Shown here piece after piece: positions 1-64,000 of a stretch of 64,000 bases of DNA. The position numbers and the translations under genes were made by a program. The notes below the pieces were generated by a model. It worked only from the letters and a program-made list of their open reading frames with translations, was not told where the DNA came from and searched no databases. Within the stretch, counting starts at the first letter, position 1, and the number at the start of each line of letters is the position of its first letter. Origin of the DNA: Macrostomum lignano. Lineage: Eukaryota. Location: NCBI GenBank assembly GCA_002269645.1, contig NIVC01000861.1, positions 310,001-374,000 on the forward strand, given 5' to 3'.

Positions 1-112
1 AAGTCGCAAAAAGGATTAGGTAAGTCGCAAAAGGGTTAGGTAAGTCGCAAAAGGATTAGGTAAGTCGCAAAAAGGATTAGGTAAGTCGCAAAAAGAAGCA
101 ACTAAGTCGCAA
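1..112. repeat. Short tandem array of AAGTCGCAAAAAGGATTAGGT-type units, cut by the window edge
   Basis: Four to five near-identical TAAGTCGCA-containing units; the same motif recurs at about 1510-1543. Confidence 0.7.
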
Positions 113-255
113 TAAGAGGGAAGTAAGTCACAATCAGAGGCAATCAGGGGGTAGTAGGTGCAAGTGTGGCAGGAGAGCAAAAACAGAATAGAAGCCTTCA
201 ACCACAGACAAGATCTTTGAAATCAGAAGCCTGCGTCATTTCTTAAACTCTGGAG

Positions 256-330
256 CAGGGGTTGGCAAACTCCGGCCCGCGAAGCCCCTCTATCTGGCCC
301 TCGCCCCTCGGGTTCTTTGAAACTTCCTAA
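256..330 (+). mobile_element. Lone terminus of a hAT-type MITE family
   Basis: CAGGGGTTGGCAAACTCCGGCCCGCGAAG...CCCTCGGGTTCTTTGAAACTTC matches the reverse complement of the element end at about 25910-25973. It is followed by CT-rich and GA-rich filler; the partner end was not found. Confidence 0.65.
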
Positions 331-354
331 CTACGAGTAGCAAGGTTGGTGTCT

Positions 355-992
355 CTTCAACTCTCATCTCTCTCTTCTTCTCTACCTTGCCTCCCCTCTT
401 CTCTCTCTCCCCCCTTTTCCCTCTTCTCTCTCCTCTCTTCTCCCCCTTTCTCTCTACCCTTTCTCCTCAATGCCCTCTTCTCTCCTCTTATCTTCAGCAA
501 AAATATGTGCATATTTTCTTACTTCAAAGTAGAGGGAATAGAAGATTAGAGATAAGCAAACAGAGGAGAGGCGAGCGATGCGATGGGAGAAAAGATAGAA
601 GAGGAGAGAAAAGCTGAGGAAGGAAAAAGAGATGAGAGAGAAGAGGAGATGAGAGAAAAGAGGAAAGAAAAGATGATGAATAAGATCAGAAGAGAGGAAA
701 GAGGAAAGAGGAGAGAGTAGATGAGAGAAGAGAGGATAAAGAGGAGATGAGAGGAGAGTGAAGAGAGGAGAGACGAGAGAGCAGAAAAGAGAGGAGAGAT
801 AAGATGAGAGAGTAGAGTGGAGAGAGACGAGAGGGAAGATAAGATGAGAGAGTAGAGTGGAATGGAGAGAGACGAGAGGAGAGATAAGAATGTAGAGAGG
901 AGACAGAAGAGATAGGAGAGGAGAGGAAAGAGAGAAGGGATAAGGGATGAGAGAGAAAAGAAAAAGAGGATGAGAAGATTGAGGAATGGAGA
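355..992. repeat. CT-rich then GA-rich low-complexity tract
   Basis: Degenerate (CT)n and (GA)n/GAGAG runs; these produce the spurious Leu/Ser-rich ORFs. Confidence 0.85.
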
Positions 993-1582
993 GAATTTGC
1001 AAAGGCCTCAAATCTTAGTTTAACATGCATTACTCCCATTTTTGCCTTTTTCCTAACTGTTAACAAGTTTTTGTTTGAGCATGACTTCAAATTTAGAATC
1101 TATGCAAAAATAGTTCCGGGAATTAGAATTCAGTGGTTTAAAAATCTGTGGGTTTTCACAGCTTGTATCTCTACTGGATTCGTATTCTGCATCTGATGAG
1201 CCATCTGAATCAGGGCTCTCATCTTCCATGCCAAATCGTCTAGCAAATCGTTCTTGAGCTATAGGTCACACTGTATTCACTTCACTTACTTCTGGACATT
1301 CATGAATCATGACTTTTGTAGTATGCTCACTACACTGTACTGACAATTTACTAATTGCTTCATGCCGCCACTAGATGACACTGATTAGCTGTTATAAAAA
1401 CGCGGAATCTGCACGCAGCACTAATTAGCTGGCGAGGCATTTAGCTTTAAAAATATGGTCATAGTTACTCCTGCCGTTTACCTAAAGTTTTTGCTTGGCT
1501 CTTTTATAGGTAAGTCGCATTTTTTACCGAAAACTAAGTCGCACGGCCAGCGTAATTTCAGAAGTTGCGCATGTATGGCTGG

Positions 1583-1742
1583 GCACCCAAAGCCACTGGA
1601 CAACTTCCAGTTTGATCTGGCTCTTTATCATATGCTGGAAGGAATGGTCATTCATGACATTCAAGTGGACAAGACTGGTAAGAGACACTTTGTCATGTAC
1701 ACAAATGAACAGGCTGCACTACTTTCTTCCCACAGAATCTAG
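1583..1742 (+). pseudogene. Possible Mutator-like (MULE) transposase fragment
   Basis: HPKPLDNFQFDLALYHMLEGMVIHDIQVDKTGKRHFVMYTNEQAALLS resembles the segment (D-V-x-V...RHLxFATxEQLxLL) that precedes the first catalytic Asp of invertebrate MULE transposases. It stops before that Asp. Similarity is recalled, not searched. Confidence 0.4.
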
Positions 1743-2337
1743 TTTATTATTTACATTTTACTTATTTAATACTACATGTATTATATATTTGTACTATACT
1801 AGATACATAAAAAAAATCTTTGTGCTCGTAACTCTGCCATTGTCTGGTCCCAAGTCCAGAATGAGAAAGGAGGAGAAGACAGTCTCACTTCAGCCTCATT
1901 TTTACATATACTTGTACATGTATATAGAAGTATCTGTTAATTAAGTCTACAGACTACATGCTTATTATTAGTAGATGACAAACTGACCAAACTTTAAAGC
2001 AGGCCAATTGGCTGGATGACAAAGTGTCCTACCTTCAAAGTGCCAAGTGGATGACAAAGTTGTAAGATGACAAAGTTGTAAGATGATGAAGTGTCTAGAA
2101 TTCATTTGTAAGGACAGGAGAAAGAGCCCTGTCACACATTAGAGGTCAAATTAAAGGCTCATTTTAAATTTCTATACTATTATATTATACAAAAATTAAT
2201 TATTTGGCTTGATTTTAAGTTGAAATAACTTATTGAGAACATAAAAGGTTAAGATACAAATATATAATATGGATATTATAACTATAAGAGTAAGATAAAT
2301 ATCAAAGAAGTTAATTTAATACATACAATGCTACCTA

Positions 2338-2519
2338 CAGTGATGGATCCAGAGGGGGGAGCGGGGGGGGGGGCAGCCGTCCCCCTCTTTTTCCATGGCT
2401 GAACTTGCATTTAAGGGGGGAGTATTGCAATTTTTGGCTTATTTGGGGCTTATTTCGGGCTAACCCAAAAAGTTAAGCCAATCTGCCCCCCTACTTTCGA
2501 AATCCTGGATCCGCCACTG
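2338..2519. mobile_element. 182-bp MITE with 15-bp TIRs and 8-bp TSD
   Basis: Left end CAGTGATGGATCCAG, right end CTGGATCCGCCACTG (13/15 inverted match). Perfect TSD GCTACCTA at 2330-2337 and 2520-2527. Confidence 0.85.
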
Positions 2520-3136
2520 GCTACCTATACCATAGCTAAACTCTACATTCAAAGTTGAATTAAAATCCATGGTGCTATCGACATAGTTGTCTGATGCTCA
2601 TATTGTCCAATGCCTAGCTAAGTAGCATCAAGTAGAAACTCTAGCTAGAGGCTAGACCTAGATTACTAATACTAGATAAAAATAGTAAGCTGCAAGAAAA
2701 ACAGAATAAAGGATAAAGCAAGTTATTAAAGTTAGCAGCCATTTTATGGTAAAAATATACATATACAGTATTATTAAGCAGACTGCTCAGAGTTCTATTG
2801 AGATTTGTATTTTGTAATTCTTAAAGTGGAGGCACCGACAGAACAGCTTGATATTCAAATGCCCCGCTTCGCAGAAAAAATTCCACGAAATTGAAGGTTT
2901 TGAAAATAAGTACTTATAATTACTTTAACAAAGGTTTATACTTTCAACATAAGAGATACAATATTTCTGTACTGTGTGTTTAGCAGAGTTGTAATATAAG
3001 AAAAAAACTTTTTTCCTAATGTTTTTACAAATGTTTATTTTTTGTATCCCTTAGCATAGAAACTGGGTGATTTTAAAAGATATATTAATTTCTCACTTTT
3101 TACCATTTGATTAACTATCACAACTTACAATTCAAT

Positions 3137-6100
3137 ATGGCGGCATCAAAAGCAAATTTGAGGTAATTTTTACATCATTTAACAAATCCTTCTATCTCAT
3201 ATTTTCGTTTGTTATTTAATTAGTAAAACCATGCCACGCAGTGGATGTTAATATTTTCGAATCCATACGAGTATCTTTGTGAAAGCAATAAGTTTAGTAA
3301 AAAGACGAATATCTATCCCTGTTAAGCATTAAACCGAAAAAAGATCTCTGCTTTTTCGCAAGCTGAACTATTTATTTTTCGTCACTCAGGAGCCTTGCAG
3401 CCTCTAAGTGAAAATAGTTGATTTGATATTTTTTAGTTGATATTTTCTGAGAACAAACAGAAATTCAACATGCCATAATACATATACAGAAGTATAATTC
3501 TTGTTTACATGCACAATGATTAGTTTTTTATCTCTTTCATCTACTTATTGAGGTACCAATTAAATTGAATCACAATTAATTTTTTTTGGATCGGGATTCT
3601 GGACACACGAAATATATTTGATATTTAAAAGATACTACTATCATTTTTATTTAATTAAAATTCGGACCAATATAGTTAGAATATTTCATTTAAATAATTA
3701 ACCTAAAGAATTAATTTTTATTTTATTAACAATTTTGTAAATTCAAAACTTCCTAATCAAGCTGGTGCCAAGGCTACGACGGTGGAAAGGTTTGGTTTGT
3801 GGCCGACAACGTCGTGTGCCACGCCTGCGGCAACAATGTGAAATTCCACACCGAGGGCGCCGCCGCTGCCGTCGATTTCCGGCACGAGCTGCGGAATCTC
3901 GGCCAGCTGGCCACCCAGCAGCAGAATCGATTGTTCGCCATCGCCGAGAGCGGCGTGCTGAAGCCGCGCATTCAGGTGTACTCCTACCCGGATATGAAGT
4001 GCGTTGGCCCGCCACTGGAAGGTCAGAAATTTTTCTAATTATGCTGCTGTCCTCTAAAATCCTTAATGCTTCACAATCCCCAAAATCTTTACAATCCGCA
4101 AAAGCTTCGCGAAATCCCCAAAAGCTTCACAAAATCTAAAAAATCTTCACAAAACTACCCAAAGCTTCGCAAAATTAAAAAGTCTTTACAAATCCCCAAA
4201 AACTTCACAAAATCCCCCAAAAGCTTCACAAAATCCCAAAAAGCTTAACGACCCCAATTAAACATTTCACCTGTGCAGGCTCGGCTGAGCTGGAAATCAC
4301 AGCCCTGGCCTTCAGCTCCAGCGAGTATCTGTACGCTGCCACTGGTCTGCCCGACTTCAGCCTGTGCCTGTGGGACTACGGCAAAGGCCGCCTGCTGGCT
4401 CGTGTTGCCATGCCGCAGGTCACACCGGTGCAGCTGCTGGTCAGCCCCATGAACTGGAGGCTGGCGGCGATGCTGCACGGCTCCAAGGTCACCGTGTTTG
4501 AGGTTGAGCGCTGCCAGGAGCTGTTCCAGATTAATTCTGTCACGCATCGCCTGCCACCCGCTGATGCTGAGGTGAGACAATACCCCTTGCTATAATCCCC
4601 CGATACTACCTCGTAAAATACCCTGATAATACCAGTAAAGAATACCAAGCACTAAAACGCACACAGAAAAAAAATACCCCCAAACCCTAAAATACTCCCT
4701 AAGATGCTAAACTTCCCACAGCAACTAAAAACTTACTGCTGATACCAAAAGAATCCCAGACACTGTAAAGACCACAAGGCACTAAAACACCCCAGGACAC
4801 TAAATACACTAAAATACACCAGGACATTAAATACACTAAAATACCACCAAGACACTAAAATAACCCCAAGACACTAAAATACCCCCAAGACACTAAAATA
4901 CCTCAAGACACTAAAATACCCCCAAGACACTAAAATACCCCCAAGACACTAAAATACCCCAAGACACTAAAATACCCCAAGACACTAAAATACCCCCAAG
5001 ACACTAAAATACCCCCAAGACACTAAAATACCCCAAGACACTAAAATACCCCCAAGACACTAAAATACCCCAAGACACTAAAATACCCCCAAGACACTAA
5101 AATACCCCAAGACACTAAAATACCTCAAGACACTAAAATACCCCCAAGACACTAAAATACCCCCAAGACACTAAAATACCCCCAAGACACTAAAATACCC
5201 CAAGACACTAAAATACCCCCAAGACACTAAAATACCTCAAGACACTAAAATACCCCCAAGACACTAAAATACCCCCAAGACACTAAAATACCCCCAAGAC
5301 ACTAAAATACCCCAAGACACTAAAATACCTCAAGACACTAAAATACCCCCAAGACACTAAAATACCCCCAAGACACTAAAATACCATAAGACACTAAAAT
5401 ACCCCCAAGACACTAAAATACCCCAAGACACTAAAATACCCCCAAGACACTAAAATACCCCAAGACACTAAAATACCCCCAAGACACTAAAATACCCCAA
5501 GACACTAAAATACCTCAAGACACTAAAATACCTTAAGACACTAAAATACCCCAAGACACTAAAATACCTCAAGACACTAAAATACCCCCAAGACACTAAA
5601 ATACCCCCAAGACACTAAAATACCTCAAGACACTAAAATACCCCCAAGACACTAAAATACCCCCAAGACACTAAAATACCCCAAGACACTAAAATACCTC
5701 AAGACACTAAAATACCTTAAGACACTAAAATACCCTAAAATGCCCCGCAGGTCGGCACCGTTCAGGAATGCGACCCAGCCGGCGCCAAATCCCGCGTTCC
5801 GACGCGCTCCTCAACCGCTGGCCGTCAGCGCGGCCTCGTCGACCTGCCCGAATCCGCCGTGGCCGGCCTCGACCCCGAGTACGCGGCCGAATTCGAGGAA
5901 TACCGCGACTTGGCCACCTGTCCGGAGCGAATGAGCGGTCGCAGCCTCGCCTGGTCTGAGCTGGACCGCGACTTCTACGTTGGCTGCGCCGAGGGCTGCC
6001 TGGTGCGCTACGACGATGACCGGCGGGCCATCCGGGTGCTGCACCGGCCGGCTGCGGGCGCGTCCGCGTGGACAAGGCAACCGGACATGATCGCTGAGGA

Positions 6101-6147
6101 GGCTGAAGATAGCGAAGATCTGGTGGGTTTTAAACACAGACAGACAA

Positions 6148-6181
<34 letters not shown>

Positions 6182-6195
6182 GGACAGACAGACAA

Positions 6196-6235
<40 letters not shown>

Positions 6236-6262
6236 ACGGACAGACAGACAGACAGACAGATG

Positions 6263-6293
<31 letters not shown>

Positions 6294-9200
6294 GGACAGA
6301 CAGACAGACAGACAGATGGACAGACAGACAGACAGACAGACACAACAACTCCCGCCATTCTGCAGGTGGCAGCCGAGCCCGCGGCCCCGGCGGCGGCGCC
6401 AGCGGATCCGGTGTCCTTCGACCAGCTGTCCCTGTCCACCCGCGGCCTGTACGCCGCCGGCGACTCCCTGCACCTGGTCACTTTCGCGCCAGGCGGCGGC
6501 GACTTCTACGTTCGCGGTGTTGAGCAGCTGGAGAGCGCTGGCAGCGGCCCGGTGTGCAGCCTGAGCGCCAACATCCGACACGCTAAGCTGGCCATCGGCA
6601 GCAGCGAAGGCGGCATCTGCCTGTTGAATGTCGACGATAGCGCGAGCTCCTCCTCGGCCGCCACGCAGCCGCTGTACCGCTGCCGCTCTGGCGGCTTTGT
6701 CGGAGCTGCCAGCCTGCCTGGCGGGTCCGGCGGCCTCGTTGCGGTGAGCTTTGAGCTGGTTGACCTTAGTTAATCCTGGGATTATCGTGTACTCAGATGG
6801 TTAATCCTGGGATTATCGTGTGCTCAGATGGTTCATCCTGGAATTATCGTGTGCTCAGATAGTTAATCCTGGAATTATCGTGTGCTCAGGTGGATTAGGT
6901 TAATCCTGGGATTATCGTGTGCTCAGGTAGTTAATCCTGGGACTATCGTGTGCTCAGATGATTCATCCTGGGATTATCGTGTGCTCAGATAGTTAATCCT
7001 GGGATTATCGTGTGCTCAGAAGGTTAATCATGAGATTTTTTGAGCTCAAATATTTTTGTGCCGCTGGGTTAACCTGAGATTATTAGTATGAAATAAAGCA
7101 ATATCGCATGATTAACATTCATTTAAAAATTTCACTTTCAGTCCGTCCGAGATAATGGTCTCGTCCAGGTGTGGGACTCGAACTCAGGAGGAGCCTTGCT
7201 GTCTTCGCTGGAGTTGGATGTTGAGGTAAGTCAGTCAGTCAGTCAGTCAGTCAGTCAGTCAGTCAGTCAGTCAGTCAGTCAGTCAGTCAGTCAGTCAGTC
7301 AGTCAGTCAGTCAGTCAGTCAGTCAGTCAGTCAGTCAGTCAGTCAGTCAGTCAGTCAGTCAGTCAGTCAGTCAGTCAGTCAGTCAGTCAGTCAGTCAGTC
7401 AGTCAGTCAGTCAGTCAGTCAGTCAGTCAGTCAGTCAGTCAGTCAGTCAGTCAGTCAGTCAGTCAGTCAGTCAGTCAGTCAGTCAGTCAGTCAGTCAGTC
7501 AGTCAGTCAGTCAGTCAGTCAGTCAGTCAGTCAGTCAGTCAGTCAGTCAGTCAGTCAGTCAGTCAGTCAGTCAGTCAGTCAGTCAGTCAGTCAGTCAGTC
7601 AGTCAGTCAGTCAGTCAGTCAGTCAGTCAGTCAGTCAGTCAGTCAGTCAGTCAGTCAGTCAGTCAGTCAGTCAGTCAGTCAGTCAGTCAGTCAGTCAGTC
7701 AGTCAGTCAGTCAGTCAGTCAGTCAGTCAGTCAGTCAGTCAGTCAGTCAGTCAGTCAGTCAGTCAGTCAGTCAGTCAGTCAGTCCCAATCCTATTAAATC
7801 GCAGGCTGCCTCATTCGCTGGCAATCCTACCGCCAACGTCGTGTTGGTGGGCGGCCGCGATGGCTCAGTGAGTGCTGTGGACCTCGGCAAGCCGCGGGAG
7901 CCGCGTCTCCTCTGCCGCCGCCAGCTGCACCAGGGCTGCCCGGTGGCCAAGGTTGTTGTGGATCCAACCGGGCGCCTCTTCGTCACCGCGGCAGCCGACG
8001 GTCGAGCTTTTGTCGGCTGGGCTCGTCCGTCGAAGTCGTTCGACATTCTCGGCGGGGTTTCGGTGCCCGGCCAGGTGCAGGACATGTCGGTCTGCGGTGT
8101 CGGTGGTGAAGACGGTGCAATCCAGGTGCTGGCGCTGGCCAAGCTGCCCGGACAGAACGATCCGGGTCACGTGACATTCTTCGAGATCAGCGACGAGTTG
8201 ATGAAGAGTGAGTGTTGGGCTCTGGCAAAGGGGACGGGCATTGGGAGGAGGGTAGTGGGAGGATGGTATTGGGAAGAGGGTATAGAGAGGAGGATATTGG
8301 GAAGTTGGTATTGGGAGGAGGGTATAGAGAGGAGGGTATTGAGAGGAGGGTACTGAGAGGAAGGTAAAGAGAGTAGGGTAAAGAGAGGAGGGTATTAAAA
8401 GGCGGTTATTGAGAGGAGGGTATTGGGAGGAGGGTATAGAGAGGAGGGTATTGAGAGGAGGGTATTGAGAGGAGGGTACTGAGAGGAGGGTATTGAGAGG
8501 AGGGTATTAAAAGGCGGTTATTGAGAGGAGGGTATTGGGAGGAGAGTATTGAGAGGAGGGTATTGAGAGGAAGGTAAAGAGAGGAGGGTAAAGAGAGGAG
8601 GGTATTAAAAGGCGGTTATTGAGAGGAGGGTATTGGGAGGAGGGTATTGAGAGGAGGGTATTGAGAGGAGGGTATTGAGAGGAGGGTATTGAGAGGAGAG
8701 TATTGAGAGGAAGGTAAAGAGAGGAGGGTAAAGAGAGGAGGGTATTAAAAGGCGGTTATTGAGAGGAGGGTATTGGGAGGAGGGTATTGAGAGGAGGGTA
8801 TTGAGAGGAGGGTATTGAGAGGAGGGTATTGAGAGGAGAGTATTGAGAGGAAGGTAAAGAGATGAGGGTAAAGGGAGGAAGGTATAGAGAAGGGGTTATA
8901 GATGGGGTAGATTATAATTCCTATATAGGAGTGTGGGCAGAGACACGAGCTACTTACAGGTCAGAAATCGCAGCTCATGTTCTCCCAAATCTATCTCCCA
9001 GATCCCGCTCGGTTCTATGGCCCCAATCGCGGCCTGTTCGAAGACGGCGCCGTGAAGCGCCAGGCCTACAGGCTGGACGCCAGTGGCTACGGCTGCACCC
9101 TGTTCGGCGGCGAGCGGCCCCGGTTCTACACCATCGGCAAGAGCACTCGCCAGCTGCTGCTGTACCCGCTGCCAACTAATCAGGTTTGTACTAACTATTA

Positions 9201-12200
9201 GCTTTAGCTAATTGATATAGACTTTCCGCCATAGAATACCTCAGGCTCTTTGCCATAAACTCTCTACTACAGGCTCTCAGCCATAGACTCTCTACCATAG
9301 ACACTACACCATAGACTCTCTACCAAAAACTCTCTACCATAGAAACTATACCACAGGCTCTCTGCCATACACTATGGATTCCAATTCATACCATGACGCT
9401 TATATTTTGTCAGTGTCCCACGAAACCAGCTAGAGGCATCTCCCTCTTAAATTCTGTTCGAATTTCAGCAGCAAAAGACCCAAGCCTCTCTAGCGGGTAT
9501 GGCGGATTTGGCCGCCAGAGATGCCAAGGTACAATGCGTACTTTAATTCCCTTTCCTTTAAGTTCTTCTATTGTCCGTTTTTTATGCGTGCGTCACACAG
9601 TTTTAACCTTAGTTTTTAAAGGCACATTTGATGTTTTTTATTTTACCCCTCCCAATTTTGTAGGAAAACTTTCTTGAAGAATTAAAGAAGGTATTTTTGT
9701 TGCCAAATTTTATTTCCTTAGTAACTTTTCTTAGAGTTTGAAGTTGATTTTTTGTTATAATTGCATTTCTCTGTCGAATTCACGAAGACAAAGTTATTGA
9801 ATTAAATTTTAAGTTGTTTAAGTTGTTTATTTTCAAATCGGTGCCAATTTTTCAAACCAGGCCGATATTTCCGAGGAAGAAAAACGACAGGTATACCATT
9901 CGATTATTTTCACTTGCACAAGACAGTTTTGAAAATCATATTTAGTAAAAGAAGTATTGGCTCTAATTCGATTTTTTATATTTTTAACTGGATTTATTTT
10001 ATTTAGCATCGTCCTTTTAATAATTTAAAACTTCTTTTTAGCTTCGAATCAAACAAGCAACTCTGCAACGCACGGAGGTAATTAGTAGCTAGTTCTTTTG
10101 TTTATTTTTTCTTCAACGGGCTAAAATGCTGGAAATACTACTGGAAGCATATCACAGGCGTTTTTGCTTGAAAATAAAAAAATTATCGAGTAATAAAAAT
10201 TAACGTCAACTTCACTGTAACTTTCAACAATTGTAAGACTCAGCGCAGACTATCAGTGGACATTGGTAGCAGTTTGGCGCAACAGTCGGTAAGTTACTGC
10301 CTAGAATTGAATGCCAGTTCAAGCAGAACTAGATTAAAGAAAATCACGGAAAATATTAACAAACTACGAGCACTTACATGTAGTTAGATTTGTTTTAATC
10401 ATTCGAACACTTCAGACGGATCTTTACTTGCAAAAAATTATTCGATCAAAAATGTGACAATAATATTATTTCAGTTCATGGAACTTTACAAGAAGGTAAA
10501 ATATTTATAAAAACCGTTTAAATTTGTTTTTGTTGATTATTTTTTTAATCAGTGCATGTTTAAATTTGCAAAACTTATTCAGTAAAGTATACGTATACTA
10601 TACGTATTGAGGCATGCCAACAATTTATTATTCAAAGTAGTTTAGTGTACAGAATTTAATTCCCACGCTAACTAAAATATCTGGACGATTTCTCATTTTT
10701 ATTCGTTTAGGCTAAACGAAGAATGTCAATGTTTGTTCAGAATATGCCCCAAGTCGCCCAGGTAACTATAATATTACGTATTGAACTGCACGTTTTTGTT
10801 TGAATTAAGTGCCAAATCAATATTAGTTAAATGAATTTGCTGGGATTTAGTGTTCAAAACTCCAATTCTGTTGTTCTGAATTTATATTTCGTGTGTGTAG
10901 TCAAGCATAATTAAACGAAAGAAAAAATGCTTGAATCAGGTCACAAAAAAGTGTCATCACAAAGACACCATTTTTTTGTTAAAATAGTTGAGAATAACGG
11001 CGCGGAGTTAAATCTAAATGTTATAATAACGATCACAAATTGGAACTCTAAAGTACATGTACTATGTACTTTTTTGCTACATGTGTACATGTATGTACGT
11101 TTGTCACTAAAGCTTGAAAAGTACAGCAAACTACGTCAGGTAATTTATACAATTAACCTAATTCTACAATTGAAATTACTTATAAACCACCGCACCGCAT
11201 CAACGCATCAATTAATTCTGCCACCGCGAAGATTCATCGCAAACACGAGGAAGAATCGGTAAATAAATCTAACCAGCATGCACTTTATACGCTACTTAAA
11301 GTGGCACAGAGGAAATATCGCTGAAAAACCTATTCTGTCGTTAAAAATCATGTTTAGATAGTGGATCAACCAATAGCTGAGCAGGCTCAAGAAGGGTTCG
11401 AAAATGTTGATGAGGTTTGTTTTAATCGAACTCGAACAGCAATTATTTAGCTCTGTATACTCACGTATGTCACTCGTTTGTTTAAAACGTTTTTGAATGA
11501 AAATCACAGGCATTTTTTCCATCTCCGCAACTGCTTTATTTTGTTGTCACCATTTTTTTCGATTGCGTCGTATGTTTAAAAGGTTATAAAAAGGTAAAAT
11601 TTAATACAAAAAATGAAAACTCGATCCACACAGAAGCGACAGCAACCTCAGCAGCACTTTGAGTCTCAGAGATCTGTGACACCCGAATCTGAGGTCGCTT
11701 TCACTAGCAGAGGCCCGAAGTCCTCCGTTGACTTGACTGCCTCTCTGCCGCAACGACAGCAGCTGCAGGGGCGTCAGGGCACGGCCCTGTGGAGGCTCAG
11801 CATGGCCAGTGTCAGCAGGCACTTGGCTCAGCAGAGAGCTATTGAGGAGGCAGTGAACCAGCGCCCAGATGAGGTGTCCCCAGCAGCCCTTACAAAATTC
11901 TGTTTTTTTAGGCGATCCAATTTATTTACAAGCTAATTAAAGCAAAGTTAAGCTTTTATGAGCCTTGATTGCAAAACTTCAAATTTGTGGGATGGAACAA
12001 TTGTATTTAAGCAACCAATTTACAACAAATCAACGTTTTCCATAAATTTATTTACTGCAATGGACCTGCGGGCTGTTGAAATTTTGCTTATTATTTTTTT
12101 ACAATCTCTTTTTCACGTGTTGCTTTTTATTTATTTAAACAAATGCATACGCAATATCACGCAAATTTTAGAAGCAACAGATTTTGATTTATCGTTTTTT

Positions 12201-15200
12201 TGCATTTTGATTTGCTTGAAGTATCTTCTCAAATCGCACGCGAATGTTGGATCAAATTTACTTTGATTTTAACTTTAATTTGAATTTAATGCAAAACATA
12301 CTCGTACTATAATAAAATCGCAGGACGAAGTGCCCGAAGACCAGATTTTATCTGCCAACGTTGCCGCTTCTCCCGAAGTTTTTGCCGAGGACTCCGAGAT
12401 GCAGCTGAAAATTCATCTATCTAAGCTGGCTCTGCTGGTGTACGGTTGCGACGGTCACGTGACGGTGGTCGACTTAGAGAAGAATGCAAGCGATGCTTTC
12501 TGTTGACCGTTGATCTGGAAATACACAGCTGACATCCACCCACGCCTCTGCCCCTCTGCCCTAGATAACTTCTTTCCCGCTCTTACACCAGCTGACATCC
12601 ACCCACGCCTCTGCCCCTCTGCCCTAGATAACTTCTTTCCCGCTCTTACACCAGCTGACATCCACCCTACGCCTCTGCCCCTCTGCCCTAGTCCCTAGAT
12701 AACTTCTTTCTCGCTCTTACACGTACACCAGCTGACATCCACCCACGCCTCTGCCCCTCTGCCCTAGATAACTTCTTTCTCGCTCTTACACGTACACCAG
12801 CTGACATCCACCCCACGCCTCTGCCCCTCTGCCCTAGATAACTTCTTTCCCGCTCTTACACGTACACCAGCTGATATCCACCCACGCCTCTGCCCCTCTG
12901 CCCTAGATAACTTCTCTCCCGCTCTCACTCCGACACCCACCTCACACCTTCATTTGGTTACTATTATAATATTTACGTGCAGGAAGTCGCCGTCAAAGTG
13001 CGCGCCCACAGCTACACCAACGGTGGTGTGCTATCCGCAGCATTGTCGCTTGACGGCAAGTCTCTACTAACTACCGGATACGACGGCAGCCTGTGCCGAT
13101 TTTCTGTCAGGTGAGAATGGTGATTGGGAAGGAAGATAGAGAAGCAAGACGGGGAAGGAAGGTGGGAAAGAAAGATAGAAAGAGCCTGTAGCCAATAGCG
13201 ATCTCCGCACATCGCACCTCGTCCACGTTCGCACCCCCGCAGGCTGCCAGACGAGCTCTCCGCCAAATTTACCGACTGGGAGCTGGCCTTCAGCTCCGAC
13301 CGGATGAGTGCCATCACCGCCGAGAACGAGGCATCGGCCGGAATGCCGACGTGGACCCAGCCGACCGAACGGCCTGAACGACGAGTTTCCGAGTGCGATG
13401 ACGACGGCGCGGCGTCTGGAACGTCCTCAGCTCGCCGGGTCTCGAACTCGACCTGGCTGCACGATCAGGAGCGCGAAGCCCTGACAGAGGAGGATAGAAA
13501 ATACGCCGACAAGAAGACCGAACTGCGCGACAGGCTGTCGGAGATGCGCAGCCACATCAAAGCCATGGTGGATAAAAATGCTGCCGAATCGGACGAGTTG
13601 GAGAGGCTCGATCCGCACGAGTTCGAGCTCGACTTGGACGAGCAGGCCAAGTTCGGTCAGGAGACTGATAGTGAGGTGCGAAAGCATTCACCGTGTTTTC
13701 AAGTTCAAAGTTCAGAGGATTTTATTTAAGGGAATGTTTTTGATGAGGATTTCCTAGGAATACAGAGGATCCAATGGATAGGGAGTTTCTAGGAATGGGA
13801 GAATCTCATTAGGGAGATTCTAGGAATGGGATAATCTCATTAGGGAGATTCTAGGAATGGGAGAATCTTGTTATAGATTTTCTAGGAATGGGATAATCTT
13901 GTTAGGGATTGTCTAGGAATGGGATAATCTTGTTAGGGATTTTCTAGGAATGGGATAATCTTGTTAGGGATTGTCTAGGAATGGGATAATCTTGTTAGGG
14001 ATTGTCTAGGAATGGGATAATCTTGTTAGGGATTTTCTAGGAATGGGATAATCTTGTTAGGGATTTTCTAGGAAAGGGATAATCTTGTTAGGGATTTTCT
14101 AGGAATGGGATAATCTTGTTAGGGCTTTTCTAGGAATGGGATAATCTTGTTAGGGATTTTCTAGGAATGGGATAATCTTGTTAGGGATTTTCTAGGAATG
14201 CAGGAATCTCATTAGGGCTTTTCTAGGAATGGGATAATCTTGTTAGGGCTTTTCTAGGAATGGGATAATCTTGTTAGGGATTTTCTAGGAATGGGAGAAT
14301 CTTGTTAGGGATTTTCTAGGAATGGGAGAATCTTGTTAGGGATTTTCTATGAATGGGAGAATCTTGTTAGGGATTTTATAGGAATGCGAGAATCTCATTA
14401 GGGATTTATAGGAATGGGAGAATCTTGTTATAGAGTTTCTAGGAATGTAGGAATCTTATTAGGGATTTTATAGGAATGCGAGAATCTCATTAGAGATTTT
14501 CTAGGAATTACAGAATCGCATTTGATAGGGATTTTGAAAAGACGGGAGAATCCCATCGATGTGGATTAGGGAAAATATGAATGATTATCGCATGGCTCAT
14601 CCGCTAACGCAGGTGGCCAGCGTTCGCAAGCGCATCGGGCTGGAAAATCTGGCCAAGAAGTTCCTCGCCGAGGTCATAAAACGCGAATGCTGGGAAGAAA
14701 TGGAGGTCAAAGGTCGCAGTATTGTAACGTTCGGCGCCCCCCTAGAGGTGTCGAACTACCCGCTGAGACCGCAGACTAAAGAAGAGCAGGATCGACTCGA
14801 TCAGGTTGCCAAGCGGCGAGTGATAGAGATTCAGGAGGCCAAAGACAGGCGCGAGCTGCTGGACTCTCATAGCAAGGATCAGCAGGTAACTAAAGCGTTG
14901 GAAAAATTCTAATCAACACATTTTTGTTGCTTTTTTCATATGCTCCTACTTACGAGTCAGTGACAAGCAGTATTCCGCAGGTTTTTAAAGAATTTCATAT
15001 TAATTATTACTTAAAAATATGAGAAAATGATATAGTCTCGGTTGCCTTTTGCTAATATTTTTACTTACGAGTCTAGTGACGAGTAGTATTCCTCAGACAT
15101 AAAGCTAAATCGTAGTAGTTTACATGAAATTGCTAACAACAATTCGTTACAATTTAAAGCCGCTGGAAGATGCCATTAAAACGCGATTCAACCTGAAGGT

Positions 15201-18200
15201 AAACGAATCAATGATGGTTATCTTCTTAGAATTTTTTGACTGGAAGAGTACTTATAAGGCACTTTTTTAGTTTATACTTTCTTCTTTGTGTTGCACTCAA
15301 TGCATTTAATTTATATGTTTTATGGAATATTAATTTATATTCGAAGTAAAGGCAGTTATTACTGTTCCGCACGCACTGGTGCTGTTATGGGTGCACAAAA
15401 CTCTTGTCGCTGTTTTCTCCTTAAGATAAAAGTGCGTTCTATACTACTTGGATTAAAAGAAACTTTATATAAATCACGATTATTATTGCAACGATGACAA
15501 TAGATATAATTGGCGTTTATGTCTATGATACACTTGTAAATGACTAATCTTCTCTAAGTATATTTCAGCGTCATAAAAAGTTTAATATTTTCACGCATTT
15601 AATTGCTAAATTTATTTGAAGGCCGAAGGCGCCGATGAGGAGACCCAGGAGCAGCAGGAGGAGCAGGATTCTATCACTCTGCAGGGCAGTGCAGGTGAGA
15701 ATTGCTGTTCTGGTTGAAGTTTATGATGCATTAAAGGCACATGCGGTTCTGGTGCTTTTGGCTTTTAATAATCCGCTTTAATGCTTGTATTCTACATTGT
15801 TTACATGTACTTTTATACTTTTGTGCCCCTGTTTTTCCACAGAAAGTCCTGGTACACCTGTTCTCCCTCAGAAGTCCCTGGCACACCTGTTCTCTCTCAG
15901 AAGTCCCTGACATCCCTGTTCACCGCAGAAGGGTTCCTGACACACCTGTTCTCCCTCAAAAGTTCCTGACATCCCTGTTCACCGCAGAAGGGTTCCTGAC
16001 ACACCTGTTCTCCCTCAAAAGTTCCTGACATCCCTGTTCACCGAGAAGGGTTCCTGACACACCTGTTCTCCCTCAAAAGTTCCTGACATCCCTGTTCTCC
16101 GCAGAAGGGTTCCTGACACACCTGTTCTCCCTCAAAAGTTCCTGACATCCCTGTTCACCTCAGAAGTCCCTTGCACCACTATTGAGTCTTTTACATGCAC
16201 TAATCTGCAATCGCTTCTAGTAAACAGTTTTAATTTCGCTTGAATGATAAAATAGACTAATACATGTATAAAAGATTAATCTAAATATCACACTATCAAT
16301 TTAAATTTGAATCATATTTTTTTAGTTCAAATTCTTGGGTCATGGAAATTTTCAACTTCTCAGCCTTACCTAACTGATAACTTTTGCATCGCTTATTAAA
16401 GATTGGGGGGAGTAGCCATATTCTATATAGTGTGCATTCAAGCTTGCCAGCTTGAACAATTTTAATCAAATTTTAATGATATGAAAATTGCAAATAGCCC
16501 ACTATTATTAACAAAAATATGCAAACTCGACTCTTTTCTCGAATCGTCAACAGTCATCACAGACAAGGGTTCAGGTAAATCTATTAACAAATTATTTTTA
16601 ATAAGCCTGGAAAAGTAACTAACAATGCTATTTAAAGTTTTTTCTTTGCTTAAAAATGCATTTCCAAAATATTCCGGAAAATGTTGCTCGTCAGAAAAAA
16701 GATACGTTACTAAAGCCGGCAGCTCTTAATTTTTACGTTGCTTCGGAATAGCTTTATTGGATTTCTTAGAAAATTGCAAAATTCACGAGAAAAGTACATT
16801 GAAATACTAACCTGTTGTTACTAAAAAGTCGATTTTTACTACTAAAATTAACAGACCACTCAGTTAAATAAGTAAGACAAGTTGTAAAGTAATTATTAAT
16901 ACTTTTTTAAAATGTGAAGTATAACAAATACATTTACGATAAAGTTCATTAAAACATCATCGTTAAAAAATCACCTCGTTTTGAGTGATATCAAAGCGTT
17001 TACTAACTGAAACCATTTATCAACGAGCTCATAGTAAATGCAAATATGCCAAAAAGTTTTCAAAAAATACTGTATGCGATTTTATGACTGACAAAATTGC
17101 AATTCAAAATTAAACAGCTAGCAAGTTACGGACAGTGTAACACCGTTTTTATTTTTTATTTTTAGCTGAGCGATTCGGCATTCTCAAGTCGATGTTTTAC
17201 TCGCAGTTTGAGCTGCACTCCCGGGAGCAGAAGATTAATCAGATTGTGCTTCTGCAGGTGAGCCAATTGTTTCTAATTAGTAAATACGCCATTTATTAAT
17301 AACAGGTCTGACATTTGAAGCTTGCATTCTTACGATTTCTTTCCTAAAAATCGCATTTATGGAACTCCCTGCAGGGTCGTCGTTGGATTTCCCTAAAAAT
17401 AAAATAGAATTTTCCGGATTTCATATTTGGTGTTTGAGTGAAACCAAAATATAGAGGAATATTCTGTCATTGCAGTAACATTGTATATGTACGGATTTCC
17501 TTGTATTGCATTGCATATTTCCAGGATTCCACGAATTTCCCGCAGGGATTTCCCAGGTCTCACAATGCTGTCCCGAATTTGGCACAGGGATTTCCCAGAA
17601 TTCACTCTGGGTTTCCCTGCATATCTCACATTTTGTCAAACGGGACTTCCCATAGACTCGCACAAGAATGACTTCCCAGAATTCACACAAGGATTCTCTA
17701 GAATTCACACCAGATATTTTTGAGATTCCACACAGATTTCCGAGAACTCACACAAGGGTTTCCCGGAATTCTCACAGGGATTCCCCAGAACTCACACAGG
17801 GATTTCCTAAATCTTGCACAGGGATTTCCCAGAATTGCCCCAGAGATTTCCCGGAAATCACCCAGGGATTCCCCAGAACTCACACCAGGGATTTTCGAGA
17901 TCCCACAGAGTTCTCAAGACTCACACTGGTATTTTCCAAAACTAAAAAAAGTATTTCTCGGATCTTTCACTACTTTTCTTTCAACTCCCACTAAATTTTC
18001 CTGAGACGACACAAGCAATGAACTAAACCTCAAACTCGCCAAACAACAACTCGAACCAGGACTCGATCCGGCACATCAAGACCGGCTTCAACAAGGCATT
18101 CAACGAAGTTTACAAGAAGAAAGACCAGGAGATGAGCAAAATTCGCGAAAGAAATTTGCGAGTAAAGAAGATCGTATCGGATCTGGGCTTGCCAACCGCC

Positions 18201-21200
18201 GTGTCGGATCCGAACTTTGTGGCCGTTGAGAAGCCCGAGCTGCTGTTCACTGTAAGCGACAGCGAGGTCACCGTTGAGAAATACTTGACGCCGGAGCAGC
18301 AGAAGAAGCTCGTAGAGGAGCGTCAAGCTGAGGATGATCGACTCAGACGGGAGAGGCTGGACAACTGGCGAGAGCGCGGCCTGGACAAGATGATGGGCGG
18401 AGTGCTGGAGGTGCACAAGGAGGACGAGCTCAAGAAGGACATTCCTAAGCCGGCGTTTATGATTAATAAGCAGGTGAGGGAATTGGTGAACAGGTGCATA
18501 CATCGGAGAATCTGTGAATGGGTAAACCTGTGAATGGGTAAACCTGTGAATGGATGAACCTGTTAAAGGGGTGAACCTGTGAACGGGTGAGCCTGTGAAT
18601 GGATGAACCTGTGAATGGGTGAACCTGTGAATGGGTGAACCTGTGAATGGGTGAACCTGTGAATGGGTGAACCTGTGAATGGGTGAACCTGTGAATGGGT
18701 GAACCTGTGAATGAGTGAACCTGTGAATGGGTGAACCTGTGAATGGGTGAACCTGTGAATGGGTGAACCTGTGAATGGGTGAACCTGTGAATGAGTGAAC
18801 CTGTGAATGGGTGAACCTGTGAATGGGTGAACCTGTGAACGGGTGAGCCTGTGAATGGGTGAACCTATGAATGGGTACAAACTTGTGAATCGGTACAAAC
18901 TGTAAATTGTTAAATCTGTGGGTGTGTGAATCTTTGAATGGATAAACTTAGGAAACCGTGAACAAGTGAATATGTGTATATGTCAATTGATCAGACTGTG
19001 AATTAGTGAACCTGTGAATGGGTGCACCTGTGAATGGGTGGATCTGCAAATTTTTTGAATTTGTGAACGTGGATAACGTCGGTGAACCGTTGATGAATCT
19101 GTGAAAATGTACATGTATAGCCACGATGACGTCCCAATGTCCACTGCAATTCCAGGAAACCGAATGGAACGAAGAGGAACGAAAAGCAGCCGAAGACTAC
19201 GAGCGCCGGGTTAGGGAACTACAAGAGGAGCGAGAGAAATATCGCAAGCAGCTCGAGGCCGAATTGAAGAAGCTACAGGTGAGAAATTTCTTCCTTGTAG
19301 ATACGCCAAACCACTTGATGTTTGAAACAAAACTGCAGATTTTGATTATCGACTTTAGTTGATCATTGAAATCGGCTGTCTCACAGGCGCCGATTTGGGA
19401 GTCTCAAAGGCGCCGATTTGGGAGTCTCAAAGGCGCCGTTTTGCGTGTCTTAAAGGCGCCAACTTGTGTGGCTCACTGGCGACAATTTTTAGTGTCTCAA
19501 AGGCGCCGATTTGTGTGTCTCATAAGCGCCGATTTGGGAGTATCAAAGGCGCCGATTTGGGTGTCTCAAAAAGGCGCCAATTAGGGTGTCTCAAAGGCGC
19601 CGATTTGTGTGTCTCATAAGCGCCGATTTAGGGTATCAAAGGCGCCGATTTGGGAGTCTCAAAGGCGCCAATTAGGGTGTTTCAAAGGCGCTAATTCGGG
19701 TGTCTCAACGGCGCTAATTTGGGTGTCTCACAGCACCAAATCGGGTGGCTCACAAGCGCCAAATTTGTGTGCCTCTAGGCGCCGCTTTGGGTGTCTCACA
19801 GACCGCCAACTTGATTTTAAATGCTAGCTTCTCAGATGTTTTTAATTAGCGCCAAACAAGCCAGACTCACCCAAAACGCTCACCTCGCGCACCGATTTCT
19901 AGGGCCTCACGGAGGACAACATGACGTCATTCGATCAGGAGCTCCGACAGCTGTTCTCCCTCAAAGTCAAAACCCAGTCTGCTGTGGTGCACGAGGAGCT
20001 GAAGATCTACCGGCTGAGGCTGGCGCTGCTCATCGAGGAGGAGCTCAGCGTTCGCGAGCAGGAGCTCGCTAGCCAACTGACGAAGCGTCGAGCCGCCCTA
20101 GAGGATCTCGGACCCCTGATCGACCGCAGTCGCAAGCTGGTGAAGACCCAGGACGAGCAGATTCAATACGCCAAGTCCGACAACGAGTACATGGAGAAGA
20201 ACTTTTCCGCTTTCAAGAAAGAATTTCCAGAAATTTCCGCAGCAATGGCCGACACGCTGCACAAAATGTACAAGAAGAAATTGCCCCAGTAAGTGTTGCC
20301 AACACATTATTACAATATAAACAGTAGCGTTACCTTGATTATGTCTTTTTTAACTTAAAAAAGGCGGTGGCCCCTTTGATGTCCCGACACCGTTTCTTAT
20401 CTCTCATTTTTAACTTGATAACGGCGGCCCCTTTGATGTCCCGACACCGTTTCTTATCTCTCATTTTTAACTTGATAACGGCGGCCACTTTGAAGTCCCG
20501 ACACCGTTTCTTATCTCTCATTTTTAACTTGATAACGGCGGCCACTTTGAAGTCCCGACACCGTTTCTTATCTCTCATTTTTAACTTGATAACGGCGGCC
20601 ACTTTGATGTTCCGACACCGTTTCTTATCTCTTATTTTAAACTTGAAAAGGGTGGTAAGAACCTTTGATGTCTCGACAATAATCCATATTTATCATTTTT
20701 AACTTGTTAACAGCGGCATACTTTTGATGTTCCGACACCTATTATCTCTTATTTTGAACTTATAATATAATGCTAGCATTGATAGTCGATAACCAAATTC
20801 TTATCAAAACAACTCAATTTGCAGATTGAAGATCAAAGCCGGTCTGGGCGAAGCGCCGTTCAATCCGTACGGAAACCGGCCGACAACGGCCAGCCGACAG
20901 GAGGGCGCCCGACAGGCTCTGGGACAGGTGAATAATGGTTTTTAAAGAGACGAATATTCTGATAAATTGACAAGGTGTTTTTCTGCACTAGCTGATGAGT
21001 TCATGAATGAATAAGTTCACAGAATCCGTCAGAACATTTTTGTTTGACTGTCGCGTCACCTGACCTAGTTGACCCTAGTTCGATTCTAAATTAATTTAAG
21101 GCTTACGAGGACCAACCCCCAAGACATGCCTGATGGTTAGAAAGTCAACGGGCCACTGTACATCCTCTATGAGCGCGTGCCTGCGTACAGTATTGGCACA

Positions 21201-24200
21201 TTTGAATGTGCTCAGGAATCTGCGGAATGTGCAGAATTGCATCATCAGTACTGGTTGTGGGACGATGTCAAGTGGGATTTCGCAGCATCCAATAAGCGAT
21301 ATACTTTGATCAAATAACAACAGGTGCTTCGCGAGCAGGACGACGAGAGGCACATGCCGTCGGGCCTCGACGCCCACGTGTGGCAGCGCTTCTGCCAGCT
21401 GAGGCGGGCCAAGCGCGAGAAAGAGCTGCTGATTGGCGACATGACCCTGGCGCTGTCCGAGTTTCAAGCGTTTGTCACTAAGCGCGAGTCTGAGTACAAC
21501 CAGATGCAGGCCGATGCAGAGAACTTGAAACTGCTGCAGGTGAGTGCTTGGTCTCCGATTAACGCTAAAGTACCATAAGAGAGAGAGAGAACGAGATAAA
21601 GGGAGAGAGACTGAGATGAAGGGAGAGAGACTGAGATAAAGGGAGAGAGACTGAGATAAAGTTAGACAGACTGAGATAAAGTTAGAGAGACTGAGATAAA
21701 GGGAGAGAGACTGAGATAAAGGGAGAGAGACTGAGATGAAGGGAGAGAGACTGAGATAAAGGGAGAGAGACTGAGATAAAGGGAGAGAGACTGAGATAAA
21801 GGGAGAGAGACTGAGATAAAGGGAGAGAGACTGAGATGAAGGGAGAGAGACTGAGATAAAGGGAGAGAGACTGAGATAAAGTTAGAGAGACTGAGATAAA
21901 GGGAGAGAGACTGATATAAAGTTAGAGAGACTGAGATAAAGGGAGAGAGACTGAGATGAAGGGAGAGAGACTGAGATAAAGGGAGAAAGACTGAGATAAA
22001 GGGAGAGAGACTGGGATAAAGGGAGAGAGAGACTAATAAGATAAAGGACAATACAATAGATACAGTTTAGCTTCTTAGCCGCCAAGCAATTGCAACAATC
22101 TGCTTCCAGGAGCAACTAGCCAATCAGCGAGCCCAGTTCGCTAACAACCTGGAGGTGCAGCTGCTGGTCAAGCAGGGTCAAGTAGAGGTCGAACCGCGCG
22201 ACGACTTTATCATTGACTTCGCCGACAGCCTTCTGCTCAGCCGCGGTGTAGTGGAGGACCTCAATAGCAAGATCAAGACCCTGGGCGAGGCCAAGGTGCG
22301 GTTCATGGAGGAGGCCAAAGACTCCAAGAAGACGTTCCGCCGACTCGAATGGGAACTCCGCGGCATGCGGATGGACGCCGAGGATCTCATTAATAAGCTG
22401 CGCGATATTAATAGCTTCAAGATAACGCGCGAAATTCAGAGGGTAGGACTAAGATCTTAGTGCATTTAAAAGTTATACTACTTACTAGAATCTTTTGATT
22501 TGAGTAGTTACAGTTGGACAGAGCAAGACTTATCTGATGTTACGCAAAATGCATATAATCCAGTCTCATTGTTAAGCTCCAGTGGCCCTTCCTGACACCA
22601 ATATCCAGTGACAGTTTTATACTGCAGTGGCCCTTCCTGACACCAATATCCAGTGACTGTTTTATACTGCAGTGGCCCTTCCTGACACCAATATCCAGTG
22701 ACAGTTTTATACTGCAGTGGGACTTCCTGACACCAATATCCAGTGACAGTTTTATACTGCAGTGGCCCTTCCTGACACCAATATCCAGTGACAGTTTTAT
22801 ACTGCAGTGGGACTTCCTGACACCAATATCCAGTGACAGTTTTATACTGCAGTGGCCCTTCCTGACACCAATATCCAGTGACAGTTTTATACTCCGGTGG
22901 CCCTTCCTGACATCAATATCCAGTGACATTCTTGAACTCAGTTTTAATTCACCTATTTACACCCAATTTCAGTACCTGTCAACTGAGGACTACGACGGCT
23001 TGATCAACAGCGAGATTCAGAAGCTGGACCAGGCAATCGAGCTCATGAAAAAGGTTGGTTATAAAATATAGAGGACATTTAGCTAGACTGACTACTATTA
23101 ACCAATAAAATATTTCTTCAAACCTACCAAAATATCTGCTCCAGCATCACGCCAAAATGATTGAGATGAAACAAGCCAGGCTGAAGGAACTGTCCGAGGT
23201 GAAATCTGGACAATTGGCAAAGAGAAATGAGCGACTAGACGCTGAGCTGGAGGAAATGAATGTTGGCGTTAACGAGCGAGTGCACATCGAGGAGACTAAT
23301 GGTGAGAGTGCATTGGGAATGCTGACGGCTGCATAAGGATTCAGCTAGACTGTGTGCCAAGCTGCTATAAAGTTTTGCAGACACAGGGGGATGAGAAAGA
23401 ATTGGGATACGAAGAGAAACCGAGGCAGGAGAGAGGCGGAAAAAGAGAGGGGAGAGGAGATGGGACGAGAGAGAGACAGGAGGGAAGAGGAGAGAGGAGA
23501 GAGGAGAGGATAAAGGCGAGAGGAGATGGGACGAGAGAGAGACAGGAGGGAAGAGGAGAGAGGAGAGAGGAGAGGATAAAGGCGAGAGGAGATGGGACGA
23601 GAGAGAGACAGGAGGGAAGAGGAGAGAGGAGAGAGGAGAGGATAAAGGCGAGAGGAGATGGGACGAGAGAGAGACAGGAGGGAAGAGGAGAGAGGAGAGG
23701 ATAAAGGCGAGAGGAGATGGGACGAGAGAGAGACAGGAGGGAAGAGGAGAGAGGAGAGAGGAGAGTATAAAGGCGAGAGGAGATGGGACGAGAGAGAGAC
23801 AGGAGGGAAGAGGAGAGAGGAGAGAGGAGAGGATAAAGGCGAGAGGAGATGGGACGAGAGAGAGACAGGAGGGAAGAGAAGAGAGGAGAGAGGAGAGGAT
23901 AAAGGCGAGAGGAGATGGGACGAGAGAGAGACAGGAGGAGAGAGGAGAGGATAAAGAGGAGAGGAGGGGAGAGAGAAGAGGGGAGAGAGGAGATGAGAGA
24001 GGGGAGAGGAGTTAGAAATGATCCAAAGGGAGAGATTGAGAACGCATAGAGGGAGAGATCTAAACCGATATTATAAAAAGAGCAACTGCAACTGGCCGCC
24101 AATTGCAGCGGAGAAACGTGACGAGTCGCACGCCGCCAAGAAGCGGTACGAGCAGATTCTGCAACGCCAGCGACTTGTTGACCTGGCCAAAGCTCAAGCC

Positions 24201-24278
24201 AAAGAGGTGGCGGTGCTCAGAGCTGAAGTTGAACGGCTTCGAATGCGCACCTTCCCCGCCCTGGTGCACACCAAGTAA
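3137..24278 (+). CDS. CFAP43: Cilia- and flagella-associated protein 43 (WD40 repeats plus long C-terminal coiled coil), about 1713 aa core isoform
   Basis: Exons: 3137-3162, 3762-4021, 4279-4571, 5751-6122, 6366-6743, 7142-7225, 7805-8207, 9002-9183, 12324-12485, 12983-13110, 13243-13675, 14613-14885, 15622-15694, 17166-17257, 18060-18473, 19156-19278, 19903-20288, 20825-20927, 21324-21539, 22110-22442, 22973-23053, 23145-23301, 24109-24278. The total is 5142 nt and all phases are consistent. Recognisable segments include [88 protein letters not shown] and the C-terminal [10 protein letters not shown]. Confidence 0.93.
4790..5737. repeat. Intronic minisatellite, 19-20 bp unit AAGACACTAAAATACCCC(C)
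   Basis: Dozens of near-identical units running up to the 5750 acceptor. Confidence 0.95.
6137..6341. repeat. (CAGA)n microsatellite in intron 6123-6365
   Basis: Directly visible. Confidence 0.95.
6768..7035. repeat. Intronic minisatellite, about 30 bp unit GTTAATCCTGGGATTATCGTGTGCTCAGAT
   Basis: About 8 units. Confidence 0.9.
7231..7784. repeat. Pure (TCAG)n microsatellite, about 138 units
   Basis: Uninterrupted; begins immediately after the GTAAG donor. Confidence 0.97.
8240..8885. repeat. Intronic minisatellite, 14-bp unit GAGAGGAGGGTATT with higher-order variants
   Basis: Directly visible. Confidence 0.92.
9469..9528 (+). CDS. Candidate CFAP43 micro-exon [20 protein letters not shown] (60 nt, phase 0; tandem CAGCAG acceptor, alternative start 9472)
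   Basis: TTTCAG acceptor, GTACAA donor, stop-free. Confidence 0.6.
9664..9690 (+). CDS. Candidate micro-exon ENFLEELKK (27 nt, phase 0)
   Basis: TTTTGTAG acceptor, AAG|GTATTT donor. Confidence 0.65.
9861..9890 (+). CDS. Candidate micro-exon [10 protein letters not shown] (30 nt, phase 0)
   Basis: AAACCAG acceptor, CAG|GTATAC donor. Confidence 0.65.
10042..10077 (+). CDS. Candidate micro-exon [12 protein letters not shown] (36 nt, phase 0)
   Basis: CTTCTTTTTAG acceptor, GAG|GTAATT donor. Confidence 0.7.
10238..10288 (+). CDS. Candidate micro-exon [17 protein letters not shown] (51 nt, phase 0; alternative acceptor gives start 10244)
   Basis: AAG acceptor (or the CAG 6 nt downstream), consensus donor G|GTAAGT. 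Confidence 0.65.
10475..10495 (+). CDS. Candidate micro-exon FMELYKK (21 nt, phase 0)
   Basis: ATTATTTCAG acceptor, AAG|GTAAAA donor. Confidence 0.65.
10711..10761 (+). CDS. Candidate micro-exon [17 protein letters not shown] (51 nt, phase 0)
   Basis: TTTTTATTCGTTTAG acceptor, CAG|GTAACT donor. Confidence 0.7.
11113..11139 (+). CDS. Candidate micro-exon LEKYSKLRQ (27 nt, phase 0)
   Basis: CACTAAAG acceptor, CAG|GTAATT donor. Confidence 0.6.
11232..11258 (+). CDS. Candidate micro-exon IHRKHEEES (27 nt, phase 0)
   Basis: CGCGAAG acceptor, TCG|GTAAAT donor. Confidence 0.55.
11358..11414 (+). CDS. Candidate micro-exon [19 protein letters not shown] (57 nt, phase 0)
   Basis: ATGTTTAG acceptor, GAG|GTTTGT donor. 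Confidence 0.6.
11634..11873 (+). CDS. Candidate 240-nt phase-0 cassette exon ([12 protein letters not shown]...AVNQRPDE)
   Basis: GC-rich, coding-like island inside AT-rich intron; CACACAG acceptor, GAG|GTGTCC donor; lies within the supplied ORF 11613-11936. Confidence 0.65.
12527..12925. repeat. Intronic minisatellite, about 60-70 bp unit (CAGCTGACATCCACCCACGCCTCTGCCCCTCTGCCCTAGATAAC...)
   Basis: About 6 units inside the GC-AG intron. Confidence 0.92.
13790..14520. repeat. Intronic minisatellite, about 30 bp unit TTCTAGGAATGGGATAATCTTGTTAGGGAT
   Basis: Directly visible. Confidence 0.92.
15160..15198 (+). CDS. Candidate micro-exon [13 protein letters not shown] (39 nt, phase 0)
   Basis: TTTAAAG acceptor, AAG|GTAAAC donor; host intron 14886-15621 is phase 0. 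Confidence 0.6.
15828..16170. repeat. Intronic minisatellite, about 60-bp dimer of 30-bp subunits (GTTCCTGACACACCTGTTCTCCCTCAAAA)
   Basis: Directly visible. Confidence 0.88.
16554..16574 (+). CDS. Candidate 21-nt micro-exon adding VITDKGS (phase 1)
   Basis: CAACAG acceptor, CAG|GTAAAT donor; host intron 15695-17165 is phase 1 and the insert is stop-free in that phase. Confidence 0.6.
17545..17930. repeat. Degenerate intronic minisatellite, about 22 bp (GGGATTTCCCAGAACTCACACA)
   Basis: Recurrent motif with diverged copies. Confidence 0.75.
18515..19050. repeat. Intronic minisatellite, 16-bp unit GTGAATGGGTGAACCT
   Basis: Directly visible. Confidence 0.93.
19378..19800. repeat. Intronic minisatellite, 23-bp unit AAGGCGCCGATTTGGGAGTCTCA
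   Basis: Directly visible. Confidence 0.88.
20363..20645. repeat. Intronic minisatellite, 60-bp unit
   Basis: About 4.5 copies of ...CCCGACACCGTTTCTTATCTCTCATTTTTAACTTGATAACGGCGGCC... Confidence 0.92.
21590..22040. repeat. Intronic minisatellite, 20-bp unit GGGAGAGAGACTGAGATAAA
   Basis: Directly visible. Confidence 0.93.
22578..22928. repeat. Intronic minisatellite, 48-bp unit CAGTGGCCCTTCCTGACACCAATATCCAGTGACAGTTTTATACTG...
   Basis: About 7 copies. Confidence 0.9.
23420..24010. repeat. Intronic GA-rich minisatellite, about 60-bp unit
   Basis: Repeats of AAAGGCGAGAGGAGATGGGACGAGAGAGAGACAGGAGGGAAGAGGAGAGAGG. Confidence 0.9.
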
Positions 24279-24905
24279 TTACAATACCCGGGCAGACTAT
24301 AAACAAAACTCTTATCTGACTACTGCTGTGACTCAATTTCGATTAAGTAGTACAAATAGCGCATGGAGTTCTGCCGGATATTTTTGTGTGTACTTATATA
24401 AATGCTGTGTTTAAGAAGATTTAATTTATGATAGCGTATAATCCAAACAAAACCACGGTTCCTCTTTTACTATGACCAATATACCACTATAAACAACTAT
24501 TATTATAATCTATCTTTTTTAAAGAATTTAAATAAATTTCTGGCACTATTTTTCAATTTCAAAATATCACTTTAAAAGAAGTTAAAAGAAGAATGACTTC
24601 AGTCATTTAAGGTTAATAACGTTCGCATTATTGGCATAATGTATACACTTAAAGCAGCGCATCTTACTTATATGTTTATAGTTGTTTATTGTTTTTTTCA
24701 AATACTACAATATGAAATTACTGAGATTATTAATTTATTCATAATCGCCATTTCCGGATAAACTGCAAACAGGTTAGGCATTATAACCGTAACAGGAAAA
24801 AATAGTATTAAGTTATTTATTAAGAAAGTCAAAACAGACAATGTACGGCATGCTTATAAAAATGTTTACCCTAATTCAAAATCAACACGTAAATATTGTA
24901 TATAC

Positions 24906-25973
24906 CAGGGTTTGGCAAAATTATTACTTAAAGGGCCAGATAGAGAACCTAAAGCATGACTGCCGGCCGGAACAGGGGAGAGAGGAAAGGGAATTGAGAA
25001 GAGAAGGGGTATAGGGAAAGGGAGAGAAGAGGGAATACAAGAGAAGAGAGGAGATAACAGAGAGAGAAGAGGAGAGGAGAGGAGAGAGAGGAGAGGAGGA
25101 GAGGAGAGGAGAGAAGAGAGAGGAGAGGAGAGGAGAAGAGACGAGAGGAGAGAGAGAGGATTATGAGAGAGAGGATTATATCTCATAGGATTATATCTCT
25201 CTCTAAGAGGATTATATCTCAATTATATCTCATAATATCTCAATGTGTGAGAAAATATTTCCAATATCTCAATGTGACAATAGATTTCCAATATCTCAGT
25301 GTGAGAACAGAGATTTTCAGGAGAGGAGAGAAGAGAGGAGAAAAGAGGAGAGTAGAAGAGACGAGAGGAGAGAAGAGAGAGGAGAGGAGAGGAGAGAGGA
25401 GAGGAGAGGAGAGGAGAGAGGAGAGAGGAGAGGAGAGGAGAGAGGAGAGGAGAGAGGAGAGGAGAGGAGAGGAGAGAGGAGAGGAGAGGAGAGGAGAGAG
25501 GAGAGAGGAGAGGAGAGGAGAGAGGAGAGGAGAGAGGAGAGGAGAGGAGAGGAGAGAGGAGAGGAGAGAGGAGAGGAGAGGAGAGAGGAGAGAGGAGAGG
25601 AGAGGAGAGAGGAGAGGAGAGGAGAGAGGAGAGAGGAGAGGAGAGGAGAGAGGAGAGGAGAGGAGAGGAGAGAGGAGAGAGAAGAGAGGAGAAAAGAGGA
25701 GAGTAGAAGAGACGAGAGGAGAGGAGAGAGAGAGGAGAGGCGAGAGAGGCGAGGAGAGGAGAGGAGAGGAGAGGAGAGGAGAGGAGAGGAGAGGAGAGGA
25801 GAGGAGAGGAGAGGAGAGGAGAGGAGAGGAGAGGAGAGGAGAGAAGATTAAAGAGAGCAACGCTGAGAAGAGATGTAAACGTACGTTTAGCGGTCCGGAT
25901 TGCTACTGTGAAGTTTCAAATGACCCGAGGGCCGGAGAGAGGAGCTTTGCGGGCCGGAGTTTGCCGACCCCTG
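24906..25973. mobile_element. Non-autonomous hAT-type element whose interior is filled with satellites
   Basis: TIRs CAGGGTTTGGCAAA and TTTGCCGACCCCTG; 8-bp TSD GTATATAC / GTATATAA (7/8). The interior is (GAGAG)n plus a piece of the PDCD6-intron repeat. Confidence 0.75.
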
Positions 25974-25974
25974 G

Positions 25975-25980
<6 letters not shown>

Positions 25981-26028
<48 letters not shown>
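25981..26028. repeat. (AAT)n microsatellite
   Basis: Directly visible, adjacent to the element's right TSD. Confidence 0.95.
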
Positions 26029-26226
26029 TTGAAAATTTTTGCCGAGGAATAAAAATAGAAACCTTGACATCTGCGAAGCGGCACAATAGCGAGATGGATT
26101 TATTGAATTTAGAAATAGATTATCAAATACCCACGTATTGACCACAATGGTCTTGTGGTGGAAACTTCAAAATGTTTTCTATAGGTATTTAATAGAAACA
26201 GAACAAAGCATATACTACTCACTCAG

Positions 26227-27828
<1,602 letters not shown>

Positions 27829-29032
27829 TTACTGAAAATATGAGTAACAGTTATATAGCACCCACAAATGCAAATAAATATTAGTGCTTTATATATTTTA
27901 CACAATTATTGAATTCAAAACTATTCAATAAGTAAAATTTAGCATGTTAATGACCCTTGATTATAATTAAACCTTGAACTTTTTATTTACAGAAAATATA
28001 AGAAACCTTAGATAAGTCACAGACACTTATGTATCTTCAATTAGACCTACAGATTGTTTTAAATTTTTACCAACTGTATATTACCAGTATATGCTATATT
28101 CTAAAAATAGGTTTTTAGCCCTAATAGGACAATAATAAGCCTTAGTCTATCTATTCAGTTACCTAGGAAAATAGCCTTATTTTTAACACATTTAAAAAAA
28201 TTAAAATATAACAAAATCATTATAGGGTTACTTTATTGGCATAGTAAAAAGTTCATTTACTTTATTTGATAAGCAACCTTTATACAAGCCCTAAAATATC
28301 TATGTATATTGTTGAGAATGATATCTTTCAACAATTTTCCAACCTATTCTACAAATTGAAGGATGTAATACATATAGCCCTAGGTATAAAGCCTTTGTTG
28401 GTACATTTATTTTTTCCTTTTGTGCTAAAAGTCCTCTAAATGTAATTTTAACATTAATGTGATCATAAAATGAAATAAATATCTCCCCTGTTTTTATCTT
28501 ATGAACACTAATATACTATCATCTAATTTAACTGATTGCAGAATTTTTTTAAATACATTTTTACTTGAAACATGGGTTTTTGGAATTTATAATGGGAGAT
28601 ATAGAAGAATCACAGCTATGCCTACTAAGTAAAATGACAAAGTGAATAGAATCAAAATAGTCCCATAAATATCCTAGATGATAAAATGGTAAATAACAAA
28701 ATGACTTAGAATTGGTTTCTAGACACTTTGTTATCCGAACAATTTGTCATCTATTACCTAGCATTTATCACTCTATTATCTATCAATAATGGCACTCAAT
28801 GAGTTTGGTTACTTCATTATCTATGAATCAAACAAGTACAATGAGTATAGCATTCACTAAATCATATTGTGTTGCATGGGCTATGCAAGGATCTCAACTC
28901 ATAGGGGCAACCATCTGCTTAGAATTCTAGGAATATTCTTAATAAAATTAATAGTACAATGGAATATATACACCAATAGAAAAAAATCAAATATAGCAGA
29001 ACAAATTTCAAATATACACATTAATTTCATTA

Positions 29033-29951
29033 CCCTATTGGAATAAGTTTTCAGACACTGTGGACAGTGCATCTAGTGCGCCATGGCAATCATAAAGTGG
29101 CCTGGACGGTGCGTCATGACAATCTTCAAATCCTAAGGTGGTATGGACGCCATAGTCAGGAAGGTGGCAGAGTGTGCGCCGGAACAAATTTTGGCCTCTC
29201 CCAAAATTGTGCGCCGTGCGCCGACACAAAAACCCTCGTGTGCGCCGTTGTGCGCCCGCCACTACCTGCCTTGCGACAATAAAAGACCTTTTTTTACAAC
29301 ATAGCAACAATTTTTGTGCGCCAATATACGGGACGGTTACGGGCTATCTATATTATATTATGAGAAATTGAGATCGTTAAACCGAAAATAGAAATTTAAA
29401 AAATTTTTAATTAAATTTCTAATTTTTAAAACAAAACAAACATAAAAAGTAAGCAAATGGCAAAAACAAAGGTAAAAAGGAAAAGGAAAATATTTTATTT
29501 TATTTTTTATTTTTTGGTAGAATGCAGTGTTACATTAGATAGAACAGTGAATAGTGTACTGTAACAAGTAACGACTTACATCGTTACATGGGATCGCCAC
29601 AAGGGTAACGCTGCATGTGGCGCGGCGCCCGCCGCGCCGCGCCGCCATGCGCCGGTGTCCTCTGGTATGCGCCGTTGTGCGCCACTGTGCGCCAGTGCGC
29701 GTTTACAAGTTTACAAGTTTTACTTACAGTTTGCTGAATTTCCACCGTGCTGCTGACTTTCTCCTGTGCATGCTTCTCATCCTTGTTCAGCAGCGCTGTA
29801 TGTAGCGCGTGATGTCCTCCTTGCATCTTACCTGTGAGCTGCTGTGCGTCATGGCGCATGGCGCGCGTAGCGCGCCATGCGCCATGACTATGAGGAAAAA
29901 GAAAAAGTGCGCCGGACGCCGTCCGCGAAAATACCACTTATTCCAATAGGG
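29033..29951. mobile_element. 919-bp non-autonomous TIR element with 16-bp TIRs and 8-bp TSD
   Basis: CCCTATTGGAATAAGT ... ACTTATTCCAATAGGG; perfect TSD TTTCATTA at 29025-29032 and 29952-29959. GC-rich GCGCC motif clusters at both ends flank an A/T-rich core. Confidence 0.88.
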
Positions 29952-32897
29952 TTTCATTATATTACATAAATATGTAGTATATGCCCTTGCTTTTGGTCAA
30001 AGTTGTCATATTTAAATTTTTAAGTTTTATTGATTTGGTGAAGTCAGTATCATGTTATGACAAATTTAAATATAAGAAGTTTTTTGCCAACAAGTTGATA
30101 ATTAATTAATTAAAATAAGTTGATAATTTTTTATTTATTTATCTACAATTTCCACCAACTTTCCAACTTGCAGAAAAGTTATTATAATGAATAAAGTAAT
30201 AATATGTACTAGTGCCTATCATAACTGCCTTCATAAAATCTATAATAGTTTGTTTTATTTCTATATTGTAGTGACAATGCTTAACACGCAAAAATGGATT
30301 GAACTTTTGTCAAATTAAATTATTGCAAAAAACTAGGAAACACTACTCTATTTTATTTAAGTGAGCAAATTATTTTCGGTAATTATTTTTTGTTTTAAAT
30401 GTTAATAAAAAGACCATACTTGGCACATAGTCTATAAAGTAAAATCTTCTTAGTTTACATGTAAAGTATGACATTTAAATGTGTACTAGCTCCTTTTTCA
30501 AATATTCCGGCGTACAATTGAAAATGTTACTTTTTTGGCATACAATTGGCGTAAAAAAATGAGGCAAAATATATTTGGCATACCTTTTGGCGTGACGCTG
30601 TGGCGTAAATATGCCAAGCAGCATATGCCAACTCCAACCTTCACACCAAAGTTAATATTAACAATTGTTGGCATAACGCTGTAACCTCAGAATCTTATTA
30701 TAAAATCATAAAAACCGTAAACCTCGTAATATGAAAGTTCATTAAGTACTATTCGAGATTTATAAAAATTTAAAATTCCATGGAAACTAATTGTGTTAAT
30801 TTTCTAAAAAAACTTAAACCAAAAATTGATTTTTGTTGGCATTATCTATAAGCCAATTTACTTTAAATAAAAGCCATACATTTGTTAAATTTTTATTGTT
30901 AAAAAATGTGTAACATACAAAAAAGGTCATTTATTGTTGCAAAGCCTAGAAAACCTGGCGTAAGTTCCTAGGACCTTGGCGTACGTTTCAGTATGAAGTG
31001 GCGTAGATTTTTTAGGGGACTTTTTATTCCGGCGTATACCATGACATGATCCTGACTATGGTATATAAGGCCTATTTTCAAATATACAAATGATACAAAT
31101 TGCATCGAAAGCTTAAAATATGATAACAATTATTATTTTATTAATGTTAATTGATAAAGAAAAAATTCAAAAATATATAAATTTCTAAATTGCATCATTC
31201 TCATAAATTTAATAATTCATAATTTTTTTAGAATTGTGACTATCTATTGTTTTGCCTTTATTTATGACTGATGCATTTTGCAAAACCCAGAACTTATTAT
31301 ATTGCCATATTATAGCTAGACCCACTAAGCCTAATAGTAATACAAGGTGCGCGTTACTTGTTTCGTGGCCCACATGCACTTTTACTTGGCACAAGGCGCC
31401 CCTGCCCTTCCTGTTCCTGACCATGCCCAGGTCTAGAACTTAGAATTAGAACTGACTAAGTTCAAGTTCTAAAAAATAAAAGAATAAACCACTCGACGGC
31501 CAATAGTGGCCACAAAATGCGGTGGGGAATTAGAATTAGAACGCACGCCGCACTGCTCAAAAAGTTAGCTTCCCTTCCCAAGACAAGATTAAATTAAAAA
31601 CAGGCCTATTTTTGCTGTAAACAACTAGTAGATAAAACGTTGTGTGACTTAAACTCAGTTTCACTCAATTCTTAAAGGATAGTAGGTTTAGAACGAATAA
31701 CATAACAAAGATTCTTCTGTTCACGGTCCTTACTTTTTACTTATATAACCACACCAATAATTTTCTGGTGGAAATGATGTGACGCGACGTGTAATGACAT
31801 TCCTTCTAGGAAGATTGTGTATTTAAATTTTTAAGTTTAAAGTAAAACAACAAAACTAAATAAAAATAATTTAAATAAAATAAAAATTGCTAAAAGTAAA
31901 TTAAGAAAGTACAGTATTCCAGTTTTAATAGATCATTTTGAAAAAACTTGCATCTTATGATTAGCCTAATTTTAAAAAAGGTATTTTCTGCGAAGTTGGA
32001 ACAAATGAGTAAGTTCAGTATCATTTAAGCAGTTCAAGTTCAGTTTTCATTATCTTATTTGATATTGATACGTACGAGATTGCGATACAGAATATCTGTT
32101 CCTTGCTGACGTTGACTAATTGACGAGATGTTGACCCCCCTTGCCTTTCATAAGCCTATCAAACGGAAACGGCTTTGTGTTTCATTTAGATTTTGCTGGA
32201 ATTCTATCAGATAGCGGAGTCTGCAGCTGCCCAGTACTTTTTGCCTTTGGTTGGGTTACTGACGGGCGAGATTATATCGCTATACTACTAACAATTGTCC
32301 TAAAGACTTTCCGTGTCATTTTGCCTAATGCCCAGAAGTGCGAGTCATTTTGTTGGATAGGCCTAAGTTAGAAGTTTTGTACATTTTTTAGTAATTAAAT
32401 AGTGATTTAGACAATTAATTGATTTAGACAAGTGATTTAGACAATTTTAATTTAAATGAGATCGACATTGTCATTGACTGTAGGTGCAAATGACAATTTC
32501 ATTGACTGTGATATAACAATAGGGCCTATGCAAATTTTGATATAGTTGTACTTGTTAACTTGTATAATGTCTTTGATGACAAGCAAAAAACAAACAATTT
32601 GCAATTTGACAAGGTTTTCAACTACTTAAGTAAAATAAGATTTGTCCAAACATATTCATTTTTGCAGTTGTTAATTTGACTTGAGTTTTTTATGATAAGG
32701 GCCCTAGGCCTTATATACCAGGATCATGACATATAGCATAGCATTGTATGCCAGAGCAAAAATTGTTTCCCTAGGGGCCTAGGCCCTAGTTCATGTATGC
32801 CCATGTACTATGTCAAAAGACTTATTTCATATGAAAATATCCTAAAACAAAAATATAAAGTATAACATATTTACGCCCTAGGTTTGGTTGCATATAT

Positions 32898-33054
32898 GCG
32901 CAACCTTGGGAATCACTTGGCCGTTTCTATTGGCAACAGACACATGTAAGTTGCTATTGGCTTGAGAGCAGTCACGTGACTACTATTCCATCCAATAGCA
33001 ACTTTCATGTGTGTGTTGCCAATGGAGGCGGCCGGGTGAATCCCTAGGTTGCGC
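32898..33054. other. Foldback hairpin (MITE-like) with about 63-bp inverted arms
   Basis: GCGCAACCTTGGGAATCACTTGGCC...GTTGCTATTGG pairs with CCAATAGCAAC...CCCTAGGTTGCGC; the loop contains the palindrome AGTCACGTGACT. Confidence 0.75.
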
Positions 33055-33337
33055 CCAAGCATGTTTGGTTGCATAAGATAAAGCTTGAACTCTATGTTGA
33101 CATTTCTACTCTACTCCTTTCACACCTTCCTTTCTTAAGACTAATGAATCAATCCTAGATTCTGAATCAGTAAGATGCAGAGCCTATATTTCTTCATTAT
33201 CATAGTTTTCCATAGCACTTATACCTTCTTTAACATTCACCATTGCTTGGCTTCACACTATCTTCCCTAGTATTCAAACTTTCTATAGACTATAGTCAGA
33301 TTCACTGGCTTTCACGCCTTCTTTGTTGGCACTTACG

Positions 33338-36300
33338 CATAGTTGCCACACCTGCGCTATTTTAGCGCTACTGCGCTATTTTGTTTCAGCTGCGCTACTG
33401 CGCTATTATCTTTGAAATGCTTTCAATTCTGCGCTAAATGAGTTTTATAGTTACACTAAGTCAACATTGTTTCCCTTCCTCTAAGTCTAAGTCAAAGCAC
33501 ACTCTTTACTTTCTTTAGAATTGTGTAGAAAGAACTAAAATAGATGCAGTCAGTCGGGGCTTGCCACTTGGCCTTACCCATCCCTTAGTCTGGTGGGGTG
33601 TTGCTGATTGGGGCCCTGATCGGATACCCCAAGTTTCAAGCCCTACCCCCCCCCCTCCAAAATGGCCAATTCCTATTGGCTTAGCAAATAGTCAATCCCA
33701 CTCACCCCCATGGGTCTGCTTTTTATTCCACTTTAAAATCAAAACATGTTATCGAACTTAAACTAAATAAACAAGAAAGTGTCTGAGTCCAGACATAGAG
33801 TTCTTGTATCAAGGACAAGCATAATGCCTCTTAAAACAAAGCCAAGTCAACGAGGCACAAAATGGGACAAGGATTGGCTACAAGAAAAAGACAACTCTGG
33901 CGTTCTAATCTCTAAGTGGTGTCAACAAGACAGAATTGAAGGCAAGGCCTATTGCAGGGCCTGCTCCAGGTCATTCTCAATAATGCAGCATGGAATCAGC
34001 GCGATTCGTCAGCACGCTGATGGACAAAACCACAAAATTCAAATATCTGCTATTGGTCAACAAAAGACCATGACAAGTTTCTTCTCGGTTATGAACGACG
34101 ATCCAGCAAAGCAAGCTGTGAGTTCGACTACTATCAGCGAGCAAGCAATGGCGGCCAATTTGCGTTTTTCATTACTGGTGGCCCAAAAGGATCTGTCATT
34201 TAACCTAATGGACCAGTTTACATCGCTGCTTCCGGTTGCATTTCCGGACAGTGCTATTGCTCAGCAATTTGCCTGCTGCAGAACTAAAACGACCTATCTT
34301 GTTAACGAGGCATTGGCACCGTTCGCAAAGGAGCAAATGTTTGACCTTCTCCGCAAGTCGCATTTCTCCATTATGCTGGATGAGGGCACTAAACGTGATC
34401 GCTCCTACCTGGCAGTACTTGCAAGAGTATTCTCCACTGAGCACCAAAATGTCCCAATTGTAATGATTGGCATCAAAGAGCTGACGGACAGCACTGCTGA
34501 AGGAATGAAGACAGTTGTTAAGGAACTACTTCGTGAAGGGAATATACCTGTTAAGCATGTTCTCTCGGTGATGACTGACTCATGCAATGCAATGCGAGGT
34601 GAGCAATTGCAGAACTAGCTTGTTCTTTTATATGAATGTCCTAATTACCTATAATAATAAGTATGTACTTATAATGAAAGTTTGTGACTGCTACATGCAC
34701 TACTATTTACATGTCTCTACTACTGTCTCTACTATGTCTCTACATGTACATTTGCTATTACTACGCTCGTGCGAGTAGTAGCAACTGTCTTATATTATAG
34801 AAATAGTATACTAGTAAGTAGTAACGTACGTGATACAGTAATCTAACAGTTAGCAGTTTTTTTCACAACCTTATTACAACATGTGAATGACATGATGACT
34901 TTGTAAGTTTTTATGGAATGTTTAATGAATAAAACTATTTATCCTAACATTCCGAAGGTCAAAACAATGGCCTGCTTGCTAAACTGAAGGAGGAGCTACC
35001 GCACCTAATCGATGTTGGCGGGTGTAGCCTACACCACGTGCACAACGCTGTCCAATATGCGGTAAAGGCTTTGGACTCTTCTGGAGAGACAGAAGGACTC
35101 CTGGATGATGTTTATAACAATTTTCGGTTCAAAAGTCGACGCAAAGCCTTCCATCAGGTATGCCTCTTGTGCGAACAAAGTTTATTTCTGGTTTTAAGAA
35201 TAAGAACAATTACAAATACATATATTCTGTCTTTGTGATACTTTTATCCAACTTAACTGAACTTCTGTCGGGCATAATTTATTGAGATAATAAAAAGATC
35301 ATAGTAAGTACACCATAAAGCAAATGAGCAAATTATAGCAAAATGCACATGTTCTTTTACCTATTACTATCGCTGATAGTGATATCATCAGTTTGTTGCC
35401 CCTGAACTCTATGAATAAATGCTTCTAGTTCTCTCCATATTATTCTAAACAGTACCGCTCATATTGCTCTGCCACCCACTGTTGCATTTTAGATTCAGAC
35501 AGCACTGAATCTGACTGAGCATGCATTTATCCGCCGAGTGGAGACCCGTTGGCTCCAGGTGCTAATAGTGGTGCGTCGTATTCTCGAGCAGTGGCCTGCG
35601 CTGCAGCAGTTCTTCTCAAACCAGCAGAACATTCAGAATGACCGAGCTCGCCGCATCAGGGAGGCCTTGACCGACAAAGCTCTAGCACGCCTCCAGTTTC
35701 TCGAACAAGCTTTGCCCAGGTGCGAGAAGATTGAGAAGCTATTTCAAAATGAGTCTACTCAGGTCCACCTTCTTTCATCGTCACTGGACGATCTCTGCGG
35801 CTGCATCCTGACGTGCTTTGTCCGAGAAGACGTTGTTAATGAGACCAACTCTCTGTCAGACCTCGCCGATCGTGCCAAGGAACGCTCCAATCAGTTGAAC
35901 AATGCAAGTCTGGTGATTGGTGGCAAGACCCGTGAGACTGTCGACAGACTGTCGCCAATTGATCGCATTGGATTCTACAAGAGCGTTCGCGATTTCTATT
36001 GTGAGTTAGTGCAGAGGCTTTTTTCATATCTGCCACTGCAGAACAAGATCCTCCGAGCTCTTCGCTTTGTCGACCCTAACTATCTACTCGGAGAGGACTT
36101 CAACTTCGACAGAACCGTGTTAAGGGTCGCCAAAACGATGAGCACCGTCATCGCAGTTGATGAGCTTGATGAGCTGCGTCTCGAAGTCACCAGGTTGCGT
36201 GTCTCAAACTCGGAGCTCGAAAAGTCGAATCCTGAGAAGTTCTGGTCATGCCTGCCCACTGCGACTTACCCGCTGCTATCAAAGCTAGGGCGCAGTGCAT

Positions 36301-37344
36301 GCTGCATTCCGCATGGCAACGCGGACAGCGAACGGTTTTTAAAGTGGTTGGCCAACGACTTAACGAAGCAGCGGAACAAGCTTTCCGAGTTTACGCTCAA
36401 CTCTCTGCTCACTATCAAGACCTGGCTGAAGGCAAATTTGGCCACTGCACATACAGTCACAATTGAACCAAGCCTAATTGCCATTGGCTTTGAAGCCCGA
36501 AGTAAAGCGGCTGATCGCGCTCGATTAGAACAGCGGCAGCAGGCGATGAAGAGACTGCAGAAGAAGATGGAGGAACAGCGCGCGATTGAAGCTGCAGCGA
36601 AGAAGGCTCAAGAGGAACAGCAGCAGCAGGAGGAGGATTTAGTGACGCAGCAGCAGACTGTTGACGAGATGCGAAGGAAGGCGCAAGAAATGCTGGCAGC
36701 TGCATCGAAGGCGGAAGCTGCATTCCGAAAACGGCTTAAGCGACAGAGCGTGTCCAGTCAGCCTAGGGGCGGTAACAAAATTGCGCGAATCGAAGGTGCT
36801 ACTGCCGCCGGACCCTCTAACAAGTGAAGTGAACATTGAAATTTTTGCTAGTTTGACTTTTATGTTAACTGAGCTGACGGAGAGTTAGAACTTAGTTTGA
36901 TTTCAAAATAAAGAAATGAGTTTAAAATCGAAATCAATCGACTATAGTGACAGATGCTTTTTACAAAGCGATTCCGGAACCAATAGAAGAAAAAATGTAA
37001 CTAATAATTGTTAAGAACATAATAAAGTAAGAAATTCGTACGATTTTAAAACTACCTTTAGTAAGTCAAGCCTTTCCCTAAAGTTATCAAATATCGTCTA
37101 GGCTTTTTCTCGTCTAGGAGCTACTCGAAAATAGTTAGTAACTGATATAAGTTTTTTATTATCATTTCGTTACTCAAATAAACAGGTTAATGTAGCTTTT
37201 CGGTTTCCTAAGACTTGACTTACTATTATTTATTAATCCGTGGTTGCTTTTTAATGATTACATAACTTTAAAACTAAATATTTTACGCTGCGCTAAATCT
37301 TTTCTGCTGCGCTAATATTCTTTTATTTTCCTGTGGCAACTATG
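33338..37344 (+). mobile_element. Full-length autonomous hAT DNA transposon (4007 bp)
   Basis: Perfect 13-bp TIRs CATAGTTGCCACA / TGTGGCAACTATG; perfect 8-bp TSD CACTTACG at 33330-33337 and 37345-37352. Subterminal TGCGCTA repeats at both ends; internal transposase gene. Confidence 0.95.
33824..36827 (+). CDS. hAT transposase, about 769 aa, 3 exons
   Basis: Exons 33824-34598, 34958-35157, 35493-36827. N-terminal C2H2/BED-like finger (CRAC...H...H), catalytic D (SIMLDEGT), D (VMTDSCNAM), CxxH (CSLHH), ETRW, and the C-terminal dimerisation region with E (GNADSERF). No internal stops. Confidence 0.92.
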
Positions 37345-38793
37345 CACTTACGCCATCTTCTCGATAGTTGCTTCAACAACTTCTGCCAGTCTTTTTGATA
37401 AACTGTCTGCTAGGCCTAGTGAGCTTTGTGCCATTTCTATGTTCAATATTTAAACTGGAATTCATTAAGGCTTATCACTCAATCTAGCAACTTGAAACTT
37501 AAAAGGCAGCATATACTATAGTGAAAATCCTAGTTTTTAATCTGCACCAATGTAAATTAATAAAAAATATATCAAAGTAAAATTGCTTATAAGCCAACTT
37601 TGTGTACAGTATATTCTTTCAAAAAAGAGTTTTAATAAACCTTAAAGTGTCTAGATATTTTTGAGAGCTATTACTCTTTATTTTATTTTTTTCTTATAAG
37701 TTGCATTATTATTTTTTATTTTAGTTTTCTTTTATTTTTAAAGAGCTTTCCTTGATTAATATTTAATTTAGTTGCACCATATACATACACTAAGCCTAAA
37801 CTTGGCTATTTTTGTATGCCGTGTGTAGACTAATATAGGACCTAAAAAGTATATATACCAAGATTGTCAATAAAGGACAAAAATATACTAGACTTTTTCA
37901 ACATGAAGGCTAGGCCCTATCTTTCAGATTATAGATTATAGCCAATATCAACTATACTAAGAACCTTCTTTTTGGACTAGACACCTACCTATTCTTTCCC
38001 TTGAATGTACATAGGGGCTGCAACCTCTCTTTTGCATGTGCTCGTATACTTTCTACCTATAGTCAGGTGGCTTTTGCTAGAAAAAATTCTAGTCTACACA
38101 AGGGGTCCAATATGCACTTAGTACACAATTATACTCTGTATAAAATCACAATGTACACAAGAGGTCCTTGGTGCATTTGGCACAAAACATCTTTAAAATA
38201 TATATATATATTGCACATTTTTTGGCATAATTGATATAAAGCATATAATTATTTTCTATTCTAACTTGCATATCCAAATGTATAACTTTTATATGTTTAT
38301 AGATAGACTACATTGAGACATTTTATTGAATGGATGTTTCATTAAAAAGTGGTTTTTCAGTAGAGGGCTCATTTAGAAAATAATACAAGGAAATACAATT
38401 GTACCAGCAAATTATTAGAAAAAAGTAACCAAGGTGTCTAGTTTTTTATGATTATTAACCAGCTTATTATTTTACAGTTTAGAACATAGTAAACAGTGCA
38501 CAGATGGCATATAAAAATTGTTTTGATTCACACTGTGCCACCTTCCTGACTATGGCTTTCTTAATTTGTAAACATTAGCATTTGTAATTTTGAAAAGGAT
38601 TTGACCATCCAATATACTAAAATTTCAATGTTTTATTTAATTTATATACAGTTTTATATCTAGATGTCTGTTTATATTGTGTTTAATATAGGTTTTTGAA
38701 TAAATGTAATATATTATTAATATCAGATTATGGGCCAATTAATACAAAATGTGCACAAATTAATTTATCCAAGGCCCACCACCTTCAGCACTC

Positions 38794-41700
38794 ATGTCCG
38801 AAACAGACAATCTGTGTGACCGCTTAAAGAGCCTTGTTTTGTATAGCAACAATTCGAACAATGCCAATGAGGCAATTACTTTGTACAAGTGAGTCTCTGC
38901 AAGATACTCAGTACTTGTGTTGTCATACATATCGCCATTATTTAAATTAGTTTCAATATTGTTATAACCGATATTTACTCAATTTAACAGACAGCTAGTC
39001 GAAATGGATAGGTCCCAGGTTCGAACCTGCCTGGATAGAATCGATTTATTCGATTTGGCTCATCGCGTTGAGGCTTGTCTGTTGAATTCTACATCAGCTG
39101 ATTTGTCAACGTCGACACTGGTGGACACGCTGCGCGATATTGGCAGCCTGCTGTTGACCAGTAGGCCGCCGCTCGACCCCGAAGGTGGCTCCCTGTCGGC
39201 CAAACGGCAGGCGGAGTTCCTGCGCGCTCTAGACGGCTGCAAAAGCATCGAGGCTCGGGTGTTTTGCGTGAACCGACTGACTGAAGCTGCCGAGGAGACT
39301 GCTCAGGTGTGGAGTCTGGGTTATGCGATTGTGGTTCAGATTTAGTTTATAATAGTAATCACAGATGCGGGATGATGTGGGATCTCAACACTCCAGGATG
39401 TGGGATCTCAATGCTCCACAGTGTAGTATCTCAATGCTCCACAGTGTAGGATCTCAACGCTCCAGGATATGTGAGATCTCAGCACTCCAGGATGTGGGAT
39501 CTCAACACTGCAGGATGTGGGATCTCAACGCTCCAGGATGTGGGATCTCAACACTCCAGGCTGTGCGATCTCAACACTCCAGGCTGTGGGATCTCAACAG
39601 AGCATCTATTATATCGGTTTTCATATAATAGAATCCAATAATAGATTATAATAAATCCAATAATTTCAGTCGGACTTGGATTCCGAAATAGCCTGGAATC
39701 ACGGCCTACTCCGCTGCCTCGCCAATCTGCTCGGCGAAGGCGAAGGCGACGATGATGAAGGAGTTTCATTAGCCGTGTCTGCGTCGAAATTTTGGCTGGC
39801 CGCAGCCTCCGGCGGCCGCAGCAACGGGCTGGACTGTCGGCTGCTGTCTGGCGACCTGTCCAACGTATTCGCCGATCGGGTGTGCCGCCGTGAGAGCTCG
39901 GTTATTCGAATGCGCGGCTTGGAATTAGCGGCCAGATTGGCGGTTAGAAATCCGGCCGCTTTGGTTGCTATGGAAACGGCTGGCCTATTGGGACGATTAG
40001 TTGATGACGCTGTTGGAACGGAGGGCGGATCTGGGATCGGCTCGGATCCTCTGCTGGCGGTTAATTGTCTGGAGGTGCTGGCGCTGCTGGCCACGTGTCA
40101 TCACGGGCTGGCCTGGCTGCAGAGGTGAGACTGGGGATCTGGGATTCGCTATCTAGACATTAGGTTGATAATCTAGGGATTTAGGTTGATAATCTGGGAA
40201 TTTAAGTCAATAATCTGAGGATTTAGGTCGATAATCTGGGGATTAAGGTTGATAATCGGGAGATTTAAGTCGATAATCTGAGGATGTAGGTCGATAATCT
40301 GGGGATTAAGGTTGATAATCTTCAAATTTACGAGTAGGTTGATAATCTAGGGATTTAGGTTAATCATTATCTGGGGATTTAAGTTGATAATCTGGGGATT
40401 AGGTTAATAATCTAGGAAATTCTATAGATAATTCAGGTACTTAAATTTATCATCTAAGAAGTTACATGGATAATCGGGAACCCTTTAGAATGATTGTAGT
40501 AAATCTTAATTAAGATTAACATCATCAGGGGCTTAAATAGTCCGATTATGAGCGGATTAAGATTGATAAATCAAGGTACCTGTAGTTTTTTGCCGCGGAT
40601 TAGATGTATTCTCTGAGTAGTCAGTCTTTTTATCTTTAGATCAGGCCTTCTAGTTCGCCTTGATCGACTCCTGTCACCCAGCGGCGGTGACGTCATCGCC
40701 TCGCTGCTCAGGCCGCAGCTGATGCGTCTGTTTGGTCACGTGACCGCCGCCGCTCCCAACCCGGACACTGTCCTGTCTGCCTGTCCGGGATTTTTAGCCA
40801 GCCTGCAGTACGGACTAGCTTCGAACTCCTCGACCGATCAGGATGCTTTCGTTGCCATGGCAACCATCGGACACATTGGCGCCGGCTCGGTCGCCGGAAA
40901 ATCGGCCGCTTTGGCCCGGCCGGAGCTGGTGCGGCCACTGGCCGAGATTCTCCGGCGTTCGCCTCGTTCGGAGCCGCGCGCCCGAGCTTTGGCGGCCATT
41001 CGAGACCTTCTCAAGGTGAACGGCGACTGGTCCGCTGCCGAGCGATCAGAAGCCGCCACGGTGGCCGAGCGACTCTGGTCCGGTCCGCTTAGTTTGCGTT
41101 TGGCCGAGATTGAAAAACTTGCGCGGGTGCCGTTTCCAGAAATTCGATTAGAAGCGTTCGGTCTGCTGGCTGCTATTGCGGAACAGGTTAGATTCATTAT
41201 TAATATATATTGCCTGTTGTGTCGGTTGTAGATTCCCTTTTATTGTTAAAAATATAAACTGACGTCATATAGTGTAGGTTAGTTCTAAAAATAGAAACTG
41301 ACGTCATATAGTATAGGTTAATTCAAAAATAGAAACTGGCGTCATATATTGAAGGTTAGTTCAAAAAATAGAAACTGACGTCATATAGTATAGGCCACTA
41401 GTTCTAAAAATAAAATCAGACGTTAAATATAGTATAGGTTAGTTCTAAAAATAGAATCTGACGTCATATAATTCTAAAATTAGAAACTGATGTCTTGGGC
41501 TTCTATAAAGTAGTTATAAAATTATTTTTTCTTGTTTTTATATTACAGAGTATGGAGTAATTTGAGATTGTGTACATTGACTAGCGACTATTATCCTTTC
41601 TGTTTCAAATGCCATCGCCATCGCCAACACAGGACTGGGCTGCCAGCCTCATCGCAGCAGAGCCCAGCCTCCTAGAATTCCTACTCGACCGTCGGACCGA

Positions 41701-41875
41701 AGCTACTCACGAATCGGCCGTCAGCAAATTTGCCGTAGTTGAAGCCGCCTGCCGTTGTCCCGGCTTTGCTAGCGGCGTGTTTAGCGGTCCGGATCAACTG
41801 CGACTGCGCCTGCACGTCAAACAGGGCCTGTATTATGGTCCTGCTCAGGCTAATGTGGCCACTGAGGACGCTTGA
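38794..41875 (+). CDS. PSMD5: 26S proteasome assembly chaperone S5b (ARM/HEAT repeats), about 551 aa
   Basis: Exons 38794-38888, 38991-39306, 39670-40124, 40640-41186, 41633-41875 with consistent phases. Motifs DPLLAVNCLEVLALLATCHHGLAWL, RVPFPEIR, and the C-terminal LEFLLDRRTE...SKF...LRLHVKQGLYY...VATEDA. Confidence 0.85.
39366..39600. repeat. PSMD5 intronic minisatellite, 23-bp unit GATGTGGGATCTCAACACTCCAG
   Basis: Directly visible. Confidence 0.88.
40150..40440. repeat. PSMD5 intronic minisatellite, about 21 bp GATAATCTGGGGATTTAGGTT
   Basis: Directly visible, degenerate. Confidence 0.8.
41248..41495. repeat. About 39-bp tandem repeat containing TGACGTCA; related units at 42178-42320
   Basis: Units of AAAAATAGAAACTGACGTCATATAGTATAGGTTAGTTCT. 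Confidence 0.8.
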
Positions 41876-41974
41876 ATTATACCAGCTATTGAAACTGACA
41901 TTAAGACATTTGCGGTGTGCCGACCTTTGATTTCATTTAATATCCAACAGCGTTTCTTTACGAAAGTTGCGATT

Positions 41975-41980
41975 AATAAA
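41975..41980 (+). terminator. Probable PSMD5 polyadenylation signal
   Basis: AATAAA 100 nt after the stop codon. Confidence 0.55.
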
Positions 41981-42523
41981 TACAAAGCATTTTATTTATA
42001 AGAATTATCTTAAGTTCTCGCCAGCTTCAATAGTATGTGTGCTGTGATTTTTTTCAATTTAACCCTTTGATTTGATAAACATAATATTATGTTCATAAGC
42101 TGCATTTCATCTAAATACATCATAGATACTGAAGTCAATAACTTCTAGGGTCGATTCTATAACTTTGAGTTTGATTCTAAAAATAGAATCTGACGTTAGT
42201 AGCTTTCCAGGGTTGAGTCTAAAAATAGAATCTGACGTCAGTGGCTTTCCATGGTTGATTCTAAAAATAGAATCTGACGTCAGTGGCTTTCCACTCCAGC
42301 GTTGATTCTAAAAATAGAATATAGAACTTAGTAGGAATCGTTGGTATCACTTTTTTCCTACACACAATTACATAGTAATTCTGCGTTTTCAGATGTCCAG
42401 CCTTCGCGACCGCGGCAAAAGCTGATTGCTGAAAAAGCCAATAATAAAGACAAAGAAGCAAACATTGAAAATCAGCCAACAGCCAAGGTAGCCGTGTCAG
42501 ACACGGCTAGTCCTGCTGCCCAG

Positions 42524-45500
42524 ATGCCGTCACCAGATCTTCATCAGAGCCTGGATAGGCAGCTTAGCTTAGAGCTGGACTCTTTATCCCAGCAACAGAA
42601 TAAGAGTCCCGGCAGCGTTGCCAGCGGTTGCTATGACAACCCAGCATTTCGAAATTCCTGCCTACAATTGATGACTTCCTCGCCGTCGTGTAATTCGCCA
42701 AATATTGTTGGCATTAGTCGGTTCTCGGATGCGGCTTCAAGCACTGTGCGAGCCAGCTGGTCCTCGGGTTCAGCTGCTGTTAACAGCTATTCTGCTGCCA
42801 CCACCATGTCATCTCCGCCGCTGCCACAGTTGCCGCAGCCATCGCCAACATTCCCGCGAGCAGATTCCACTGCGGCTGGCAATAAATCCACTGGCTTCTG
42901 GCAGGGCGTGCTTGGCTGCTTTCGTCCTATGTGGACGGTGCTGAGTGTCCGAATGGCGGCGACTGGTCGGCGAGCTGCTGAATCGTCGCAGGCGCAGCAG
43001 CCTTGGATGCTGGACCTTATGGACATCTTGGATTTGCAGTTTCTTGCCTCCGGTACTCAGGGATCTGTGTTTCTGGGCGTGTTGAACGGACAACAGGTGA
43101 TTAACAGTTTCATTTATTAGCCGCGGTCTCTGATTGGCTGGAGCTTTTTTGATGTGAAATCTAATGGGATCTTCCATGTCTCTCATTGGCTGAAGCTTAA
43201 TTAATGTGAAATCTAATGAAATCGCTTCGGGTCTCTGATTGGCTGAAGCTTATTTGATGTGAAATCTAATAAAATCGCTTCGGGTCTCTGATTGGCTGAA
43301 GCTTATTTGATGTGAAATCTAATAAAATCGCTTCGGGTCTCTGATTGGCTGAAGCTTATTTGATGTGAAATCTAATGAAATCGCTTCGGGTCTCTGATTG
43401 GCTGAAGCTTATTTGATGTGAAATCTAATGAAATCGTCTCGGTCTCTGATTGACTGCAGCTTATTCGATGTGAAACCTAATGGGATCTTCCCTGTCTCTC
43501 ATTGGCTGAAGCTTAATTAATGTGAAATCTAATGGGATCGCCTCGGTCTCTGATTGGCTGTGGCTGATTCAATGAGAAATCTAATGAAATAGTCTCGGTC
43601 TCTGATTGGCTGAAAGTTATTTAATGCAAAATTTAATTAGGCCACCTCGGGCTCTGATTGTCTAAGGTTTATTCAAATTTTATATCTAATGAAATCCTCC
43701 AGGCTTCTTAAAGCTCTGTTAGAACTTTTACCACGAGCTACGATCTTTTTAACTCGGACAAAAACTAAATAGACGAAATTTAATTCTTGCGGAAATGTAT
43801 CAAATTAACAAACGGTTATAAATGAGTAATGCATAGTTAAATATCAGTAAACTGTTGAATAATTAATGACCCGTTGTACTACAAGCGAGTGTATACCGGT
43901 TGCTTTTGGGCGCGTCATAAAGCTAGCGGTTTTAAAATAACAAACTACATTCATTAGTTGGCTCCGGTTCCAGCATATACTAATTAATTATGATAATTCA
44001 ATTCATCATTCTCGTCACCTTGCTATTTTCTTCGCGGTTCATTTATTATTTTTTGCGGCCGTATTTCTTACTACCCTACTACAGAGCAGGTGGAGTTGCG
44101 GGTTCGTCATTTCCTGTCGGGCAAGGCTTTAGCTGCTTTGGTAAAGCTCTTCTGATAGAAAGTGCAACATTGGGTCTGCGTTATCTGAGCCGATACCTTG
44201 GACTGGCTGGCTGGCTTTTTGCTACTTGGCAAGTTGCCAGCTTGGTTTGCTTGGACCACTGTACCTCCCAGATCCTCAGTTGCTGGGCTGCCAGCCTCCC
44301 AGATCCTCAGTTGCTGGGCTGCCAGCCTCCCAGATCCTCAGTTGCTGGGCTGCCAGCCTCCCAGATCCTCTGTTGCTGGGCTGTCAGCCTCCCAGATCCT
44401 CAGTTTCTGGGCTGCCAACCTCCCAGATCCTCAGTTTCTGGGCTGCCAGCCTTCCAGATCCTCAGTTGCGGGGTCAGCCTCCCAGATCCTCAGTTGCTGG
44501 GCCAGCCTTCCAGATCCTCAGTTGCTGGGTCAGCCTCCCAGATCCTCAGTTGCTGGGCCAGCCTTCCAGATCCTCAGTTGCTGGGTCAGCCTCCCAGATC
44601 CTCAGTTGCTGGGTCAGCCTCCCAGATCCTCAGTTGCTAGGTCAGCCTCCCAGATCATCAGTTGCTGGGTCAGCCTCCTAGAGTGTCAGTTGCTGGGCCA
44701 GCCTCCCAGATCCTCAGTTGCTGTGCCAGCCTCCCAGATCCTCAGTTGCTGTGCCAGCCTCCCAGAGTGTCAGTTGCTGAGCCAGCCTCCCAGATCCTCA
44801 GTTTCTGGGCGAGCCTCCCAGATCCTCAGTTGCTGGGCCACGCGCCCTGCTGTATGTTCTAAGTACCATACAAGCGTATTAGTCACAAAAAGAATCGGTG
44901 CCTTGATCAGTTAAATTAGTTTTTTTACTGCCAGCCCATTTTGTACTTTAATATAGTTTCGCGTCTGTATCAATGTTCCTCATTTCGCCCGATTTACAAA
45001 GCTTGACTGTACTCATTTTATTAACGAACGCACAAGTTGGTACCCACTCCAACCGGGATATCGATTCTTCTCTCTTCTCTTCCCCTTTTTGGGTTGTGGA
45101 TCTTAGTTGTTAATCTGACTTTGCGAGATTGGCAGGGTGGAGGGTGGCGAGGCAGGGAGTGCACAGTGCATGCTGCTTGTAAGTGCTCCGTACTTCAACG
45201 GAAGTACGAGTATTGGTAGTTCAACGATACAAACTTTTGCATTATTAAAATCCTTGCGCCACAATTTCCTTCATAGTAATGCCTCACATATTCTTTATGA
45301 CAGTTCTCTCTCTCTCTCTCTCTCACTAATTGCTGCTCTTCTTACCCTTAGCCTTTCTGGTTTTGAAAGTAAAAGCTCTCGCTCCATATGTCTCCTTGTC
45401 ATGCCACTGTGTACTCGTATTTTACTTATAGTTCTATTTTTAGCAACACAAAAATCCAGTAGTACCGGTAGTTTATGCAGTTAACAGTAGCGTAAAGCTG

Positions 45501-45581
45501 TTTTTGTTACAGATTTTATTACGTTTTTACGTAATGAAAGTCTAAATTTGTCTGTCTATCTATCCAACCATCTATCTATCC

Positions 45582-45617
<36 letters not shown>

Positions 45618-45685
45618 GTCTATCTATCTATCTGTCTATCTATCTATCTATCTATCTATCTATCCAACCATCTATCTATCCAACC

Positions 45686-45732
<47 letters not shown>

Positions 45733-45737
45733 CAACC

Positions 45738-45774
<37 letters not shown>

Positions 45775-48700
45775 CCTCTTTCATACATTGACCCACACTC
45801 CAACACCGTCCAGGTTGCCATGAAGAAGTTCAACGAGCCGCCCGACGTGGAGCTCCGCGAACTCCGCCATCTGGCCAGCCTCCGTCATCCTAACGTAGTC
45901 CGCTTCATCGGCTGCATAGACTCGAACATCTCTTTAGTGATGGAGTTCTGCCAGCACGGCAACCTGTTTGATTATTACAACAACCCGGCTAATTGCATTT
46001 CGGCCGCCAGGGTGGCTGACTGGGCCAAGCAGCTGGCGGACGGCATGGCCTATCTGCACTGCAGTCGCATTGTTCACGGCGATTTAAAGAGTCCAAATAT
46101 TCTATTGTGCGAGCTGGACACGCTGAAGATATCGGACTTTGGTTTGGTACGCCTGCCGGGCGAGGCTGACCAGAGGCAGCAACAGCAGCAACAGCAACAG
46201 CTCTATGGCACAGTACGCTGGATGTCGCCGGAGCAATGTCGACAAGAGATGTGGAGCTATCCTGCTGATGTGTTCAGCTACGGTGTAATCCTGTGGGAGA
46301 TGCTGTTTCAAGAGGTGACTTTTACTGTTGTTACTGTGTTCTGTCGTATGAGGTCAAATCAGGTGTAGCAAAAGCAGTAGGATGAAAATTGTGTTGTAGG
46401 TCAAATAAGGTCATCTAACCAAATCAATCGGGTAGGTCAAATGAGGTCATCTGACCGAATCAATTGGGTAGGTCAAATGAGGTCATCTGAACGAATCAAT
46501 TGGGTAGGTCAAATGAGGTCATCTGAACGAATCAATTGGGTAGGTCAAATGAGGTCATCTGACCGAATCAATTGGGTAGGTCAAATGAGGTCATCTAACC
46601 GAAACAATCGGGTGGGTTAAATGAGGTCAACTGACCGAATTAATTGGGTAGGTTAAATGAGGTCATCTGAATGAATTAATTGGGTAGGTCAAATGAGGTC
46701 ATCTGACCAAATTAATTGGGTAGGTCAAATGAGGTCATCTGAACGAATTAATTGGGTAGGTCAAATGAGGTCATCTGAACGAATTAATTGGTTAGGTCAA
46801 ATGAGGTCATCTGAACGAATTAATTAAGTAGGTCAAATGAGGTCATCTGACTTACAGGTATGAAATTTAAATATCCCTGACAATGATGTCAGTAAGTTCA
46901 TCTAAGTTCACATGACAGACCAGCTGTGTAAATCAATCGAGGTCACCAAAAATCATATCATCGCATTGCTTCGTCCAACCTCAGGTGCCCTACCGCAGCG
47001 TGGACCCCTGGGCGGTGGTGCTTGGCGTCGGTCAGGGCACCCTGTCGCTGCCGCTGCCTCGCCACACGCCTGGCATAATGCGCACCCTTATGGAGGCCTG
47101 CTGGGCCTGCAAGCCGAAACAGCGGCCGGCATTTCGCAATATTGGCCGCTCGCTTGAGGCCAGCCTGCTGGATCTGCTGGTGCTAAGCGATGGCGATTTG
47201 CGTATCCTGCGGAAAGCCTGGTCAGCTGAGATTGCCAGACAGCTGTCCTGCATGCGGCAGGAGGACTTCAAGGCCAAGCTGGAGGCCGACCTGATTCGAA
47301 AACGGAAGGAGGAATTGCAGCACGCCCAAGGTGTGTTTGAATAGAGATTGGGTATCGATTAGTCCTCGTTTGACCCTCAATTAGCGTCCTTGACCTTCTT
47401 GTCCTCATTCGACCCCTAATTCAGTCTTTGGTCCCTATTTAGCCCCTAATAGTCCAATGTCCTTATTTGACCCTAAAAGTGTCATGTCCTCATTTAACCC
47501 CATACTGTCGTGGCCTCATTATCCCTTAATAGTGTCGTGTCCTCATTTAACCCCTAACATTCTCGTGTCCTTATTTGACCCCTAACATTCTCGTGTCCTC
47601 ATTTGACCCCTAACATTCTCGTGTCCTCATTTGACCCCTAACATTCTCGTGTCCTCATTTGACCCCTAACATTCTCGTGTCCTCATTTGACCCCTAACAC
47701 TGTTGTGTCCTCATTTAACCCCTAACAGTCTCGTGTCCTCATTTGACCCCTAACAGTGTTGTGTCCTCATTTATAAACCCCTAACAGTGTTGTGTCCTCA
47801 TTTAACCATAACAGTCTCTTGTCCTCAGTTCTTTCGCATCCTCGTTTATCCAATATCGTGCCCAACACCAAATTCCCAATCGAACACGCAAATCCCCCCC
47901 CCCAGAGATTCGCCAGCACTACGAGAAGCGCCTGCATCGTGTCGACGACCTCCAGATGGACCTGACCAATCTTCGCATGCAGTTGCAACTGCAGGCCCGA
48001 GCGGAGCGCGATCGTTCCGCTAAACTGCGCTCCATGATTCGGCGCCGCTGTTGCCGCGCCTGCCAGCAGAGTCTGCGAGCCGTCTGCTCCCGCCAGCAGC
48101 TGTCGGCAGCCGTTGTCTTGGACCAGCCGCTACTCGACGCCACCAACGCGCACACCGCTGTCGCCGTCGCTGCTGCCGCGTCGATGGCCACCGACTCTTC
48201 AACAAAAACTCTGCCGCAATCTTCTTCGACGGAACAGGCGTCATCAATGTCGCCGGACCTCGGCGATCGCGGCGGCCGGCCCAGGCGGGCCAATCGGCGA
48301 CTGTCAAAGGCGCTGACGCTACCAGCTGGCGGCGTTGCCGCCGCTGCCGCATTGTTCCGACGGGGTGGCGCGCCGCCGCCCCCTCCGCCGTCACAACCAT
48401 CGGCCAGGTAAGGACAGTTGACCCCTACGTAGATTTTTTTCCTCAAATGACCCCTGGATAGATTTTTGTCCTCAAATGACCCCTACGTACATTCTTGTCC
48501 TCAAATGACCCCTAGATAGATATTTGTCCTCAATTGACCCCTACGTACAGTTTTTTCCTCAAATGACCCCTAGATAGATCTTTGTCCTCAATTGACCCCT
48601 ACGTACAGTTTTGTCCTCAAATGACCCGTACATAGATCTTTATCCTCAATTGACCCCTACGTACAGTTTTGTCCTCAAATGACCCGTACATAGATATTTG

Positions 48701-50774
48701 TCCTCAATTGACCCCTACGTACAGTTTTGTCCTCAAATGACCCCTAGATAGATCTTTATCCTCAATTGACCCCTACGTACAGTTTTGTCCTCAAATGACC
48801 CGTACATAGATATTTGTCCTCAATTGACCCCTACGTACAGTTTTGTCCTCAAATGACCCCTAGATAGATATTTGTCCTCAATTGACCCCTACGTACAGTT
48901 TTGTCCTCAAATGACCCCTAGATAGATATTTGTCCTCAATTGACCCATACGTACAGCTTTGTCCTCAAATGACCCGTACATAGATCTTTGTCCTCAATTG
49001 ACCCCTATGTACAGTTTTGTCCTCAAATGACCCTACATAGATATTTGTCCTCAATTGACCCCTACGTACATTCTTGTCCTCAATTGACCCCTACGTACAT
49101 TCTTGTCCTCAATTGACCCCTACGTACATTCTTGTCCTCAAATGACCCCTTTACCATTTGTTTCTTTTGCGCAGAGACGCCTGGGTGCAGGTGACGATGC
49201 AGCAGCCGCCGCCGCCGCTGCAGTCGCAACGGTCGGTTGGCGGCGTCTCAGTGCCGCTGCCAGCTGCTGTGCCGTCAATCGGGGAGCCTCAGCTGCGCGC
49301 CCGTCCCGGCCGTCGGCGATACCCGCCATCGGGAGCGACCGGCTCTGACAACCAGCAGCAGCAGCAGCAGACAGTCGCCGTTAGCAGTGCCGATAGTAGC
49401 AGCAGCGGTGGCGTTAACGGCGGAGGCGGTTGCGGCAGCGGTTTCGGCTACGCCAACGCTCGCCTACCGATGCACCTGTTGCAGAGTACCGACCTGTTGA
49501 CTCAGGAGCTTCAAGAGCACCTGGCCGCCACGGGTGGCAACTCGCTGTCGCCGTCGTTAGGGCCCGGTTTGGGTCGCGTCTGCGACAGCATCGCCGAACG
49601 GGAGCAGCGGCTGGCCCAGTTGAAGCTTGGCAACGACAATGACGTTAAAATTTATTTGCCATTGTCAAATACTACTGGCCCAGCTATTCTAGGCGGCAGT
49701 AGTATGTGCAATAGGACTGCCGCTACCGCCGCTGCCGCTACGGCGGCCTCCGACGTGGCCGCTTGTTTAGCTGCGTCGCTAGCTGAAGGCAACGACGATA
49801 GTCGAGACGGCGAGAGCGACTCCCGGCTGGGCTATAATCGATCGGTGAGCTGACGGGTTGCCCAGGATGTGAAAGTGTATTAACCTTTGTTAAGGGATCT
49901 ATTGTGTACATTTCTTAAGGAGCCAATGACACACCACTTTATATACGTGTAGCTAAATATGTAATGCCGTTCTAATGTTTGTGACCTTAATTAACCTTTT
50001 AAATGACCCCTGTTAATGTCCCTGGATGACCCCTGTTCGTGTCCCTTGATGATCCCGGTTCGTGTCCTAAATGACCCCTGTTCGTGTCCCTGGATGACCC
50101 CTGTTCGTGTCTACATGTAAATGACCTCTGCTTGTGTCTCTAAAGACCTCTGCTCGTGTCTCTAAATGATCTCTGTTCGTGTCCTTAGATGACCCCTGTT
50201 CGTGTACGAGTACCTAGATGACCCCTGTTCGTGTCCCTAAATGACTCCTGTTCGTGTCCCTAAATGACCCCTGTTCGTGTCCCTAAATGACCCCTGTTCG
50301 TGTCCCTAAATGACCTCTGCTTATGTCTCTAAATGACCCCTGTTCGTGTCCCTAAATTATCTCTGCTTATGTCTCTAAATGACCCCTGTTCGTGTCCCTA
50401 AATTATCTCTGCTTATGTCTCTAAATGACCCCTGCTTGTGTCCCTAAATGACCTCTGCTTGTGTCCCTAAATGACCCCTGCTTGTGTCCCTAAATATCGA
50501 TCTTTCAAGGTATACATTTCCTCATCCTTCAATACCTCATTTGTTATTGTTTCCGCGTCCTCAAATGACCTTTTAAACTCGGCCATCCAACGCGCAGGCC
50601 TCCGCCGATCCGAAATCCGAGGACGACCTCGATCTTGACGTCGAAGTCGACGTTTTACACGGCGACGTCGACAACGAAGACGAGGATTACGAGGGCGAAT
50701 TCGATGCCACACTGTCTGGTCACCAGCAGCTGGACTCCGAGCAGACTTTCCGGCCGAATTCTTCAATTATCTAA
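42524..50774 (+). CDS. MAP3K13: Dual leucine zipper kinase (DLK/LZK, MAP3K12/13 family), about 922 aa from the first in-exon ATG; the 5' end may extend to acceptor 42392
   Basis: Exons 42524(42393)-43096, 45814-46314, 46985-47330, 47906-48407, 49175-49844, 50598-50774. DLK-specific [14 protein letters not shown], kinase motifs [15 protein letters not shown] / VAMKK / [10 protein letters not shown] / DFG / GTVRWMSPE / [11 protein letters not shown], and zipper [23 protein letters not shown]. Assignment between MAP3K12 and MAP3K13 is not resolvable from sequence alone. Confidence 0.85.
43120..43660. repeat. DLK intron-1 minisatellite, about 52-bp unit GGTCTCTGATTGGCTGAAGCTTATTTGATGTGAAATCTAATGAAATCGCTTC
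   Basis: Directly visible. Confidence 0.9.
44265..44840. repeat. DLK intron-1 minisatellite, 27-30 bp CAGCCTCCCAGATCCTCAGTTGCTGGG
   Basis: Directly visible. Confidence 0.92.
45548..45774. repeat. (ATCT)n microsatellite
   Basis: Directly visible. Confidence 0.95.
46395..46855. repeat. DLK intron-2 minisatellite, 36-bp unit GGGTAGGTCAAATGAGGTCATCTGAACGAATCAATT
   Basis: Directly visible. Confidence 0.92.
47360..47815. repeat. DLK intron-3 minisatellite, 28-bp unit GTGTCCTCATTTGACCCCTAACATTCTC
   Basis: Directly visible. Confidence 0.9.
48415..49150. repeat. DLK intron-4 minisatellite, 29-bp unit GTCCTCAAATGACCCCTACGTACAGTTTT (alternating variants)
   Basis: Directly visible. Confidence 0.92.
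50000..50492. repeat. DLK intron-5 minisatellite, 23-bp unit ATGACCCCTGTTCGTGTCCCTAA
   Basis: Directly visible. Confidence 0.9.
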
Positions 50775-51737
50775 AACTGCACTCGCACGCGCTTGCACTA
50801 CTGCCCTAAGTAGTTAGTAGTAGCTATTTAAATATTATCTGAGGTGACGGTCTGTTTTATGTATGAAATTTTCTTATCTTTTTTCCGTCCCTCGCTTTGG
50901 TAATAAAATATTTTATCATTTTCATGTCAGTGCCTTATAGCAGTAGAGAGTGCCTATTATATTTTTGATCTCTTCAACTTTATAACTTAATTATGGGTCT
51001 CGTGAAGGTGTTTAAATTTTTGAGCAGGAATTTTATTGCCTTCTACCTTCTGCGGCTGTTTTGTATAGTTCTGATATATTTATTTATTTTTCTATCATTT
51101 ACTTTTCGCGATTGCGTCATACTCATACTACTCACTTGATATATTGTAAGTAGTGTACGCTGCGTATGGATGTAAAAATTTATGCTTACATTTAATTTTG
51201 TCAGCTCTCATTTTGTCGTCACACTGTTCCTCTGTGAAGCCTTGACGCTTATTACAAATTTGATTATTTATTTTGCTAAAACTGTTTGTTTCTGCGCATT
51301 CCATTTTCTCTGAAGGATTTTAAAACTATATTTTTGGCGACATTTTCTGGCTGATTTTTTCTCTCGGTGCTTTGGTGTTCCCGATTAGGCAGAACAAATT
51401 GACATTTTTTGTTGGCGAGAAAAGTTCACTGCGTATTTTCTGTGTAGGATTAACTCTTATTAATTGTTGGCACCAAATCAGAAATTTGTTCTGTTCGACC
51501 AGAGATTGAATATTTTGTTTTCAAAGATTATTCATTTTTGTACCTGTATATTTCTTAGAATTTCCCTCTGCGCTCTATTTCTAATTAGCTTGGGCATCAG
51601 AGCCGCGGCAAACAATATAAAGGAATATTTTTCAACCCAACCCATCGGCTGGCGTCAGATTTTACTCGCATTGTGCAAACACTTGTTAGTGCCTTCCCAG
51701 TGTGTTGCGGCTTTTAGGGTTGCTTTCAGACATGCCG

Positions 51738-51864
51738 GCTGACAGACAGCAGACAGATACACAGACACACAGACAGAGACACACAGACAGACACACAGGC
51801 AGACAGACAGACAGACAGACAGACAGACACACAGACAGACACACAGACAGACACACAGACAGAC

Positions 51865-51909
<45 letters not shown>

Positions 51910-51942
51910 CACAGACACACAGACAGACAGACAGACAGACAC

Positions 51943-51991
<49 letters not shown>

Positions 51992-52218
51992 AAAACAGAC
52001 AAGCAGACAGACAGACAAACAAACAAACAAACAGGCAGACAGACAGACAGACAGACAGACAGAAGACAGACAGACAGACACACACACAGACAGACAGCAG
52101 ACACACAGACAGACAGACAGACAGAAAGAAAGACAGACAGACAGACAGACAGAAAAACAGACAAGCAGACAGACAGACAAACAAACAAACAGGCAGACAG
52201 ACAGACAGACAGACAGAA

Positions 52219-52285
<67 letters not shown>

Positions 52286-52332
52286 AAGACAGACAAAAAA
52301 ACAGACAAGCAGACAGACAGACAAACAAACAA

Positions 52333-52389
<57 letters not shown>

Positions 52390-52496
52390 AAGACAGACAA
52401 AAAAACAGACAAGCAGACAGACAGACAAACAAACAAACAGACAGACAGACAGAAAGACAGACAGACAGGCAGACAGACAGACAGACAGGCAGACAG
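51738..52496. repeat. Degenerate (CAGA)n/(CAAA)n microsatellite
   Basis: Directly visible. Confidence 0.95.
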
Positions 52497-52869
52497 GAGT
52501 ATTTGTGAACGTCAATATTAGTCCAGAAAAAGTAGCAAGAGCAGAAAAGCAGATTCTATTATTGTTCACAATCAAGCGCAATGTACAAAATGTTGCTCTT
52601 TATTCCGTGCGCAGAATGCCAATATATTTAGCAATGGATCGATACTGCCGGAGCTAATTTTAGGTTGAAAATTGGTACAAAAGGGATTGTAGTTGTAACC
52701 TCACTCGTAAATTCCTTCAAGCAAGCCTGCTCACACGTTAAAAGACGATTTCCTGTTTGTTCCCGTACTGTCATTTGCGGGTGCTGCAAGCTAAATTATG
52801 GACCCGCTGCATATAACCTGAATAATTTTATGACTGGCTTATGGATACCTTGAAATATGTCATTAAAAC

Positions 52870-54125
52870 TCCTAAATCTACAGTCAAAACTACCAAATCT
52901 ATCTAGAGTCAAAACTCACAAATCTACAGTCAAAACTCACAAATCTACAGTCAAAACTCCCAAATCTACAGTCTAAACTTTTAAATCTACAGTCAAAACT
53001 CTCAAAATTGTGGTAGAAACTGCCAAATCTAAAGCCAAAACTTCCAAATATACAGTCAAAACTCACTAAATTGCGGTAGAAACTGCCAAATCTAAAGCCA
53101 AAACTCCCAAATCTACAGTCAAAACTCACTAAATTGCGGTAGAAACTGCCAAATCTACAGCCAAAACTCCCAAATCTACAGTCAAAACTCATTAAATTGC
53201 GGTAGAAACTCACAAATCTACAGCCAAAACTCCCAAATCTACAGTCAAAACTCCCAAATCTACAGTCAAAACTCACTAAATTGCGGTAGAAACTGCCAAA
53301 TCTACAGCCAAAACTCCCAAATCTACAGTCAAAACTCATTAAATTGCGGTAGAAACTCACAAATCTACAGCCAAAACTCCCAAATCTACAGTCAAAACTC
53401 CCAAATCTACAGTCAAAACTCATTAAATTGCGGTAGAAACTCACAAATCTACAGCCAAAACTCCCAAATCTACAGTCAAAACTCCCAAATCTACAGTCAA
53501 AACTCACTAAATTGCGGTAGAAACTGCCAAATCTACAGCCAAAACTCACAAATCTACAGTCAAAACTCCCAAATCTACAGTCTAAACTTTTAAATCTACA
53601 GTCAAAACTCTCAAAATTGTGGTAGAAACTGCCAAATCTAAAGCCAAAACTCCCAAATCTACAGTCAAAACTCACTAAATTGCGGTAGAAACTGCCAAAT
53701 CTACAGCCAAAACTCCCAAATCTACAGTCAAAACTCATTAAATTGCGGTAGAAACTCACAAATCTACAGCCAAAACTCCCAAATCTACAGTCAAAACTCC
53801 CAAATCTACAGTCAAAACTCACTAAATTGCGGTAGAAACTGCCAAATCTACAGCCAAAACTCCCAAATCTACAGTCAAAACTCATTAAATTGCGGTAGAA
53901 ACTCACAAATCTACAGCCAAAACTCCCAAATCTACAGTCAAAACTCCCAAATCTACAGTCAAAACTCATTAAATTGCGGTAGAAACTCACAAATCTACAG
54001 CCAAAACTCCCAAATCTACAGTCAAAACTCCCAAATCTACAGTCAAAACTCACTAAATTGCGGTAGAAACTGCCAAATCTAAAGCCAATACTCCCAAAAT
54101 CTCCAGTCAAAACTTGAAAATCTCC
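52870..54125. repeat. 21-bp minisatellite AAATCTACAGTCAAAACTCCC with higher-order organisation
   Basis: Monomers periodically interrupted by AAATTGCGGTAGAAACT variants. Confidence 0.93.
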
Positions 54126-54230
54126 TGTGAAAACTTCAAAACTACAGGACAAACTGCTTTTGTCGCAAATGTTTCGTTCCGCAGGTAATCTCGCAGGGAG
54201 GCCGCAGACCGCGCTGATTTTGGAGCACCT

Positions 54231-56361
54231 TCACAGCACCAGCCTGCTCAGGCCCGCCATCAGGGCCGCACTGATGGCACCGCTGGCGGGCAGAGTGACC
54301 AGCCAGGCGATAATGATATTGCGAAATATCGACCATTCGACATTGTCACGGCTGCGAAAGAAGCCGACTAAGACTACGCTGCCAACTTTGCAGTGAGTTG
54401 TGCTGATTGGAATTCCGATGTTTGACGCAATCAGCACGGCCATGGCTGCCCCGAGCTCGATGCAGAATCCGCTGGAATGGGGTGGGGAGACTGGGACTTG
54501 GCTTTTGGCAATGTATACAGGATGTATGTATAGAAAGCAGACGACATAGTTTAGTAGCTAGAATAGATGACACAATGAATGACAAAAGAATAATGTAGGC
54601 TTTTTTTGGTAGACCATGGGGTAGACAGCTGGACAATAGAGAGTACTGTATAGATATCTGGCGATTGGGTAGATAGTTGGGTAGAGGATTGAGTATGTAA
54701 GACCGTGGGTTGAATTGCAGTGAATAACAAAACGTGAGGAGGCCTCACTGGCTCGCGCCAATATATTTAATGCCAAAGCTGGGGTGGGTGTAACCACCCT
54801 CAGCACGCACACGCCGCAGCGCTAAACCCCAACCCCCAAACCAGCCAGACGTGCACATCTAAGTGCACGCGCACCAACAAGCCAGACTACAAGTAGATAG
54901 TTGGGTAGAGGATTGAGTAGAGAGTTGGGTAGAGGATTGAGTAGATAGTTAAGTAGAGGATTGAGTAGACAGTTGGGTAGAGGATTGAGTAGACAGTTGG
55001 GTAAAGGATTGAGTAGACAGATCGGTAGAGGATTGAGAAGACAGTTGGGTAGAGGATTGAGTAGACAGTTGGGTAGAGGATTGAGTAGACAGTTGGGTAA
55101 AGGATTGAGTAGACAGTTGGGTAGAGGATTGAGAAGACAGTTGGGTAGAGGATTGAGTAGACAGTTGGTTAGACGATTAAGTAGAGACTTAGATAGAGGA
55201 TTGAGTAGACAGGATGGTATATGTGGACGACGGAATGTATAATGGTATAGTGTAGATAATAGAGTAGACACTAGGATAGACAATGAGATGGAGCTCACTC
55301 CAGACTCCACACCGAACTCACCTAGACGGTGTGATGGTGGTCAGATCCTCGCCCAGCGTCTGGATCACCCGCCTGCCCCAGATCCACAAGCCGATGCTGA
55401 TGCCGAAACCGCCGTAGACCAATATCCAAATCGGGGAGGCGACCTTCCCGGCGATATCCCCTGTGGTGGCCACAACCCACAGGCCGATCAGAGGTCCGAT
55501 AGCGTTGCTAACGTCGTTGCCGCCGTGAGCAAAGGCTCCAAAAATTGCCGTCAAAATTTGCAGCCAAGCAAAAATTCTAGCCTGCTCGGGTCGGTCAACG
55601 ATCGCCTTCTTGCTTTTATTATCAGCTTTGCCCCCTTTGGCGCCTTGCTGCTGCTCGGACTGGATTGGCTCCTCGTCTTCGGCGCTCTCAATCGGCTGCG
55701 GGCGGTTGTTGCCGTTTTTCTAGTTGCTATGCTGATTTAACAACTGGTAGATGGTTCCTTTTTAATCGTGGCGTCATAGTCTAAGTCAAGTGACGTCATA
55801 GTCTAATTGGGTGACGCCGCTGTCAAAGTGACGTCATAGTCTGATTTGGGTGCCGCCAATGTCTAAGTGACGTCATAGTCTAATTGGGTGACGCCACTGT
55901 CAAAGTGGCATCATGATCTGGTTGGGTGACGCCACAGTCTCTTCGTGGCGATTTCACTATTTAATTGAGTTAATCCACTATATAAATAAGTGACGCCATT
56001 GTCCTTTTAGATGACGTCACCATCTGATCATGTGACGTCACTATCTAGCAATCACGCACTAACTGATGAAACCAATGCAAAACAGCACTCTACCTCTTAA
56101 TAGACTGTAGGATACGTCAACATTAAAAATCAGGGGCTGACTAAAAGTTTTTTTTCTTATTTTTAACAGAAACACCTTCCATTACATTCAAACCAATTCA
56201 ATATACCTTGTACTTTGCCTTGCGCTGCTGAGTCGTGGAATCCGAATGGCTGCTCAACGCGACAGACGAGCCGGCTTCAGAAGGCGCATCAGCCACGGAC
56301 TCTTCTGGCGGATTGTCGCGGAGCTCGGCTGAGAAAACGTTAGGGAATATATTTGAGTGTT

Positions 56362-56458
<97 letters not shown>

Positions 56459-56474
56459 CAGTTGGTTCGTTAGC

Positions 56475-56510
<36 letters not shown>

Positions 56511-56554
56511 AAGTTAGTTAGTTAGTTAGTTAGTTAGTCAGTTGGTTCGTTAGC

Positions 56555-56596
<42 letters not shown>

Positions 56597-57003
56597 TTTA
56601 GTTAGTTAGTTAGTTAGTCAGTCAGTTAGTTAGTTAGTTAGTTAAGGGGGTTGTAGCCTAGTGGTTAGAGCGTCGGACTCACGACTTGAAGGTCGGGGGT
56701 TCGATTCCCGAATCCCACTGGAATAATTTGTGTCCTTAAGCAAGACACTTAATTCTGCATTGCTTCAGTTCACCCAGCTGTAAAATGGGTGCCAGCATTA
56801 GCTGGGGTAATTGAGGGGGTGTGTGGCGACCCCCAGTACTTGGACTGAACAGCCGTACGCAGCCTTCAGATGCGCCGCGCAATAGCTGCGGCTGAGCTGT
56901 CGGTTGCACATCTGGACATTAGGGCAGGTGTAATCAGTTATATGTAATATATATATATATATATGTTTGTTTGTTTGTTTGTTTGTTTGTTTGTTTGTTT
57001 GTC

Positions 57004-57042
<39 letters not shown>

Positions 57043-60000
57043 GAGTTAGTTAGCTAGTTATTCAGTCAGTCAGTTAGTTACTAAGATAATTAGGTAGACA
57101 GCTATAGTTACCAAGCTAGATAGTCTGATAACTAGTTAGTACATACTATACTCACCAATAATTCGTTTCCGCTGCCATGGAATGAGGACCAGTTTCACCA
57201 GAATCGAGCAGATGATTCCAACGCCAAACGAGGCTAAGATGGCTCCCCACAATGGGATCACGTGGAAGTAGAGGCCTGGGGTTTTTAATAATTGTTTCAG
57301 AAGTTTTTCTCGGACTATTCTTTGGCACTAATGAAGTTCAGAAGCAGAATGTTAATAACTCACTCTCAGGTCCTTCGTACACGGTTGAGAATACGTTGAT
57401 AGCGATGGTGACACTGTAGATTAGTGGCAGGAATCGGAGTCCAGGTTCCAGTGCATCTGGCTGCGAGTGGGGTGGATAGGTAGGAAATAGGTTTGGTAAA
57501 AAAATTAGGATAGATAGTAGGTAGGTAGTTGGGTAGTTAAATAGTTAGATAGGTAGGTAGGTAGGTACATGTAGGTAATGAAAATAATTGATTACACCTG
57601 CCTTAATGGGATTTGCAACCGACAGCTCAGCCGCAGCTATTGCGCGGCGCATCTGAAGGCTGCGTACGGCTGTTCAGTCCAAGGACTGGGGGGTCGCCAC
57701 ACACCCTCAATTACCCCAGCTAATGCTGGCACCCATTTTACAGCTGGGTGAACTGAAGCAATGCAGAATTAAGTGTCTTGCTCAAGGACACTAATTGTTC
57801 TAGTGGGATCGGGAATCGAACCCCCGACCTTCAAGTCGTGAGTCCGACGCTCTAACCACTAGGCTGCAACATTTTAGGTAGGTAGGCCAGGTCAGGTAGG
57901 TAAACAGTATAGGTAGTTAGGTAGGAGGGTAGGTATGTAGGTAGGTAGGTAGGTAGGTAGGTCAGGTCAGGTCAGGTCAGGTCAGGTAGGTAGGTGGGTG
58001 GGCAGGTGCTTCTATAGACATATCCGCTCAGCATATTTTAAAAATTTTCATGAGTGAGCAATGCTGAGTTATTAGTTAGACAAATAAAAAATACATTTAT
58101 AAAGCTTTATAATCACCTTTGTTAGGATGAAGACTTTAATAAAGTAGAACAGGGCTATGGAAATTCCGCCACTCAGCAGGGGCGAAATGAACCAGGAGGC
58201 CACTGAAAATCGGATAAGTCAATATGATTACCTAAAAATAATAAAACTTGGCTATAACTAAAATTCTTACACAATTGGCTAACAAAAAAGTTTTAAGCTG
58301 TAAAACGATAAGATCCGCTGAAATTTGAGCTATTTGAGAGCACAGAGAGCTATACGAGAAAAATTTAAAATAAGTCTGACTAGCAAAGACCTAAGCGTTT
58401 ATTAGAAACCAGCTTCCCCCGACCAGATAATCTGATTCAGAACTCCATGGCTCCAAAATTGCAGATGGTACAAAACACCCTGTAGCCCTGCGATTTTCCA
58501 GACCGCTTGGTCCGACATGCACAATTCGAAATTGAGTTTTCAACTGTTGAATTAAACTTTTTCCAAACTGCATGACGAACGAATAAGTGGGTGGGGGGGG
58601 GGTGCGCTGCTGAAATGAGATAAGCCTGGTTTGAATACAGCTTGAATCAGACTGCGCTTAGATACAAGCTCTAAAACCGTGCAAGGGTATTCTTCAAACT
58701 GATAAAGGAATGCCATTGAAGTGTCAGTTCTCCTGTCAAGCTGTCATCTCCTATCGTGATTTAAGGATTGCCTATCCTGACCCAAGAATTGCCTATCCTG
58801 ACCCAAGAATCTCTCATCCTGATCCAAGAATTGCCTATCCTGACCCGAGAATTGCCTGTCCTGACCCAAGAATCTCTCATCCTGACCCAAGAATCTCTCA
58901 TCCTGACCCAAGAATCTCTCATCCTGACCCAAGAATCTCTCATCCTGATCAAGAATTGCCTATCCTGACCCGAGAATTGCCTGTCCTGACCCAAGAATCT
59001 CTCATCTTGACCCAAGAATCTCTCATCCTGACCCAAGAATTGCCTATCCTGACCCGAGAATTGCCTGTCCTGACCCAAGAATCTCTCATCCTGACCCAAG
59101 AATCTCTCATCCTGACCCAAGAATCTCTCATCCTGACCCAAGAATCTCTCATCCTGACCCAAGAATTGCCTATCCTGACCCAAGAATCTCTCATCCTGAC
59201 CCAAGAATTGCCAATCCTGACCCAAGAATTGCCTATCCTGACCCAAGAATTGCCCATCCTGACCCAAGAATTGCCTATCCTGACCCAAGAATCTCTCATC
59301 CTGACCCAAGAATTGCCTATCCTGACCCAAGAATCTCTCATCCTGACCCAAGAATTGCCTATCCTGACCCAAGAATCGCCTATCCTGACCCAAGAATCTC
59401 CCTTCCTGACCCAAGAATTGCCTATCCTGACCCGAGAATTGCCTGTCCTGACCCAAGAATCTCTCATCCTGACCCAAGAATTGCCTATCCTGACCGAGAA
59501 TTGCCTGTCCTGACCCAAGAATCTCTCATCCTGACCCAAGAATCTCTCATCCTGACCCAAGAATCTCTCATCCTGACCCAAGAATTGCCTATCCTGACCC
59601 AAGAATCTCTCATCCTGATCCAAGAATTGCCCATCCTGACCCAAGAATTGCGTATCCTGACCCAAGAATCTCTCATCCTGACCCAAGAATTGCCTATCCT
59701 GACCCAAGAATCGCCTATCCTGACCCAAGAATCTCCCTTCCTGACCCAAGAATCGCCTATCCTGATCCAAGAATTGCCTATCCTGACCCAAGAATCTCCC
59801 ACCCTGAGACAAAGCAACTAGCTGCAGCATCTCCCAATTGGAAGCTGTCACCACTTACCGATGAGGCCCAACCGGGCCCAGTCCACTCCTGTCTGCGCGT
59901 TGGCCACAAGAGCGAAGCCCACGGTGGCGCCAACAATGGAGTGAGTGCCGGACACGGGCACACGAAAGAACGTAGCAACCAGCAGCCAGATGCAGGTGCC

Positions 60001-60336
60001 AGAGAGGCTGGACAGCTGGCCTATCATGAGCAGCTGAGATCCGGTTGTACTAGTCCCATTATTATTCAATTCAACGTAATAGTCGGTGTCTATGATGCCT
60101 TTTCGAATTGTCTCGGACACTTTCGCACCGAGTAGGACGGCACCGGCTGTCTCAAATATTGTTGCCAGAATGCAAGCCTGCTTCAACGTCAGCACCTTGG
60201 AGCCGACCGACGTACCAAAACTGTTAGCAACGTCGTTCGCCCCGATGCCGAAGGCTAGTACGAAAGCGATGATAAACCCCAGCACCACAATCCAGAGGTA
60301 CTCCTCCGGGATTCCTAGAAAGCCGCTGGTGGTCAT
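54231..60336 (-). CDS. SLC20A1: Sodium-dependent inorganic phosphate transporter, SLC20/PiT family, 513 aa
   Basis: Exons 60336-59859, 58202-58117, 57460-57364, 57275-57156, 56328-56207, 55719-55322, 54471-54231 (1542 nt, phases consistent). Signature motifs GANDVAN and [34 protein letters not shown]. Orthology to A1 versus A2 is not resolvable. A 5'UTR intron probably spans 60377-60662. Confidence 0.92.
54890..55212. repeat. SLC20 intronic minisatellite, 24-bp unit GGGTAGAGGATTGAGTAGACAGTT
   Basis: Directly visible. Confidence 0.92.
55768..56042. repeat. Degenerate repeat containing five TGACGTCA palindromes
   Basis: TGACGTCA at 55791, 55829, 55868, 56012 and 56033, plus TGACGCC variants. 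Confidence 0.7.
56362..56645. repeat. (TTAG)n microsatellite
   Basis: Directly visible; continues after the SINE at about 57000-57080. Confidence 0.95.
56646..56937 (+). mobile_element. tRNA-derived SINE with MIR/CORE-like central domain (copy 1)
   Basis: Pol III A box TAGCCTAGTGG, B box GGTTCGATTCC; central GTGTCCTTAAGCAAGACACTTAA...CAGTT...CTGTAAAATGGG; second copy nearby. Confidence 0.88.
57589..57870 (-). mobile_element. tRNA-derived SINE (copy 2, inverted relative to copy 1)
   Basis: Its reverse complement aligns with copy 1 over nearly the full length with only scattered differences; flanked by (GTAG)n. Confidence 0.88.
58755..59800. repeat. SLC20 intron-1 minisatellite, 21-bp unit CCTGACCCAAGAATCTCTCAT / CCTGACCCAAGAATTGCCTAT
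   Basis: About 50 units. Confidence 0.95.
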
Positions 60337-61539
60337 TGTTTCTCAATGGTGGCTTCTAGCCGAAACAATTCCCAGTCTAAAGAGAGAAGAAGCGGAAAAG
60401 CTCAAACACAACGTTGTTTTATGTTTCACTTTGCAAACGGTACAAAATCTAGCTACCTATTTGACCAATGGGTGAGGCCGCGTGTATCAGAGGTCGGGCT
60501 CGAATCTCAGATAGATAAAAAAATAACAATCGATAAAGAGCAGCTCTAGCGGCTCTACAAGCGGGGAGGGTCGGTCAAAATGACACGCGTTGCTTGACGC
60601 GCTGTTTGCAATCGCACTTTGCACTCGGCCAGATCGTGACAAGCCCGAGCAAGAACACTTACGCCAAAGTTAGGCGTAGTATAGGGTTTTCGCGAGCTAA
60701 GGGAGACACTTCTTTCCAGCAATCTGAAATACCGGGTACCGAGTAGATACGCATGTCTATGGTCAAAACCGTACGGTCTATGGCAAAGTGACAGACTCTT
60801 TTTTAACTAAAGTTTCCCTCGTGGGAAATGACTTCAGCGCATGGGTCCCGTGCTAAAGAATACTCTTAACTCCTAAATCCTTAAGAGCGTCCTAACTCCT
60901 AGCTTCTAGATTAAGGTTTGTCGCGTGCTATTGAATAAGGAGTGGGGAGTTGGAGCTAGGAGTTGCTGTTTTCAAGAGTAGATTTTAGGAGCGCGTGTCC
61001 TAGAAGGATATAAAGAAGGAGCGACTTACATTTCTAGCTCCCAACTCCTAGTTAAGATTTCAAGGGATAAATTTTACTCTTAGGTTGATAGGAGTGTCAT
61101 TGCTTACAGGATATGGAACAAGTACAGTGGAACCGGCCACATGCATGAAATAACTCGTGGCTGACAGAAGGCCGGCTCACAAAAGCTGCATGGACGCTGG
61201 ACGATTGATCATATTGTGCAGCGAACTCCGTACGTCACATCCGGCTACAACAGAACTGCCTCAAAAGCTGGGTCATTTCTGAACCCACAGCAGCACGGGA
61301 CGTTGAGCATCATGATGATTGCTCTGAAAATGGCTACCAGAGACGTACATTAGGGCTTGCTGGCTTGCTGGTGAATGCCCGAAATGTGATGGAAGCCAGG
61401 CGCGGCAGAATTTTATTCACTGACAGGACTGCCGACAACCTATGGACCGGAAAACACCTAACTTGCCTATGTCTCACTTAGATTGCAGTGCAAAATACAA
61501 TACTAGTAGAAAACCTGATACTAAAAGAATAATAATCTT

Positions 61540-62412
61540 AGTGGGCGCCCTGCCTCTAGGTAGGCGCCCCTGTCTCTTGGTGGGCGCCCCTGTCTCTTGA
61601 TGGGCGCCCCTGTCTCTTGGTGGGCGCCACTGTCTCTTGGTGGGCGCCCCTGTCTCTTGATGGGCGCCCCTGTCTCTTGATGGGCGCCCCTGTCTCTTGA
61701 TGGGCGCCCCTGTCTCTTGGTGGGCGCCCCTGTCTCTTGGTGGGCGCTCCTGACTCTTGGTGGGCGACCCTGTCTCTAGGTAGGCGCCCCTGTCTCTTGG
61801 TGGCGCCCCTGTCTCTTGATGGGCGCCCTGTCTCTTGGTGGGCGCCCCTGTCTCTTGGTGGGCGCCCCTGTCTCTTGATGGGCGCCCCTGTCTCTTGATG
61901 GGCGCCCCTGTCTCTTGATGGGCGCCCCTGTCTCTTGGTGGGCGCCCCTGTCTCTTGGTGGGCGCTCCTGACTCTTGGTGGGCGACCCTGTCTCTTGGTG
62001 GGCGCCCCTGTCTCTTGATGGGCGCCCCTGTCTCTTGGTGGGCGCCCCTGTCTCTTGATGGGCGCCCCTGTCTCTTGGTGAGCGCCCCTGTCTCTTGGTG
62101 GGCGCCCCTGTCTCTTGGTGGGCGCCCCTGTCTCTTGGTGGGCGCCCCTGCCTCTTGATGGGCGCCCCTGTCTCTTGGTGGGCGCCCCTGCCTCTTGATG
62201 GGCGCCCCTGTCTCTTGGTGGGTGCCCCGTCTCTTGGTGGGCGCCCTGTCTTTTGGTGGGCGCCCCTGTCTCTTGATGGGCACCCCTGTCTCTTGGAGGG
62301 CGCCACTGTCTCTTGATGGGCGCCCCTGTCTCTTGGTGGGCGCCCCTGTCTCTTGATGGGCGCCCCTGTCTCTTGGTGGCGCCCCTGTCTCTTGGCGGGC
62401 GCCCCTGTCTCA
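61540..62412. repeat. GC-rich minisatellite, 20-bp unit TGGGCGCCCCTGTCTCTTGG/A
   Basis: About 43 units. Confidence 0.95.
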
Positions 62413-62824
62413 CTAAAAGTAAAATAAAGTGGTAAAACTCTGCCTTCAAATGAAAAATTCTGGCTTTGTTTGATGCTGAGATATTAGAAAAGGATAATAA
62501 TTATTATTATTCTACACAATTAAGCTAGGCTTGCAGATTATGTTTATTAAATACTAAACATTGTCGCCATAGGAGCAGAGTGAAGTATTTTGCAACATTT
62601 CAAAGCCAGTTTCAATTGCAATAGGAGTACATGAATGAAATAAAGTACTTTTTCAAGGAAAACATGCTGTCTGTTAAAAGTGCACTGGAAACAAGGAAAC
62701 TTGTACAACTAGGAGTGCAAGACAAAACTGATTCAGCTGAAGAAACAAATAAAAAGAAAAAAAACAGAAAGAAACAGAAAATAACAGTCAAAAGTCGTCA
62801 AGGAAAAGCAATTTAATTACAAAT

Positions 62825-64000
62825 TTATAGCAAATTATTTGAAATAAACCTGAAGAATTTGCCAAACGCAAAACTCCTCAAAGCCCGCATCAGTCGCCGT
62901 AAGGCAGAAACACTGAAAGCAAATACCGTTTCCATAGCAACAGCTCCAAAGTGATGTTTTCTCTCCTGGCCAGCCTGTCGAGGGTGCGGCAAGCGGACGA
63001 ACTCAACGAACGGATGCCGGCCAAGAGCTCGAATCGCCTGACACGTCATGGTGGGCTTCGAGCACCCGGTGCTGGTGTGAGGCTGATAGTGGCACTGCCG
63101 CATCACGTCGGATTTGTACTGCCGCCTGAGAAAGCGCAGAGGCCGCCTTGGGGAGGGCAGCAGCAGACCGGGGCCGAAAGGCCTCCAGCTGAGCGGATAG
63201 ACATCCTCAATAGAAAATACCCTGGGCTGTTCCAGTCGGATAAACCAGCGACCGGAGTTTCGGATTAGAAACAGGTCGACAGCAAGTAGGCAGGACTTGG
63301 TGCCGTTCACCAAGTCGCACCGGATCCCGAGCTTCCAGTGCATGTTCAGCGCCTCGGTGTCTAGAAATAAATACGTCGAGCTTTTAGAAAGCTCCTCGAG
63401 TAGGTAGCGAACCTGCGACTTTTGATCCACTCTGATGCCGAAGTCGAAATCGTCGTCCCACGGCACCAGGCCGAAGTGCCGCACCGAGCCGATCAAGCTA
63501 CCATCAAGTAGGAAAAGTTCCAAGCCCCTACTGGTGAAATTGGAGAACAGGTGGCCCAGCTGCCTGTACACCTCGGCCATGTCTCTTGAGTTGGCGAAAT
63601 GCCTGAAGCAGTTGGAATCATTCAAAATTCTGTTGGCAGTTATTGGCGCAACAGCTTTGGCGCACGACTCTGACGTCAGATTGGCCAGGTCGACTGGCGT
63701 TTCCAGCGTAGCGTAGAAGCCCGGCTTGATTGGCAGCTGTCTGCGCACTTCAGCCTGATCTGCGGTCACCTCTGCTAGACGATCCAGCAGGTTACTATGG
63801 TAACAAGCGTCGCTGACGGTTGGCTCTATCAGTTTCGAATCGCTGTCAATGCCCCACAACGAGCTGCCCAGTAGCTGGGATCGCCATTGCAGCATTGGTG
63901 AAATTGGCTGAACAAGTACAGGCTCAGGAGCATTACCACGGCATCGGCTATCACTGTTCCTGGCCGAAGGAGACCCTTTGACAGGGTTGAAAGTAACATC
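62825..64000 (-). CDS. LicD-family (fukutin/FKRP-like) nucleotidyltransferase-fold protein, 5'-partial
   Basis: LFLLDGSLIGSVRHFGLVPWDDDFDFGI fits the LicD GTLLGAxRHxGxIPWDDDxD signature; downstream VDLF and VYPL...F motifs. The frame stays open for 35 more codons from 63895 to the window edge. Confidence 0.82.
   Translation of the reverse strand, partial: DVTFNPVKGSPSARNSDSRCRGNAPEPVLVQPISPMLQWRSQLLGSSLWGIDSDSKLIEPTVSDACYHSNLLDRLAEVTADQAEVRRQLPIKPGFYATLETPVDLANLTSESCAKAVAPITANRILNDSNCFRHFANSRDMAEVYRQLGHLFSNFTSRGLELFLLDGSLIGSVRHFGLVPWDDDFDFGIRVDQKSQVRYLLEELSKSSTYLFLDTEALNMHWKLGIRCDLVNGTKSCLLAVDLFLIRNSGRWFIRLEQPRVFSIEDVYPLSWRPFGPGLLLPSPRRPLRFLRRQYKSDVMRQCHYQPHTSTGCSKPTMTCQAIRALGRHPFVEFVRLPHPRQAGQERKHHFGAVAMETVFAFSVSALRRLMRALRSFAFGKFFRFISNNLL

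Follow-up and report, generated by a model that had tools for sequence, protein, structure and literature searches.

Combinatorial use of 5' cassette mini-exons is documented for fast skeletal troponin T. Micro-exons of neurons and photoreceptors that require the eMIC domain of SRRM3/4 are usually single and have a UGC motif near the 3' splice site. In schistosome MEGs, runs of symmetric micro-exons generate protein variants (bioRxiv 10.1101/2023.06.21.545858). The locus examined here belongs to the gene for CFAP43, which together with CFAP44 forms the tether/tether-head complex that holds inner dynein arm I1/f in check and regulates it (PMC5921572, PMC5921573, PMC6208767) and whose loss leads to flagellar defects in human sperm (PMC10521949). 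A literature search on CFAP43 combined with microexon returned nothing relevant.

In the window (the whole stretch of DNA that was analysed, 64 kb), one CFAP43 intron holds an array of symmetric candidate exons which, joined, would add a 209-aa insert to the protein. The module they would form is a well-supported prediction from the DNA rather than a demonstrated isoform system.

The host gene and its phase-0 intron

The host gene of the intron at 9184-12323 is CFAP43. Its C-terminal part matches the CFAP43 chains 8j07_i6, 9d2f_Y and 9fqr_H8 in the PDB (E=4.9e-92), and the Pfam C-terminal coiled-coil family CC_Cfap43 (PF25828) exceeds its curated cut-off in three exons of the window, at 18132-18470 (E=8e-33), 19921-20289 (E=8e-19) and 22155-22457 (E=7e-30), in agreement with the gene identity given in the initial annotation. 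A 436-aa model that crosses the intron without the insert matches the solved CFAP43 chains in a single collinear stretch that includes the WD40 part (E=2.6e-19). The direct join of 9183 to 12324 is collinear with mouse and human CFAP43 (432 versus 423 residues), and the 209 aa are therefore extra. Splicing straight across the intron thus gives a normal WD40 continuation, as had been proposed, and the linker described as short in the human protein is indeed so, at 9-20 residues in mammals and most other animals.

The intron interrupts the second WD40 beta-propeller of CFAP43, and its two bordering exons bear out the earlier statement that it is phase 0 at both ends. The frame continuity of the upstream exon with exon 7805-8207 was also checked. 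An exact look-up of one ORF of the window gave no match, and in JGI metagenomes the last 20 nt of exon 9002-9183 matched only four contigs, all with one identical, unrelated sequence. Host exons range from 128 to 430 nt and have mixed phases.

Eleven symmetric candidate exons

Eleven AG...GT segments lie within this intron (Table 1). All are multiples of three in length (3n) and free of stop codons in phase 0, and between the two phase-0 CFAP43 exons they join into the 209 aa; the coordinates, splice borders, lengths and peptide of the initial annotation all stood on re-reading.

Table 1. Features of the CFAP43 intron and its borders, in window coordinates.
Feature	Positions	Strand	Details
CFAP43 upstream exon	9002..9183	+	phase-0 end, donor CAG/GTTTGT; aligns with human/mouse CFAP43 at about residues 560-640
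Phase-0 intron hosting the exon array	9184..12323	+	3140 nt; 31% GC outside candidate exons
14-nt tandem repeat	9238..9386	+	first sub-intron, non-coding; from repeat search, family D1
Candidate exon 1	9469..9528	+	60 nt, 20 aa; GC 0.58; tandem CAGCAG acceptor, alternative start 9472
Candidate micro-exon 2	9664..9690	+	27 nt, ENFLEELKK; strong acceptor
Candidate micro-exon 3	9861..9890	+	30 nt, 10 aa
Candidate micro-exon 4	10042..10077	+	36 nt, 12 aa; donor GAG/GTAATT
Candidate micro-exon 5	10238..10288	+	51 nt, 17 aa, RRLS site; strong donor TCG/GTAAGT; acceptor weak, in-frame alternative 10244 (45 nt) higher-scoring
Candidate micro-exon 6	10475..10495	+	21 nt, FMELYKK
Candidate micro-exon 7	10711..10761	+	51 nt, 17 aa, RRMS site; top acceptor and top donor of the whole intron
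Candidate micro-exon 8	11113..11139	+	27 nt, LEKYSKLRQ; acceptor weak, donor strong
Candidate micro-exon 9	11232..11258	+	27 nt, IHRKHEEES; acceptor weak
Candidate exon 10	11358..11414	+	57 nt, 19 aa
Candidate exon 11	11634..11873	+	240 nt, 80 aa; GC island 0.60; GC3 0.66, host-like; acceptor uncertain, in-frame alternatives 11643, 11670, 11760; donor GAG/GTGTCC modest
CFAP43 downstream exon (DEVPEDQ…)	12324..12485	+	phase-0 start; GC donor AAT/GCAAGC at end

The donors, described earlier as mostly strong, all rank within the best 20 of the 157 GT sites of the intron when scored with a generic donor matrix. Five acceptors are weak (10238, 11113, 11232, 11358 and 11634). The candidate exons are richer in GC and in purines than the surrounding intron. 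The GC3 of the micro-exons (0.47) is clearly lower than that of the host exons (0.61-0.85), which counts against reading them as real exons. Within segments as short as 21-36 nt, freedom from stop codons carries little information.

The segments had been picked by eye. We compared the intron with several chance expectations. Markov shuffles of its sequence yielded a mean of 2.5 candidate symmetric exons against 12 in the real one. Among sliding 3140-nt windows over both strands of the 64 kb, the longest chain of symmetric segments was found here (12-14 segments); AT-rich control windows averaged about 3 segments and had no more than 7. The frame-blind test matched every decent donor to whichever acceptor scored highest in the 15-90 nt before it, whether or not the frame was kept. 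Of the 19 pairs obtained in the intron, 12 were 3n and stop-free, while the rest of the window gave 125 of 698 (17.9%; binomial p=1.6e-5). The splice matrices behind these scores were generic, and some thresholds were chosen with the earlier reader's exons in view. Exon 1 was recovered in this pairing. Micro-exon 6 was not, and it is the least secure of the eleven because an out-of-frame acceptor at 10416 scores better. The excess of 3n, stop-free segments is not only a matter of selection bias. Given the shuffles, the sliding-window chain and the frame-blind test together, we reject chance as the source of the array.

The encoded insert is charged and helix-prone, rich in Q, E, A, S and R. 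It contains two RRxS motifs (RRLS and RRMS), each of which opens one of the 51-nt exons, a number improbable from composition alone (p=0.008). A protein search of 5.8 billion clusters with the spliced insert plus flanks found no match, nor did Pfam with the insert or with exon 11, nor Rfam over 8800-12700. Apart from the 14-nt tandem repeat and AT-rich chance matches, no internal DNA repeats were detected among the exon-intron units, so an origin of these units by recent tandem duplication is unsupported.

Extra sequence at the same site in flatworms

Among 40 long CFAP43 homologues, large inserts at this linker occur only in flatworm sequences. In MAFFT alignments, the linker between '…LP…' and the next blade measures 209 residues in the window, 88 in Opisthorchis, 82 in the long form of Schistocephalus and 77 in Hymenolepis, whereas all 36 other long homologues have 9-33 residues at the same alignment position. 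CFAP43 of Echinostoma has about 130 residues there; across the trematode and cestode orthologues, the surplus at the homologous position amounts to 73-130 residues.

In the two trematode loci, whose gene models are database predictions, the extra residues come from symmetric exons. The insert of Opisthorchis felineus (TGZ61543.1) is encoded by a 255-nt exon and a 12-nt micro-exon and that of Echinostoma caproni (VDP70024.1) by a single 321-nt exon; these exons are phase 0-0 and AG/GT-bounded, and the exons flanking them upstream are phase 0. The homologous phase-0 introns lie at 24657-33825 of the Opisthorchis locus L003 (the acceptor just before 33826 is approximate) and from 1457 in the Echinostoma locus L005. 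The cestode inserts (73 aa, equal to 219 nt, in Schistocephalus and about 77 aa in Hymenolepis microstoma, CUU00485.1) were identified in protein sequences only. The two Schistocephalus solidus proteins compared (P0023 and P0165; pair A0A0X3NXU8 and A0A0V0J2R4) are identical save for the 73-aa insert at the linker site; judging by these two sequences, with and without the 73 residues, the insert is optional at this site in that species.

L002, the nearest relative recovered among genomic sequences, has at this position a phase-0 intron of 484 nt (6014-6497), which contains a well-signalled, symmetric 66-nt candidate cassette, HKAKRRSTFKKNMAKGEQNSME. This cassette KAKRRSTFKKNM resembles micro-exon 7 of the window. 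We treat the resemblance as a lead only, since it is significant against Markov nulls (p=0.004) yet no outlier against real L002 windows. Smith-Waterman comparison of the window insert with the flatworm inserts, judged against shuffles, gave p=0.011 for Echinostoma, 0.07 for Schistocephalus, 0.69 for Opisthorchis and 0.77 for Hymenolepis, the best similarity being the weak one between exon 11 and the Echinostoma insert exon. A search for RRxSxF-type exons in trematode introns found none, and neither did a search of the homologous Schistosoma mansoni intron for an insert exon. The CFAP43 of the window is overall nearer to sequences from slowly evolving spiralians and hemichordates than to those of flatworms; given this affinity and the marginal similarity of the inserts, a common ancestry of the inserts is not demonstrated. 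The array had originally been called lineage-specific. That description suits the ten micro-exons, for which we detected no counterpart elsewhere, but not the insertion site, which is common to trematodes, cestodes and perhaps L002.

Interpretation and comparison with known systems

We favour, with a probability of about 0.6, the reading that most of the segments are real CFAP43 coding exons, probably at least partly optional, which encode a charged, helix-prone loop in the second propeller. The exons would reside in an old, conserved intron, and splicing them in would lengthen a short inter-blade linker into a loop that could reach 209 aa and would carry two protein kinase A-type motifs. Since every exon is 3n and phase 0, any exon or the whole block could be skipped with the frame kept. 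We infer that the exons are used in the window's species and that their inclusion is at least partly optional there. The resulting CFAP43 isoforms would present tether-head surfaces with loops of different lengths and different sets of phosphorylatable sites, and they might have a role in the regulation of inner dynein arm I1.

If the exons were instead real but constitutive, CFAP43 would always include a 209-aa loop that happens to span many small phase-0 exons. The good donors of the array are compatible with such a loop, and the Opisthorchis, Echinostoma and Hymenolepis models carry the insert in the sole sequence on record. Schistocephalus, however, has both forms, and the direct splice in the window yields a canonical protein. 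Twelve phase-0 introns in succession would also be unusual, because the neighbouring host introns are of mixed phases (1, 0, 0 and 2), and weak acceptors and low codon bias are seen more often in optional exons. Constitutive inclusion seems unlikely to us. It is more doubtful still that the segments belong to another transcript unit, whether a nested same-strand gene starting from the in-frame ATG of exon 1 (9499, with G at -3 and +4), a transcript that begins internally at ATG 11613, or an alternative terminal exon in which donor 11873 is read through to a stop, giving a truncated CFAP43 that lacks the coiled coil. The open frame of exon 11 does extend from 11613 through a stop codon that adjoins an ATTAAA and has 11936 as its last position, and the exon's donor is modest, but this hexamer is expected by chance in sequence of 30% GC. 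The usable acceptor of exon 1 continues the frame of the host exon before it, the donor of exon 11 fits that of the host exon after it, and every segment retains the phase of the host, for which a nested gene would have no need; we found neither a promoter nor a homologue for such a unit.

The least probable of the alternatives is that the segments are pseudo-exons or decoys, exon-like by chance or remnants of former exons and absent from stable mRNA. Several weak acceptors, the ease with which short segments remain stop-free and the failure to find a protein homologue of the insert would all suit decoys, but neither the frame-blind enrichment nor the rank of the chain as the longest in the window would be expected of them. 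Exons 1 and 11 are GC islands within an AT-rich intron, and the same intron holds real extra exons in flatworms.

Beyond the reading that most segments are partly optional exons, we put forward a bolder proposal that is improbable as a whole. The phase-0 intron might be an old hotspot for cassette exons that has grown here into a combinatorial module of ten micro-exons, which would place the RRLS and RRMS sites, together with a helical arm that varies, on the tether head near the I1 motor, so that different types of cilia (sperm, epidermal, sensory) could tune I1 by isoform. If the exons are used at all, they would provide a natural case of splicing that alters the tether-head surface, adding up to 209 aa and two sites of the protein kinase A type where most animals stay short. 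Standard ORF-based annotation would miss nearly all of the module, and the same CFAP43 intron is worth inspecting in other spiralian genomes.

Of the systems known to employ such exons, eMIC-dependent micro-exons share with the array their very short, symmetric form, their effect on surface loops and their frequent location in cilium-related genes; with regard to the UGC motif, TGC is found by eye within about 20 nt upstream of only two of the 11 acceptors (9861 and 11232). Troponin T resembles the window in that adjacent small symmetric exons encode a charged segment, variable in troponin T, of a conserved cytoskeletal regulator, although it is a different gene and system and combinatorial use is only hypothesised for CFAP43. 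The parallel with MEGs drawn in the initial annotation applies to architecture, both having runs of 3n micro-exons between introns, any of which can be skipped in frame. It does not extend to the kind of gene: MEGs encode small secreted proteins built almost entirely from symmetric micro-exons (about 81 nt or less) and belong to parasite gland and tegument biology, whereas here only the insert has this form, within a large, conserved axonemal protein that lacks a signal peptide. The CFAP43 loop inserts of flatworms occur in the same gene and at the same point, where the '…L-P-x-x' strand of the second propeller ends, and in the two trematode loci that were read they likewise derive from 3n phase-0 exons in the same phase-0 intron. 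These inserts are polar, basic and rich in S, T and Q, and that of Opisthorchis even includes a micro-exon of 12 nt, but they comprise 73-130 aa, from one or two exons in the two trematode loci, as compared with up to 209 aa from 11 exons, ten of them of 21-60 nt, in the window.

CFAP43 and its phase-0 intron

CFAP43 is a plus-strand gene at about 3.8 to 24.3 kb of the window, and its C-terminal exons match both solved axoneme CFAP43 chains (8j07_i6, 9d2f_Y and 9fqr_H8; E = 5e-92) and, above the curated cut-off, Pfam CC_Cfap43. Direct splicing across intron 9184-12323 gives a 436-aa model in a single collinear alignment to mouse and human CFAP43 (432 vs 423 residues). This collinearity, together with the rebuilt exon chain, bears out the initial annotation: both boundaries of the intron are in phase 0, splicing it straight out yields the canonical protein, and the 209 aa encoded within it come on top of what mammals have. 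The intron is likely a conserved phase-0 intron in the second beta-propeller, and its flanking WD-like strands, together with the alignment to solved chains, suggest a position between blades.

Exon 12324-12485 apparently ends at a GC donor (AAT, then GCAAGC), with no in-frame GT donor into exon 12983-13110, and the body of the intron between them (12485-12982) is a minisatellite of ~60-nt units (12520-12920). Micro- and minisatellites, including (CAGT)n-like runs, a 14-nt repeat and a roughly 60-nt repeat, crowd the introns of CFAP43 and a large part of the window (6130-6350, 7200-7790, 8220-8870, 9238-9386, 12520-12920 and many others), causing long spurious ORFs in six-frame translation.

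Features of the window (window-relative positions)
Feature	Position	Strand	Remark
CFAP43 local exons	7805-8207, 9002-9183, 12324-12485, 12983-13110, 13243-13675	+	chain rebuilt from sequence
Candidate exons 1, 5, 6, 7, 11	9469-9528, 10238-10288, 10475-10495, 10711-10761, 11634-11873	+	in intron 9184-12323
EF-hand calcium-binding protein exons (Pfam EF-hand_1/6/7)	26227-27822	-	just downstream of CFAP43, convergent; by eye similar to PDCD6/ALG-2 or sorcin
Pair of long ORFs; hAT-family dimerisation domain (PF05699) in the second	33779-36827	+	probably a hAT transposon or domesticated copy
Protein kinase exons (Pkinase / PK_Tyr_Ser-Thr)	45820-47344	+	
PHO4/PiT-type phosphate transporter exons	59848-60336	-	
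LicD-family protein exons	62825-63895	-	

Eleven symmetric segments and chance expectation

We read region 8800-12700 and placed the annotated peptides by translation. All eleven segments lie where they had been reported, with AG directly upstream and GT directly downstream, and measure, in order, 60, 27, 30, 36, 51, 21, 51, 27, 27, 57 and 240 nt. Joined, they form a stop-free stretch of 627 nt (209 codons), and the peptide is identical to the one first described. The sub-introns between them span 92-450 nt at 24-41% GC; the segments have 26-60% GC, exons 1 and 11 being clear GC islands, and the intron outside them is T-rich (31% GC). The splice matrices used were generic, so absolute scores say little and contrasts with controls are the informative part; on these matrices the donors of all eleven segments rank within the 20 best of the 157 GT sites in the intron, and six acceptors are reasonable and five weak. 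No DNA-level duplication was found among the exon-intron units. The intron also contains two symmetric AG…GT segments without stops that are absent from the initial list, at 10901-10939 (39 nt, 13 aa) and 11510-11593 (84 nt), the latter hydrophobic, T-rich and apparently spurious.

Because the initial annotation had warned of selection bias, the chance tests were designed without its choices, although some thresholds had been fixed with its exons in view. At the same thresholds, the real intron yields 12 candidates that are symmetric, stop-free and bounded by splice signals, with a chain of 8, vs means of 2.5 candidates and chains of 1.8 in first-order Markov shuffles. When 3140-nt windows were slid along both strands of all 64 kb at three threshold settings, the longest chains fell over this intron at every setting (12-14 at the two laxer ones), and AT-rich control windows gave chains with a mean of ~3 and a maximum of 7. 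In a frame-blind test, each above-threshold donor was matched to whichever acceptor 15-90 nt upstream scored best, in any frame. The proposed 3n, stop-free enrichment emerged here too, in 12 of 19 pairs vs 125 of 698 (17.9%) elsewhere in the window (p = 1.6e-5). This pairing recovers nine of the annotated exons, including exon 5 through a better acceptor at 10244 (45 nt), and the donor of exon 11, paired with the in-frame acceptor 11832; it does not recover exon 6.

Inserts at the same site in other genomes

The protein search detected no homologue of the spliced insert, and it has no Pfam match. For the conserved coiled-coil exon, the best matches in the collections are a eukaryotic contig (ENA ERZ25878582, 79%), the gastropod Batillaria (64%), Opisthorchis (61%) and the hemichordate Glandiceps (60%), and over longer stretches of the window's protein the nearest sequences are slowly evolving spiralian and hemichordate ones, not flatworms.

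In a set of 40 CFAP43 homologues above 1100 aa, the insertion point carries a linker of 9-33 residues in all non-flatworms, but of 88 in Opisthorchis, 82 in the Schistocephalus long form and 77 in Hymenolepis. Echinostoma has ~130 residues there. At the Opisthorchis genomic locus the exon before the insert has a phase-0 end (…PSSR, then gtaagt), and the insert is made up of two phase 0-0 exons, the first of 255 nt and the second a micro-exon of 12 nt. This micro-exon (O. felineus locus L003, 32187-32198; cttgaag, GACAACACACAA, gtaagt) encodes DNTQ between a clean acceptor and a GTAAGT donor; it lies in the intron homologous to 9184-12323 and is needed to arrive at the deposited CFAP43 protein. 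The Echinostoma insert is a single 321-nt phase 0-0 exon. Two Schistocephalus solidus proteins, A0A0V0J2R4 (1415 aa) and A0A0X3NXU8 (1488 aa), share the same 288 N-terminal and 1127 C-terminal residues; their sole difference, a 73-aa insert at the same site as in the window, is the hallmark of a cassette. Schistosoma mansoni CFAP43 has no insert, and none was found in its intron either. The flatworm insert is present in database models; our literature search found no description of it.

The matching eukaryotic contig (L001/L002, ctg82254), a 36-kb genome fragment with CFAP43 from a metagenome assembly, comes closest to the window's gene in the conserved exon; its gene calls used TGA as Trp, so the listed proteins run through introns. 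At the homologous place it has a 484-nt phase-0 intron containing one well-signalled 66-nt symmetric segment (tttttgccag before, gtcatt after) that encodes HKAKRRSTFKKNMAKGEQNSME. This segment resembles window exon 7 (p = 0.004 vs Markov nulls), a similarity not exceptional vs real windows of the contig, charged coiled-coil exons among them, and may serve as a lead only.

Possible roles, alternatives and known counterparts

The insert is rich in Q, E, A, S and R (33 K+R, 30 D+E), lacks Cys, has few aromatic residues and is helix-prone over most of its length. RRLS lies at the start of one of the two 51-nt exons and RRMS at the start of the other, and two such RRxS motifs are improbable from composition alone (p = 0.008). 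In our judgement most of the eleven segments are probably real CFAP43 exons that would lengthen the linker into a charged arm, probably helical or disordered, with putative PKA-type sites. CFAP43 and CFAP44 form the tether/tether head, which makes contact with I1/f dynein and restrains it (PMC5921572, PMC5921573, PMC6208767), and one may speculate that a variable, phosphorylatable arm could modulate this contact.

The micro-exons (candidate exons 1-10, 21-60 nt) are purine-rich with a GC3 of 0.47, and exon 11, at 0.66, falls inside the host-exon range (0.61-0.85). This weaker codon bias of the micro-exons would suit young or optional exons and is also a mild argument against them. Less likely readings of the segments are constitutive inclusion in CFAP43 mRNA, a nested or alternative-end transcript, for which ATGs at 9499 and 11613 and a stop codon whose last base is 11936, next to ATTAAA, would be available, and unspliced pseudo-exons. 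We favor CFAP43 exons that are at least partly optional; because the intron and the internal exons are phase 0 and 3n, each could be included or skipped with the frame kept.

The nearest known counterpart is the flatworm CFAP43 insert. The initial annotation's comparison with schistosome micro-exon genes (MEGs) holds for exon architecture only, since two defining MEG features, a coding sequence made mostly of micro-exons and a small secreted product with a signal peptide, are absent from the window's CFAP43. Arrays of small symmetric cassette exons are known from conserved structural genes, troponin T being the classic case, and the array in the window appears to belong with these.
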